Shown in pieces: positions 1 through 64,000 of a stretch of DNA of 64,000 bases. The translations under genes were made by a program, and so were the position numbers. Numbering within the stretch: the stretch's first letter is position 1; each line of letters begins with the position of its first letter. The stretch is taken from contig JAAOMT010000595.1 of assembly GCA_016748015.1 (NCBI GenBank), positions 128,282 to 192,281 of the forward strand. Reading direction: 5' to 3'. The stretch comes from Geosiphon pyriformis uo1 (taxonomy: Eukaryota > Fungi > Glomeromycota). The notes below the pieces were generated by a model that was not told where the DNA came from, did no database searches, and saw only the letters and a list, made by a program, of their open reading frames with translations.

Positions 1-1289
1 AAGCAAAAAATAAAAAAATTTTATTTTTTTATTTTTTAAAGTATTTAATAAAAAGTACTAATTTGGTATTCAGATTTTTATATAATTACTAAACATATAA
101 ATAAAACTACAATTAGTTTGTATTTTTATTTTATAAAATTCTGTATTATTGTTTATCTGTTACTATTTATAAATACTTAATTAATAAGAAGTATTTTAGT
201 ATTTTGTGTCTGCATTATAAAAAAAAAAAATTTTAATATTCATAAAAAATTGTTAAAATTATATACAGCTTTGTAAAAATCTATATTAGATTTTAATTGG
301 TTTTTATTATGTGTTTTAAATATAAGACAATATTACTAGTAAAAAAACATATTTTTAAGAATTTTTTTAACAACAATAATACTTTTTTTCAACAACATAT
401 ATAATTATATATATTATTATTAATTATAGTATATACATAATTATATGGATTATTTTAATATTTAAGAGAGTAAAAAAGTATTAAACAAATTATTAAAATA
501 AAAAAAATTGTTATTACTATTTATTTTTAAACAAAAAGCAAATTAAAACCAAAAAACAAACTATTTAACCAAAACATAATCAAAATTTTTTTAAAAAATC
601 ATTAAAAAAATGTAGTATTTAAAAATTTATTTTAAAAGTAAAAATAAAAAAATTATAAAAGATTTTATAAAAAAAACATAATTAAATTATTTAATTAATT
701 AAAACACTATTTTTAAGATCCAATCTTTAACAATATAATATTTTTTATTATTAATTAACATCATAATAAAAACAAAGTCAGATAATAAAACTAATAGCTT
801 ATTCAATAAAATAAAATATATTAAAAAACCAAAAGTAATAAAAATTTAAAAGAATAATAAAGAATACATATATATTTTAAATATTAATAAGAAATATTTA
901 AAGCTTGAGAAAAAAGAATAAAAAAAGAAATATATAGAAAAAATAATTAACTGCTTATTATAAAGCTATAGAAAAAAGTTGATTTAGTATAAAATTAATA
1001 CTTTTTTTAATTTATAAAAAGCTGTATATATAATTAAATTACATAAAATTTATATATTATATTAAAACTATTTTAGATACATTAATTATTTATATATATT
1101 AAATTAATAAATTTAATTATAAGCTTACTTAGTATATTATTTTTCTAAAAACTAATAATTTAAATAATCAGATTTAGATAATTAGATTTAAAATTGTAAT
1201 TATATATTATTAATACTAATTATAATCATAATTAATACAATTAGACATAAATTAATTAATTATATTTCTTGGTAATTATTTCTAAATAA

Positions 1290-2123
1290 TATTATAAATA
1301 ATTATTTAAGATATTAAAACAAATAACAAACTTATAACTCAGTACTTAATAGCTATATATAATAGTAATTTCTGAAGATTTTAAAGTCTAAGAATTTTAG
1401 TTGAGTTCTTTGTATAATAAACAAAAATTTAGTTAATAGTTTTTTTTTAATTTTTGTTTTTAGCATAATAGCCAGTTTATTTTGGCAGTTATGTTTTTTT
1501 GATAAGTTATTTTTAAGTTTTTTTACCTTTGTTTTATGTGTTTTTTATCAAATTATTCTTAACATTAATTATTCAATACTTAATCTCTTAATTAATTAGT
1601 AATAACAAAGAAAACAAACAAAAGAAAATAATAAAAAAAAAAAAAAAGAAAAAAAGAAAATAAGAAATTAGTATTTTATTAATAGTCATAATTAAAAGCT
1701 ATTAGTCTCATGTAGTTAAATATTAAATTCTATCAACATAAATTGTTGATAGTATAGAATTGATTAATATTTCTTAATCAAGCAATAATAATATAAATTT
1801 GAATAATAAGAGATACTTTTATTAATATAAATATAATTTCATTTTAAGTTATAGAAAATTATTTTTTAAAGGAAGAATTATTAGATAATTACTTGTTTTT
1901 AACTATTGTTTTGAATTTTTTTTCTGCTTCTAACACTCTCACTATATATATATAATTTATGTTATACAAAATTTTTTAAAATTTTTTAATTCTTTTAAAA
2001 AAATTCTGAAATTCTGAAATCTTATAATTTTATAAAAAAAATCCTAAAATTATTTTTTTTACTATGGTCTTTTCTTATTGGCTATTTTTCTACTTATTAT
2101 AATTCTTATTTCTATGAGTAACA
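1290..2123 (-). mobile_element. Decayed solo LTR (B/D/G-type) inserted in the left LTR of element F
   Basis: Aligns to the LTRs at 24822-25694 and 61590-62366 (start TATTATAAATAATTATT, hairpin CTATCAACA..TGTTGATAG, end CTATGAGTAACA). 4-bp TSD ATAA/ATGA. The host repeat resumes at 2128. Confidence 0.85.
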
Positions 2124-2597
2124 ATGATAATTAAAATATTAAATTACATAAATAGAGATGTATAAAAATCTTAAAACATAACAAAATCTATTGTTATTAA
2201 ATTATATATATTAATTTTTAATTTTTATTGGTGTTTTTTAGTTTGTCAAGATTTTTTTGTATTTAATTTAGTTAAATAATTAAATTGTATCATATTTTTT
2301 TGTTATTATTAAGCTGATTTTTGATCTTTTATTTTTTATTTGCTGGTTAATTTTGTTGATTAAATATAATAATGTAGGATTTTTTTACATAATTTTAATA
2401 GTAATTTTTATGATATGTATTGTAATTTTTGTATTCAAAAACTGTAAAAATCTTTGATAACATTTTCTCTGTTTTTATAAAAATAAACTTTAATAAATTA
2501 TTAAGATATATTTTTCTATTAATAAAATTAAAATTTTTTAAGATAAAGATTTATAATATTTATAGTTGTTTTTATATTGATAATGAGAAACATTATA

Positions 2598-3986
2598 TGT
2601 TATTAGCAAAAAAACATGGTTTTAAGAATTTTTTTAATAACAATAATTCTTTTTTTTAGCAATATATATAACCTTATATATTATTATTAACTATAGTATA
2701 TATATAATTTATTTCAGTATTTAGAAGAGTAAAAGAGTATTAAATAAATTATTAAAGTAAAAAAAAAATTGTTATTATTATTTATTTTTGGACAAAAATT
2801 ATTTTTAGTATAAGTTTTATAAAAAAAAACAATTAAATCCATATTTAGAACATAAAATAAATTAAAACCAAAAAACAAACTATTCAACCAAAATATAACC
2901 AAAATTTTTTTAAAGTTATCAAAAAAATGTGATATTTAAAAATCTGTTTTAAAAATAAAGATAAAAAAATTATAAAAAATTTTATAAAAAAAACATAACT
3001 AAATATTTAATTAATTAAAACATTATTATTGAGATTTAATTTCTAACAATATAACATTTTTTATTATTTGATTAGTACCATAATAAAAACAAGATTAGAT
3101 AATAAATCTAATAATTTATTTAATAAAATAAGATATAATATGAAATATTAATAACATATATTAAAAAATTAAAAGTAATAAGAATTCAAAAAAACAATAA
3201 AAAATACATATATATTTCAAACATTAATAAAAAGTATTTAAAGCTTGAAAAAATAAAAAAAAAACATTGAAAAAAAACCAACTGCTTACTATAAAGCTAT
3301 AAAAAAGAATTAACTTAATATAAAACTAATATTTTTTTTAATTATAAAAAACTGTATATATAGTTAAATTATATGAAATCTATATACTATATTAAGACTA
3401 TTTTAAATATATTAATTATTTATATACATTAAATTAATTAATTTAATTGTGAACTTATTTAGCATATTATTTTTTAGAAACCAATAATTTAAATGATCAG
3501 ATTTAAATGATTAAATTTAAATGATTAGATTTAAAACTGTAATTATATATTATTAATACTAATTATAATTATAATTAATACAATTAGATATAGATTAATT
3601 AATTATATTTTTTGGTAATTATTTTTGTATAATAATTACAAATTTAGAATATTAAACTATATAAATAAAAATATATAAGAATCTTAGAGCATAATAAAAT
3701 CTGTTATTATTAGATTATATACATTAATCCTTAATTTTTATTGGTATTTATTAATTTGCCAAGATTTTTTTGTATCTAATTTAATTAAATAGTTAAATTG
3801 TGTCATATTTTTTTGTTATTATTAAGCTAATTACTGATCTTTTATTTTTTATTTGCTGGCTAATTTGTTAATTAAATATGATAATATAAGTCTTTTTTAT
3901 ATGATTTTAATAATAATTTTAATAATAATTTTTATGATATGTGTTGTAATTTTAGTATTAAAAAACTGTAAAAATTTTTGATAATA
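2598..3986 (-). repeat. Uninterrupted LTR copy of element F
   Basis: Colinear with 331-1289 and 2128-2462, differing mostly by transitions. Confidence 0.75.
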
Positions 3987-5472
3987 ACAGTTATAAAAAA
4001 AATAGTTTAATACTCTATAATAGCTTTGTGTTTTTTGTAGTCTATAATTTTTTGTTAATACTTTTTAATAATATTGTTTAATTATTGAGAATTATTGAAT
4101 TCTTTGGTATTTGTTTTGAATTATATAAGTTGTATTTATTTTTTACAAATATTAATAGTTTTATTAATATTGTAATAAATATATAATATTGTCTTAACTG
4201 GTCTAAATAGTTGATTATATGTAAAAAATATATAATTTATGCTTAATTTAGATTAATTAGTTTGATGTATTATACTAAGTTGTGTTTAGATTTTATTTAT
4301 TAAAAAAAAATAAAGCATTTGTAATTATTAAAGTTATTTAATAATACTTTATAAAAACACTTTTTTTAAATAATATAGTTGTTAATTAATCTTTTACTAA
4401 TTTTAAAATACTATTTTTGGTTAAAAATAATATATTAGAAATAATTTTAATATAATTATTATTTTATTAAAATCTTTAATATTTTTATTTATAAATTAAT
4501 AATCAGAGTATTATTTTTTTTTCTTTTAAATTAATTATCAATTTTTTGATTTTTTCTGGCTTTTTTATTAATTCTGTATTATTTATACCAATTATAGTAC
4601 TTAATTTTGTTATAGTTATAAATAAATAAAAATTATTTTAAACAATAATAATAACCAATCTTAATCTGAATTAGTTTTTAATTATATTATTAATTAAATT
4701 ATTGAATTATTTGATCTTATTAATACTAAGTTTTATATTTAAGTTTTTATTCTATTGGTTTTTTTTCTTGTTATTGCTGTTGTTGTTAATTCTTTAATTG
4801 GTTTTAAATTGTTTTTTTTTAAAATCTGAATTGGTTAAGTTGATTTTGCTAGTTAAGTCTATTATTAAGCTTATTGGTATTCTGGTTTTTGTTATACAAT
4901 ACTCTTTCTGCTATATATGCAAAGTTGAAAATAAAATTACTGTTTTTGAAAAGATTTTTAATAAGTTGAATAAGAAGATTGTTAAACTTAAGATAAAGTA
5001 TAAGATTAAAAATGATAATATGAATGTTTCAAATATTAATGAAGATACATTTGCTTAAATGATGGCTCTTTAGAAGCATTAAAAAGCCTAGTATCAAATT
5101 GAATGTAAATGAAACTGCCAAGTAATTAAGTAGTATGATTACGAATAGTAGTATGTTGGTTGCTTTTATGCACAAGATGCCTTTTCAGAGTAAGTTTTTC
5201 TCATTAGTTTAGCCTGGACTGGGCTCGTGTCTGGTCACATTAGAAAGCCACGTTAATCAAAAAAAATGTCTGAAATTACTTGTAATTTTTAATTAATAAA
5301 AAAATAATTGGAAATTTCATAATGTTATTGGCATAAATTCTGTCAATCAAATGACAGAATATTCGAAATTTGACTTCGGAAAACCTCACCTTTATTGTCC
5401 ACTGTTTCTACTTTAACAAAACGTATCCGAATTATATTTTATATTGCAAGTTCTTTAAAGCTTTACATAGTT

Positions 5473-6399
5473 ATGTCTGGTCGAGGAAAGTATCATGGCA
5501 AGAGAAAGCCTACACGGGGTGGTGGGCACAAGTTTACTCCAGCGCGCCGACTAGCTGCTTCAAAGGCAGATGAAGAGTCAGGAATGTGGGGAGAGGTAAC
5601 TACTTGTTTGGTTTAAAAGTTCTGAGTTGGTTTATATTGTTTAACTGGCTTTCTAAAAGCCTCGGGAAAAAGAGGAGGAGGAGAACGATAGCTCCGTGGA
5701 GGATAGCGGCGATGCAAAGGAGGCAATAAATAACAAGGAGTTGATCAAAAAGCAGTCGGATTCCGATACAGGGTCAGAAAGTGAGAGTGACGAAGATGAA
5801 AATTCTGTGAGTATCCTCCTCACTGTCAATACTTCAAACCTCGTTTTACGAAACCTTCAATTAAGGCGTGGCTTCGTTGGGTATGGTGTATTTGGGCGAA
5901 AATAGTCGTCTAGAAAAGCAAAATCGTCTACCCAAGGAATAATTGAAGTGGAAAATCCAAATAGAGTCAAAAAAGACAATCTTAAAGCTTCAGAGATCTC
6001 CACAGAACCCAGAGAAATGACTCGTAGGGAAAGGTGCGTATAGATTCATTCCAAGACAATTGACCCACATTTATGTTCACGTTTGGTATCTGAATTTTTT
6101 AAGGGAAGCGGCTGAAAAAGCAGCGAGTAGACAACGGTATTTAAAAATGCACGCAGAAGGTAAAACTGACCAGGCAAAAGCAGATCTTGCCCGTTTGGCG
6201 GTAATACGACAACAGCGTGAAGAAGCTGCACAGCAACGGAAAGCTGAGGCTGAAGGTAACTTGGCAACTTTGAGCAAAGTTTTTCATATTATTTTCCTTT
6301 TGAATTGAAAATCTTTCAATAATTAATTAAACTTTAGCTAAGGCGGCAGATCAAAAAGCCAAAATAGAGAAAGAAGGTCGAAAGGGCAAAAAGCCATAA
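5473..6399 (+). CDS. PDAP1: 28 kDa heat- and acid-stable phosphoprotein / PDGFA-associated protein 1 homolog, 203 aa; join(5473..5595,5660..5806,5906..6033,6104..6255,6338..6399)
   Basis: Four GT-AG introns give an open 612-nt CDS: [18 protein letters not shown], an acidic Ser tract, [19 protein letters not shown], and [31 protein letters not shown]. These are typical PP28/PDAP1 motifs. Confidence 0.93.
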
Positions 6400-6881
6400 G
6401 CAAAAAAAGATGAGGAGAGTTTTGGATCGAACAAAATTCAAGATTTTCGCCTGCCAGAATCCATTATTTTATCATTCTTAATAATATTATTTTAATCCAC
6501 TTTCCTGTTGATTTTTGGTCAACTTAATGGATTTGAAAGTATGAAATTTCTCAATCCTTGATTTTTGACACTACTTTCTAGATTTTCCTCTCGCTTACGA
6601 GCTATTTTCGGCGTTAAAAATTACCGAATCTTAATGAAAGATCGAAATAATTTACAATTAACCGCTAAAGGTGGAAGCGAAACAATCAACCTGACATTTC
6701 GATTTTATTGGATACACTTCATTTGTCAAGAATTCTCCAGAGACCCTAAATGTTGGGTTTAATTAATTTAACAAAATGCTTCAACATATACTTTTGAAGC
6801 TGGAAATGATCTCAATAATGAAAGATTCGGAATAGGGGTTTTTTCTTTTCTGGGAAGGCCGAGTCAATTTATGAAGTCCCT

Positions 6882-6905
6882 CCCCCCCCCCCCCCCCCCC
6901 CCCCC
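6882..6905. repeat. C24 homopolymer (G24 on the PPR sense strand, downstream of its stop codon)
   Basis: Direct reading of the sequence. Confidence 0.9.
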
Positions 6906-6976
6906 AAGTCCTATCAGTTTATCAAGGAAATCAACAATTTTCAGTATCATCTAATTTCAATCTTTGACGATGAATA

Positions 6977-9136
6977 TCATATCTTTGAAGGAGGCTCTAA
7001 TATGTGTCGATAATGCAGGTGTGGGTTTGAATTCCGATGTCTCCAACGATAGATTCTACTTGGAAATTTGATTCCTCGGTTTCGCAATTTTTTCTCGATC
7101 TCCCAAAGAGTTTCTAAGCCTCCGTGGTCTTCAATAAAACATAAACAAAATGCCATTTCTCTAATTCCTAATTGAATTTTTTTTTCTGTCAATTTCATTA
7201 GAGCTTCAATGAGTTCGTCAACTTGTTTCTCCCTGCCCATCATTTTTATATAAGTGCGAAGATTGTTTTCATGTAAGCCGCCCTCATTCACCAAATCATA
7301 GAAAATTTTTTTTCCTTCGGCTAAACGTTTGTGTTTGAAACACGTTAACATAACTATGTTGACAGATACATGATTGGGCGCGGGATTCTTATTTATCCAC
7401 ATATTGTTATAAAAGCCGAACACTGAATCTATTTGTCCAGCTCGCTCACAAGCATCCATCAAACAATTAATACATACTGCATCAGGGATGATGCCACCTT
7501 TTATCATATCGTGATAAACTTGTAAAGCATTTTCAAGTTTCCCTGCTTTGCAATAACCCGACATTAGGGTACAATAGGTGTGTAAAGTTGGTTTAATACC
7601 TTGTTCTTGCATTTTAGAAAAAATTTGACCCGCATATTCATTCTGGCCTGAATCTGTAAAGGCTTTTATCAGCACGGTGAATGTGTAGGCATTTGGTTCA
7701 ATATTATCTTTCAGCATTTGTTGATAGATTGTCATCGCCTCTTTGAATCGCAATGCTTTTGTATAAGCATGAATCAATGCCGTATATGCTACAACATCAG
7801 GTTTTAGTCCCTTTTCTTTCATTTTGTCAAATATACGGGGAGCCATTATCGCATATTTTAGATTCCGTGTCCAGGCAGCCATCAATGCAGTGTAGGTTTT
7901 TAAATTGGGAGCTCTTTGATTTACAATCATATTGTAAAAATATGTCCCTGCAACGTCTATCTTATCCTGCCTTCCACAAATTGAGATCAAACTTGTATAA
8001 TGAACAGCATTCGGTTCTATATTGTAATTTTCCATCTCCTCAAAATATTTACGGCATGCATTAAGATCCCCGGCGTTTGAGCATGCTTGCAGAATATGTG
8101 CAAATGAAAAAGCATTTGGGTGTCCATTTAGTAACAGCATATCTTTGAATATTCGCTGAGCTTCCTCCTTCCTTCCATTTCTGCCACACAATAATATTAA
8201 ATGGTCATAGGAAATTCTTTCCGGCATTAACTTTAATTTTTTCATCCTCTCATACAAAGATAAAGCAGGCTCAACTTGGTTTTCTCGTAAATAATAGGAA
8301 ATTATAGTAGCAGAAGACTTTGAATTGGGCTTGATACCATAGTCGGTATCCATTCGTTTGAAAAATTCCCTTAACCATTTTCGATCAGCACCATATTTCT
8401 TTATCACCCTGTTTATCCATTTTAAAGTAAACGGAAGAAAAGAATCTTCATACTCTTTAAGGCATTCCTTTGCGCGATCAAATTCACAATTAATGAAACA
8501 TTTCACGATTTTTAAGGTCTCCTCATATATAGCAATAGATTCGATCTGAGGAGCTAGATCAGCGAGTAGAAGTTCAGCTTTTTCTACTTCGAAATGAGAC
8601 AGCAGAAAAAATAGCAATCTTTTGTATCGTCGAATTGGTAGATCAATTATATATTTTTTTGCTTTGAACTGACTATAAATCCACCAACATTTATCGATCC
8701 ACATTTTTTGAAGTGCCTCATCAAACGCAGATGAAATATTTTCTTGACTGATTTTCATCCAATCTTCTGGTTTACACTCATGAGCGCTGGATATTGCTAG
8801 GTCAGATTCAGCTGGTTTTAAAAGTTTATCCGAATACATATATTCCCTTCGATCTTTCACTAAAGCCCCAAATAATTTTTGTCTGTATTTCATAAATCGC
8901 ACGCTTTCTTTCCTATCATTCATTTCAGAGAGGACTGCATCAACAGGCTTTAAATTCGTAAGAATATGCATAATCTTTAACGGTTCACAGGGCTGTTCTC
9001 GTGGCTGGTATCGGATGTGTGTTTTATAATTCAGGGTCAAGAAAAAGCGGGTTGGATAGAGCGTAAGGCATTTTGCAGCTAACTGGGTTCTAAAATAGTC
9101 GGCGTAGCTTACTTTTCGCCAAACTGGGAGATTCAT
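6977..9136 (-). CDS. Pentatricopeptide repeat (P-class PPR) protein, 719 aa, probably a mitochondrial RNA-binding factor
   Basis: Single open frame with at least 10 contiguous ~35-aa motifs, e.g. PDVVAYTALIHAYTKALRFKEAMTIYQQMLKDNIE and PTLHTYCTLMSGYCKAGKLENALQVYHDMIKGGII. The N-terminus is basic and acid-poor, like a presequence. CpG content is normal. Confidence 0.93.
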   Translation of the reverse strand: MNLPVWRKVSYADYFRTQLAAKCLTLYPTRFFLTLNYKTHIRYQPREQPCEPLKIMHILTNLKPVDAVLSEMNDRKESVRFMKYRQKLFGALVKDRREYMYSDKLLKPAESDLAISSAHECKPEDWMKISQENISSAFDEALQKMWIDKCWWIYSQFKAKKYIIDLPIRRYKRLLFFLLSHFEVEKAELLLADLAPQIESIAIYEETLKIVKCFINCEFDRAKECLKEYEDSFLPFTLKWINRVIKKYGADRKWLREFFKRMDTDYGIKPNSKSSATIISYYLRENQVEPALSLYERMKKLKLMPERISYDHLILLCGRNGRKEEAQRIFKDMLLLNGHPNAFSFAHILQACSNAGDLNACRKYFEEMENYNIEPNAVHYTSLISICGRQDKIDVAGTYFYNMIVNQRAPNLKTYTALMAAWTRNLKYAIMAPRIFDKMKEKGLKPDVVAYTALIHAYTKALRFKEAMTIYQQMLKDNIEPNAYTFTVLIKAFTDSGQNEYAGQIFSKMQEQGIKPTLHTYCTLMSGYCKAGKLENALQVYHDMIKGGIIPDAVCINCLMDACERAGQIDSVFGFYNNMWINKNPAPNHVSVNIVMLTCFKHKRLAEGKKIFYDLVNEGGLHENNLRTYIKMMGREKQVDELIEALMKLTEKKIQLGIREMAFCLCFIEDHGGLETLWEIEKKLRNRGIKFPSRIYRWRHRNSNPHLHYRHILEPPSKI

Positions 9137-9139
9137 TAA

Positions 9140-9250
9140 AATTCGAATTTTTTCTCATGACGCGTTTAAAAAGATTGAATCACATGACGTAGCTAAGTCG
9201 ATTGGTTTGCATTGAAAAGTTTTTTTATCAAATCATTTACGCGTTTATGC
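9140..9250 (-). promoter_or_regulatory. Putative proximal promoter of the PPR gene
   Basis: CpG-retaining patch with ACGCGT twice (9160-9165, 9239-9244), CATGACG twice, and CCAAT on the minus strand (~9201). Confidence 0.35.
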
Positions 9251-9937
9251 TCAGTTCTTTGAATTTCTTTTTCTTACAATTTTAAGGATCTTCTCTGAAG
9301 CTAATTTTGCAATTGTCTGAAGTGTTTTTCTAATCCAAAAACACATAATGTTGATAATGTTTTAGACCACATCTTAAAAAATATATCTTTGTAAATTTTT
9401 CTGTCAGTAATAGTTGTAAGTTTTAACAGTTTTGTAACAAAAAATTTAAGTTTTTCAAATGCTATTTTATTTCTTTGATTATTGTTATGATATTAAATAT
9501 TGTATGTTAAAACTACATAATTGTAGTTTTACAAGATAACAACTGATAACACCATTTAAAAACTTAATAAAAAAATTTTTATAACCATTTTTAAACCATA
9601 AAAGATATATAAAATTAATAAAAAATAATATGTTAATATAATAATGTTAAACAATCTTAATAGTTAAATTTATTTTATTTTTTAACTTTTGAATTTAATT
9701 TGTATAATTTATAAAAATATTGTAAATAAAATTTGTGTGCAATACTTAATAATTTAAAAATTTTTAATATTAAAAAAGTTTTTAAGTACAATTTATTATA
9801 AAATTTTTTTTTTTTATTTGCTTAACAAGTAAGGTCCAAACACTATCTAGTGCTATACATCAAAAAAATGATCTAAACTAGGCATAAATCATGCACTTTC
9901 TACATGTGACCAGCTATTTGGGCTGATTAGAACAACA

Positions 9938-12900
9938 TTACACAACTATGTGAACTGAAACCAGATCACTTATACCCGAAAAAAACAAAGAAGATTTGTG
10001 AAAACCAAACCAAATACCAAAAGCATCAGTAATACCAAGCAATTTGACCATATCAGCAGAAAGCCTTGAAGCCAAACCAGAAACTAAAATAAGAGCCAAA
10101 CCATCAAGAGGAATCAACCTGTTTCTTTCTATATAAGCTTAATATTTAGCATGAACTGACCAAACTTCATTCCTAAAAGCTAAACCAAAAGAGTGTACAA
10201 ACTTAACAATCTCCAAACCAGTAATTTTAGTATCATAAAAGACAGAGACAGCTTCATAAAACCAACCATTAAAAACAAAACCCTTACAAAAAGCCATGAA
10301 TACAAGGAAATCAGAACTACAGGATGACAGCAGCTATAAAACACCAGAAAAGGAATAAAAAAAATGGGAAACTGCCTTCCAGAAATTCACATGAGAATCC
10401 AATAACTAATGTCGAATAGATTCATCGATCCTGCAAGAAAACACATAATCTGATACTTTAATATTACCATAATATAAGCACAATACACTAAAATAAAGTA
10501 TACTATAAAAGTGCTTCCATACAGCAACCAGTAGTTGATAATGCAAAGCTTTTATAAAGTATGTATGTATATTAGCCAAGAGTTTGCTAGTAAAACTGAC
10601 AGCCATGTGTAAGTCAGGATGCCACACCAAAGATGAACAAAGCCAATCAATCTCTGGAATCAAACTGCCCATCAAAAACTTGGAACCAGACCCAACTTCC
10701 CAGCATGTATGATATACAGAATGATAAATATCACATACAAAGTGTCTAAAATTGCCAGAAATAATACTATTATCAGCCACTATGAAATGTTTATCTAAGC
10801 AAGAAGGAAGATGCCAACTAGAAAAAAAAACAGCACTGGCAATCATGTCAGCATGCTCATTCCCTGAAATGCCAGAGTGACTCTTTATCTTGTGCCAACT
10901 AATTCTTAAATTCTTACTATAAATAACATTAATAATATGCTGATGTTTGATCCAGCACTTATTGTGAAAGTCAAGACACACCAGATCTAATTCCAATTTA
11001 CAAGCATCCAAAGTAGATTGACTATCCGAAAACAAGTGAACAGAACTAAACACAGGAACACACTACAAAGCCAATGCAATAGTCTGTAATTCCACCATAG
11101 CCAACGATATCAAACCTAATATACCAATGCCCAAACCCAAATTAATGTTCTCAAAAAAAAAAGCAGTGCTAACTTTACAGCCTACTGTGCTCAAATCCTT
11201 TAGAGATCTATCCATATATACAGATAAACTACCAGAATTAACTCAAGAGAAACAGTCACAAATAGATGCAAAATCATCAAATTCAAGAATGCTTAGATAA
11301 CCAACTCCATTTGAACCCAAGGAATAAGCAGAGAAGGGAGTTAAACCATTAAGAAATACCACAGAAATCTTGAACCATTTAAGAACAAGACCATGAGAGT
11401 CCAGCCTTTTCCACCATCTGAAAGTACACCAGTCAAAAACAGCACCATAACTATTCCAAAATTGATTCACAAAAGCTACACTATACTAATGAAGAGAAAA
11501 AAAAACTTGAAAAATCTAGACTCGCCCAAAACAGCAGACATAGAAGTCCTATTATGAAACCAAAAAGAATTGGCCAAAAAGCCACCCAGGGACAGATTGC
11601 AATCAAGAAGAATGCAAATCATGTTTGCCAGAAAGTTATTTAAAGCACTGATACACACATGGACAGAAGAACTCAATAGATAAACAGGACACCAATACAG
11701 AACTTGTAAGTTATGTGATCTGTAAGAAAACAAGTGACCTAAAACTCCATCAGAGTTCGCAAAATTAACTAGGAAAGCAACTTTACTCTCAGACTGAACT
11801 TGTAAGAAAGATTTCAAACCATAAAAAGAAGGGTAGTGAATTGTGTTATTAGGAAAGTCAAGCGGGAGACCAGATTTAAGCTTTAAGTCTTTGTGAACCA
11901 AAGCATTCCATTTGTTGCAAACACCAACGGGAATAAAGCTGAACTGCATTTTATAACTGACTATAGGATAAAGAACCACTAATACCAAATACAAAAGCTG
12001 CTTATCTGAGACAGCCTTCCTTAGAACCAGATTGGTGAAGAAATGAATGTCTGAATTAGTCTTTGTCAAACTAGGCTTCAAGAGACCCTCAATTGAGAGA
12101 AAAATACCTAAATACCAATGAGATTCTCTCTTTTTGGCAATGGAGATTGGTGATCCACTAATAGAAAGATAAGGATTACTGGCTCTGCTGTTGATAGGAA
12201 TGACCACTGTTTTGTTATTATTAATAGAAATGTTATTGATTTGAAAAAATTTGCCAGCAATATCAAAAATGTATTGAGTAGCCCTCTGACTGCTATCAAT
12301 CCAAATTGTATTATTGATGAAAGTGCCAGCAGCAAAAAAAGAAGAAAGCCCAATCTAAGACTTGGTGTAACCACTTTTGGAGATAAAATGAGAATTCAAT
12401 CTATACCCACACACACTCTTCTGACACTTGACTTCACACAATAAAGGGTTATAAAATATGAGCTACAGGAGAGAAAAAAACACCTCTCCTTGGTCCAGAC
12501 TATCATGCACATGATAACCACCTGTTAAACTAAAATCTGTTATAACTCTGTTGGTGCAATCCTTATGAATGCCACCGAAGAAACAAATAAACTTGCTGTA
12601 CATTTTGATTCTGACCAAACTCTTCTTAAGATGTTTCCAGCCAACTGAATCATATGTCTTTTACATGTCTTATAAAACTAGCCAAAGCTCTTGGTCTTTT
12701 TCCAGAGCATTCTTAATAACTGAACCAATAGCAAAAATGAGAGATTAAGTCAACATGCCCTTCAAAACTGAAAAATTGTCCCCATAAAAAACATTAAAAA
12801 TGATGCATGCCAAAGAAATTCTGTCAGAAAGAATCTTAGAAAGAATTTTATGAGCTGTTTTGATTAAAGCAATAGGACAAATATTTGTCAGAACACTTTT

Positions 12901-14625
12901 CCACTTATATGATTTGGGAATCATCGAGACCCAAGTCTTTTTCCAAGAGCTGGGCATTAATTTACTAGACAAACAGGAATTCAACAGCACCAAAAGCATA
13001 TCCAAGACCAACTTATCACAATGCTTCTAAAGTTCATTCAACATACCTAAGAGACCAGCAGCTTTGCCATTAAGCAGATTAGAAACCACATCAATCAACT
13101 TATTAAATTCAATTAAACACATGACACCAGAAAAAGCCTCATTGAAAACATACTCCAATAGTTAATATTGGTGGTACCAGTCACCAGAGATGTCATCTAC
13201 CACTTCGCGCTTCCTAGTCTATCTTTCTATAATTACATTTACCTTAGACTTAACTAAATCAGATTTCAGAATCAGTTTGTTATCGACTATCAGATGATCA
13301 AGTGCTACTTTGCGAAAGAAACATTCTAGCACACTTCTAATTATATAACCCTTATTAATCTCGAAACTCTCTATCCTTCTATCAATAGCTGATCTGATGT
13401 TTGCCTTCTTAGCCTTCAGGGATTCAGTAAGCTTGGCAGTGCAATAAGACTTTTTAGCACCAAAGAGAGCAGAACAGATGTGATTAGAGCTAGCACCAGA
13501 GTTTACAACATCCTGAATGATTGAAGTCTTAACATTGTTCAAAAAAATACAGTATTTCATAAAAAAATCAAAATTCACAATATTCTTTTTATGTAAAGCC
13601 CTGACAATTTTAGAAACCAATAGCTCCAATTTGTAAAACCTCGAAGATTTTTTGGTAAAGACATCATTAAAGTCTTTGAACCACTTTTTCTTAAATACTT
13701 CATTAGCCAAGAAAACCATTATTTTGCAAATAGTACCCCACATTGCATCCAAATTTGAGAACCTCACAGAGGTGGCAAACTTATTTGAGAACATTGCAGC
13801 ATTGGCTGATGTGGCACCCTTAAAATTGTTTCATTTAATCTCATCAGCACTTTTAAACTTGAACTTCTATCTATTCTTGTTTGCCTGCTTGCAAAGAAAA
13901 TTTAACCATGCATCTAAAAGTTCACCCAAACCCACAGACACAAAAACAGCCTGATGATCAGTATTAAAAAATTCTCCAACATTAGACACCTTTTGATCCA
14001 CTACAGCATTGACCAAGTTTGAAAAAACAAACAAAAAATTGATGGTCTTAGCCACACCCTGAGAGTTAGCCCATGTGGATGTTTTGACATAAAAACTTCC
14101 ACCCAAGGAATTGACCAAACCAAAATCTAGACATTTTTTGAAACTGGCACACTTTCAGGAACCATTTTCATTGAAGTTGCTATCCAAAACCACAAATAAG
14201 AATTCATTGACTGTCTTTGCGATCATAGAATTGATATCATTAGCTTAAAAGAAATGAACAGCCAGAAATGCCCCAGCATAAAGCCCCAAAATTAACATGA
14301 AAAGTTTATTCTTGAATAGCAGCTTGATTAAAAGAAACCAATCAGACACCTCAGAAATCTTATAAACATGACAAGCTAGAGAAGTTTTTATGATGATTGT
14401 AACTTCAGTACCAAGAAACCTCTTGTCCAACCCAGATGAAAAAACCCTAACACTACCAAACTTATCCCTAATCCAAGGCCTATTGCTAGATCTCAGCTTT
14501 GTCTTTGTAATTATTGAAACCAAATTTCCAGAATTTTTATGTCAACAGACAATGTTTTTCTGTTTGGCAAAGACGTTGATACTGCAAACATTACATGTTG
14601 CAAATTTTCATACAAAGTCACTCAT
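9938..14625 (-). pseudogene. LINE ORF2 (AP endonuclease, reverse transcriptase, RNase H, C-terminal Zn motif), disrupted
   Basis: FATCNV..SIITKTKL (APE). NICPIALIKTAHKILSKILSDRI and AGTFINNTIW (decayed AFVDD; RT). LFSDSQST..WHKIKSHSGISGNEHAD (RNase H). The ATG overlaps the ORF1 stop (ATGA at 14622-14625). Many stops and frameshifts. Confidence 0.9.
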
Positions 14626-16308
14626 TGAGGAATGAGAGAAGTTGACAAACTGAAACCAGAGCACAAATGATTCAATCTTTTCAAAACAGATCCAACTGAC
14701 ACCTTTAAAGCCACCATCTTGAATTCCAATTCACTCACTTTGTTTGTCAAAACCTTAGAACTACTTAAACTAAGATCAACAACTGGGTCTGCAACAACTG
14801 AAAAAAAGGAATGAGGAAACACTATTGTAACATCCAGAGCCATATTTGAGTCTAAATCAGATGTAACAGATGCAAGAACAACCAGAGAAAAAACATGAGG
14901 TTTAGATACCAGAAGCACCAAATCTACAAAGCTCAATTTTTTCATAATAATTGAAATCTGATTCATTAAGAGCTCCAAAGAGTGTTCCAGAGAGGCCAAT
15001 TAATTAACCAAACAGGAATCACCAAGAGAATTAGAAACCAATGAGACAGGTTTTGCACCTGAAGATGAGCCAAAACCAAAAAAATCTGATGAAACTACAC
15101 AAGAGAAAAAACCACCAGCAACCTGGGCCCAAGTTTTCCCACCAAAGAAACTGGGTGAACAATTGGCACCTGCTTCTTTTTATATATGTTGGCCAAATGG
15201 ATCTGATCCTGAGAAGTTACCACCTGCTTACCATGAGCACCAGAATTCCTACTCAATAAACACACTGTAGAGATATGACCAAACTGTTTGCAATGAGCAC
15301 AATGAGCCAAAGAAAAACCAGCCCAGCACAAATTCACACTCTTAAACACTGGAGTAGAACCAATAGCAGCCAATTTGGACACCTTATCAACAAAACACAC
15401 AATCACACATCTATCATGCATATATAAACTGAGATTACGGCCAATGAAACAAGTTTTTCCATCATATAATTCCAACAAATCAGAAAAATCATAAGCTGTA
15501 GTACTAACTGAAAGAGTATAAAGCAGTGCCTGATGTAGATCTCTGAAAATCCACAATTGTTTGTCATCAACAGTTTTTGTTATATGAACAGAATTTTTTT
15601 CTATAAGGACAGACCATCTAACTGTGACCAAATCAGCTATCTCAGATAATTTATATTTAACCAATGCTTTTTGCCACAGACCAATTAATTGCATCTTAAT
15701 TGATACTACCTTGCCAAATTTGGAAAAAACAGATTCCACAGCCAATTTAAGAAAATCAACTAGAATCTTTTTAACAACAATTTCCTGATCTGAATGACTG
15801 CTTGGCTTCCTAACATCATTGTTTATCAAAATTTTTTCACAGATTGCCATTTTCTTAGTCTTATTTAAGCTTAGTTCCAAAGTAAATGATGATCTGATAA
15901 TTCCAGGCAATTTTAAAGGAGCAGAAGCTCCTCCAAAACCATCAACTCAATAAAAAATTTTTTTAATTGAAATTAATTTGTCATTAACAGTTTTTTCAGG
16001 AATAACTGAAAGTTCAATATCTAATGTGAATGATTTCACTGGCCTGAAGCATTTTTTTTCCAGAACATGTGAATTGCCACTCAACAGCTGATTAGAACCT
16101 TTGAATTTGAGAGAAAAAAGCTCTAAAACATCATTGATGTCACTCGTATTATTGAAGGAAGGTTTTTTCAGCAGATGTCCTAACACATACATTCTTATTC
16201 ATGTCTTTTTTGGAGTCATGTTATCTACCATATTATCAGTCTCGGAGTTGTTAAAATCCATGTAACTTGTTTTTTCTGCCACCATGTTGCTTATGTTTTT
16301 CATGTTAG
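14622..16308 (-). pseudogene. LINE ORF1, 3' part (RRM-like region and CCHC knuckle); 5' part lies at ~47215-47500
   Basis: VFSKFGKVVSIKMQL (RRM-like) and CAHCKQFGHISTVC (CX2CX4HX4C). Homologous to the ORF1 relics at 49620-50809 and 62890-64000. Confidence 0.85.
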
Positions 16309-17122
16309 TATTACAAATGATTATTTGGGGTCTCAAGTCAAATAACAAATCCGTAACTTGGTGCTTGGTTGGTATTCTGGTATTGATATCTGAAGGTTTT
16401 GTTATGGAGTTTTTTGTATAATAGACAAAAATTTAATAGTTGTTTTCAGTAGCCTTCCAGAATTACAATTCTGTCAAATTTCTTTCTCAGTGTAGTGACC
16501 AGTAATCCTCTTAGTAAGCTATCCTTAAATCTATGAGTGTTCTATCCTTGTTTTATGGTCTTTTACCAGTCCCTATGACATCTGTATCTCAGCACTTAAT
16601 CCTTAATTAATTTAGTAAAACCAAAGAAATAACAAAAGAAATAAAAGAAAATAAAAGAAAATAAAAAAATAAACAAAAGCAATTACAAGTTAGTATCCCA
16701 TCAATAGCCATGATCAAGAGTTATTGTTCCAGTGTGGTTAAGTATTAATTACTATTAACATAAAGTGTTGATAGTGGAAAGTGGATTTAAATGGTGAATA
16801 ATTTATTTATTTAATATTTGTGGATAGAAGATTTTTAACTCTCGAATTCTGCCCTTTCTACTTCTAATGCTATTGTTATATATACATAATTGATGTTCTA
16901 CGAGATTGCTCACATTCCCAAGTGATGTGCTATGATTTCTTAAGCAATGCTCACATTCCTGAGCAATATGCTATGATTTCTTAAGCAATGCTTACATTGT
17001 TGAGCAATGTGTTATGTTTTCTGACATTGCTCCATATTGCTGAGCAATGTGTTCACATGCTACATACTATTTGCTTATTGGTCTACTATTTCTCTATATT
17101 TGTTTTCTTTCTATGAGTAACA
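16309..17122 (-). repeat. 3' LTR, family A
   Basis: TATTAC...GTAACA ends, followed by a PPT. 16629-17122 matches 46676-47210. Confidence 0.9.
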
Positions 17123-17136
17123 TTATTTTCTTCTTT

Positions 17137-17772
17137 TTAATATTGAGCTCCATCAAAATCTTCATTTTAAATTAGCTCCAATACTTCTTTTTCTAATATT
17201 GTTTGTTCGACTTTATTTTACATATCTTTTACTTGTATATTGTTCATTCTTCCCCATTAATTAATGGTTATGGTTTCTATGTCAAAGTGTAACAGTATTT
17301 CTGAGTAGTTCTGAAATATGTTGTGCAGTTGATAAATTGTTCTTACATGTAGTGTCGAGTTCATCTTTTTTCCAATAAATTCTTCAATTTACTGTATTAT
17401 GTTTTGGTTAAATATTCTCTTGGATTTGTTAATATACAACTCTTGAATATTCAACTTTTAATCTAACTGATAGTAACAGTATAATATTGGAAGTTGTTCT
17501 GTCCATTGCTTCTAATTCTCTTTTGTAAGTTCTTCTGTTAGTGCCATAATAGGTATTTTCCCAAAAGTGTTCTTTACTTTTTCTATTATATTATCTGACC
17601 AGTTTTTATCATTCTTTGGTGTTCACTGATATGGTGTTTTCTTTGTCTTTCTTTGGGTGTTTCAATAGCAAATTATTTATTTGTTAATAACAATTTTTAT
17701 GTCTAACTGTTGTTCACTTAAAGCCTAGAACAATTGTTGAGCTATAGTGTGGATATGATCTGGTATTTTCAT
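17137..17772 (-). pseudogene. Gypsy A ORF3 (unknown ~211 aa protein, ends DFDGAQY*)
   Basis: MKIPDHIHTIAQQLF..DIKIVIN start; homologous to ORF3 of B, C and E; span divisible by 3; internal stops are explicable by transitions. Confidence 0.7.
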
Positions 17773-17827
17773 TTTTCTTGGTTGCTTTTGTCACATGTAC
17801 TGTGTCTTTATATATTCTTTTGGTTAT

Positions 17828-19210
17828 TCAATTTAATGTGTTTGGTTCAATAACTATGATTGGTTCCAGATCTCATGTAATCTTATTTGGTTAAACTAGT
17901 ATTCTTTGTACTCCCAGTTGTAGAATATTATTGGTGGATAATGATGCTATTTGATGATATGGTTTCAGTCGATCCCTATGTGCTGCTTTGGCTAAGATTT
18001 TGTTGTTTTATCTTAGTTTATAAGCTCCATTTCCAAGAATTTTTTTTATGTGAAATGGTCTGTCCCATTTGGAGTCAAATTTTCTACTCCATTGTTTTTC
18101 CACTTTGGTATGATGTAAAAGTACTTTGTTTTCAATCTTAAATTCAACTGGTTTGTCTGATAGTTAATTATTATGTCTTTTTTTTTGTTTTTCTTGTGAC
18201 TTCTGGATGTTATCAGCTGCTCTTTACTGTTTATTTTCTAATGTTTCCATTAAGTCATATGTTTTTTTTAGCAATATTTCCTGAAAATTGTCTTTAATTA
18301 TTGGTTTTGTTGAATAAGTGGTGACTTTTATCTCAACTGGTAATGTTGCTGTTCTATCATATACTAATTCAAATAGTGTTGCTTGTGTAGTGTCTTGTTT
18401 CATTGTTCGATAAGCAAATAATACTAATGGTATGAACAAATTCTATTTGTCCTGATTTTTTTGACTGATCTTGGCGATTGCTTCACACAATGTTTGGTTA
18501 AACCTCTCAATTAACCCATTTGTTTGTGGATGGTATGGTAATGATAATGGTCTTTTGATTCCAAATCTCTAACTTAATTCTGCTAATGTTCTGTTCACAA
18601 AGTGAGTTCTTTGATTTGATAATAGTTTTTTTGGATATCTATGTCAACAAATCAAATCTTGATAAACAAATTCGGCAACAGATTTTGCATCTGCTCTTTG
18701 AATGGCTTTTGCTTCTGACCATTTAGTGAGATAGTCCATGGCTACTGTAATATATCTGTTATTTCTGCTGGTGATTGTTAATGGTCTGACTAAGTCAATT
18801 CCAATGCGATCAAATAGTTGTCCCACTTTAATTGGTCTTAATGGTTCACTTGGTCTTGTTCTATCTCTTTTTTGACAAGCATCACAACTTTAAACATATT
18901 GAATAATGTCTGAATACATTGATGGCCAATAATATCTTTTTCTGGCTCTTTCTATGGTTGCTTCTTTATGAAAATGTTTTGCTGTTGGATCTGAGTGCAT
19001 GTTAAACAATATTGTTTCTTTTTCTGATTCTGTAATTACTCTGGTTGATTGGTTTGGATTTTTTCTGTTTTTCTGGTAAAGTATATTTTGATGATTGATG
19101 AAATATTTTGATTGCTGTTTTATGTTGTTTTGTTCTTTTTGAGATAATTTCTCTTTGAATAATTGAGTATTTATATAATGCTGGAGTTGTTGGTATTTTT
19201 GTGTATTTAT
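17828..19210 (-). pseudogene. Gypsy A integrase (stand-alone ORF2)
   Basis: H..H / C..C Zn domain, FDRIGIDLV..MDYLTKW, SNQRTHF, YHPQTNGLIE, and a GPY/F-type C-terminus. Confidence 0.9.
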
Positions 19211-19242
19211 CTTTTGTTATATATTTTTGAATTGAAATGTTT

Positions 19243-22200
19243 TTAGATTTGTCTCATTCATGACAATCTGTCAGCATTTCCATTGTCTTTTCCCTTTTTA
19301 TAATGTACTGTATAATTGAATGGTAAAAGTTTTATTTTCCATCTGGCATGGCGATTGTCTACAAATTTTTGTTTCTGGATTGAAGTCAATCTCTTGTGAT
19401 CCATATATATTTCAAACTTTTGGCTCAAGTATTCTCTCCATTTCATGACTGCCCAATAGATTGCTAAATGTTCCAGTGCTGGTGTTCTATAGTTCTTTTT
19501 GGCTGGACTTAAGCTTCTACTGGTGTAAGCTACTGGATGTTCTCTTCCATCTGGTTCTTTCTGTAAAAGTACTGCTTCCAATGCTTGACCTGATGTATCT
19601 GTAGTAATGATGAATGGTTTGCTATGATCTGGATACATCAATACTGGAGCTTGAATAAGCTTTCTTCTCAGTGTGTTGAATGTTTTTTGTTGAGCTTCAG
19701 TCCATTCATACTTTACATTCTTGGTTTGTAGATAGTGAAGTGGCTGGGCTAGTTTAGAAAAGTCCTTGATAAAACATCAATAATAGTCTGTAAATCCCAA
19801 AAATGCTCTTAGTTCTGACAAGTTTGCTAGTACTGGAAAGTTCTTTACTATTGTAATCTTATCTGAATCTGTTTTGATTCCATTTTTGCTCACTACATGT
19901 TCCAAAAACTTGAGTTCAGTTTTTTCAAAGAAACATTTGGTCTTATTTAAATTCAGCTTTTTTTAATCTTTTGAATACTTGTTGGAGATGATGCAGATGA
20001 TCATCAAATGTTTTTGAGAACACATTGGTGTCATCCAAGTATATGACTACTGATTTCCACAATAAGCCAGTATAAACGATTTCCATTAGCCATTGGAAAG
20101 TGGCTGGGGTATTGGTTAAGCCAAATGACATCATTTTAAATTTGAAATTCCCTTCTTTAGTGGTGAATGCTGTTTTTTCTTTGTCAGCTGGATTCATGGC
20201 TACTTGCCAATAATCTCTGTTTAAGTCTAATGTTGAGAACCATTTGTTTTCACCAAAAGCGTCAAATAATTCCTGTATTCATGGAGTTAGATAGCTGTCT
20301 TCACGAGTTACACTGTTGAGTTTCTTGTAGTCCACACAAAATTGGATTTTCCCATTCTTTTTATGAACAAGTACTACTGGTAACGACCATGGGCTCATTG
20401 ATGATTGAATTAGCCCATTGTCAAGCATTCAGTTTATCTCTTGATGAATAATCTCGTGGCTGGCTGGTGGCACTCTGTATGCTCTTTGTTTGATTGGCAT
20501 TACATCTCCAGTCTTGATCTGATGCTGGATGATATCAGTTTAGCCAAACTTGTTTTCACTGGCAAAGATGTTTTTGAAATTGTTGAGCAACATCTTGAGC
20601 TGCATACGTTGGAGTGGATCTAAGTTTCTTATGTTCATTTGTTCCAATTGTTCTGGTTGGAGTAAATAACATTCGTCTTGTCTATAGATTGTTTGTGATG
20701 TAATGTTGACATATCCACAAAGTTGTGGAAAGTCTGGAATGGGGTTTGGTGGTTGGTCTTCTATTTCTGTGGTTAAATATCCAATGGTGGTTTTTTCTGG
20801 TATGTTGATGATATTGTCAGTATTGTTGTAGATGGAAATTTTTATGTGACTATAGCTTTTGGCTGGTATGTGGAGATTGATCAGTCCAATTTTTTCTGAT
20901 TCACAAAGGCTTGCTTCAGCTTCAAAAATCTGTTTTTGCTCCTTTTCTTTCCTTTCTATTGCTAACATGTACTGGCTATATGGTGGAATGGAAATAGCTT
21001 GGCCGGTTAAGATAATTTCTTCTTGGCCAATAATTTTTTCCTCTGCCATATTAACTGGTACATCTATTCTACTCGTTGACCCAAATCCCTGTATCCTTCT
21101 TGCTGTTATTCCTAACTCTTCTCTGTTTCTTACTGATACTAACTGAGCTATCTTAACCAAAGGTAAGAATATTGCCTGTGCTATTTTTTCATTCAGCTCT
21201 ATTATATAGGCCTTGTTTGAATTATTTTGTAGCATAGTAATGATATTTCCCACATATCCCACATCAATTATTCCTCCTCTTATATTGATCCCTCTTTTTG
21301 CTAAACTACTCCTAGATGCTAATTGAATCATTGTTGTTGCTGGAATTTCTAGTGCTATTTTCAAATCAATGCAGGTGCACTTATGTGGTTCCAATTTGAT
21401 GGTTTCTGTTCCTGGATATCTCAGATCAAATCCTGCATCAGTATTATGCATGCATTTTGGCATAATACTTTCATTATTATTGCTAAACCATTTCAGTTCT
21501 TGTTCCTTGGCGAGGTCAGGAAGCATGATATATTGTTCATAGTTTGAGTCAAAGTTTGAATCTGAGTTGATATCGTTGTTCTTGTCATTGCCATTTTGAA
21601 TGGAGCTGGAACCATTATTTTTGTCGTCATTGTTGTTGGGGTTTGAATCAGGATCGAGTGGTGATTCTGACTCTGATGCACAGCTGCTGATTGGTTTTTT
21701 TCTTCGGGGATCATGTAGATCATGCATGGTAGTGTATTGTAAATGAGGTCACAATCGTCATAATATTTAAAGTTACTGGGAATTAAACAATGACAACACA
21801 GTCTTGTATTCAACTATACTAGCCATTGTTCTTGCTTTTCTCTAGTGGGTGCCAAGTTCTGGTAGTGTTCATGGAACTCTTCTGGTTCCAGAAAATTTAT
21901 GACTAGCTCTGCATCCCAGTCAAGCTTGATGGGTTCTGGTAAGTTGTTTTTAATTTCTCTGATCTTTTCGGGTGTTGCTCTTTCTATTTTGCCGATTGCC
22001 ATTCTCCAAATTTTGTCATCATCATGTGGACAACTGTTCAGTTGCTGCATGGCTCTTCTCCAGACTGCTTCTATTGGTGTTCCTTTCTTTACCTAGTTGC
22101 TTATTAGAATCGTGTATTGACATGACATGTCACATGTTCCTCCACGTCTTGGGATGTTGTTCCACATCCCTTCATCTAGCAGGATCTCCCCACAAGCGAG

Positions 22201-24821
22201 ACAAGGTTGGTTATTCCATTTTTCTTGCCTCTTTGGTCATCCAAAGCATTCGAGTAAGCATAGACGACAGTAGAACTTTGTTGCAGTGTGGTATTTCTCA
22301 TCGTCACCACAGCATGCACTCATTGACGACAGTTTCTTGCCGCAATTGATGCATACAAGCCTTGGCCATCAATAATTGGATTGTTGTGGAGTGTGGTGGG
22401 TATAGGAATTATAAATGGTGGTGGTTGGTGGCATTCCTTCTTCCTTTTCTTTTCTTTTTCCCTTATCTTCATTCCATTTCCAACTGGAGGCTTCTTTTTG
22501 TTCATTGTCAGTCCAAGTCAGATTGTCGGTTTCCCAGATAAGTTCATTTGTTTGCTTTCCTTTCCCATTGTCGTTCCAAGAGAGTATTGGTGGCAGCTCA
22601 TTGTGCTCTTCATCAGCTCACGACATTTGGTAGGCTTCCCAGGTAGGTTTTGGTTTTTCTTCTTCAAAGTCGATTAGTGGTGCCATAGTGTTGGTAGCCT
22701 TAAAGTGGCCACATGTTGTTGGTACTCATGTGTGTTGCCCATTCTGGCTGAGTTGAAGCTCTTGTGTATTTCAGTCCAGAGTGGTGTTCATCTTGGACAG
22801 CCAGTCATTACCAACTAGAGCTTAGTATTAGGTGGCTTCCATAATGAGTACTTTGATTGGTACTATGATGCTGTTAATTTCGATTGGTAAGTCATCGATT
22901 TCGCTGATTGGAGTCTTGGTCACTCCATTAGCTGTGATGATTCTGGCACTAGCAGCTCGATCAACTCAGCAACCTAATTGATCCATAAGTTGTCATGTGA
23001 TAATGCTGCCTGCTGAACCACTGTTAAGAATTAGTTTGATGGGATGGCCATCAATTTTTACATCAGTGTACATGACAGTAATTGGCTTTTTTTCCAGTGT
23101 GATTTCACTAAATAATGATGTGCTTGACAGTTCCTCGAGTTCAAATGGAAAAATGGCATCTAGTAATTCATCATTGGTGACTGTTGCTGGCAAAATATTG
23201 CTGGTATGTGTTTGTTGTTTTTGGGTGGGTTCCTGGTTGCTGGATAAGGCATCTTCTGGGGTAACCAAGAGACTTAAATAGTTCTGGGAATTCGGGTTTT
23301 GGGGATTTCTGGTGCCCGAATTCCATTGACAAGATCCTGTTTGACTGAAGGAGCTGGAGATTGGCTGATGAACTACCATTGACAATCTCCAGTTTTGCTG
23401 CATGATTCTCGGTCTTTGGACTCCGCTGGCTGGTAAGTTTTGTGACGAGGTCTGAATTGTTTGGGATTGATAGATTGTTGGTGGTTGTGGTTGATATATT
23501 ACCTGTGGCTGTGGCTGATAAATTGGGGCTGTTGGTTGATAAATTGGAGCTTGATATACTGGTGGTTGATAAATTGATTGCTACGTTATTGGCAGATAAG
23601 TAGTTTGATATTGTGTTGAGTTTGATTGATGATTCGAAGTTGAGAACCAGTGATCAGGGTTTTGATATTGATTTCCCAATCATTGGTTATTTAAACGCTG
23701 GCGGCAGTTGATTTGAATATGTTCTTGTTTACCACAATAGTAGCAGATATGCATTTCCTGTTGCCATTGTTAATTGGTTGATGAAGATGGACATGGTTGA
23801 TATTGGCCATGAGTAGAGTTTCCTTGATTATTGCATTATTGTGGAGGCTAATAAATAGCATAATTGTCAACTAAGTATCCTTCTAATTTCTTATTAATTG
23901 ATTCACTGAACTTCTCCAATTTGGAATCCAATTCAGATGATCTGTTCATTACTAAATTAACAGCTTGGGCGTGGTTGGCCTCTAACTCAGCAGATTCAAA
24001 ATTTCTGGTGCATGTGACTGCATCTTGAAGTGTGCCTGGATGCAACGGACATACATGTTGCAGAATGCTGCTGCACAGGCCACAGATAAACTGGTTGAGG
24101 ATCTGTGGTGCTGTGAAGTAGTTGGCATCAATTGCTTGAATTTGGTGCAGATTTTGATGGAAGCATCCCAGGTAAGTGGTGACTGCTTCAGTTTCTCCTT
24201 GTTTCATGGTGGTAAACATGTTGACTAAGCAATTAATGCTGTTATTATTGCTGAAGTATCTTAGAAATTCCATTTTGAAGGCATCAAAATCTTGTGGTTT
24301 ATTAATTAAGCTCTGATATCATGAATTGGCAGTATCCTTGAGAAAGTAGGGAATAGCTTGCATTGCCCAAGCATCATTCTATTTGTTGGCTGTGATGGTC
24401 TTTTCTACATCATTCAGTCATACTTGAGTGTCATCCTCTTCACTAGTAAAGTTGTCAAGTTTTGCAATTGGTGCGTAGGCCATTGGATCTAAGTTGGGTG
24501 GTTGTGATGACTGTTGAAGTGGTTGTTGAAGAGGTAATGGTTGTTGGGGTGGTACTTGAGGTGGTTGAATTGGCTCACTAATCGGCTCAATTGGTGGTTG
24601 ATTGATAATAATAACTGAAGGTAGATTTTGTTAATGAATTAACTCAGGGTTTTGATTTTTTTGATTTGACAGGGTTCGAATATTCGGAGTTTCAATTTCC
24701 GAATTTTCTAAATGTTGCTGAGTTTGAATGTTCAGGTCTTTTAGGATTGGGTTTTGGTAATTAAATTCCTGATCCTTGCCTTTTTTTTCTTCTGATTCAG
24801 TAATTTCCCAGAGACTGATGA
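19243..24821 (-). pseudogene. Gypsy A/D gag-pro-Cys-rich-dUTPase-RT-RNaseH (continues at 45118-45743)
   Basis: MAYAPIAK capsid start (24483), CCHC knuckle, LILNSGS protease, dUTPase motifs AGFDL/RSSLA/GGIIDVGY/IAQ/GFGST (~21070-21495), YLDD, and TDTS..AYTSR RNase H. Confidence 0.92.
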
Positions 24822-25694
24822 TGTTACAGATGATTATTTCTGCTGTTGAATTAAATAACAAACCCATAACTTGGTGCTCCAAAGTTACTTCCGTGGATGA
24901 AGTTCTGCAAGTGTTGTATCTGAAGGTTTGATGGAGTCCTTTGTATAATGGACAGAAATTCAATAGTGTTGATAGTAGATGTATCTTTCCAAGAGTTTTC
25001 CCAATTTCTTTCTCAGCATGGTGGCCAGATTTAGTCTGGCAGTCGTGCCCTTCTGATAAGCTATCCGATAATATATAAAATCCTATCCTTATTTCTGGGT
25101 CTTTTACCAGGCTATCCTTGACGTCAATAACTCAGTGCTTAATCTTTTAATCAATTAGTATACAACAACAAAATAAAAAAGAAAGAAAATAAAATAAAGA
25201 AAATAAAGAAAATAAGCCAAAGCAATTTGGTACATTAGTATCTCATCAATAGCCATGATCAAAAGCTATTGTTCCAGTATGGTTAAGTATCAATTACTAT
25301 CAACATGAAGTGTTGATAGTAGAGAATGGGTTGAGATATGAAATAATTATTTATTTAATGATTGGAAACTGGAATGTTGCTTAGATTAAATTTAAACGAA
25401 GAGGTCTGTCTTTTCAGCTTCTAATCTTATTGCTATATATACATAATTGAGATTCCTCAATTCCTTAATTCTTTGCGACAAAAATTCTGGGATTTCTGGA
25501 ATTCTGCGATTCCTGATGAAAGGAATCCTGGAATTCTGGAATTCTGCAATTCCTCATTGGGGAATCCTGAAATTCCTGGAATCTTGCAATTCCTCTGAGA
25601 GGAATTCTGGAATTCCACATTTACTACGTCTACCTCTGATTGGCTAATATCTACTGACTAATAATACTATATTTTTTATATTCTATGAGTAACA
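24822..25694 (-). repeat. 3' LTR of element B
   Basis: TGTTAC...GTAACA; matches 34105-34311 plus 44483-45117. Confidence 0.93.
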
Positions 25695-25707
25695 TTATTC
25701 CCTCCTT

Positions 25708-26337
25708 TTAATATTGAGCTCCATTGAAATCTAATTCATTTACTTCTCTCTCTTGAAGTATTTTTTGAATTTCATTTTTGAGAATTACTTGTGTCATTTG
25801 AGTCCGTAATTCTTTAAATTGAGCATTGGTGATTTTTCCCAATTAATTACTGGTAACCGTATTTATTGCTTTGTTGAATAGAATTTCTGGTTGATCCTGA
25901 AATGCTGTGTGTATTTGGTATATAGCTCGAGCTTGTGTGGATAAGTTGTTTTTTCCCACAAAATGTTTTAATTGTTGTAATATTGTTGTGTTGAATAACT
26001 GCTTTGTTTTATCTGTATATAAGTTCTAGATATTTATGTATTGTCCCAAGTAAAAATAACAATAGTTTTTTGGAAATTGTTGTATCCACCAAGTCCAAGT
26101 TTCTCTGGTAAGTTTTTGGTGTAATCCGACTATTTGTTGTTCTTTCATGGCCAATTTTATCTTAGTTATGATTTTGTTGACTACATTTTCAAGTCTTTTC
26201 TGTGCTTTGTTTTGTGGTATCCTTGCCATATTTTTGTAACAAATGGTTTGTTGATTGATGGTAATTTTTATCTCTTGGTGTTGGATTAATTGAAAAATTT
26301 GTTAAACTAGTGAATGGATATTGTCCATAATCTCCAT
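25708..26337 (-). pseudogene. Gypsy B ORF3 (~209 aa, ends DFNGAQY*)
   Basis: MEIMDNIHSLV..EIKITINQQTICYKNMARIPQ..GKNNLSTQARAIYQIHTAF. 630 nt in one frame. Confidence 0.75.
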
Positions 26338-26390
26338 TTTTCTGTTCTCTTTTGTCACATCAACTATGTTCTTATATATTCTTTTATCAA

Positions 26391-27773
26391 TCAATTGGAC
26401 GTGTTGTTGTTAATGATAATGATTGGTTCTAGATCTTGTGGAATCTTATCTGGTTGGACTAGTATTTACTGTACTCCTAATTGTGGAATATTACTGGTGG
26501 ATAATGATGCTATATGGTGGTATGGTTTCAGTCAATTTCCATGTGCTGCTTTGGTCAAGATTTTGTCATTCAATCTTAATTTGTAAGCTCTATTTCCTAA
26601 AATTTTTTCTATGTAAAATGGTCCATCCCATTTGGAGTCAAATTTTCCACTCTATTGTTTTTTCGCTTTGGTACGATGTAGTAGTACTTTGTCTCCAATC
26701 CTGAATTTAACTGGTTTATCTGGTAGTTAGTTATTATGTCTTTCTTTTTGTTTCTCTTGTGACTTTTGTATGTTATCAGCTGCTCTTCGTTATTTGTTTT
26801 CTAATGTTTTCATTAAGTTATATGTTCTTTTCAACAATGTATTTTTGAAATTTTCTTCTGTTATTGGTTCGATTGGGTATGTGCTGACTTCTATTTCCAC
26901 TGGTAGTGTTGCTGTTCTACCATATACTAATTCAAATGGTGTTGCTTGTGTAGTATCTTGCTTTATTGTCCGATAAGCAAATAGTACTGATGGTATTAAC
27001 AAATCCCAATCGTTCTGGTTTTTTTGGCTGAGTTTAGCTATTGCTTCACACAATGTTTTGTTGAATCTTTCGACTAATCCATTGGTTTGTGGATGGTATG
27101 GTGATGATAATGGTCTTTTAATTCCGAACTTTTGGCTCAATTCTGTTAATGTTTTGTTTACAAAATGAGTTCTTTGGTCTGATAATAATTCTTTTGGACA
27201 TTCATGTCAACAGATCAAATCCTGATGAACAAATTTGGTAATGAATTTTGCATCCACTCTTTGAATTGCTTTTGCCTCAGGCCATTTAATGAGATAGTCC
27301 ATGGCTACTGCTATGTACCTGTTTCCTCCACTGATGATTGTTAATGGTCTGACTAGATCAATTCCAACATGGTCAAATGGTTGTCCTACTTTGATTGGTC
27401 TTAATGGTTTACTGGGTTTTGTACCTCCTTTTTGCTGACAAACATTACAATTTTGAACATATTGGATGATGTCTGGATACATTAATGGCCAATAATATTT
27501 TTTTCTGGTTCTTTTCATGGTTGCTTCTTTGTGAAAATGTCCTGCTGTTGAATTTGAGTGCATATTGAATAATATTGTCTTTTTTTCTGGTTCTGTAACT
27601 ACTCTGGTTGATTGATCTAGATTTTTTCTTTTTTTTCAATAAAGTATATTTTGGTGAGTGATAAAATATTTTGATTGTTGTTTGATACTCTTTCATTCCA
27701 TTTGAGATAAATTCTCCTTGAACTGTTGAGTGTTTATATAATGTTGCAGTTGTTAATATTTTTGTATGTTCAT
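26391..27773 (-). pseudogene. Gypsy B integrase (stand-alone ORF2)
   Basis: MNIQKY start, MHSNSTAGHF..CNVCQ, PFDHVGIDLV, YHPQTNGLVERFN. Confidence 0.9.
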
Positions 27774-27835
27774 TTTTTGTTACATTTTTCGTTGGTATTG
27801 TTCTGGTTTTGTTATATTTTTGTGTTAAAATGTTC

Positions 27836-30800
27836 TTAGATTTGTCTTATTCATGACAAACTGTCAGCATTTCCATTGTCTTTTCCTTTTTTGTAATGTA
27901 TAGTATAATTGTATGATGTGAGTGCCATTTTTGTAATGTATAGTATAATTGTATGATATAAGTGCCATTTTCTATTTTAACTGTCTTCTATCTCCAAATT
28001 CTTGTTTTTGGAGTGATGTCAATCTCTTGTGATCTGTGTATACTTCAAACTTCTGGCTTAAGTATTTTTTCCATTTTATAACTGCCCAGTATATTGTTAA
28101 GTGTTCTTGTTCCAGTGTTCCATAGTTCTTTTCAGCTGGTGTTAAACCTCTGCTGGCATATGCTACTGGATGTTATCTGCTGTCTGGTCCTCTCTGAGAT
28201 AATACTGCTCTTAATGCTTGGCTGGATGCATCGGTGGTGATGATAAATGGTTTGCTGTAATCTGGATACATCAGTACTAGAGCTTAAATGAGCTTTCTTT
28301 TCAAAATGTCAAAAGCTTCTTGTTGGTATTCTTGGTTCGCAGTTGGTTGAGTGGCTGCGCTATCTTGGAAAAGTTCTTGATAAAATGTTGATAGTAACTG
28401 GTGAATTCCAAGAATGATTTCAGTTCTGTCATATTGGTCGGCACTGGAAAGTTCTTTACTATCTCTATTTTTTCTGGATCTGTTTTGATGCTGTCTTTGC
28501 TGACTATGTGTTCTAAGAATTTTAGCTCTGTCTTGCCAAAGAAGCACTTTGTTGCATTTAACTTTAGCCCTGCTCTTCTTAGTCTTTTGAACATTTGTTG
28601 AAGATAATGAAGATGATCATTAAATGTTTTTGAAAATACGTTGGTGTTATCCAAGTATACAACTACTGATTTCCACAATAAGCCAGTATAGACAATTTCC
28701 ATTAGCCATTGGAAAGTGGCTGGTGCGTTGGTTAAACTGAATGGCATTACTTCAAATTTAAAATTCCCTTCTCTCATGGTAAATGCCGTCTTCTCTTTGT
28801 CGGCTGGATCCATGGCTATTTGCCAGTAACCACTATCTAAGTCTAACATTGAGAACCATTTGTTTCTGCCAAAAGCATTGAATAATTTCTATATCTGTGA
28901 AGTTGGATAGTTGTCTCCATGAGTTACACCATTGAGTTTTCTGTAGTTCACACAAAATCAGATCTTTCCATTCTTCTTATGGACAAGTACTATTGATGAT
29001 GACCATGGGCTCATTGATGGCTGAATTAGCCTATTGTCAAGCATCCAGTTTATCTCTTGACGAATAATCTCATGGCTGACTGGTAGCACTCTGTATGCTT
29101 TTTGTTTAATTGGCATTACATCTCCAGTCTTGATCTAATGCTGGATGATGTCAGTTCAGCCAAACTTATTTTCACTGGCAAAGATGTCATTGAACTGGTT
29201 GAGCAACATCTTGAGTTGTATACATTGGAGTGGATTTAAGTTTCCCATGTTCATTTGTTCCAATTGTTCTGGTTGGAGCAAATAACATTCACTTTGTTCA
29301 TATATTGTTTGTGATGTGATATCAACATATTCACAAAGTTGTGGAAAGTCTGAAATGGGGTTTGGTAGTTGATTCTCCATTTCAGTGCTTAAGTATTCAA
29401 TAATGGTTCCGGCTGGTATTTCTATGACATTTTCTGTATTGTTGTAGATGGGAATTTTGATGTGGCTGTAATCTTTGGCTGGTATGTGGAGATTGATGAG
29501 TCCAACTTCTCCTAATTCACAAAAACTGGCTTCTGCTTCAAAAATTTGTGCTTGGTTTTTTTTCTTCCTTTCTATTGCTAGCATGTACTGGTTATATGGT
29601 GAAATAGAAATAGCTTGACCAGTTAAGATAATTTCTCCTTGGCCAACAATTTCTTCCTCCATCATATTAACTGATACATCTATTCTACCCATTGATTCAA
29701 ATTCCTGTATTCCTCTCACTGTTATTCCTAATTCCTCTCTCTTTCCTATTGATACTAACTGGGCTACTCTAACCAGAAGCAAGAATATTGCCTGTGCTAT
29801 CTTTTCATTGGGCTCTATTATATAGGCCTTTTCTGAGTCATTTTGTAGCATAGCGATGATATTTCCTACATATCCCGTGTTAATTATTTCTCCTCTTATA
29901 TTAATCCCTCTTTTTGCTAAACTACTCCTAGATGCTAATTGAATCATTGTTGTTGCCAAAATTTCTAGTGCTACTTTCAGATCAATGCAGGTATGTGAAT
30001 GTGGTTCCAATTTAATGACCTCTTTTCCTGGATACCTCAGATCAAACCCTGTATCAGTATCATGCATACGTTTTGGCATAATACTCTCCTCATTATCACT
30101 ATACCATTTCAACTCTTGTTTCTTGGAGAGATCTGGTAATGCAATGTATTGTTCATAATTTAAATTGGAGTTTGAATCATCTTTGTTGTCATTGCTATTT
30201 TGAACAGAGCTGGAACTGGTGTTTTCGTCATCATCATTGGAGTCTGGATCGCAATTGATCAGCGATTCTGATTCTGATGCACAGCTACTGATTGGTTCTT
30301 CTTCTTCAGGGATTGTGTAGATCATGTGTGGTGGTGGATTGTAAATAAGGTCACAATCATCACAATATTTAAAGTCACTGGAAATTAAACAGTAGTGACA
30401 AAGTCTTGTATTTAACTGTGCTAACCATTGTTTTTGCTCTTTTCTAGTGGGTGCCAAGTTTTGGTAGTGTTCATGGAACTTTTTTGGTTCCAGAAAATTT
30501 ATGACTGGCTTTGTGTCCCAATCAAGCTTGATGGGTTTTGGTGGGTTGTTTTTAATTGTCCTGATTTTTTCTGGCGATGCGCTTTCAATTTTGGTGATTG
30601 CCATTCACCATATTTCATCGTTGTTGTGTGAACAACTGTCCAATCGCTGTACAGCTCTTCTTCAGGTGGCTTCTATGGGTGTTTCTTTCTCGACCCAGTC
30701 GCTGATGAGGATCGTGTATTGGCAGAACACATCACACATTCCTCCTCTTCCCAGAATGTCGTTCCACATTCTTTTGTCAAGGAGAGTTTCTCCACAGGCT

Positions 30801-33800
30801 ATACATGGTGTATTATTCCATTTTCCCACTTGTTTTGGTTCTCCAAAATGTTCAACATGGCATGTGCGGCAATAGAACTTGGTTGCTGTCTGATATTCTC
30901 ATTGTCGCCACAGCATGCGCTCATTGACAACAATTTCTTGCCACAATCAATGCATATTAGTTTGGGTTGGTGATAGGTTGATGATTGTTGTTGACCATAG
31001 GTGTATGGGATATAAGTATTGTTGGCTTGAGTGTTTTCTTCTTTCCTCTTTTTTTTTTTTCCCTTTTCTTCTTTCTACTCCCAACTCGATGGTTTTTTCT
31101 GTTTGTTGTCAGTCCAGGTCAAATTGTCTGTTTTCCAGATCAGTTCCTCTTTTTGCTTTCCCTTAGGGTTGTTGTTTCACAAGAGTATCAGTGGTAGTTC
31201 ATTGTGGTTGATGTCAGCCCAGGAGACTTGATAAGTTTCCCAGGTAGGTTTCTCTTTCTCTTTCTTCAGTTCTATTAATAGTTTTTTTCTTGGAGGAGTC
31301 TTGAAATGACCACATGTGGCTGGTACACATATGTGTTGGCCTTGATATGTTAACTGGATTTTCTAGGTGTTCCAGTCTAATGTCATGTTGACTTTGGATA
31401 GCCAGTTTTTACCAATGAGAGCTTGGTATTGAGTGGCTTCTATCACTAGAACTTTAATGGAAGTTACGATGCCATTTACTTCAAAAGGGAAGTCGTCAAT
31501 TTTGCTGATTGGAGTTTTGGTTGCTTCATCAGCTGTGATAATTCTGGCGCTGGCAGCTCAATCAACTCAGTGACCTAATTAATCCATGAGTTGTCATGTA
31601 ATGATGCTGTCTGCTGAACTGCTGTCAAGAATCAATTTGATGGATTGTCCCTTGACTTTGGCGTCAGTGTACATTGCGGTGATTGGTTTGGCTTCAAGAG
31701 CAGCTTCACTAAATAATGGCGTTATAGTTGTTTCCTCAAACTCAAATGGAAATATAGCAGCCAAAGACTCATCTTCAGTGATGGTAGCAGGTGGGATATT
31801 ACTGGTGAATAGTTGTTTTTGGGCAAATGCCAGATTATTGGTTGAGGCATCTTCTGAGGTGACCAGGAGACTTAAATAGTTTTGAGAATTCAGGTTCTGG
31901 GGCTGACTGGGCCCCAAATTCTACTGGCATAATTCAGATAGTTGCTGTGAAGAACTGGGAATCAGTTGATGGACTACTATTGCCAATCTTCAGTTCTGTT
32001 GAGTCATTCTCAGTCTTTGGATTCCATTGGGTGGTAATCTTTGGGGTGGTGTTTGGATTTGTTGGGGCTGATAGATTATTTGTGGCTGCGGTTGTTGATA
32101 AATTACTTGTAGCTGCGGTTGATAGATTGGATCTTGATACACCAGAAATTAATAGACTGATGACTGCATCACTGGTAGGTAAGCAGATTGGTCTTGATTT
32201 GGGTATTGATTTGGAGTTTGGAACCGGCAATCGGGATTTTGATATTGATTTTCTGATCATTGGTTATTTAGATGCTGACAACAGTCAATTTGAATATGTT
32301 CTTGTTTACCACAATAGTGGCAGATATGTGTTTCCTGTTGCCATTGTTGATTGGTTGATGAAGATGGACGTGGTTGATTTTGGGCACAATTAGAGTTTCC
32401 TTGATTATTGTGTCATTGTGGAGGCTGATAAATGGTGTGATTGTCAGCTAAGTATCCTTCCAATCTCTTATTAATTGATTCACTGAACTTCTTCAATTTG
32501 GAATCCAATTCAGATGATCTATTTATCACTAGATTAATGGCCTGGAAGTGGTTAGCCTCTGATTCAGTGGATTCAAAATCTCTGGCATGTGTGACTGTGT
32601 CTTGAAGGGTGCCTGGATGCAATGGATATACATGTTGCAAGATGCTGCTGTGCAGGCCATGGATAAACTAGTTGAGTATCTGTGGAGCTGTGAAATAGTT
32701 GGCATCAATTGCTTGAATTTGGCATAGGTTTTAATGGAAGCATCCTAAGTAAGTGGTGACTGCTTCAGTTTCTCTTTGTTTCATGATGGTGAATGTATTG
32801 ACTAGGTAATTAATGCTGTTATTGTTGTTGAAGTATCTTAAGAATTCTGCTTTGAAGGCATTGAAATCTTGTAGTTTATTAACCAAGCTCTGATACCATG
32901 AATTGGCGGTATTTTTGAGAAAGTAAGAAATGGCTTGCATTGCTTGGGTGTCATTCCATCCATTGGCTACAATGACTTTTTTTACATCATTCAGCCATAC
33001 TTGAGTGTTATCCTCTTCGCCAGTAAAGTTGTCAAGTTTTGCAATTGGTGTGTAGGTCATTGGATCTAAATTAGGTGGTTGTGGTGGCTGTTAAAGCAGT
33101 TGTTGTTGTACTGATTGTTGGGGTGATAGTTGAAGTGACTGTTGTATGGATTCAGCTATGGGATTAATTGGCAGTTAATTGATGACAATTACTAGAGGTA
33201 AGTTTTGCTGATTAATTAATTCGGGGTTTTGGATTGTTTTGCCTTTGATGATTCAGAGTTTTGATTTCTGAATTTTCTAGATTTAGATTTTGCTAAGTTT
33301 AAAAATTTGGGGTTTCAACTTCTGGGTTTTCAGTAATTGGGTGCTGGTAAGTGAATTCTTGATCCTCAAATTCTTCTTCCTCTTTTTCTGATTCTGCTGC
33401 TTCCCATAGATCAGAGATTCCGAAATCTGGTAGAGATGATGGTGATCAAAATCCTGATGGGGTTGATTATTGTAAATTAAATCCCTCAAAATATTCATCA
33501 TATGGTCCTAATAATTCTGTTTTTCTTTGTCTACTTTGGAATGAGAATTGTCCAAATGCTGATGTCACAGTTGATGGGAATGTGTCTGTTGATGATATGT
33601 TGATGGCACTTCCAGATGTATAGTGGTAGGATGGGTTGCTTGGAAATTCAATTCTGTTTTTCTTCCAAGTAGATGGCTGTATTTTTCTGGATGTTACTGC
33701 TGGTGTTTGTAGTTTTCCCTTGCCTTTACTAGCATATGTAATTGGATATCTTTGTTGAGTGTAGTGTTCAATTTCTTTGTTGATCTCAGTAATGATGGAT

Positions 33801-34042
33801 GCAAAATTATGATTTGTTGGCAGGTTGGTGTTTTGAATTAACTTCTTATAGAAAGTTTCTCTTGCTGATTCAGTATTCACTGGTGTTCTTAATAAAGAAG
33901 AAATCTTTTCATTGACATAGAAATTGAAGACTGATTTGGCAGATATATGATTGTGGTTTAATCCCAAGTATTGACAATAGTGTTGAAATAAGAATTTTGT
34001 GAATCCTAAATGGTTTGCTCTTATATTTTCTGATTCTGTCAC
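27836..34042 (-). pseudogene. Gypsy B gag-pro-Cys-rich-dUTPase-RT-RNaseH
   Basis: GTG start (34042), capsid Met at 33060, LILDSSS protease, dUTPase ~29685-30110, LDLDSGYWQ and YLDN RT motifs, TDAS RNase H. Confidence 0.92.
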
Positions 34043-34084
34043 TTTTGGATGGTGTTTGTTGGTGCTGGTTCTCTGTAGGATTAT

Positions 34085-34102
34085 ACTTCACAGGGAGCAC
34101 CA
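34085..34102 (-). other. Primer-binding site TGGTGCTCCCTGTGAAGT (same in D at 45786-45803; C variant 35378-35395; E variant 59671-59688)
   Basis: Starts TGG 2 nt inside the 5' LTR. Complementary to a tRNA ending ...CACAGGGAGCA-CCA (Ile-UAU or elongator Met-like; not resolvable here). Confidence 0.8.
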
Positions 34103-34311
34103 AATGTTACAAATGATTATTTCTACTGTTGAATTAAATAACAAACCTGTAACTTGGTGTTCCAAAGCTACTTCCATGGATAAGATTCTACAAGTGTTAT
34201 ATCTGAAGGTTTGATGGAGTCTTTTGTATAATGAACAGAGATTCAATAGTGTTGATAGTAGATGTATCTTTCCAAGAGTTTTCCCAATTTCTTTCTCAGC
34301 ATGGTGGCTGG

Positions 34312-35375
34312 TATTACCTGAGTAAAAAAACCGATCCAAAGTTATAAAAAAATATGATCAAAACATAATATAACACAGAATAATACACAATAACATTGGA
34401 TAATGCATTATAATGTAGGATAACGTGTTATAATGCAGGATAACACAGAATAGTACGCAATAACATAGGATAATGTGTTATAACGCAGGATAACACAAAA
34501 TAACATGTAATAACATTAGATAACGTGTTATAACATAGGATAACTAGTGATAATGTAGAAAAATGAAGCAATAACAGAAACAACAAAGCAATAGTTAGTG
34601 ATAGTAAGACAATTGAAAGCAATCCTGTAAAACCAAAAGAATGTATAAAAGCAAGTAGTTGTAAAAGTGAGAAAAGACAGACAGATAGATATAAACCTTT
34701 AGACAAAAATTAAATATCCATACCCCTTTATCCTTTATTATCTTTCCTATTTCATCTCCTGAAATAAACCAATTATTAAAAAGAAATCAGAATCATGAAT
34801 TTATGTTCTCGAACTTCGTGAAATTTACGTGAATTAACCCTTGTCTCATACTTCCATTCTAGGACAGATGCTCTTAGCATAACCACCTCAAACTTATTAA
34901 CGATTTGGACCAATCACTCTTGATTACGGCAATTGACAATACTAATTTATCTTTTTTTTTTCTTTTTTTTTCTTTTTCTGTCTTATTTTTGTGAAGCAGC
35001 AACATAGTAAAATCGACTGTCTGAAAATAGACTTCATGATAGCCTGGTAAAAAAGGGAAGCTCCCCTTAAGTTTTGGATATTAACATTATCTTGTTAGCT
35101 TATCAGAAGGGCGAAAAGACAACACCAGACCCTAATGACTGCACTCATTAACTCAGAAAAGAAAGCTCACATTTACGAAAAATGTTACAATCGACGAAAG
35201 ACAAACTCTGTGCCTTATAACCAAAGAACTCAATGGGTAAATTCACATCCAGGAATAGACCTTCAAAGACTGATAATCAAGACTAAGCCAACAGAATTAC
35301 GCAGAAGATGCATCATCTATAATTGAGAGCACCAAACATTACCATTTCCCATACTCACCAAGTTTACCCATAACA
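34312..35375 (+). repeat. 5' LTR of element C
   Basis: Direct repeat of 43425-44478. Confidence 0.95.
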
Positions 35376-35437
35376 TTTGGTGCTTCCTGTGAGGTTATAA
35401 ATCCACAGAGACAGAGCACTTCCAAAAATACATAAAA

Positions 35438-38400
35438 GTGGCAACTATTGAAACAATAGGAAAGGACCACTCCTCGTACAGAAAAGCACTATTTTAATAC
35501 TTTTGAAAAAACCTAGGAATACCAGCAGAAATCACTTATGCAGAAAGTGATTTTTGTAACTATATCAACACAAAAATCAACTGCTTGTTAGGCTGCGCAA
35601 CTGATACAGGAAGACTTGGAGAACAAATCTATCAAAGCTTACTAGGGTACTCAACAGCCACAACTACCCGAGCAATTGCTGAAACTCTGTGTATAATCAA
35701 TACAGACATTAAATATTACATGGCACAATGATTTCCTCAAGTACAACAACCAGTAGAATCCGATCCTGAGAAATATAAAAACGAATCCAACAACTCTGTA
35801 ACTGCCCAAGCCAAGTCCACAGTCAACAAGAAACCAAGAGTCCTCTCCCCAACAACTCTATTATACTATCAGACACCCCAGAGTAGAATTGTATTCAACT
35901 CACCCCTGGAAACCCAGTCAGAAACACCACAAACTCCTAGAAATCCACACCCTTGGAATCAACACAGTTGGACCAAATCACTTGAAAAATATGGATTGCT
36001 GTTTAGAAATCTTACCCCAGCAGCTGGTCAAACAGAAGGAAACCCATCAACTTGAAAACAGTCACCAGCACAAAACCTAGCAAAATCAGCATCTCTTCTG
36101 ATAGAAGAAACAGCTATCTTACAACCAATTGGTTCAAGTGACAAAGGAAAGCAACCAGCATTAGCACCCAGAGAACACTCAAATATGCGGACACCAATCT
36201 CTTTAAACATAACCAGTAACACCCCACCCATTAACCAGATCATGGCTTACCAGGATATTGCTAAATTGGAAAAATTTTCTGGTGAAGAAAATAACACATA
36301 TTCTTGGATCATGGATGCCAAGAAAGCAATTACTGCTAATGGTTGGAACAATGACCACACAATTCAGGCACTGCTGTTCTTTCTATCCAGAACTGCCAAT
36401 TTATGGTAACAGAGCTTCGCAGAGAAGCCTACCTCCTTTACCGAGTTTAAACTTGCATTTCTGCAATACTTCTGTGACTCCAATACATTAATCTGATTGC
36501 AAAATCAATTCAGCATAATTAAACAAAAAGATCATGAAGCAATAACTACTTATTTCAGATGATTCAATCAAATTCTGTGTCAAATATTAGTTATTGAAAG
36601 AGACTACTACACTGTGGCGCAAGTTTTTAATCAATTCATTAAAGAATTGCAGAGTGGTATTCTAAGGTCCGTAAGACCCCACCATCTGACCAGTTTACAA
36701 GATGCCATCACTCTTGCTCACAATTTTGAGTCTGCAGAACAAGAAGCAAACCATACCCAAGCCATTAATTTAGCCATTAATGGAACCTCTGACATTGATG
36801 CAAAGATAACCCAATTGAGTGAGAAACTAACTTAGAAAATTGAGGGATTTTTAGCTGGAACTACAGGAACTTACCAACCACCCCAACGGAGAGAAAATAA
36901 TAACAACAGCAGATACTTACAGCAACAGAACTGTCAGCAACAGCAACAACCTTGGAGATCCAATCCTTGCAACTGTTACTACTGTCAGAAATCTGGACAC
37001 ATCACCCGTAACTGCAGAAGGAAGATTATGGACCAAAATCAAAGAAACCCATACCAGCAATCCAGATATTAGCAAAACATGGTACCCCAATATTCCATAC
37101 CTCAAAATCAACCGTTTCTATACACACAACAAGTCCCGTACACTCAACCACCACCCCAGAATTATTATCAACCACCACCAATAACACAAACAATCTCTCA
37201 CTATCAAACTTTCCCTTACAGCCCATCCAGACTTTGAGCTATAGACTATAATCAGGGATGAAAAAATCCCAACAACAATCAGGTACAAACCAATAGTGGA
37301 CTGTTTCGACCAATCCCTCACAGTCCTGCCCAATCTCGACCAACACCAACTGGATACCCAAATCAAGCTTCTTATCTCAGTCTTATGGAAGACCAAAGTT
37401 TTAATAAATCTACATCTGTGGAAGGAGAGGATATAGAATAAATCTCCCAACCTTCCAAGCAAACAAAAAGCAATATCCCACCAGCCATTATTACCAAAGA
37501 CACCATCCTAGCCACCATATTTCTTTTTGACATCAATAATTTAAACACCCATAGCCTTTTTAGTAGAACAGCCATCAATCAGGATAAACCAATAATGGCC
37601 CTATACACCGATGCCAGAGTCAGAGGAATAGACATTAAATTAATCCTGAATAGCAGATTAGCTGGTAGCATAATCACGAAGCAGCTCATGGACCAACTAG
37701 ATTGCTGAGTAGACTGTGCTGCTACCACCCGGATCATTACAGCGGATGGAAACACAAAAACCCCAATAAGAGAAATTGACAACTTCTCCTTCAAAATTAA
37801 TGGAATTCAAATCTCTACCAAAGTACTCATTATAAAAGCTATTCAATATCAAGCTTTAGTAGGAAACAATTGGTTGTCAAAAGCCAACGCTACTCTTGAC
37901 TGAAACACCCAAAAACTTCAATTCACGTTCCATGGACAGCATGTCCGAGTCCCAGCTACGTGCGGACACTTTAAAACCCAACGTACCAAGAAATCCCTTA
38001 TTGAATTCAAAGACACCAACCATCGAGACCTATTAGGTTTCATGGGCGGATAATTATCAAACTGAACTATCCCCACCATCAACCTGGGAAGAAAAAGGAA
38101 AAGACAGAGCTGAAGAAGAACCCCAATTGTCATTACTAGGATATGTAACCTCGGACCAAAGAAACTTATTTTACCAACCCCCAAGACTAATATGTGTTGA
38201 TTGTAGAAAAAAACTATCCACTATGAGCACATGTATTGGGGACAACAAAAAATGGCCCACCACCACCAAATACTATTGCAGACCTTGTTTACTGGAAAGA
38301 TTTGAATGACCAAAATGATGAGGCAAGTGAAACAACACACCATGTCTCACATGTGGTGAAATCCTGCCAGATAAAAGACTCTAGAATGATTTGCCTGGCA

Positions 38401-41216
38401 GAGGAGGAACATGCGACGAGGCTTGTCAATACACCATATTAATCAACGATTGGATACGAAAGGGAACTCCCATCGAAGACGCTTGGAAATGAGCCCTCAA
38501 CAGACTGGACGGTTATCCACATGATGACCACAAAATCTAGAGAATGGCAAGTGCCAAGGCCAAAGACACCATGCCCAAAGAAATATGAGAAATCAAGGAC
38601 AATCCTTGGACGTCCGAATATAATGGACCCGACTACCCTGAGGATGATTTCTTTACAGATGACTCAGACACATTTCAGAACCAATATCAGGAATTGGCCC
38701 CAACTTGCAAAGAACAGAAGCAAAGATTGGCCGATTTGAATACCAAACTGTGTGATCATTGTTTGATCCCTTATCACTTCCAGTACTGCGACGAATGTGA
38801 TCTCATGTTCAATCCACTTCCAAAAATACTGTTTCCAATTACTGAACTACCTGAGCCCGAAGAAGAGGTATTGATCACCGAGGACATGTTGTTTCAAGAT
38901 CCAACTGAGAATACTAAAACAGAACAGTATCTCGTGTATCCCGACCTATCCAAAGAACTAAAGCTAAAATAGTACAGTGATAACGAGAAAAGAATCTGCC
39001 CCAAAAGAGCACATGACACCAATGCTGGTTTTGATCTATGATATCTCGGACAATCATCCATCATTATAGCCCCACATTCTCTTGTAAAAATAGATCTTAA
39101 GATAGCATTAGAAATTTCTATTAGTACAATGATACAAGTTGCCTCTCGATCTAGTCTAGCCAAAAAAAGAATTGATGTAAAAGAAGGAATCATTGATGCC
39201 GATTACATGGAAAACATTATCATGATGTTACAGAACAATTCGAACAGACCCTACAAAATAGAATCACAAGAAAAAATTGCCCAAGCTATCTTCCTATTCC
39301 TAGTCAAAATACCCCAATTAACCCCAGTAACAACCTGAGAAGAGTTAGGCCTCACTGCCCAAAGAATTAACGGGTTTGGATCAAGTGAAAAAGGAAACGT
39401 ACCAGTTAATTTTATGAAGGAAGACAGTGACCAGGTAGAATTTATTAACACTGACACCGTCATCTCCATTCCCTCATACCAACAATACATCTTCAAGGTG
39501 AATTGAAAGATCCAAGATCAAGTCCTGTTATTCGAAGCCAGTCCTGAAATCTGTTCCCTAGCTGATGTTGCTAATCTATATCTACCGGCCAAAGCCCATA
39601 AACACTTCAAAATCCCCATCCACAACCTGACAGAAGATGTCATTGAAATCCCTGAAGGGACCCTCATTGGTTCTATATCCATAGATATTCAGAATCCTAA
39701 AAAACCCCAGTTCATTCCAGATTTCGCACAATTATTCTTATTCTGTGACATTACCTCACAAGTATAAAATTTGCTAAAAGAAAATTACTTGTTTACACCA
39801 AAAAAAATCAATAAATTGAATTTAGGAAATTTAAGTACCCTGCAACAAATGCAACTCAAAGTCCTTCTGAATCAGTATGCCGATGTCTTTGCCAGCGAAA
39901 ATGAGTTCAGATGCACTGACATTGTGAAGCATCAGATTGATACGAGAGATACTTGACCGATTAAGCAACAAGCTTACCATGTACCCCCATTTGGCTATAA
40001 CCTAATTAAGCAAGAAGTGCAACGGATGCTTGATAACAGCCTAATCAAAGAATCATTAAGCCCTTAGTTCTCTTCAGTAGTCTTGGTTACCAAGAAAAAC
40101 AGAAAAGTGTGATTCTGCATAGATTATCGAAAACTAAATAGTGTTATGTGAGGAAATAGTTATCTCACTCTCCTCATCCAGAAAATTCTAAACAATCTAG
40201 GGAAAAAGAAATGATTCTCGTCATTAGATTTAGCAAGTAGTTATTAACAAGTTGAAATAGACCCCAAAGACAAAGGAAAAACAGCATTTACCACTTGAGA
40301 TGGAAACTTCGAGTTTAACATAATGCCTTTTGGACTTTGTAATGCTCCTGCCATGTTTCAACATCTGATGGATGTAATATACAAAGAAATCCTTTGGAAA
40401 TCAGTAGTAGTCTACCTAGATGATACAAATGTGTTCTCCGAAACATTCGATGACCATCTGCTCCACCTACAACAAGTCTTCGAATGCCTTCGTAGTGCCG
40501 GATTGAAACTCAATCCCAAGAAGTGCTTCTTTGGAAAAACCAAGTTAAAATTCTTAGGACATGTAATCGGCAAGGACAGAGTTAAACCTGATCCAGATAA
40601 AGTACAAAAAGTCAAGAATTTTCCAGCTCCAATTAACCTCAGAGAATTACAAGAATTTCTAGAATTGGCAGAATATTATTGTTGATTTGTCAAAGATTTC
40701 TCGAACATCACAAAACTACTCCATTAATTGTTGTCCAAATACATATCGTACTTGTGGAAAAAAGATTAACAGAAAGCATTCGACTATCTCAAGCAGTGAT
40801 TAATCACATCCCCAATTCTAATTTACCCAGATTTTACTAAATGGTTCATTGTTACTACGGACGCCTCAAAAAATGCTCTAGGAGCAGTCTTATTACAGAT
40901 AGGACCGAACAATAGAGAACACCCAGTTGCCTACACTAGTCGCAGCACCAGCCCAGCAGAAAAAAATTACAGCACAACAGATCTGAAATGTCTCATCATT
41001 TATTGGGCCATACAAACTTGGAAACATTATCTTAGTTAACCATTTGACCTATATACCAATCATAAAGGACTTATTTGATTACTCAACAATCCACAACTAG
41101 AAGGAAAATATGCGAGATGGAGTACTTATCTGCAATAATTCCCATTCAAAGTCCATTACAAGGAAGAATCCAAGAACACCAATGCCAACAGTTTGTTGAA
41201 AATGCCACAAACCTAA
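35438..41216 (+). pseudogene. Gypsy C gag-pro-Cys-rich-dUTPase-RT-RNaseH
   Basis: GTG 35438 is in frame with capsid MAYQDIAK (36242). CYYCQKSGHITRNC, IKLILNS, AGFDL/RSSLA/IIDADY/IAQAI/GFGSS, MPFGLCNAPA, YLDD, TDAS. Confidence 0.92.
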
Positions 41217-41226
41217 TCCCAGACTC

Positions 41227-42594
41227 ATGAACACACTTACTTATCAACAACTATATCAGTACCTATCAACACTACGTTTCAAGGAGATATTATCTCAACA
41301 GGAACAAAGTACCATACAAAAACAAGCCCAAAATTATTTTATTCAAGACAACCAACTATATTGACGAGAACACCAAAACCACCCCAACCCACAACAACTA
41401 ATTAAGGACAGTGAAAGAGAAACTATACTATATAGCATGCACTCAGATCCGACTGCAGAACACTTTAACAAAGATGCTACCCTTGAAAGAACACTAAACT
41501 TATACTATTGGCCAACGATGTACAAAGACATTTTTGAATATGTGCTCAATTGTGACACATGCCAGCGAAGAGGAGGAACAAGATCAACAGAACCACTTCA
41601 ACTCATTCTAGTTGGAAATCCATTTGATAGAATTGGGATCGACTTGGTTGGACCTCTTTCAATTACATCCCAAAGAAATTGCTATATCACTGTAGCTGTA
41701 GACTATCTTACAAAATGGCCAGAAGCCAGAGCAATCTAAGTGGCTGATGCCAAAACAGTAGCCGAATTTGTGCATCAAGACTTAATTTGCCAACATGGAT
41801 GTCTGAAAGAATTATTATCTGATCAAGGAACACACTTCGTTAATAATACGTTGACTAAACTAAGTCCACGGTTTGGAATAAAGAGACTCTTATCGTCACT
41901 ATACCACCCACAAACAAACGGACTGGTAGAACAATTTAATAGAACACTGTGTAAAGCACTAACAAAAATAAGTCATGAAAACAAACAAGAATGAGACTTA
42001 TTCATATCTTCTGTACTCTTTGTATACCGAACATTGAAACAAAATATGACTCAGTTCACACTGTTCGAACTAGTCTATGGAAGAAAAGCTACGTTACCAA
42101 TTGAACAAGTGATACTGTCATACTCAACAGAAACAATCAATGAAGAGAATTTTGAAGCTACCTTACACCAAAAAACGTACCAGCTAATAAAAATGTTGAA
42201 AAACAATTGAAGAACAGCAGCTGACAATATTAGTCATGCTTAAGAATGACAAAAAGAAAAACATGATAAACACCTATCAGAACAACCAATGGAATTCAAG
42301 ATTGGAGACCAAGTACTGTTATATTGTACAAAAGCTGAGAAACAGTGGAGTGGAAAGTTTGACCCAAAGTGGAACGGTCTATTCTATATACATGAAGCAT
42401 TAGAAAATAGAGCTTACAAATTATGATTGGAAGACAGGATTTTAAAGAAAGTAGTGCATAGAAATCAGTTAAAAATTTATCATGAAAAACAGGAATCATT
42501 GTCATTAGTACCTCAACTAGAAACACAAATTTCATTAATTAGACCAGAAAATATACCACGAGATCTAAAACCAATTATCGTCATCAAAACATAG
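41227..42594 (+). pseudogene. Gypsy C integrase (stand-alone ORF2)
   Basis: MNTLTYQQL start, MHSDPTAEHF..CDTCQ, FDRIGIDLVGP, SDQGTHF, HPQTNGLVE. Confidence 0.9.
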
Positions 42595-42674
42595 ACAATG
42601 GGCAGCAAATTAAATTGGGGAATTCAAATATATATAACATCCAAAAAGCAGCAAGAAACGATAGAAATTTCAAC

Positions 42675-43409
42675 ATGGACCTTTCAGATCAAATTTTAAA
42701 ATTATCTAAACAATTATTTGAAACAATTCAAAAATTGACATCTCAAATAAAAATAACAATTGATAAAAAAGAGATATAGTACAAAGATAAGAGCAGGAGA
42801 GGAAAGAACAAGAGTTCAATTAGAACTAAATCCTCCCTCCCCTACCTACCACCCGAAAGGCAATGTTGGAGAAAAAATTGCCTTCAGGTGGGAGGTGGAA
42901 AAGAAGGAGGCAAAGAATGAGAAAAAAGTTACAAAAGAAGATACTTGGTCCTTGAACTTGAAGAAATAAAAAAAGCTTTAGCTTGTGGGACCAAACTTCC
43001 CGAAACAGGGGAGTGAACACCTGACAACACTCAGGAATGAAAAGAAAGACTTCTCTCAGCTTATTGGTTCTACAAAATTGGAGAACAGCTTGACTTAAAA
43101 ACACCATATGAAGACCTCAGCCAGAAAATGTTTAACAAAGAAGCAATACAACAAGTAGAAAAATTCATAGGGAAAAACAACCTGACCCTACATTACAAAG
43201 CAGCATACTGACTATACATTATCTTCCAACATTGCCCAAATGTGCTACTGAATGGATCTATGAAAACCATAATGGTTAACAACATAGAATGAATAACCAA
43301 TCAACAATTCAAAGACCTACAAAAAGCAATACTCAAGGCAACAATCAAACATTACATAAACAAAGCCACAATAACAGATACATACAGTTTCGCAGGAGCT
43401 CAATTTTAA
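42675..43409 (+). pseudogene. Gypsy C ORF3 (~244 aa, ends SFAGAQF*)
   Basis: MDLSDQILKLSKQLF..QIKITID..GKNNLTLHYKAAY.LYIIF. 735 nt in one frame. Confidence 0.75.
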
Positions 43410-43424
43410 AAAAGAGAGGGATAA

Positions 43425-44478
43425 TGTTACCCAAGTAGAAAAACCGATCCAAAGTTATGAAAAAACATGACCAAAATGTGACATAACACAGAATAATGCA
43501 CAATAACATTGAATAATGCATTATAACATAGGATAACATGTTATAATGCAGGATAACACAGAATAGCACGCAATAATATAGGATAATGTGTTATAATGCA
43601 GGATAATACAGAATAACATGTAATAACATCAGATAATGTATTATAACATAGGATAACTAGCGATAATGTAGAAAAACAAAGTAATAACAGAAACAACAAA
43701 GCAATAGCTAATGATAGCAAGACAATTGAAAACAATCCTGTAAAACCAAAAAAATGTATAAAAGCAAGTAGTTGTAGAAGTAAGAAAAGACAGACAGATA
43801 GATACAAACCTCTAGACAAGAATTAAATATCCATACCTCTTCATCCTTTATTATCTTCCCTATTTCATCTCCTGAAATAAACCAATTATTAAAAAGAAAT
43901 CAGAATCACAAATTTATGTTTTCGAACTTTGTGGAATTTACATGAATTAACCTTTGTCTCGTATTTCCGTTCTAGGACAGATGCTCTTAGCATAACCACC
44001 TCAAACCTATTAACAATTTGGACCAATCACTCTTGATCATGGCAATTGACAATACTAATTTTTCTTTTTTTTTTCTTTTTCTGTCTTATTTTTGTGGAGT
44101 GGCAACATAGTAAAATTGACTGTCTAGGAATAGACTTTGTGATAGCTTGATAAAAGAGGGAAGTTTTCCCTAAGTTTTGGATATTAACATTATCTTGTTA
44201 GCTTACCAGAAGGGTGAAAAGACAATCCCAGACTCTAACAACTGCGCTCGTTAGCTTGGAAAAGAAAGCTCATATTTACAAAAAATGTTGCAATTGACGA
44301 AAGACAAACTCTGTGCCTTATAACCAAAAAACTTAATGGATAAATTTACATCCAGGAATAGATTTTCAGAGACTGATAATCAAGACTAAGCCAACAGAAT
44401 TACACAAAAGACACATCATCCATAATTGAGAGCACCAAACATTACTATTTCCCATACCCACTAAGTTTACTCATAACA
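43425..44478 (+). repeat. 3' LTR of element C
   Basis: TGTTAC...ATAACA, preceded by the PPT. Confidence 0.95.
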
Positions 44479-45117
44479 CCGGATTTAGTCTGGCAGTTGT
44501 GTCCTTCTGGTAAGCTATCCGATAATATATAAAATCCTACTCTTATTTCTGGATCTTTTACCAGGCTATCCTTGACGTCAATAACTCAGTGCTTAATCTT
44601 TTAATCAATTAGTATACAACAACAAAATAAAAAAGAAAGAAAATAAAATAAAGAAAATAGAGAAAATAAGCCAAGGTAATTTAGTACGTTAGTATCTTGT
44701 CAATAGCCATAATCAAGAGTTATCAACATGAAATGTTGATAGTAGAGAGTGGGTTGAGATATGAAATAATTATTTATTTAATGATTGGGAACTGGAATAT
44801 TGCTTAGATTAAATCTAAACGGAGAGGTCTATCTTTTTAGCTTCTAATTCTACTGCTATATATACATAATTGAGATTTCTCAATTCCTCAATTCTTTGTG
44901 ACAGAAATCCTGGGATTCTTGAAATCCTGCAATTTCTGATGAGAGGAATCCTGGAATTCTGGAATCCTGCAATTCCTTATCAAGGAATTCTGAAATTCCT
45001 GGAATCTTGCAATTCCTCTGAAAGGAATTCTGGAATTCCACATTTACTACATCTACTTCTGATTGGCTAATATCTACTGACTAATAATACTATATTTCTT
45101 ATATTCTATAAGTAACA

Positions 45118-45743
45118 ATGGCTCCAAAATCTGGCTGATGAGGCAGTGATTGGAATCCTGATGGTGTTGGTGATCTCGATTTAAATCCTTCAAAATAATT
45201 GCTGTATGCTCTTAATAGTTTGTTTTTTTTTTGTTTACTCTGAAACATGATTCTTGCTAGTGGCGTCTTTGTACTGGTAGACACGTCTGCTGATGTGATG
45301 TTAATGGTACTTCTGGGCATGTAATGATATAATGGGTATATCGGAGATTCAATTCTTTGTTTCTTCCAGTTAGGAATTTGTATTCTTTTGGGTGTTACTG
45401 CTGGTGTCTGTAGTTTTTCTTTGCCTTTGTTCTGGTAAGTAATAGGGAATGTTCTTTGTGTATATTTTTCAATTTCTTGGTTGATTTCTCTGATGATGGG
45501 TGCAAAGCTGTGATTTGTGGATAAGTTGGTGTGTTGGATTAGTTCCAAATAGAAATTTTCTCTTGCTGATTTAATATCAACTGGTCTTCTTAGGAAATCT
45601 GTGATTCTTTTATTGATGTAGAAGTTGAAAGCTAATTCTGCTAAGTAATGGTTGTTGTTTAGGCCTAGCTGTTGGCTGTACTGTTGAAATAAAGATTTTG
45701 TGAATCCTAGATAGTTTGTTCCTATTATTTCTGATTCTGCCAT
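45118..45743 (-). pseudogene. N-terminal gag extension of element A/D
   Basis: Homologous to B 33467-34042. In frame with the capsid Met at 24483 once B is removed (960 nt). Confidence 0.88.
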
Positions 45744-45805
45744 TTTTGGTTTGGTGTTGTCAGTGCTGGTTCTCTGTAGGATTATACTTCACAGGGAGCA
45801 CCAAA

Positions 45806-46675
45806 TGTTATAGTTGAATTATTTGGAGTCTCAAGTCAAATAACAAACCTGTAACTTGGTGCTCAAAAGCTATTTCTGTCAATGATATTCTGAAAGTGTT
45901 ATATCTGAAGATTTTGATGGAGTCCTTTGTATAATAAACAGAGATTTGATAGTATGGCAATTTGTTGTTTGTTGTTAGTTGTTTTCCAATTTCTTTCTCA
46001 GTTTGGTGGCCAGATTTATTCTGGCAGTTGTGCCCTTCTGGTAAGCTAACTGATAATATATATAAATCTACCCTTATTTTTGGGTCTTTTACCAGACTAT
46101 CTGTGATGTTAATAACTCAGTACTTTTAATCCCCAATCAATTAGTAGGCACAACAGAATCAAAGAAAGAAAGAAATAAAATAAAAATAATAATGATGATG
46201 AAGATAAGCCAAGACAATTTGGTAAGTTAGTATCTCGTCAATAGCAATGATCAAGAGCTATTGTTTTAGCGTGGTTAAGTATCAATTACTATCAACATGA
46301 AGTGTTGATAGTGGAGAATAGATTGAGATATAAAATAATTATTTATTTGATAATTGGAAGTTGGAAGATTGCTTAGATTAATCTACACTAAAAGGTCTGT
46401 CTTTTCAGCTTCTAATTCTGCTGCTATATATACATAATTGAGATTCCTCAATTCCTTGATTCTTCACAACAAGAATCCTGGAATTCCTGAAATCCTGTGA
46501 TTCCTTTGAGAAAAATTCTGGAATTCTGGAATCCTGTGATTTCTCGTCAGGGAATCCTGAAATTCTTGGAATCCTGCAATTCCTGAAAGGAATCCTGGAA
46601 TTTTACATTTATTATGCCTACTTCTAATTGGCTACTACTCATGCTAATATATTTCTTATATTTCTATAAGTAACA
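45806..46675 (-). repeat. 5' LTR, family D (B-like U3), with no partner LTR in the window
   Basis: TGTTAT...GTAACA, adjacent to a PBS. Carries a GGAAT(T/C)C array, unlike LTR-A. Confidence 0.88.
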
Positions 46676-47210
46676 ATAACAAAAAAAAATAAAATAAAAT
46701 AAAATAAAATAAAAAAATAAATAAAAGCAATTACAAGTTAGTATTCCATCAATAGCTGTAATCAAGAGTTATTGTTCCAGTGTGATTAAGTATTAATTAT
46801 TATCAACATAAATTGTTGATAGTGGAGAGTGGATTTGGATGGTGAATGATTTATTTATTTAATATTTGTGAATGGAAGATTTCTAACTCTCAGATTCTGC
46901 TCTTTCTATTTCTAATGATATTGCTATATATACATAATTAATGTTTTATGAGATTGTTCACATTCTCGAGCGATGTGCTATAATTTCTTAAGCAATGCTC
47001 ACATTGCTGAGCAATGTGCCCTAATTTTCTAATATTGCTTCATATTGCTGAGCAATGTGCCATGTTTTCTGATATTGCTCCACATTGCTGAGCAATGTGC
47101 TGTGTTTTCTGACATTGCTCCATATTGCTGAGCAATGTGCTTATGTGCTACATACTATTTACTTATTGGTCTACTATTTCCCTATATCTGTTTTCTTTCT
47201 ATGAATAATA
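46676..47210 (-). repeat. Truncated 5' LTR of family A (U3/R side only)
   Basis: Matches 16629-17122, including the 40-bp palindromic array; followed by TSD TCAG. Confidence 0.88.
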
Positions 47211-48789
47211 TCAGACATCTCACTAATACTAGCATCTTTGCTTTTTATTTCACTACTCTAAGACATCTTGCATTTTAAACTGCTAGTATACAGAATGCCA
47301 TCAAAAATAGAACCAGTTGATGAATCTACCATACCACCAGGAATTCCAGAATTTTTAGACTTTTTGTACAAAGAGCCATGAGAGTATATGCTTTTAATGT
47401 GTGTCTTTTTCTTATTACTAGACCAGGTCCCCAATTCAGCCAAAATAAAACTAGACCCACTAACAGATAAGCTCACCAGTTTTATCACAACAAAAGAAAG
47501 AAAGTCAGAAGAAATAATTAGAAAAAAAACTAAGAAAAAAGGGAAAAAATAAATTAAATTTTGACAAAATTTTGCTCTTGTCATGGTTTGGAGATTGACA
47601 AGAGAAAAACGTTTTTTTTATAAAATTTTTTAATAAAATACAATAATAATTAAAATAAAAAGTATATTTATTTATAATTTATCTGTTTTTTATTTAATAT
47701 TATTTTATTTTAAAATAATTTTAAGTTAAATTTGCTAGCAAATTATATATTTAATAAATTAAACAAAACAAATTATTAAGAATAAAAACCAAAAATAATT
47801 TTTATATTTTAAATATATATAAAGATAATATTTAAAAGTTTTTTATTATTATTATTTTAATAAAATACAATTCAATTATTATTTAATATAATATAACTTA
47901 AAAAATTCTAAATTAAATACAATCTATGTATTTATTATATATAATTAACTATTAAAATATTAATTAAGTTAAATTAAAAAATGTTAAAAATAAATTTAAC
48001 TTATTAAGTTTAATAATAAAAACATTTAAATTTCAAATATTAAAAATAATTTAATTTAAAAACAATTTAATCTTTTCAATATTATATTTAATATCAAAAT
48101 AATTTATTTTCAAAGTATTAATAAATGTTTAATAGTATTTTTACTTAAAAAAAATATCTTAATAATATTTATTTTATTATTATTTATATAATTAAAATCT
48201 ATTTTAGTTTTAAGATTAGTAAAGTTTTTAAATAAATTAATATTAATAAAATTATTAATAAAATTATTTATAATAACTAATTTTTATATTTTAAAATTAT
48301 TATATGTATTTTTAATTAAAAAAAAACCAAAGTAATTAAAAACTAATTAGTTTAACAACAGACTTAATTAATACAGCCAAATTAAGAATTTAAAATTTTA
48401 AAGAATTTAATTTAAAGTTAATCATAAGATTAACAATAATAATAATAAAAACAACCAAAGATACAATAATAATAAAAATTAATACTAACAAAAAAATCAA
48501 AAATTTTAAAGTTATTTACAAATTTAAACAAAAACTTAAAAAACAAAAACAAAAAATTTTTACAATATTTAATTAAATAATCTAAATCTTAATATTTATA
48601 ATAATAATAATATTTAAAAGTTTTATATTAATATAAAATATTAATTTTTAAAATTATAAAATTTAAAATCTCTAAAAACTTAAAAATTATAACAACAAAA
48701 TATTAACAATAATAATAATTAGAAAAATAAATAATAAAACAAATTTAACTATTAACTTAAAAAATAAAATTACTAATTTTAAAAATTAT

Positions 48790-49615
48790 TATTACAAAAA
48801 AATTTCTTTTTTTTTTGTTATTATTAATATTATTTTGTTGTTAATTTTGCTGTTAATAAAAACAAATAAACTTTCAATAAACTAATTTATTTTCCAAAAT
48901 ATTTTGGATTATATATATTATTGAGCTTATAATAAAATAGCCAATTTTGTATTATTTTTATGTAATTATTTTACAGTAAAAGTCAACTTTTTTATGGAAA
49001 TTTTTTATTTATAAGTTTTTTAAAAATATGTAGTTATTTTGTTATAAAAATAAATTTTTTTATAATTACAAATTATCTAATAATATAAAAATATAAAAAA
49101 AAAGATTACAATAAATTAAAAAAATAATAACAAAATGTGTTTAATAAAATTATTTCTAATTTAAACTTAAAAATATTAATAGTTATTTAAATTAATAGCT
49201 AATTAATTTCAAAAATATTAATTTAAACTTTATGATTTTAAAACAATAATAATTTGAAATTTGAAATTTTTAAAATAAATTTTATTTAAATAGATTTGTA
49301 ATGGTTTTTTAATTTAAATTTAATTTTATAAAAAATAATTCTAATTAAGATAAAAAATACATTTTTTCAAAGAAAAAAACTTTTTTTATATAATATATTA
49401 TAATCTGATTTTATAATTTAATAGTTATTTTTCTAATATTTTAGTAAATTAAATATATATTTTATAAAACTACAAGTTATTTTAGTAAATTGTTAAATAT
49501 TTTATTAAATTTAAATATTTTAACAAATTTTTAAATATTATATATTTTGGTATATTATATAATTTAATTATTATAATTAATTATATTTATATTTTGTATA
49601 AATTAAATTATTAAA
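48790..49615 (-). mobile_element. Highly decayed E-related LTR relic (approximate limits)
   Basis: GAGCTTATAATAAAATAGCCAATT, GTAAAAGTCAACTT and 49530-49615 align to LTR-E after C>T/G>A conversion. Confidence 0.55.
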
Positions 49616-50809
49616 TCTTTTTCTTCTATGTTTAAAATTTTCCAAAGAGTATATTTTAAGAAAAAAATTTTTGTTTTATACTTTATAATTTTCCAAAAAA
49701 CTAATCTATTTACTATTAAATTGGCTATTATTATAAGTAGTTTTACAACTAAAAAAAGGTTTTTCAAAGTTTTGATTTTAAGTTTAGTTAGTAAAAACTT
49801 AATTTAAAAAGCATCTTTTGGCAAAGTTAAACATTTGAGTAATAAAACAGATTTGAGTTTTGGTGAGTTAAAATACATTATTGATTAGTTTGCTAGAATA
49901 AATACAGATAAAAATACATTTAAGGTAATCTCTTTAAATAATAATAATAGTTATAAAGCAAGTGATAAAAATAAAACACAATTTAATTCTAAAATAAATA
50001 CTTTTAAAGCCAAATAAATTTATATTGGTGCTGTTTTTAGTTTTCTAATCAGTTTTATTAACTATAATATAGATAATAATAAGATTTTTCTCTCTTTTTG
50101 TCTCTTTATTTCTCTTGACAAGAAATAAATTGACTTAAAAAATATTAAAACTTAGATAAAAATACTTGTAAAAAAATTTTTTGATTTGAATATTAATTTT
50201 TTAGCAGTAGATAACAAATTAGCAATGACAAAAACTTAAATTATTAAGAAAATTTTTTCAAAAGTTAATAGTTTTAGAAGAGCTATTATCTTCTCAAAAT
50301 TTTAAAAAATTATTAAATTAATATTTACATTTAAGAAAAATTTGAATAAAATTGCATTATTAACTGAAAAAAATAAAATCAAAATAAACAGTAATCTTAA
50401 GAAACAAAAAATGTATTCAAATTGGGCTGTGATAATTAAAAAAATTCTTATAAATATGTCAAAAAAAATGATTATTGTCACAATAACTAAATTTAGATAA
50501 ATTGTGTTAATTTAATTACAATTAATTGAATTGTAATAGAAAACTGTAATAGAGTTTACTAAATTGAGTTAAGCTAATTAGTTAGTATCAAAATAGTTAT
50601 TTTTAATAAAAAAAAACTCAGTACACATAACTAAGACTGTTAAAAATTATAATACATAAATGTTTAAAAATTAATTAAGATGTTTTTGTTTATTTTGCCA
50701 ATAGAAACAACTGTTTATAATCTTGGTATTTTGTTAAAAAAAACTGGTTAAAAAACTTTTATTATTAATTATTTATTTGAAATTGGTAATAAAGTTCATT
50801 ATATTGTGG

Positions 50810-51793
50810 TGTTATCGGAGGTTTTTGGTCTCTTTTCTTAATTGTTGTTGATGCCTGTTTGCTGTGAATTCACGTTTTCTGAATGTGGTTGAACCTCCAG
50901 TAACTGAATTTATCTTCAAATTATCTTCTATAATTTGAACTGCTGGGCTTATAAGTGGAATGGCCAATTTCTTGCCAGTTACTTTATGTAGTTACATTGT
51001 AGTAAACGTTAACTCTTTCCCAAGAATTGCTCGTCCAAAAGCTCACTAAAAATGTGTAGTTACTTTGCTGTGAAAGTCAACTCTTCTATAAGAATCTCGT
51101 CTGTAGGCTACCCTAATGATTGTAATCAGAAAATAAAAAAAGTATAAAAAAAATGTAAAAGAAATAGAATTCTGTCGAGGGAAATGTTTTCTATCCAGGC
51201 CTGGAGTCACTAACAGTTTACTGAAATTGGTAGCTAATCAATTTCAAAATGTTAGTTGGGTTTTTGGGGATTTTCCAAGTACAATAATTAAAGAATTTGG
51301 TTTTTTGAATTATTTGATATTTATTTCTTTTTGTGTGTATAGGAACGGTTTTAAGAGATAAATCTAAAGTAAGATATATTTTCTTGAAAAGAGAAGCTCT
51401 TCTTTTATACAACTTGTCATAACACTATTCTATGTACTTGAACTTTGCTATTTTCTATAATTTCACTGAACTAAAGATACATTTCGGCGAACTACAAGTT
51501 ATTTCTGCGAACAATTAGATATTTTGGCAAATTATCAATTATTTCGGCAAATTTCTTACAAATTTTGGCAAACTTTTTGAATGTTACATAGTTCGGGGTA
51601 TTGCATAATTGATCATCACAATTAGGTTACATTTGTGTTATGTACAAATTGGGTTATTAATTAAATGATAATTTTGGATATATTTTGCTAATGTAATAAG
51701 TAATAATTTGAAATGATAATATATGCTAATTAATGATAAGATTTATAAGGGTAATTTCATGCTAAACAATATCTCTAATTTCATCTGGTAACA
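50810..51793 (-). repeat. 3' LTR of element E
   Basis: Direct repeat of 59691-60653. Confidence 0.95.
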
Positions 51794-51804
51794 TAACCTC
51801 CTCC

Positions 51805-52481
51805 TTAAGACTGAGCTCCATCGAAGTCCAAGTACTGTCTGTAATTTCCAGATAATAATCCAAAATTATTGAAGAAATTTGGTCTGAAAATTGTTGAAAT
51901 TTCAGTTCTGTGAGCTTTCTGATGTATTGAATCTTCAAAGGTTGTAAAATTGGGTTTTGTAGGACGTTTTCACAGGTGTAGAATAGGTCATAAAGTCTAA
52001 GAGCAGCTCTTAGTTTATAGTGACTGTTTGTAGGTTCAGCTGTTGTTTTGAATTCATTGTGGAGTTGTTTTTGAATAGCTTTTTTTGTGAGGTTTGCTGC
52101 TGTAAGCTCTCATTTTCATTCGTGAAGTGTTTTTCCAATGTAGAAATATCTATATATTGGAGTATAGTTATGGTTTTCTTCATTAAGACACAGTTGAAGT
52201 TTTTGTTAAATAGTAGCATTTGGTGGAATACTAATAGGAGTGAACATTAAATTTTCTCTTAAAGCAAACTTTAAAAGTTCTGGCAGGTGAATTCCAGAAT
52301 AACTTCTTGTGTTCTTCTTATATGGGTAATATTTTCGTGAATTTGGGGCTAAATTTGTGACTACTTCTGTTTGGATATAATTAATGTGGTTTCCAGTAAC
52401 AGTAATAGATAATTCGGGTATTGTTTTTAAAGCTAACATTAGTTTTTGGGATAATTGTTGAATGTTTTGAGAAATAGTCAT
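51805..52481 (-). pseudogene. Gypsy E ORF3 (frameshifted, ends DFDGAQS*)
   Basis: MTISQNIQQLSQKLM..LSITVTGNHINY; C-terminal RAALRLYDLF..IRKLTELKFQQF. Confidence 0.7.
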
Positions 52482-52598
52482 TATAAAAGATTTGAAAATA
52501 AAAGAAAATTATTTTTGGTATATGAGTTTTTATGTTATTTTTGTTTTTGTGAGATTGTTTCTAAATTATAATAATATAGCTATAATGATAAATTTAAA

Positions 52599-53982
52599 TT
52601 AAGTATTCAAGTTGGGAGGTTGTTCAATAACAACTATTGGTTCTAAATTCCAGGGAATATCTTTGGGATTGATTAAAGGAGAATGTGTGCCAATTTGTAG
52701 AATTAATGGTTCAGAGTTGTTTCTGGAATTATAGTGTTTCAAATAATCTCCATGTGCAACTTTTACTAGGATTTTGTTATCAAGTCTTAGCTTGTATGAT
52801 CTGTTGTCTAGAATTTCATGGATAAAGAATGGTCTATCCCATTTATTTTCAAATTTTCCACTCCATTGTTTTTCAGCTTTACTTCTGTGTAAGAGAACTT
52901 TATTTCCAACTTTAAATTTGTTAATAATAGGTGGTAATTTGTTGTCATGTTTTTCTTTTTGTTGAGCTTAAAAATGTTCAATATGAGTTGCTGCTATTTG
53001 TCGTTTTCCTTCCAATGTGCTAAGCAGAGTGTAGGCTCTTTATTGTAGTGTTTCCTGGAAATTGTTTTTATTGATTGGTTGTGCTGGGTATGTTTCCACT
53101 ATAAAACTAATTGGTAATGTTGCTGTCCTTCCATAAGTTAAATCAAATGGTGTGTTTTGTGGTATCTTGTTTTAGCATTCTATATGCTAGTAACACTAAT
53201 AGAATAAAAATATTCCACTCTTGTTCAAAATCAGTTGAGACTTTGGCTAAAGACTCACACAATGTTTTGTTAAAACATTCCACAAGTCTGTTTGTTTGTG
53301 GATGATAGGGCAAAAACAGAAGCCTTTTGACATTGAATTGTTCACAAATTTTTTGTATCAGGTTGTTCACAAAGTGTGTTCTTTGATCAGATAAAAGTTC
53401 TATTGGGCATTTATGTCTACAAATGATGTCTTTGTAGATGAAATTTGTTACTGATTTTGCATCTGCTTGTTGAATGGCTCTGGCTTCAGGCCATTTGGTG
53501 AGATAGTCTACAGCTACTGCAATATAACAGTTTCCTTGGTTTGTGATAGGAAGTGGTCTGACTAAATTGATACCAACTCAGTCAAAAGGCTGTCCAATTT
53601 TGATTGGGTTTAATGGTTCAGTAAGGCATGTTCCTCCTCTTTTTTTGACAACTATCACAAGATTTGACATATTCGTGAATGTTTTTCTCATTTGAGGCCA
53701 AAAGTAATATTCTAGTGTTCTTTGGGTGGTGCTGTCTTTTCTGAAGTGTGCTGATGAAGGATCTGAGTACATGTTGTATAATATAGTCTCTTTTTTTTGT
53801 TCTTGTATTAATCTGAGTGGTTTGTCTGGGTTTTTGAAATTTTGATAATAAATAATGTTGTTGTGTAGAAAATATTGTTTGGCTTGTTGTTGTAGTCGAT
53901 GTTTTTCATCTGGAGACCAATCTGTTGGGATTGTTAATGTTTCCAAATATTGCTTGAGATTTTTGTAGTTTTTTGAATTCAT
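52599..53982 (-). pseudogene. Gypsy E integrase (stand-alone ORF2)
   Basis: MNSKNYKNLKQYL start, SAHF, GQPFD.VGI, DYLTKWPEA, YHPQTN. Confidence 0.9.
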
Positions 53983-54033
53983 TGTTTGTTGGCTGTTTTG
54001 GTTGATTAAGTTGAGTGTTGGTTTTTGTGTTTT

Positions 54034-57000
54034 CTAATCTTGTCTTATTCTGGAGAGACAGTCAACATTGGTGTGGAGTTTTTCTGGTTTGTAATGTACT
54101 ATGTATTGATAGTTTGCTAGAAATCCTGTTCATCAGGTTTGTTTTGCGTTTAGCTAAGTATTTTTGTTCTGAAGCCATTTGAGTCCAATATTATCAGTGA
54201 TAATATCGAATTCCTTTGGCTGAAGATAAAGGTTAAAATAATGTAGGGCCCAAATTACAGCTGCTGTTTCCAATTCAGTGGCAGGATAATTTTTTTCAGC
54301 TGGTTTTAATGTTCTGCTAGCATAGGCAATTACTTGCTCGTTTTTATTGTCATCCAATTGTGATAGGATAGCACCAAAGGCAGTATAAGAGGCATCTGTT
54401 GCTAATCAGAATTGGTTGCCAAAATCTGGGTAGACGAGAATTGAAGCTGTGGTTAGTTTTTCTTTGAGGATTTCAAATGCATTTTGGTGTTCAGCAGTCC
54501 ATTTGTATTCGACGTTTTTGGTGGTAAGCTGGTTGAGAGGTTTTGCAATTTCTGAGAATTCTTTAATAAACTTCTGATAATAGGAGACTAACCCTATAAA
54601 TCCTCTTAGTTCTGTAGTGTTTCGAAGAATTTTGAAGTTTTTGACAGCACTGATTTTTCCAGGGTCCAGTTTGATTCCATTTTTACTAACAATATGACCA
54701 AGAAAGGCCAAGTTTGTTTTTTCAAAGTAGCATTTTTCAATGTTGAGTTTTAGTCCTGCTTTTCATAATCATTGAAAAACTTCTCACAGGTGTTTTAAGT
54801 ATAATTCGAATAATGGAGAATAAACATCAGTATTATTAAGATAAATAACTACTGACTTCCAAAGGAGTCCTTGGTACACAACATCCATTAATCTCTGAAA
54901 CATTGCTGGTGCATTGCATAATCTGAAAGACATTACATTGAACTTGTAATTTCCACCTTGGGTAGTGAATGCTGTTTTGGGGTGATCTTTGGGATCCATA
55001 GCAACTTGCCAGTAACCACTTTCTAAATCTAGTGTTGAAAAGTATTTGGATTTTCCAAGGGCATCTAACATGTTATTAATTCGGGGAAGGGAGTAGGTAT
55101 CTCCAATTGTAATGCTGTTGAGTTGTTGATAGTCAACACAAAATTGTATTTTTCCATTTTTCTTTTTAACTAGCACTACAGGTAAAGCTCAAGGACTTAT
55201 GGAGAGTTGAATAAACCTGTTGTTAAGCATTTGTTGTACTTCTTCTTGGATGAATTGGTGGCTTTCTGGAGCAACTTGGTAGGCTTGTTGTTGCTTTGGT
55301 TTGGCATCTTCTGTGTAGATTTAATGTTGAACCAAATTGGTTTTTCCTAAGTCATTGTTGTTTTTGGCAAAAATATCAGTAAATTCTACAATTAGCTCTT
55401 TGAGCTGGTTTTGTTGTTGTGGTTCAAGTTGTCCCATGTTAATTCGAGATAGTTTTTCTATGACAACATGATAGTTTTCAGAGCTGGGGTTTGGGTTGAT
55501 TTTTGGTAGTAAATGTCCAATAATTTCAGAGAAATCAGGGACTGTTTGGGGTAATTTTTGTTGAAATATATTACTGTGAATAACTCCAATTTCTAAATTA
55601 TTTAACAAAACTATGGGGTAATTGTTGGGATTGTAAAAAGTAACTTGGACTTTTTTTGTTCCTTCTGGAATATAAATGTTTGGGATTGAAATATTATGTT
55701 CCAAGCAGACTTGTTCATTGGACTCAAAAATTTGTTGTGTGGTTGTTGGCTTTGGGCAGGTGTAGATTTCCAGATGTTCTCCAAAGGGTAAGATAGTAAT
55801 TGATTGTGGAAGTCTGAAAATCTGGTGGAATTTGTTCTGTGTATTAAGAGCTATATTAACTAGAACTGTAAACCGTCCAGTTGAACCAAAACCTTGAATT
55901 CCTTTTTCACTTTTTCCTAATTGTTCTCTTTGATTGACTAGTTGCAAACCCGAAATGTTGATTAGGGGTAGGTAAATAGCTTGGGCAATTTTTTCAGCAT
56001 GTTTGATCTTGAATGGTTTGTCAGTTTCATTTTAAAGCATCACTATAATGTTTCCAGTATATTCAGCATCAATTATTCTTCCTCTGACATTGATTTCTTT
56101 GCTTGCCAGAGAAGACTGAAAGGCAATTTGAACTATTGCTCCTGGTGGGATTTTGAGTGCAATTTTGAGGTTGATTTTTATGAGAAATTTGGGTTTGAGA
56201 ACAAGAGTATCTTTGTCTGAATATCTTAGGTCATATCCAGCATCAATTTTGTGTGCTTTTTTGGGTTTTATTTCTTGTCCATTGTTGTTGAAGTATTTGA
56301 GTTGTAAGGCAGGCTGATTTTCAATGAGATAGATGGGTGTTGTTTTAATTTCTTCTGTTGCTTCAGGTTCTCCAAATTTAATTCATCACTTTTGCTGGAT
56401 AATAGAATGCTAAGGGCATAGCATTTAGGACATCATTGTTCATCACATGGCATTATACACTCCTCACATAATTTAATGTTCATTTGCTCTAATTATTGAA
56501 TTTAAGCTTCTTGGATTAGGTAGATGTGACTTACAATTTGGTGGTATACTTCAACTTCATCTTTATAATTGAATCCAGCTAATTCCAATGTATATTCAAT
56601 ATATTCGGCTTCCTTTATTTGAAAGACATCTTCTTTGGTTCCTCTATTAATTAAGACCATGGCAAGTTTATAGATCATTTCAGCATTATAGGAGTAGTAA
56701 TAGAGTTTGCTAAGGGCACTGTTGTATGTGGCATTGAAAGGTGTTCCATGTTTTACTTTTTCTGCAATAGAAAGAGCATATTGGCAAGTTTGATCACAGA
56801 TTCCTCCTCTAAATGCGACATCAATCCAGTCACATTCATCAGGAAGCTGCTTTCCACAAGTAAGACAAGGTGTTCTATCCCATTTTCCACTTCTTTTGAT
56901 CAAGTGGCCTTATTGTTCTTGATGGCAGGCCTTGCAGTAGTAGCAGATATGACTTTCATATTCTTCCTTAGGTGAAATACAAGCTCCCATTGACAATAGT

Positions 57001-59645
57001 TTCTTGTGGCAGTCCTTACATTTAAGGGAAATATAGGGGCATTGTTTCTTTGGTTCAGGCTTTAAGTAAGAGATATTCCATCCAGGGGTTTCAAGTTCAG
57101 AGTGTGGAGTAAAATGTTCTTGTTCAGTTTCCTCAGCCCAATTGGATGTTGATCCAAGAGCCATGAATGTTTCGATTTTTGGTTTTTTTTCTTCTGGTTC
57201 AAATTCAAAAGCCGGGGCTTTTTCAAAGCATTTGTTGAATGTACTACAAGTGGCAGGTATTCAGGCATGTTGTACTTGATAGAAGATTGTTAACTCTTGT
57301 GTCTCCCAATTCATATTAGTATTGGCTTTTTGGAGCCAATTGTTTCCGACAAGAGCTTAGTATTGAGGAGCATCCATGACCAGAACTTTGACTGGAATGG
57401 TAATTCTGTCAATTGTGAATGGAAAGTTGTCAATCTCTCCTACTGGAGTCTTTTTCATGCCATTGGCAGTAACAATGATTGTCTGAGCTGGTCGGTCAAC
57501 ATTTCTCTTTAGCTGCTGCATCAATTGATATGTAATGATGCTTCCAGCAGATCCATTGTCTAGGATCAAGCAAATTGGCTTTTTTTCTATTTCAGCTTTT
57601 GTGTACATTGCAGTGATGGCTTTTTGCTCATTAGCCGCTGCATTGCTAAGCAAGAATGGTGATTCATTTGCTTTAAATTCAAAAGGAAATATATCTAAAA
57701 GGTTGGCGTTTTCAGCAATTCTGGCTGGTGGGATTGTGGTAGGAATATAGGAAGAGTTTTGTTGTCATGCTGCAGCTCTATTTTCTAAGAATGCAGTATG
57801 ATGAAAATCCTGTTCTTCAGGTATTGTAAGATAGCTAGGTTGAGTATGATAATGGATGGATTTTGGCTAAACTGGATTTTAGGAAATCAATTGGTTGTTC
57901 AAATTGATCCTATTGTTGTTTACTTGGTATTGGTTTTGTGGTGTGAATTGATTTTGTGAAATCAATTTTTGAGCAAGTATTTGATAATGTTGTGTAGGTG
58001 GTTGTTGGTATTGCTGTTGAATTGGCTGTAGGGCAGGCTGATAATAGTTATTTTGGTATTGGAGTCTTGATGGATAGTAAGCTTGTAATGATGGTTGATA
58101 ATAAGATTGCTGTGGTGAAGAGTAATATTGATTACTCCTATTTTGTTGGTTTTGTTATAGCTTTCTGCAATCTTTTTTCCAGTGGCCAGGAGTTCCACAG
58201 TAATGGCAAATCTGAGGCTGGTTATTAGAGGATGATACAAAGTTGTTTTGATTCCGTCTTTGGGATGGTTAATATCTTTGGGGTTGCTGTTGTTGTTGGT
58301 TGGTGAAATAGTTTTTGACTTTCTTTGCAAGTTGGTCAATTTTCTCTTCAGCTGCTAAGCTGGTTTCTCCAATGGCTAAGTTCACAAGTTTTGTATGATT
58401 GGCTTTTTTCATGGCCATTTCATATCTTTTTGTATGCTAAATGGCAGAGTTTAAATCTTCTGGTGCATTTGGGCGAACCTTTTTAATCAGTTTATCCTTT
58501 AAGCCAGTGATAAATTAATCCAAGATTTGAGCATTGGAATAATAATCATTAGTTTCAAGTTGGCAAATTCGTCTGAGAAGTTTGTTGAATTTCCCAATAT
58601 AAGTTATGACAGATTCGGAGGGTTCTTGTTTGATATTGCGAAAACAATTTCGAAGTGTGATTGAGGTGTTGTTATCAGTGAATTGTTCTAAGAATGTAGT
58701 TTTGAAAGCTGTCCAGTTATTAAAAGGGGTGATCAAGTTTTCAAACCATTTGTCTGCAGTTCCTTTGAGAAAATAGGGAATTGTTCTTAACATTTGGGCA
58801 GCATTCCATCCATTTGCATCTCCAGCTTTAGTAACTTGGTTGAGCCATTCTTGGGGACTGGTCTCAATGTCTTCTCCATTGAATTCAGGGATTTTTGCAA
58901 TGTATGCTGTCATTTTGTCTTCTTTGTTTTCACTGTCTATTGATTCTTTTTCAGATATTTCCGAGTCATTTTTTTCGTTCGCTGCTGTCTCAGAGTGTTC
59001 ACTTCGATTTTCAGCTAGAAAGTCAAGGAGATTAGAACTAGTTTGAAGGGGTTCTTGTTGTCTGGTGGGACTTCTGGGTGATGTAAAATTTTCTAGTCTT
59101 GCAAATTGATTTAAGAGTAAATTAGGTGTTTGTGCTTGTGCAAGTAAAGCTAGAAAAGGTGTGATGGTGAGCAGAAGTTTTGAACTGGTTCTTTGTTCAG
59201 GTGTTTGTAAGTGTTTGGCAGTTGTTTTTGGTAGTATTGAAGTATTTGGAGTGGTTTTTGAGTATTGCTTCAGTTTGTGTTTGCCTTTGTTGCTTGTTTC
59301 TGTTTCTGATTCAAAATCAATAGTGTATTGAGACTGCACTAGATATGTTTCTTTACAGTACTTGATAATGTTAAAATTAAGTTCTTGAAAGTAAGTGGCA
59401 AGTGTTTTACTGTTAAGGTTTTCAGTTTCTAACTGTGAATAATGTACTAAATTATTGTAAAGGTTGCTTCTAACTTCTGAGATATTGTAATTTCCAAAAA
59501 GATAATTGTTGATGCAGTTTTCAATATATTGGTATACTGATTTCTTGACAACTTCAATTCTGTCTGGAATGTTGAATCTTTGCTTGCAGTGGGTGTAAAT
59601 TGACTGGTAGTACTCTAGAGTTGTTGCATCTGGTGTGGTCGCCAC
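54034..59645 (-). pseudogene. Gypsy E gag-pro-Cys-rich-dUTPase-RT-RNaseH
   Basis: GTG 59645, capsid MTAYIAK 58913, LILDNGS, dUTPase ~55875-56300 (AGYDL..KGIQGFGSTG), LDLESGYWQ, AYASRTL. Confidence 0.92.
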
Positions 59646-59690
59646 TTTAAATTTGTTGTTGCTGTGTTATTTCCATGAGAGAGCACCAAA

Positions 59691-60653
59691 TGTTACCGGA
59701 GGTTTTTGGTCTCTTTTCTTAATTGTTGTTGATGCCTGTTTGCTGTGAATTCACGTTTTCTGGATGTGGTTGAACCTCCAGTAACTGAATTTATCTTCAA
59801 ATTATCTTTTATAATTTGAACTGCTGGGCTTATAAGTGGAATGGCCAATTCCTTGCCAGTTACTTTATGTAGTTACGTTGTAGTAAACATCAACTCTTTC
59901 CCAGGAATTGCTCATCCAGAAGCTCACTAAAAATGTGTAGTTACTTTGCTGTGAAAGTCAACTCTTCTACAGGAATCTCGTCTGTAGACTACCCTAATGA
60001 TTGTAATCAGAAAATAAAAAAAGTATAAAAGAAATGTAAAAGAAATAGAATTCTGTTGAGAGAAACGTTTTCTATCTAGGTCTGAAGTCACTAACAGTTT
60101 ACTGAAATTGGTAGCTAATCAATTTCGAAATGTTAGTTGGGTTTTTGGGGATTTTCCAAGTACAATAATTAAAAAATTTGGTTTTTCGAATTATTTGATA
60201 TTTATTTCTTTTTGTGTGTATAGGAACGGTTTTAAGAGATAAATCTAAAGTAAGATATATTTTTTCAAAGAGAGAAGCTCTTCTTTTATACAACTTGTCA
60301 TAACACTATTCTATGAACTTGAACTTTGCTATTTTCTATAATTTTGCTGAACTTAAGATACATTTTGGCAAACTACAAGTTATTTCTACGAACTATTAGA
60401 TATTTTGGCAAACTATCAATTATTTTGGCAAACTTTTTGAATGTTACATAGTTCGGGGTATTGCATGATTGATCATTGCAATTAGGTTACATTTGTGTTA
60501 TGTACAAATTGGGTTATTAATTAAATGATAATTTCAGATATATTTTGCTAATGTAATAAGTGATAATTTGAAACAATAATATATGCTAATTAATGATAAG
60601 ATTTATAAGGGTAATTTTATGCTAAACAATATCTCTAATTTCGTCTGGTAACA
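59691..60653 (-). repeat. 5' LTR of element E
   Basis: TGTTAC...GTAACA adjacent to the PBS. Confidence 0.95.
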
Positions 60654-60930
60654 GTGGTTAAATTTGAGTTAGAAAAAAACTTGAAAACTGTTTTTTGTAC
60701 TGAACTGATTTTTGAAAGTGTAAAATTTTTTTGGACCAATTAAGTTTAATTTGTTGTAAAAAATGTGGGTGTTTCGAACATTTTTTTCTTAAATGTAACT
60801 TCTTAAATTCAGCTGTTCCAGTATTGAAAAAAATTTATAAAAAATTTATTTCAGATAAAAATTGTTTTTAACTGGCTCATTTCAATACAAAAAAAAATGT
60901 TTTTATTTTTTATTTAGCTAATTTTAGTAA

Positions 60931-61589
60931 TATTACTTAAGTAAAAAAACCAATCCAAAAAATATTAAAAAACTATAATTAAGAAATGTAATAACTTAAA
61001 AAAATGTAATAATACAGAATAATACATTATAACTTAAAATAATATAAAATAATATACAATAACATAAAATAGTACAAAATAACTAGTTATAATATAAAAT
61101 AATTAGTTATAGTGTAAAAAAACAAAGCAATAACAGAAATAATAAGCAATAATTAGTAATAATAAATGATTAAAAAGTAGTTTTAACAGAATAGAAAAGA
61201 ATAGACAAAGAAACAAAATAGAAAATATATTTTTTTACTCATATCTATTAGATTTACTTTATTTATATATCTATATTATTTTAAATAAAAAAAATATTCA
61301 AAACTCCAAACTTATTTGAATTAATTGTTTTCTTATTTTCATTTTTAGCCAAATATTCTTAGCATAAAATGTCTCAAACAATAACAACTTGGGTTAATCA
61401 CTCTTAATTACAGCAATTGACAATATTATTTTATTTTATTTTTTATTTTTATTTTATTTTATTTTTTATATTTTTTTATAAAGTGGCAATATTGTAAAAT
61501 TGACTGTGTGGAAATAAACTTCATGATAATCTGGTAAAAAAAAAATTCTTTTAGAATTGGATATTAACATTATTTTATTAGTTTATTAG
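60931..61589 (+). mobile_element. Decayed, truncated C-family LTR
   Basis: Aligns to 34312-35107 (10-bp array, GCAATTGACAATA, CTGGTAAAA); cut by the LTR at 61590. Confidence 0.8.
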
Positions 61590-62862
61590 TATTACTTATA
61601 GAAATCAAGAATTATAATAATAGATAAAATAACTAATTAGAAATAGGTGTAATAAAAAAAAATTGCAGGATTTCAGAATTACAGAATTTTAGAATTCTTT
61701 TTTAGAAATTGTAGGATTCCAAAATTCCAGAATTCTAAGATTTTTTTTTAAAAATTTTATTTAACATAAATTATATATATATAGTAAGAGTATTAGAAAC
61801 AGAAAAAGTATTAATAGAGTTCAGATTGGTTCAGAACAATATTACTCTTCCAATTAAAAAATAGTTTTTTATAACTTGAAGTGAAATTATACTTATATTA
61901 TAATTACTTGATTAAATAAATATTAATCACTTTTACACTATTAACATTCTATGTTGATAAAATTCAATACTTAACTACATTAGACTAATAGCTTTTGATT
62001 ATACCTATTAACTAAATACTAATATCTTAGTTTTTTTTTTTTTTTTTTTTGTTGTTTACTAATTGATTAAAGAGATTAAGTGCTAAGTATTTGACATTAA
62101 GAATAGTTTGATAAAAAACTTGAAAACAAAGTAAAAATTTAAAGATAGCTTATCAAAAAGGCATAACTGCCAGAATAAATCAGCCACTATGCTGAAAAAA
62201 AAATTTACAAAAAAAACCATCAATTGAATCTCTGTTTATTATACAAAAAACTCAAACAAAACCTTCAGATCATAAAAATCTTCAGAAATTATTAATATTT
62301 TCAGCTATTAAGCACCAAGTTATGGGTTTGTTATTTGTTTCAACATCCAAATAATTATTTGTAATATTTAGTACTCTCTGTAAAATATAATTTAACAAAA
62401 AACCAGCACCAACAGCAATTATCTAAAAAAATAGCAGAATTAGAAATAACAGAAATAAACCATTTAGAATTTGTTAAATTCTTATTTCAATATTATCAAA
62501 CTTATCTTGGACTAACAAATAATTATTGACCAGCAGAATCAGTTTTCAATTTTTATGTTAACAAAAAAATTAAATCTTACTTAGAAAACCAAGAAGATCC
62601 AAAAGCTGTTCTCAAAAATTTCTACAGTAAATTACTCCAAAGCATCATGCTTTTACAAAATTATATGTTTGCCCCACTAATTACAGAGATAAATCAAAAA
62701 ATTAAGAATTACACCCAACAAAAATTTTTTATTACCTTTGTAAATAAAGAGAAATTACAAATTCCAGCAGAAATACCAAGAAAAATACAACTACTTACTT
62801 GAAAGAAACCAAGAGTTGTTTTATTTATTCACTTGTTATATCATCATATATTAGAAAGTACT
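61590..62862 (+). mobile_element. Truncated Gypsy G: 5' LTR (61590-62366), decayed PBS, and start of gag extension (~62431-62860)
   Basis: Reverse complement of B/D-type LTR. TTTAGTACTCTCTG is a decayed PBS. IAELEITEINHLEFVKFLFQYY..AESVFNFYVN. Confidence 0.85.
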
Positions 62863-62863
62863 G

Positions 62864-64000
62864 ATTTTTTTTTCTTGTCAAATCTTTAATTATAACAAAA
62901 ACAAAAACTTATTAAAGAACTAGCTTTTCTTTTCTTTTTTTTTTGTTTCCTTTTAGTTATTTTTTTTAGTATATTTTTTTTGTTGTGATAAAACTAATAA
63001 ATATGCCTGTTAATAGTTCTGGTTCTGGTTTGACTAATTTGGAGATCTACTTAAATGCCAAAAAAATGTGTAGAAAGTGTATACTCTTATGATGTATTTT
63101 ATAAAAAGCTAAAGAAACTTGAAGTTAATAGTGATATAATTGACTTATCTGTTGGCTCTCTAAGCTTAAATAATATTAGTGGCTTTGGCATTAGACTTAT
63201 AGTGTTTTAGAGAAGCAATATTAGTAGTATTGCAAGTAATATTAGTGGTTTTTTAAATATAAAAAACATGATTGCAAAAAAAACAAGTTATACAAATTCA
63301 AATACTACTGTAGATAATAAGAATATAGATGAAACCATGCTGAAAAAAACTTATACTTAAACATATGTGTTGGACCATTTACTAAAAATGTTCTTATTTA
63401 ATAATATAAGTAATAATAATATTGTTTTAGTGTTTCTATTTCTTAAGTTTGTTGGCTTTAAGCAGTTGCTATTAGTCAAGTCATGTGTTTTGAAAAAATG
63501 AAACTTCAAATCAGTTAAATTATTTATATTGAATGTTAATCTGTCTGTTGTACTTAATAAGACTAATAATAACAAATTAATTGTTGTAAAAAAATTTTTC
63601 TATTGTATTAATAGTTTTAAAAAAGTCTTTATTTTCTCAAAATTTTCAGATATTATTAAATCTACTTTTATTTCTAAATTAAGTTTAAGCAGGGTAAAAA
63701 AAATGGCTATTAATGAAAAATTTTAGTAAATAATGATGTTAGAAAACCAAACAATTATATTAATTAAGAAATAATTGTCAAAAAAATTTTGGTTGATCTT
63801 TATAAATCAGCTGTAAAATCAGTTTTTTCCAAATTTGGTAAGATGATTTCAATTAATATACAATTGATTAGTCTTTGGCAAAAGGTCTTGGTAAAATATA
63901 AATTATTTGAAATTGCTGATTTAGTTGTTTCTAAGTGCTCTGTTTTTATAAAAAAAAATTCTGTGCATATAGTTAAGGCTGTTTATAACAAACAAATATA
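62864..64000 (+). mobile_element. 5' part of a third decayed LINE (ORF1), running off the window
   Basis: Start TTTTCTTGTCAA matches the LINE-1 5' end. NMIAKKTSY and SAVKSVFSKFGK match LINE-1 ORF1. Confidence 0.82.

Follow-up and report, generated by a model that had tools for sequence, protein, structure and literature searches.

Excerpts from three papers (PMC3248453, PMC10224137, PMC5408684) place the integrase of Ty3/Gypsy retrotransposons (Metaviridae) at the end of the Pol polyprotein. In the window analysed here, which is the whole stretch of 64,000 nt from Geosiphon pyriformis uo1 (contig JAAOMT010000595.1, positions 128,282-192,281 of the forward strand), integrase instead forms a separate ORF that is followed by a further one, ORF3. 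Does this layout belong to the elements, or did it arise by their decay, and how would such an integrase be made and delivered?

Elements in the window

Element C (34312-44478), inserted in the 5' LTR of element B, is a complete LTR element with an LTR pair, a 4-bp TSD, a PBS and a PPT. Its features and those of its neighbours are as follows.

34308-34311, no strand: left TSD copy of C (right copy 44479-44482; the copies are one transition apart)
34312-35375, forward: 5' LTR of C, TG decayed to TA (terminus TAACA)
35378-35395, forward: PBS of C, after a 2-nt spacer
35438-36241, forward: N-terminal Gag extension of C
36242-38020, forward: capsid-CCHC-protease of C (capsid Met 36242; CCHC knuckle at about 36974-37015; protease at about 37610-37870)
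38175-38810, forward: Cys-rich domain of C
38997-39386, forward: dUTPase of C (PF00692, E 9e-17), also present in A, B and E
39405-39710, forward: conserved spacer domain of C, earlier called a dUTPase-like repeat
39843-41216, forward: RT and RNase H of C, terminal TAA 41214-41216
41227-42594, forward: free-standing integrase ORF of C, 455 codons with its own ATG
42675-43409, forward: ORF3 of C, frameshifted
43410-43424, forward: PPT of C, preceded by a conserved GGAGC-containing motif
43425-44478, forward: 3' LTR of C, 90.1% identical to the 5' LTR
16309-24821, reverse: element A, the 3' part of A/D, with a 3' LTR of a second type
24822-45117, reverse: element B, with a 4-bp TSD and C inserted inside it
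45118-47210, reverse: D, a B-type 5' LTR (46675-45805) and the start of Gag
50810-60653, reverse: element E, with an exact 4-bp TSD and LTRs 95.2% identical

The build is that of Ty3/Gypsy elements, with LTRs of the TG..CA type, PBS, PPT, a short TSD, the order capsid-CCHC-PR-RT-RH-IN, an RVT_1-type RT, a Ty3-type capsid and an HHCC/DDE integrase, which in C ends in an SH3-like tail. The domain order proposed by the sequence-only reading was borne out by Pfam, which found capsid and protease, then dUTPase, RT and RNase H, and then integrase H2C2 and rve in the window copies; a CCHC knuckle can be seen in each of the four copies, in E also as a Pfam match. The first 8 nt of the PBS are common to B, C, D and E, and the primer may be tRNA-Ile. 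An N-terminal Gag extension opening with GUG, also proposed earlier, is found as GTG in B, C and E but as ATG in D, and initiation at GUG can be called plausible; the D and E counterparts of this extension match no Pfam family.

None of the window copies has intact ORFs. Element C contains 48 premature stops within three read-through stretches and is frameshifted in ORF3 and near 38030, the latter a change private to C (the frame is kept there in A, B and E). Its LTRs differ by 102 transitions and 2 transversions, and the decayed copies are rich in transitions (1117 versus 38 transversions). The copies had been counted as four divergent elements, which overstates their diversity. A shares 78% identity with B across 7.1 kb, and A/D is a chimera whose LTRs are of two different types (75% identity, 103 transversions), D being enclosed by a partial LTR (47210-46676) of the type that A carries at its 3' end. 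Because of this identity and the two LTR types, the window holds about three lineages.

Separation of integrase from Gag-Pol

Each of the four copies has a Pol frame that ends shortly past RNase H; a separate integrase ORF follows, and after the integrase stop come a homologous ORF3 and the PPT. In B, the Pol stop (TAA) is at 27838, the integrase ATG at 27773, its stop at 26393 and the ORF3 ATG at 26337. The corresponding positions are 19245 (TAA), about 19210, 17830 and 17772 in A, and 54036 (TAG), 53982, 52601 and 52481 in E. From Pol stop to integrase start there are 10 nt in C, 32 in A, 62 in B and 51 in E, and relative to Pol the integrase is in frame +1 in C, +2 in A and B and 0 in E, so that all three frames are represented. 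The claim that integrase has its own start agrees with these copies, the start codon of A reading ATA, probably through decay. An overlapping ATG at the RNase H end of A and B was set aside as it likely stems from a CGA-to-TGA change.

Across 435 family contigs, no variant reaches 5% at the Pol stop or the integrase ATG of C, whereas 13 positions close by do vary, and the premature stop of C at 41136 is missing from 99% of the family depth. RNase H and integrase are also separate in 52 of the 52 metagenome loci that hold both, loci that were picked by integrase motifs and are related, so that their counts are not independent. The spacer in these loci ranges from -20 to +506 nt and the three frames occur 15, 21 and 16 times. 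Since all 52 are split with mixed frames and spacers, readthrough or frameshifting is excluded as the rule. An integrase free of stops was found in 57 of 73 loci, and among the best 120 integrase homologues, 7 of which are named Rhizophagus proteins, 97 have their initial Met no more than 2 residues away from where the profile begins. The integrase ATG lies in a Kozak-like context, with a purine at -3 in 68/77 and G at +4 in 65/77. Could the split nevertheless be an artefact of mutational decay in an ordinary Gag-Pol-integrase frame? The copies are full of transitions, and a change of CAA to TAA could create such a stop. However, the integrase frame differs between copies and the 52 split relatives are largely intact; as the stop is also shared within the family, we do not take it for decay, an explanation that is barely credible. 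The three-ORF layout of Gag-Pol, integrase and ORF3 noted in the window extends well beyond it, and instead of one continuous frame with an unconserved ORF3, the relatives show the split and a conserved ORF3.

In an RT-RNase H tree drawing on unnamed database proteins, 27 split elements group together with 3 near fused ones (91/92), while monophyly of the split set alone is weakly supported (58/48). A first FastTree gave a purely split clade (0.983) that was weakened by adding the four nearest fused proteins. Four close relatives (P0301, P0312, P0325 and P0366) have integrase still fused, a point against the reading preferred below, and because fused relatives surround the group we treat the separate integrase as a derived variant. 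A longer Pol search was dominated by distant animal and plant Gypsy elements, which served as outgroup only, and the IMG/VR and phage collections held no relative. The lineage is widespread, likely in arbuscular-mycorrhizal and other soil fungi. As the sequence-only reading had supposed, the layout appears undescribed: we found no account of a separate integrase ORF in the literature searched, a search that lay outside Repbase and GyDB.

Possible routes to a free integrase

A separate integrase requires another way of expression and delivery. The reading we prefer, to which we give an even chance, is that these are decayed Ty3/Gypsy copies in which integrase and ORF3 occupy frames of their own and are likely both read from shorter RNAs, each starting at a separate AUG. 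The full-length RNA would yield one in-frame Gag-PR-(accessory)-RT-RH polyprotein, and integrase would come from a subgenomic RNA, formed by an internal start or by splicing and scanned from a nearby 5' end, the leader of the integrase and ORF3 RNAs being less than about 100 nt. The ATG content of the spacers points in this direction. In the last 80 nt before integrase, 40 spacers contain 6 ATGs versus 31.0 expected, and none of 300 dinucleotide shuffles gave so low a count, whereas the 12 long spacers (>120 nt) contain 42 versus 35.3 expected beyond 80 nt. Limitation of the depletion to the last 80 nt suggests a short scanned leader and therefore, most likely, a subgenomic RNA. Against such an RNA count the missing excess of YAG, a splice-acceptor signal, in the 40 nt before the integrase ATG (43/67 versus 45 expected) and the overlap of stop and start in 11 of the 52 loci.

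These overlapping or abutting codons and the 10-nt spacer of C suit termination-reinitiation, in which ribosomes that end Gag-Pol on the full-length RNA would restart at the next AUG to produce integrase and likewise ORF3. The spacers are no longer than 120 nt in 29 more loci (3 ATGs versus 21.7 expected in 28 distinct spacers), and those of the window, at 10-62 nt, are A-rich and unstructured. On the other hand, 12 of the 52 spacers are longer than 120 nt, and in 10 of them a ribosome scanning onward from the Pol stop would be intercepted by ATGs; furthermore, reinitiation past a long ORF is usually inefficient unless a dedicated signal is present. We consider this route possible, with the balance against it. 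Sub-lineages may differ in their expression route. It is improbable that an RNA structure immediately ahead of the integrase AUG directs internal ribosome entry. A covarying hairpin does occur at this position in 23 of 80 loci, with compensatory changes in 9 of 11 pairs and a covariation reached by none of 500 shuffles, but it is missing from the window and from the other 57 loci, and it could equally serve as a processing or packaging signal. It is without an Rfam match, and neither the window nor 20 loci gave one; the decayed copies of the window gave no significant hairpin before the PPT.

As a separate gene behind the polyprotein, integrase is likely produced alone and not cut from one long protein. 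Under the subgenomic-RNA reading it would not be carried in on Gag-Pol and would have to reach the particle or the completed cDNA through binding, rather as a transposase does, and ORF3 is a candidate adaptor for this step. The protein is predicted to be an all-helical family without sign of env (model of 148 aa, pLDDT 90.5). It matches no Pfam family and no env, and Foldseek matched its fold to nothing in PDB or BFVD at E<=0.001; the best VIA Z was 5.2 and several helical bundles of the MIT type scored 4.3-5.2, under the noise level of the tool, and the top Atlas match was a Mucoromycota cluster (0.94) with a weak recognition score.

Relation to known elements

ORF3 is missing in 14 of the 39 loci with enough downstream DNA, and neither the dUTPase nor the Cys-rich domain has a match in any of 80 related loci, which argues against the full combination as a trait of the lineage. 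Judged from this distribution, both domains appear to be local additions, possibly exchangeable modules gained by families of this host. The Cys-rich domain, 33-70% identical to that of A among the four copies, has no family, no confident fold (model pLDDT 40.5) and no PDB sequence match. The supposed dUTPase-like repeat lacks support, with an hhalign probability of 0.06% from shallow alignments and no Pfam match. The resemblance to complex retroviruses goes no further than analogy, as no envelope glycoprotein of the kind found in these or in env-bearing gypsy elements was detected in ORF3. According to excerpts of the sources, dUTPase also lies between PR and RT in Gypsy elements of Postia (PosPlaTy3-5), Phanerochaete and Tuber (Tmt1) (PMC2864245), in the bdelloid Juno, Vesta and TelKA, which likewise have an ORF3 (PMC5408684), and in planarian Burro (PMC6431247); in these excerpts integrase is within Pol, and what ORF3 encodes is an env, GDSL, DEDDy or TM protein, in contrast to the helical product here.

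The integrase itself points to another neighbourhood. It lacks the C-terminal chromodomain that marks chromoviruses: no Chromo match was found in the integrase of C or B, nor a chromodomain in the precomputed domains of the best 120 homologues, chromodomains being present in distant matches. Judged from the N-terminal motif, the YPYY-integrase Gypsy groups (Gypsy-1-I_RO, DGLT-A; PMC2836005) are the probable neighbours, but DGLT-A has one ORF (PMC5911963) where the window elements are split. Ginger1 (PMC2836005) shares a stand-alone Gypsy-like integrase with a YPYY-type N-terminal segment, TGTNR ends and a 4-bp TSD, which is CCGG/CCGT in Ginger1 and CCGG-, CCAT-, CCAC- and CTGA-like in the window. 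Three integrase proteins bearing Ulp1, a Ginger1 hallmark, fall in the same integrase group (SH-aLRT 99 in a quick tree that held no named Ginger1 sequence), and 2 of the 3 share the Met start position; fused Gypsy integrases fall in this group as well, and its inner order is not settled. The window elements are not Ginger1 members, which have TIRs, no RT and an Ulp1 or OTU tail: they have LTRs, Gag and RT, and no TIRs and no Ulp1.

The integrase of described LTR elements and retroviruses is brought into the particle within Pol. A broader reading, which we regard as rather doubtful, is that these elements form an undescribed large fungal Ty3/Gypsy clade in which integration is uncoupled from the Gag-Pol particle, a free integrase from its own RNA meeting the cDNA by binding with the help of a new-fold ORF3, and that this free integrase gene may be the missing step from LTR retrotransposons to Ginger1 and Gin-1-type host genes. 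The way in which a Gypsy integrase gave rise to Ginger1 DNA transposons is a stated open question (PMC2836005), for which the split integrase offers a concrete route. Intact copies in cultivable Rhizophagus make expression and delivery directly testable. Many genes annotated in arbuscular-mycorrhizal fungi as stand-alone integrases, or as hypothetical in the case of ORF3, are probably parts of such elements.

Nested copies and their decay

Self-comparison and the flanking sequences placed the Ty3/Gypsy copies of the window as follows.

34312-44478, + strand: element C, inserted in the 5' LTR of B
45117-24822, - strand: element B, inserted in the Gag region of A/D
46675-16309, - strand: element A/D (D being its 5' part), which hosts B, which hosts C
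60653-50810, - strand: element E, separate from this nest

All of them have 4-bp TSDs, and their LTRs start with TGTTA (decayed to TA in two cases) and end in TAACA or close to that. Identity within LTR pairs is 90.1% for C, 92.2% for B, and 95.2% for E, with nearly all differences being transitions. A/D carries two LTR types (75.3% identity, 103 transversions), and the 3' one matches a partial LTR at 47210-46676 with 89.1% identity, indicating that A/D is a chimera. Across 7.1 kb, A and B share 78% identity, and the integrase (IN) of C shows 56% identity to those of A and B and 46-52% to that of E. ORFs are broken in all copies; premature stops in C number 14 in Gag-PR, 27 in Pol, and 7 in IN. 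From the sequencing run X1, 26,867 contigs aligned to window positions 35376-43425, with a summed depth of 17,000-77,000 compared with some 70-100 for a long contig, which suggests that the family of C has hundreds of copies, a rough indication rather than a copy number. In this comparison transitions occurred in every context, and CpG was most affected in C and E.

A decayed non-LTR retroelement-like sequence at ~10000-16300 (- strand), judged by eye, is the insertion target of A, and a second, related piece lies at the window end (63255-63995). Further LTR and Gag pieces, from related families, lie at 60931-62818 and 1288-2130 and share about 70% identity with the C and B types. The host gene at 6977-9154 (- strand) is an intact 725-aa pentatricopeptide-repeat ORF.

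Separation of integrase from Pol

Pol stops at the same place in all four window copies, and IN restarts 10, 32, 62, and 51 nt away in frames +1, +2, +2, and 0. Among 435 X1 contigs covering 41125-41250, a stretch that has the IN ATG of C close to its edge, 13 positions varied at a level of at least 5%, none of them in the stop or the ATG. The premature stop at 41136 was missing from 46,854 of 47,457 depth units in the best 40 of 1155 rows; X1 possibly comes from the same source as the window, and other copies were sampled too.

A search with the IN of C returned 1297 proteins of 250-797 aa out of 5297 candidates. For the best 120, which were listed as integrase domains alone, Met came first in 117 and at the profile start in 97, and 7 of the 120 are named proteins from Rhizophagus irregularis or R. 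clarus. Because such a search is blind to fusions, we examined metagenome loci, the best 80 of 519 confirmed. IN was split from RNase H in 52 of the 52 loci with an RNase H match upstream of IN, the 28 loci lacking this match being left out of the count. Frames were distributed 15/21/16 in these 52 loci, and spacers measured between -20 and +506 nt, with a median of 79.5. IN was stop-free in 57 of the 73 loci having both of its ends. With window copies and metagenome loci in full agreement and the stop free of variants at the 5% level in the X1 contigs, we are highly confident that the split is real, as the sequence-only reading had proposed in its order of Gag-Pol, stop, and IN.

Route of integrase expression

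The use of all three frames and the variation in spacers rule out readthrough or frameshifting into IN as the rule. Around the IN ATG, position -3 is a purine in 68 of 77 loci, and position +4 is G in 65 of 77. The last 80 nt of 40 distinct positive spacers contain 6 ATGs versus 31.0 expected from dinucleotide shuffles, and the far parts of 12 long spacers contain 42 versus 35.3; the loci are related, and the ATG and context tests therefore overstate independence. Since the depletion is confined to the last 80 nt, the starting point of scanning would lie no more than about 80-100 nt before the IN ATG and not at the Pol stop, at any rate in members with long spacers. Translation of IN from a subgenomic RNA would thus be the most likely route, a judgment in which belief and doubt are evenly balanced; splice acceptors showed no excess ahead of the IN ATG in the metagenome loci. 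Termination and restart after Pol, which may rank second as a tentative alternative, would suit the short spacers of the window and the 11 of 52 loci in which stop and start overlap, but not a scanning start so far from the Pol stop in long-spacer members. Internal entry at IN would depend on a covarying two-helix hairpin directly before the IN ATG, with compensatory changes in 9 of 11 pairs and no Rfam family.

L010:5733-5795, L023:572-632, and 21 more metagenome loci: covarying hairpin before the IN ATG

It is present in 23 of the 80 loci but not in the window, and we regard this route as improbable compared with a subgenomic RNA.

An in-frame TGA then CTA, a known readthrough context, lies between protease and RT at L013:2498-2503, L017, L024, L025, and other loci. 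It occurs in 11 of the 12 PR-RT junctions listed for this sub-lineage, which mostly lacks ORF3.

Modules, relationships, and hosts

Pfam searches of the window frames, with stops read as X, matched capsid, protease, dUTPase, RT, RNase H, and IN, the dUTPase being found in all four copies (E values, 9.5e-21 to 4.7e-15). At the Gag-PR and PR-Cys junctions, Gag and Pol share one frame in A, B, and E, and a frame shift near 38030 is private to C. The Cys-rich domain is kept in all four copies and gave no family, PDB relative, or usable model. The segment 3' of the dUTPase is also conserved among them, but its earlier description as a dUTPase-like repeat is not supported, with a probability of 0.06% against the dUTPase profile. 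The Gag extension has GTG as its putative start codon in three copies (B, C, and E), whereas D has ATG there; as decay runs from G to A, GTG would be the likelier original. Another Gag N-terminal domain, ATG initiated and with a conserved His/Cys pattern, is present in L002, L012, L013, L014, L020, L024, and L066.

Of the 39 loci that extend 700 nt or more past IN, 25 have an ORF of at least 100 aa after it, a count that includes one apparently spurious case and an unrelated helix-turn-helix protein at the ORF3 position (L020:6522-6941). The ORF3s of B, C, and E match locus L003 (E values, 1e-8 to 6e-15), and the window profile matches the main ORF3 family (probability, 90.3%; E value, 1.5e-6), so that ORF3 is conserved beyond the window. 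Pfam gave no credible match for the family, its eight-helix model (pLDDT, 90.5) found no significant match in structural searches, and neither Pfam nor structure comparison gave a sign of env likeness. A conserved purine-loop motif, located within ORF3 or beyond it, directly precedes the PPT at window 43388-43409, at the equivalents in A, B, and E, and in many loci; in L078 it folds into a hairpin (z, -3.45), and that of the window copies is not significant.

The dUTPase and Cys-rich domain had no match in the 80 loci; PR and RT both precede IN in 17 of them. Other members carry other modules. What marks the clade is therefore an IN split from Pol, accompanied in most cases by ORF3, and the remaining modules are local. 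The observation of the sequence-only reading was confirmed, and its interpretation of the full combination as a lineage trait was supported in part, for the split and the usual ORF3 and not for the dUTPase and Cys-rich domain. The proteins of one other cluster, P0172, carry a dUTPase and end after RNase H. A thymidylate-kinase-like P-loop domain fused after RNase H (L064:2357-3013; PF02223, E value 4e-5, under the curated cutoff) may be a second nucleotide-metabolism module of the clade. In L010:4940-5719, L018, L029, L041, L050, and L078, RNase H is followed by an acidic extension of 250-400 aa that matches no Pfam family and has a conserved His/Cys-rich motif; this extension accompanies the hairpin sub-lineage.

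Fused proteins for the trees were added via an unrestricted profile search. A group at 91/92 in the RT-RNase H trees unites three fused proteins with 27 split rows, which comprise 22 of 36 eligible loci, 3 stretches of the window, and 2 proteins ending after RNase H; 24 other fused proteins lie outside this group, and protein P0366 falls between. The split rows alone are supported at just 58/48. A quick IN tree of 65 rows gave a 99-supported group, of unsettled internal order, that holds the split INs, further stand-alone INs, and four fused INs. A branch of four proteins also belongs to this group, and three of these four carry Ulp1 at the C terminus. A single fission of IN from Pol would fit these data. 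The Ulp1 tail is a hallmark of Ginger1, which the accessible text of PMC2836005 defines by this tail, 4-bp CCGG TSDs, and an N-terminal YPYY segment; that paper states that none of the Gypsy lineages grouped with Ginger1 and calls the route by which an LTR element became a DNA transposon unclear.

In the accessible parts of PMC3248453, PMC10224137, PMC5408684, PMC5911963, PMC2774666, PMC2864245, PMC6431247, PMC6839031, PMC13468544, and bioRxiv 2021.03.30.436303, IN lies within Pol or is not addressed; a dUTPase between PR and RT is already known (PMC2864245, PMC6431247). Our literature searches turned up no account of IN as an ORF of its own, although subscription papers, Repbase, GyDB, or supplements may hold one, and we consider the split-IN elements a variant of Ty3/Gypsy. 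The named homologs point to Glomeromycotina as the probable hosts of this lineage, and the LTR expansions in Archaeosporales, as described in the accessible part of PMC11952901, would fit such a host range.

Follow-up and report, generated by a model that had tools for sequence, protein, structure and literature searches.

An accessory reading frame between integrase and the 3' LTR of Ty3/gypsy elements in Geosiphon pyriformis

The decayed Ty3/gypsy elements in a 64,000-nt stretch of Geosiphon pyriformis uo1 DNA (hereafter the window) carry a gene behind integrase, here designated ORF3. It is a real gene, an undescribed accessory gene of a known sort (an extra ORF behind pol), and its conservation at the protein level spans at least five families plus distant metagenomic homologs. 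We tentatively read ORF3 as a selected accessory gene whose protein may act as a family-specific, LTR-binding activator or anti-silencing factor (probability about 0.35). A short sequence beside the polypurine tract (PPT), GGAGCTCA, is very probably a separate cis signal.

Results

The window is AT-rich, CpG-depleted (CpG O/E 0.30) and dense with nested LTR elements; according to the accessible text of PMC11952901, LTR sequence makes up 41.2% of the Geosiphon genome. Four decayed Ty3/gypsy elements (A, B, C and E) show the layout gag-PR-dUTPase-RT-RH-INT, and the element copies in the window are dead. Pfam searches found the gypsy gene order gag-PR-RT-RNase H-integrase in C and E, with a protease match in E only, and a dUTPase in both in addition to gag, RT, RNase H and integrase. 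The Ty3/Gypsy hallmarks of paired TG..CA LTRs, PBS, PPT and target-site duplication are present. The 5' LTR of C (34312..35375, + strand) is followed by a PBS-like TGGTGC at 35378 and by gag-pol (35376..42594, +), which comprises Retrotrans_gag, a protease region, a Cys-rich stretch, dUTPase, RT, RNase H and an integrase (H2C2, rve) with SH3_Tf2-1 as its C-terminal domain (Pfam). Beyond ORF3 lie the PPT (43408..43424, +, recognised from its sequence) and the 3' LTR (43425..44478, +), and the flanks of the element are CTGG/CCGG. The two LTRs of C are 90.1% identical, transitions accounting for 102 of their 104 differences, and the LTR pair of E is 95.5% identical.

The elements are nested at three levels over 16311-47211, with C inside the 5' LTR of B (34308/44479) and B interrupting the gag of a further element, made up of a 5' part at 45118-46675 and of A as its remainder. 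Element A has a B-like gag-pol and a B-type 5' LTR, but an A-type ORF3 and 3' LTR; it looks chimeric and may be a dead chimera. A PBS-like TGGTGCT(C/T)CCTGTGA lies just 3' of the 5' LTRs at 35378, 34102 (-) and 45803 (-).

ORF3 is an ATG-started frame behind integrase, of 211, 209, 244 and 239 codons in A, B, C and E, respectively. In C it occupies 42675..43409 (+; 244 aa) and contains six internal decay stops; P0110 is an intact relative (193/244 residues identical). The remaining copies are on the minus strand, at 17137..17772 in A (211 aa, ten internal stops), 25708..26337 in B (209 aa, three stops) and 51762..52481 in E (239 aa, three stops). An initial annotation, made from the window's letters, had proposed a conserved ORF of 209-244 aa after integrase in these four elements, and the comparisons bear this out. 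In-frame local alignment scores (A-B 368, A-C 219, B-C 219, C-E 90, B-E 74, A-E 59) exceeded the best of 200 shuffles (54-63) in 6/6 pairs, A-E by a narrow margin, and were above both other sense frames in every pair. The span given there for C (42675..43421) holds for the ORF itself but not for its end, which is at 43409; position 43421 is already within the PPT. The internal stops, attributed there to decay, mostly coincide with Q, W or R in intact relatives (in A, 6 of 10 checkable), in agreement with that view.

The dN/dS ratio, proposed at the outset as a check on the gene, was 0.25-0.60 for ORF3 in all six pairs of window copies and 0.09-0.24 for integrase in five of six computable pairs; these values are rough because dS is near saturation and the alignments were protein-guided. 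The copy-level DNA analysis covered the window and contigs. A contig of the X2 run differs from E ORF3 at 50 positions, and 13 of the 17 differences listed fall at third codon positions (P=3.4e-4). These codon substitution patterns demonstrate purifying selection on ORF3. Within family C, variation across 1160 contigs consists almost entirely of transitions, many of them at adjacent C/G pairs, a pattern that methylation decay would leave in dead copies. The reading of the stretch as non-coding, or as an Env remnant, kept only for its cis signals is largely refuted and very improbable. All four window copies are indeed broken, CpG decay makes up most of the within-family variation, and a search of sequencing runs listed no RNA run that carries ORF3, but codon-position bias, dN/dS below 1, the existence of full-length open copies and protein similarity across DNA that cannot be aligned all argue against it. 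An Env remnant is further contradicted by the absence of a hydrophobic segment: no TM helix was detected in any of 14 proteins (top 19-residue Kyte-Doolittle means 0.27-1.29), which upholds the original statement that the product is not Env. Between A and B, dS was 1.7 for ORF3 and 0.5 for integrase; taken with the B-like pol and A-type ORF3 and LTR of element A, this indicates that ORF3 follows the LTR end and not pol, with the reservation that A may be a dead chimera.

A common protein end, FxGAQx*, had also been claimed. The endings DFDGAQY* (A), DFNGAQY* (B) and SFAGAQF* (C), with TAA at the edge of the PPT, were confirmed, but DFDGAQS* in E is off-frame. The E ORF3 reads, without a frameshift, ..TWTSMELSL.EEVMLPDEIRDI across GGAGCTCA, the PPT and 32 nt of the LTR (start 51793), so FxGAQx is not a common feature of the protein. 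Intact E-type proteins share this read-through end (at least 24 full-length ones among the 120 matches listed), as do the metagenomic homologs P0191 and P0200, which suggests that these two also probably precede a PPT and an LTR. Over the 35 nt immediately preceding the motif, the listed X2 differences occupy third positions in 7/9 cases for the read-through frame and 0/9 for the GAQ frame. A GAQ-type end is present in 71 of 263 fetched proteins and the read-through end in 40; the other 152, for the most part truncated or fused gene models, have neither. In trees built from 26 and 17 selected proteins, the GAQ-ending families lie on one side of a branch with 99-100% support, so that a single frame change is enough to account for the two ends; the root is not firmly placed (the alternative to ancestral read-through has support 54/62), and the label of one family, F, was assigned tentatively on the basis of a spliced gene model.

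The sequence GGAGCTCA occurs four times in the window, against about one expected, and each copy starts 26-30 nt before an LTR start: at 43395..43402 in C (+, 5' of the PPT), 17144-17151 in A (LTR start 17122), 25715-25722 in B (LTR start 25694) and 51812-51819 in E. It is invariant in all four copies, including third codon and fourfold-degenerate positions. The initial annotation had suggested looking for synonymous variation as the mark of a peptide; none was seen, and the motif is read in two frames, which points to a cis element by the PPT. It likely helps to define or process the plus-strand primer. In Ty1 and retroviruses, according to the accessible part of bioRxiv 2022.12.06.519325, plus-strand priming is affected by short motifs lying 5' of the PPT. 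The U-box/T-box and TCTT motifs of Ty1, Tf1-like elements and retroviruses are likewise short conserved sequences directly 5' of the PPT, and E carries GGAGCTCAG-TCTT-AAGG; unlike them, the conserved block described here is longer (GGAGCTCA-N-T-N-TTA) and lies within a coding frame, and its role is putative. The result defines a PPT-adjacent cis motif that was retained through a change of reading frame. A conserved RNA hairpin at GGAGCTCA was considered and rejected, the four copies folding differently.

Database searches returned a small family, known so far from G. pyriformis and environmental sequence. With the B ORF3 as query, 102 of 145 candidates matched, all of them G. pyriformis hypothetical proteins; a profile search gave 410 matches among 4169 candidates, and the 120 matches listed were again all G. 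pyriformis hypothetical proteins. Full-length open relatives exist for B (P0004), for C (P0110) and for E (at least 24 proteins of 238-245 aa, in clusters of up to 11 members among the 120 matches listed), while the best open relative of the A type is a 136-aa part (P0170). A profile search of 1.84 billion representatives yielded 127 matches at E<=0.001. Ten of these were looked up: four are from G. pyriformis and six are ENA/JGI metagenomic proteins (E 2e-25 to 1e-3), and none of the ten is named from Rhizophagus or Gigaspora. ORF3 may resemble a helical domain common in hypothetical proteins of those two genera. The six ENA/JGI proteins and one cluster mate, used as queries in turn, gave 6 matches among 4594 candidates. 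A further Geosiphon ORF3 family, F (P0165, P0166, P0198, P0201), and an E2 subfamily (P0158, P0173) are absent from the window. Viral contigs searched with P0004 and P0191 contained no relative. Two candidates were discarded: the one locus among 289 pattern matches in metagenome contigs, a 38-residue match that proved spurious on reading, and the single phage tblastn match (E 0.4), which is antisense to annotated genes. No description of the family was found in the literature examined, which did not extend to most subscription papers, supplements or Repbase, and an earlier annotation is possible; the accessible part of PMC10886601 has nothing on it.

The protein is predicted to have two modules. 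In the full AlphaFold model an N-terminal helix and beta-hairpin (pLDDT 60-70) are joined by a disordered linker, variable among members, to a C-terminal helical core (pLDDT 85-95); the core modelled alone reached pLDDT 87.9 and pTM 0.75 and ends in a long helix. The best-conserved columns are Y110, G116, L119, N152, R162, F167, L174, G188 and I202, among which no acidic or His catalytic cluster was seen. The pI is 9.3-9.7 for the Geosiphon B- and C-type proteins and 5.1-5.9 for P0191, P0200 and P0260. As the initial annotation had it, the protein is not a chromodomain (no chromo HMM match after integrase, and a helical model), and it has no clear match to a known retroelement domain in Pfam, the PDB or viral folds. 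No Pfam family reaches its cut-off for ORF3. Foldseek gave 0 matches at E<=0.001 for the full model in PDB and BFVD and for the core in BFVD. VIA-align of the core (the N-terminal module was outside this search) gave no Z>=8 among 48,161 chains or 199 Foldseek candidates, which implies neither a new fold nor the absence of a helix-turn-helix (HTH); the best score for a solved HTH was to Orc6 (Z 5.9, rmsd 3.5, 72 aligned), and the match lists were filled by the long C-terminal helix. The best PDB sequence match, importin-5 (E 0.013), was dismissed as a chance helical likeness. In PHROGs, phrog_23683 (unknown function) was matched by 9/34 members, all E-type (best E 8e-5), and the ESM Atlas gave no usable match with whole P0004.

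One resemblance recurred. Pfam DUF1016_N (PF17761) was matched by 2/29 members (E 0.12 and 0.037), the match at E 0.12 scoring 12.9 bits, compared with a gathering score of 32.8. In the ESM Atlas it had a feature score of 0.89 (rank 15), and the neighbours were small bacterial and phage proteins (0.94, 0.91). Comparison by hhalign with 12 fetched DUF1016 N-termini gave P 0.005-0.019 (probability 2-7%); two of the alignments had P 0.012 and 0.005 (probability 3.7% and 7.1%), and block shuffles reached the real score in 0/627 and 0/582 cases for these two and in 8/150 for a core-only alignment. All three methods place the likeness in one register, with N152, R162 and G188-K189, on or after the third core helix, aligned to conserved DUF1016_N positions. 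According to the accessible text of PMC1189080, DUF1016_N is a helical domain of unknown function preceding a nuclease. The N-terminus of E. coli YhcG is colinear with ORF3 in its Y-x-x-IG helix, second helix, G-K/x-x-N turn, R..Y..F helix and GK-L/I motif. Unlike DUF1016_N proteins, ORF3 is far under the Pfam cut-off, has an extra N-terminal helix-hairpin module and a eukaryotic retroelement setting, and lacks the nuclease domain: no PD-(D/E)XK match, as in YhcG, was found by Pfam, and the protein ends after the long helix. The resemblance is weak and repeated, and is suggestive of kinship rather than proof of it.

Upstream of ORF3, elements A, B and C carry TATATA(A) at a distance of 40-46 nt from the ATG, such sites having a background frequency of 0.64 per kb in internal regions; in E no TATA match was found within 130 nt of the ORF3 ATG. 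The TATA-like box of C (42629..42637, +) is 44-46 nt before its ATG and is a candidate internal promoter. Downstream, a U3 tandem array unrelated to those of the other families lies just above the TATA box of each LTR family. The C-type array (43493-43657, +), within the 3' LTR, has 10/20/50-bp periods. The A-type array (16907..17051, -; second copy 46953-47141) has a 40-41-bp unit with an 8+3+8 palindrome, the B-type array (25483..25616, -; also 44906-45039 and 46471-46602) a 40-bp unit of 8-bp GGAATTCC-like subunits, and the E-type array (60362..60434, -; also ~51480-51575) a 20-bp period. The top periods are 40-41 bp in A, 39-40 and 8 bp in B and D, 50/20/10 bp in C and 20 bp in E; those of 20, 40-41 and 50 bp are multiples of the helical turn, and some arrays are palindromic. 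Array similarity scores were 17-41 across families and 237-243 within them. The U3 motifs of B, C and E had no match near their own ORF3 start, and the A pattern matched the second A-type LTR only.

Discussion

Extra ORFs after pol have been described in fungal, plant and rotifer elements, most of them without known function, in the accessible parts of PMC2864245, PMC7264820 and PMC5408684, and a dUTPase between PR and RT is reported for Postia PosPlaTy3-5 (PMC2864245) and for rotifer elements (PMC5408684), within the same limits. ORF3 occupies the slot, and has the orientation, of the additional sense ORFs between pol and the 3' LTR that, as far as those texts extend, are reviewed in PMC7264820 and exemplified by the fungal 'add. 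ORF' (PMC2864245) and rotifer ORF3s (PMC5408684). It differs from them in having no TM segment, GDSL or DEDDy enzyme domain or Pfam family at cut-off, and in overlapping the PPT and, in one clade, the LTR.

If ORF3 encodes an LTR-binding factor, as we tentatively favour, the scheme would be as follows. A downstream ORF needs its own message, which the predicted promoter at the internal TATA behind integrase would supply; the protein, non-enzymatic and DNA-binding, would bind the U3 tandem repeats of its own family, and such binding would turn the element on or protect it against silencing by methylation. Of the candidates named by the initial annotation (transactivator, silencing suppressor, integrase cofactor), a transactivator or anti-silencer would best fit the anatomy, and none is demonstrated. 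The decay of copies by transitions and the CpG depletion of the window were counted in favour of anti-silencing. Against an activator stand the weakness of the DUF1016_N match and the acidity of several homologs, and against a feedback loop of the foamy virus Tas type the absence of each family's U3 motif from the surroundings of its internal TATA. Since ORF3 adjoins U3, the two are co-inherited under any function of ORF3. LTRs commonly contain tandem U3 enhancers to which host factors bind, and such factors, instead of ORF3, could be the binders of the U3 arrays.

Two known systems offer partial parallels. VANC proteins bind to motifs that are tandemly arrayed in the transposon encoding them (PMC5735166, accessible part). 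The VANC system of Arabidopsis VANDAL elements likewise combines an accessory protein, fast-diverging families, family-specific non-coding tandem arrays and a methylated host, but VANDALs are DNA transposons, binding and demethylation have been demonstrated for VANC and are candidate properties only for ORF3, and no sequence relation between the two proteins was seen. Foamy virus Tas (Bel1), which binds the LTR and an internal promoter according to the accessible parts of PMC4929722 and PMC8670036, is likewise the product of a small 3'-end gene beside U3 with an internal promoter (inferred here); unlike the Tas system, the present elements have no U3 motif at the internal TATA and no env, and no homology was found.

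Other functions must be weighed against this reading. ORF3 could be a particle or pre-integration-complex factor that binds cDNA, PPT-near RNA or integrase and aids reverse transcription, nuclear entry or target choice, replacing the missing chromodomain. We consider this unlikely: its position directly behind an integrase without a chromodomain, a helical core that would fit nucleic-acid binding, and its overlap with the PPT signal are in its favour, but ORF3 is not fused to integrase, starts at an ATG of its own downstream of a TATA-like box, and shows much greater divergence than integrase between A and B. An adaptor working by protein-protein contact on a host target (a restriction factor, the proteasome, nuclear import, or competition among the nuclei of the coenocyte), with no nucleic-acid binding and a DUF1016_N likeness due to chance, would suit the all-helical core with its long C-terminal helix, the varying charge of the homologs and the faintness of the DUF1016_N signal; the register shared by N152, R162 and G188-K189 speaks against chance, and this too is an unlikely explanation. 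Slightly more doubtful is a post-transcriptional regulator, which would either bind RNA and suppress RNAi or serve in the export or translation of element RNA. By analogy, small accessory ORFs at this place are often regulatory (PMC7264820, accessible part), an ESM Atlas row names a phage translation repressor (0.87), and the Geosiphon B- and C-type proteins are basic, but Pfam matched no RNA-binding family, the Atlas row is under 0.9 and so a lead only, and a regulator of this kind leaves the divergence of ORF3 in step with LTR type unexplained.

A more specific form of the activator or anti-silencing reading, which we regard as improbable, is that a bacterial or phage DUF1016_N-like DNA-binding domain was captured and became a family-specific anti-silencing factor co-evolving with the arrays of its own LTR. 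Such a history would amount to VANC-like counter-defence in a retrotransposon, and would help to explain how LTR elements, in the face of heavy CpG methylation, came to occupy ~41% of the Geosiphon genome. LTR binding alone, if true, would establish a sequence-specific activator or anti-silencer in LTR retrotransposons and supply the first function of a DUF1016_N-like fold. ORF3 is unusually tractable: the protein is small and soluble, its model is good, and numerous natural copies are intact in three families or more. Every family also has its own candidate DNA target, which makes a test of cognate versus non-cognate binding direct. Hundreds of G. pyriformis 'hypothetical proteins' can be re-labelled as retrotransposon cargo.

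Other features of the window

The Pol proteins of all four elements contain a Cys-rich stretch of ~300 aa between protease and dUTPase (~38000-38950, +, in C; ~56550-57250, -, in E). It includes several CxxC pairs, had no Pfam match at E<=0.01 and is a possible undescribed zinc-binding domain. Between dUTPase and RT lies a stretch of ~200 aa (~39400-40000, +, in C and 55321-56031, -, in E) with no good Pfam match, the E copy weakly matching Spuma_A9PTase (E 1e-4); it may represent another dUTPase- or protease-like fold that has decayed. Blocks of 11-20% GC at 1-4000, 47600-50000 and 60900-62400 still align to LTRs and are very old LTR copies that lost C and G. Several open stretches of 200-290 aa at 10406-15946 (-) resemble a decayed non-LTR (LINE) element. 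An intact open frame of 725 aa at 6977-9154 (-) has many PPR repeats and is likely a host mitochondrial RNA-binding protein.
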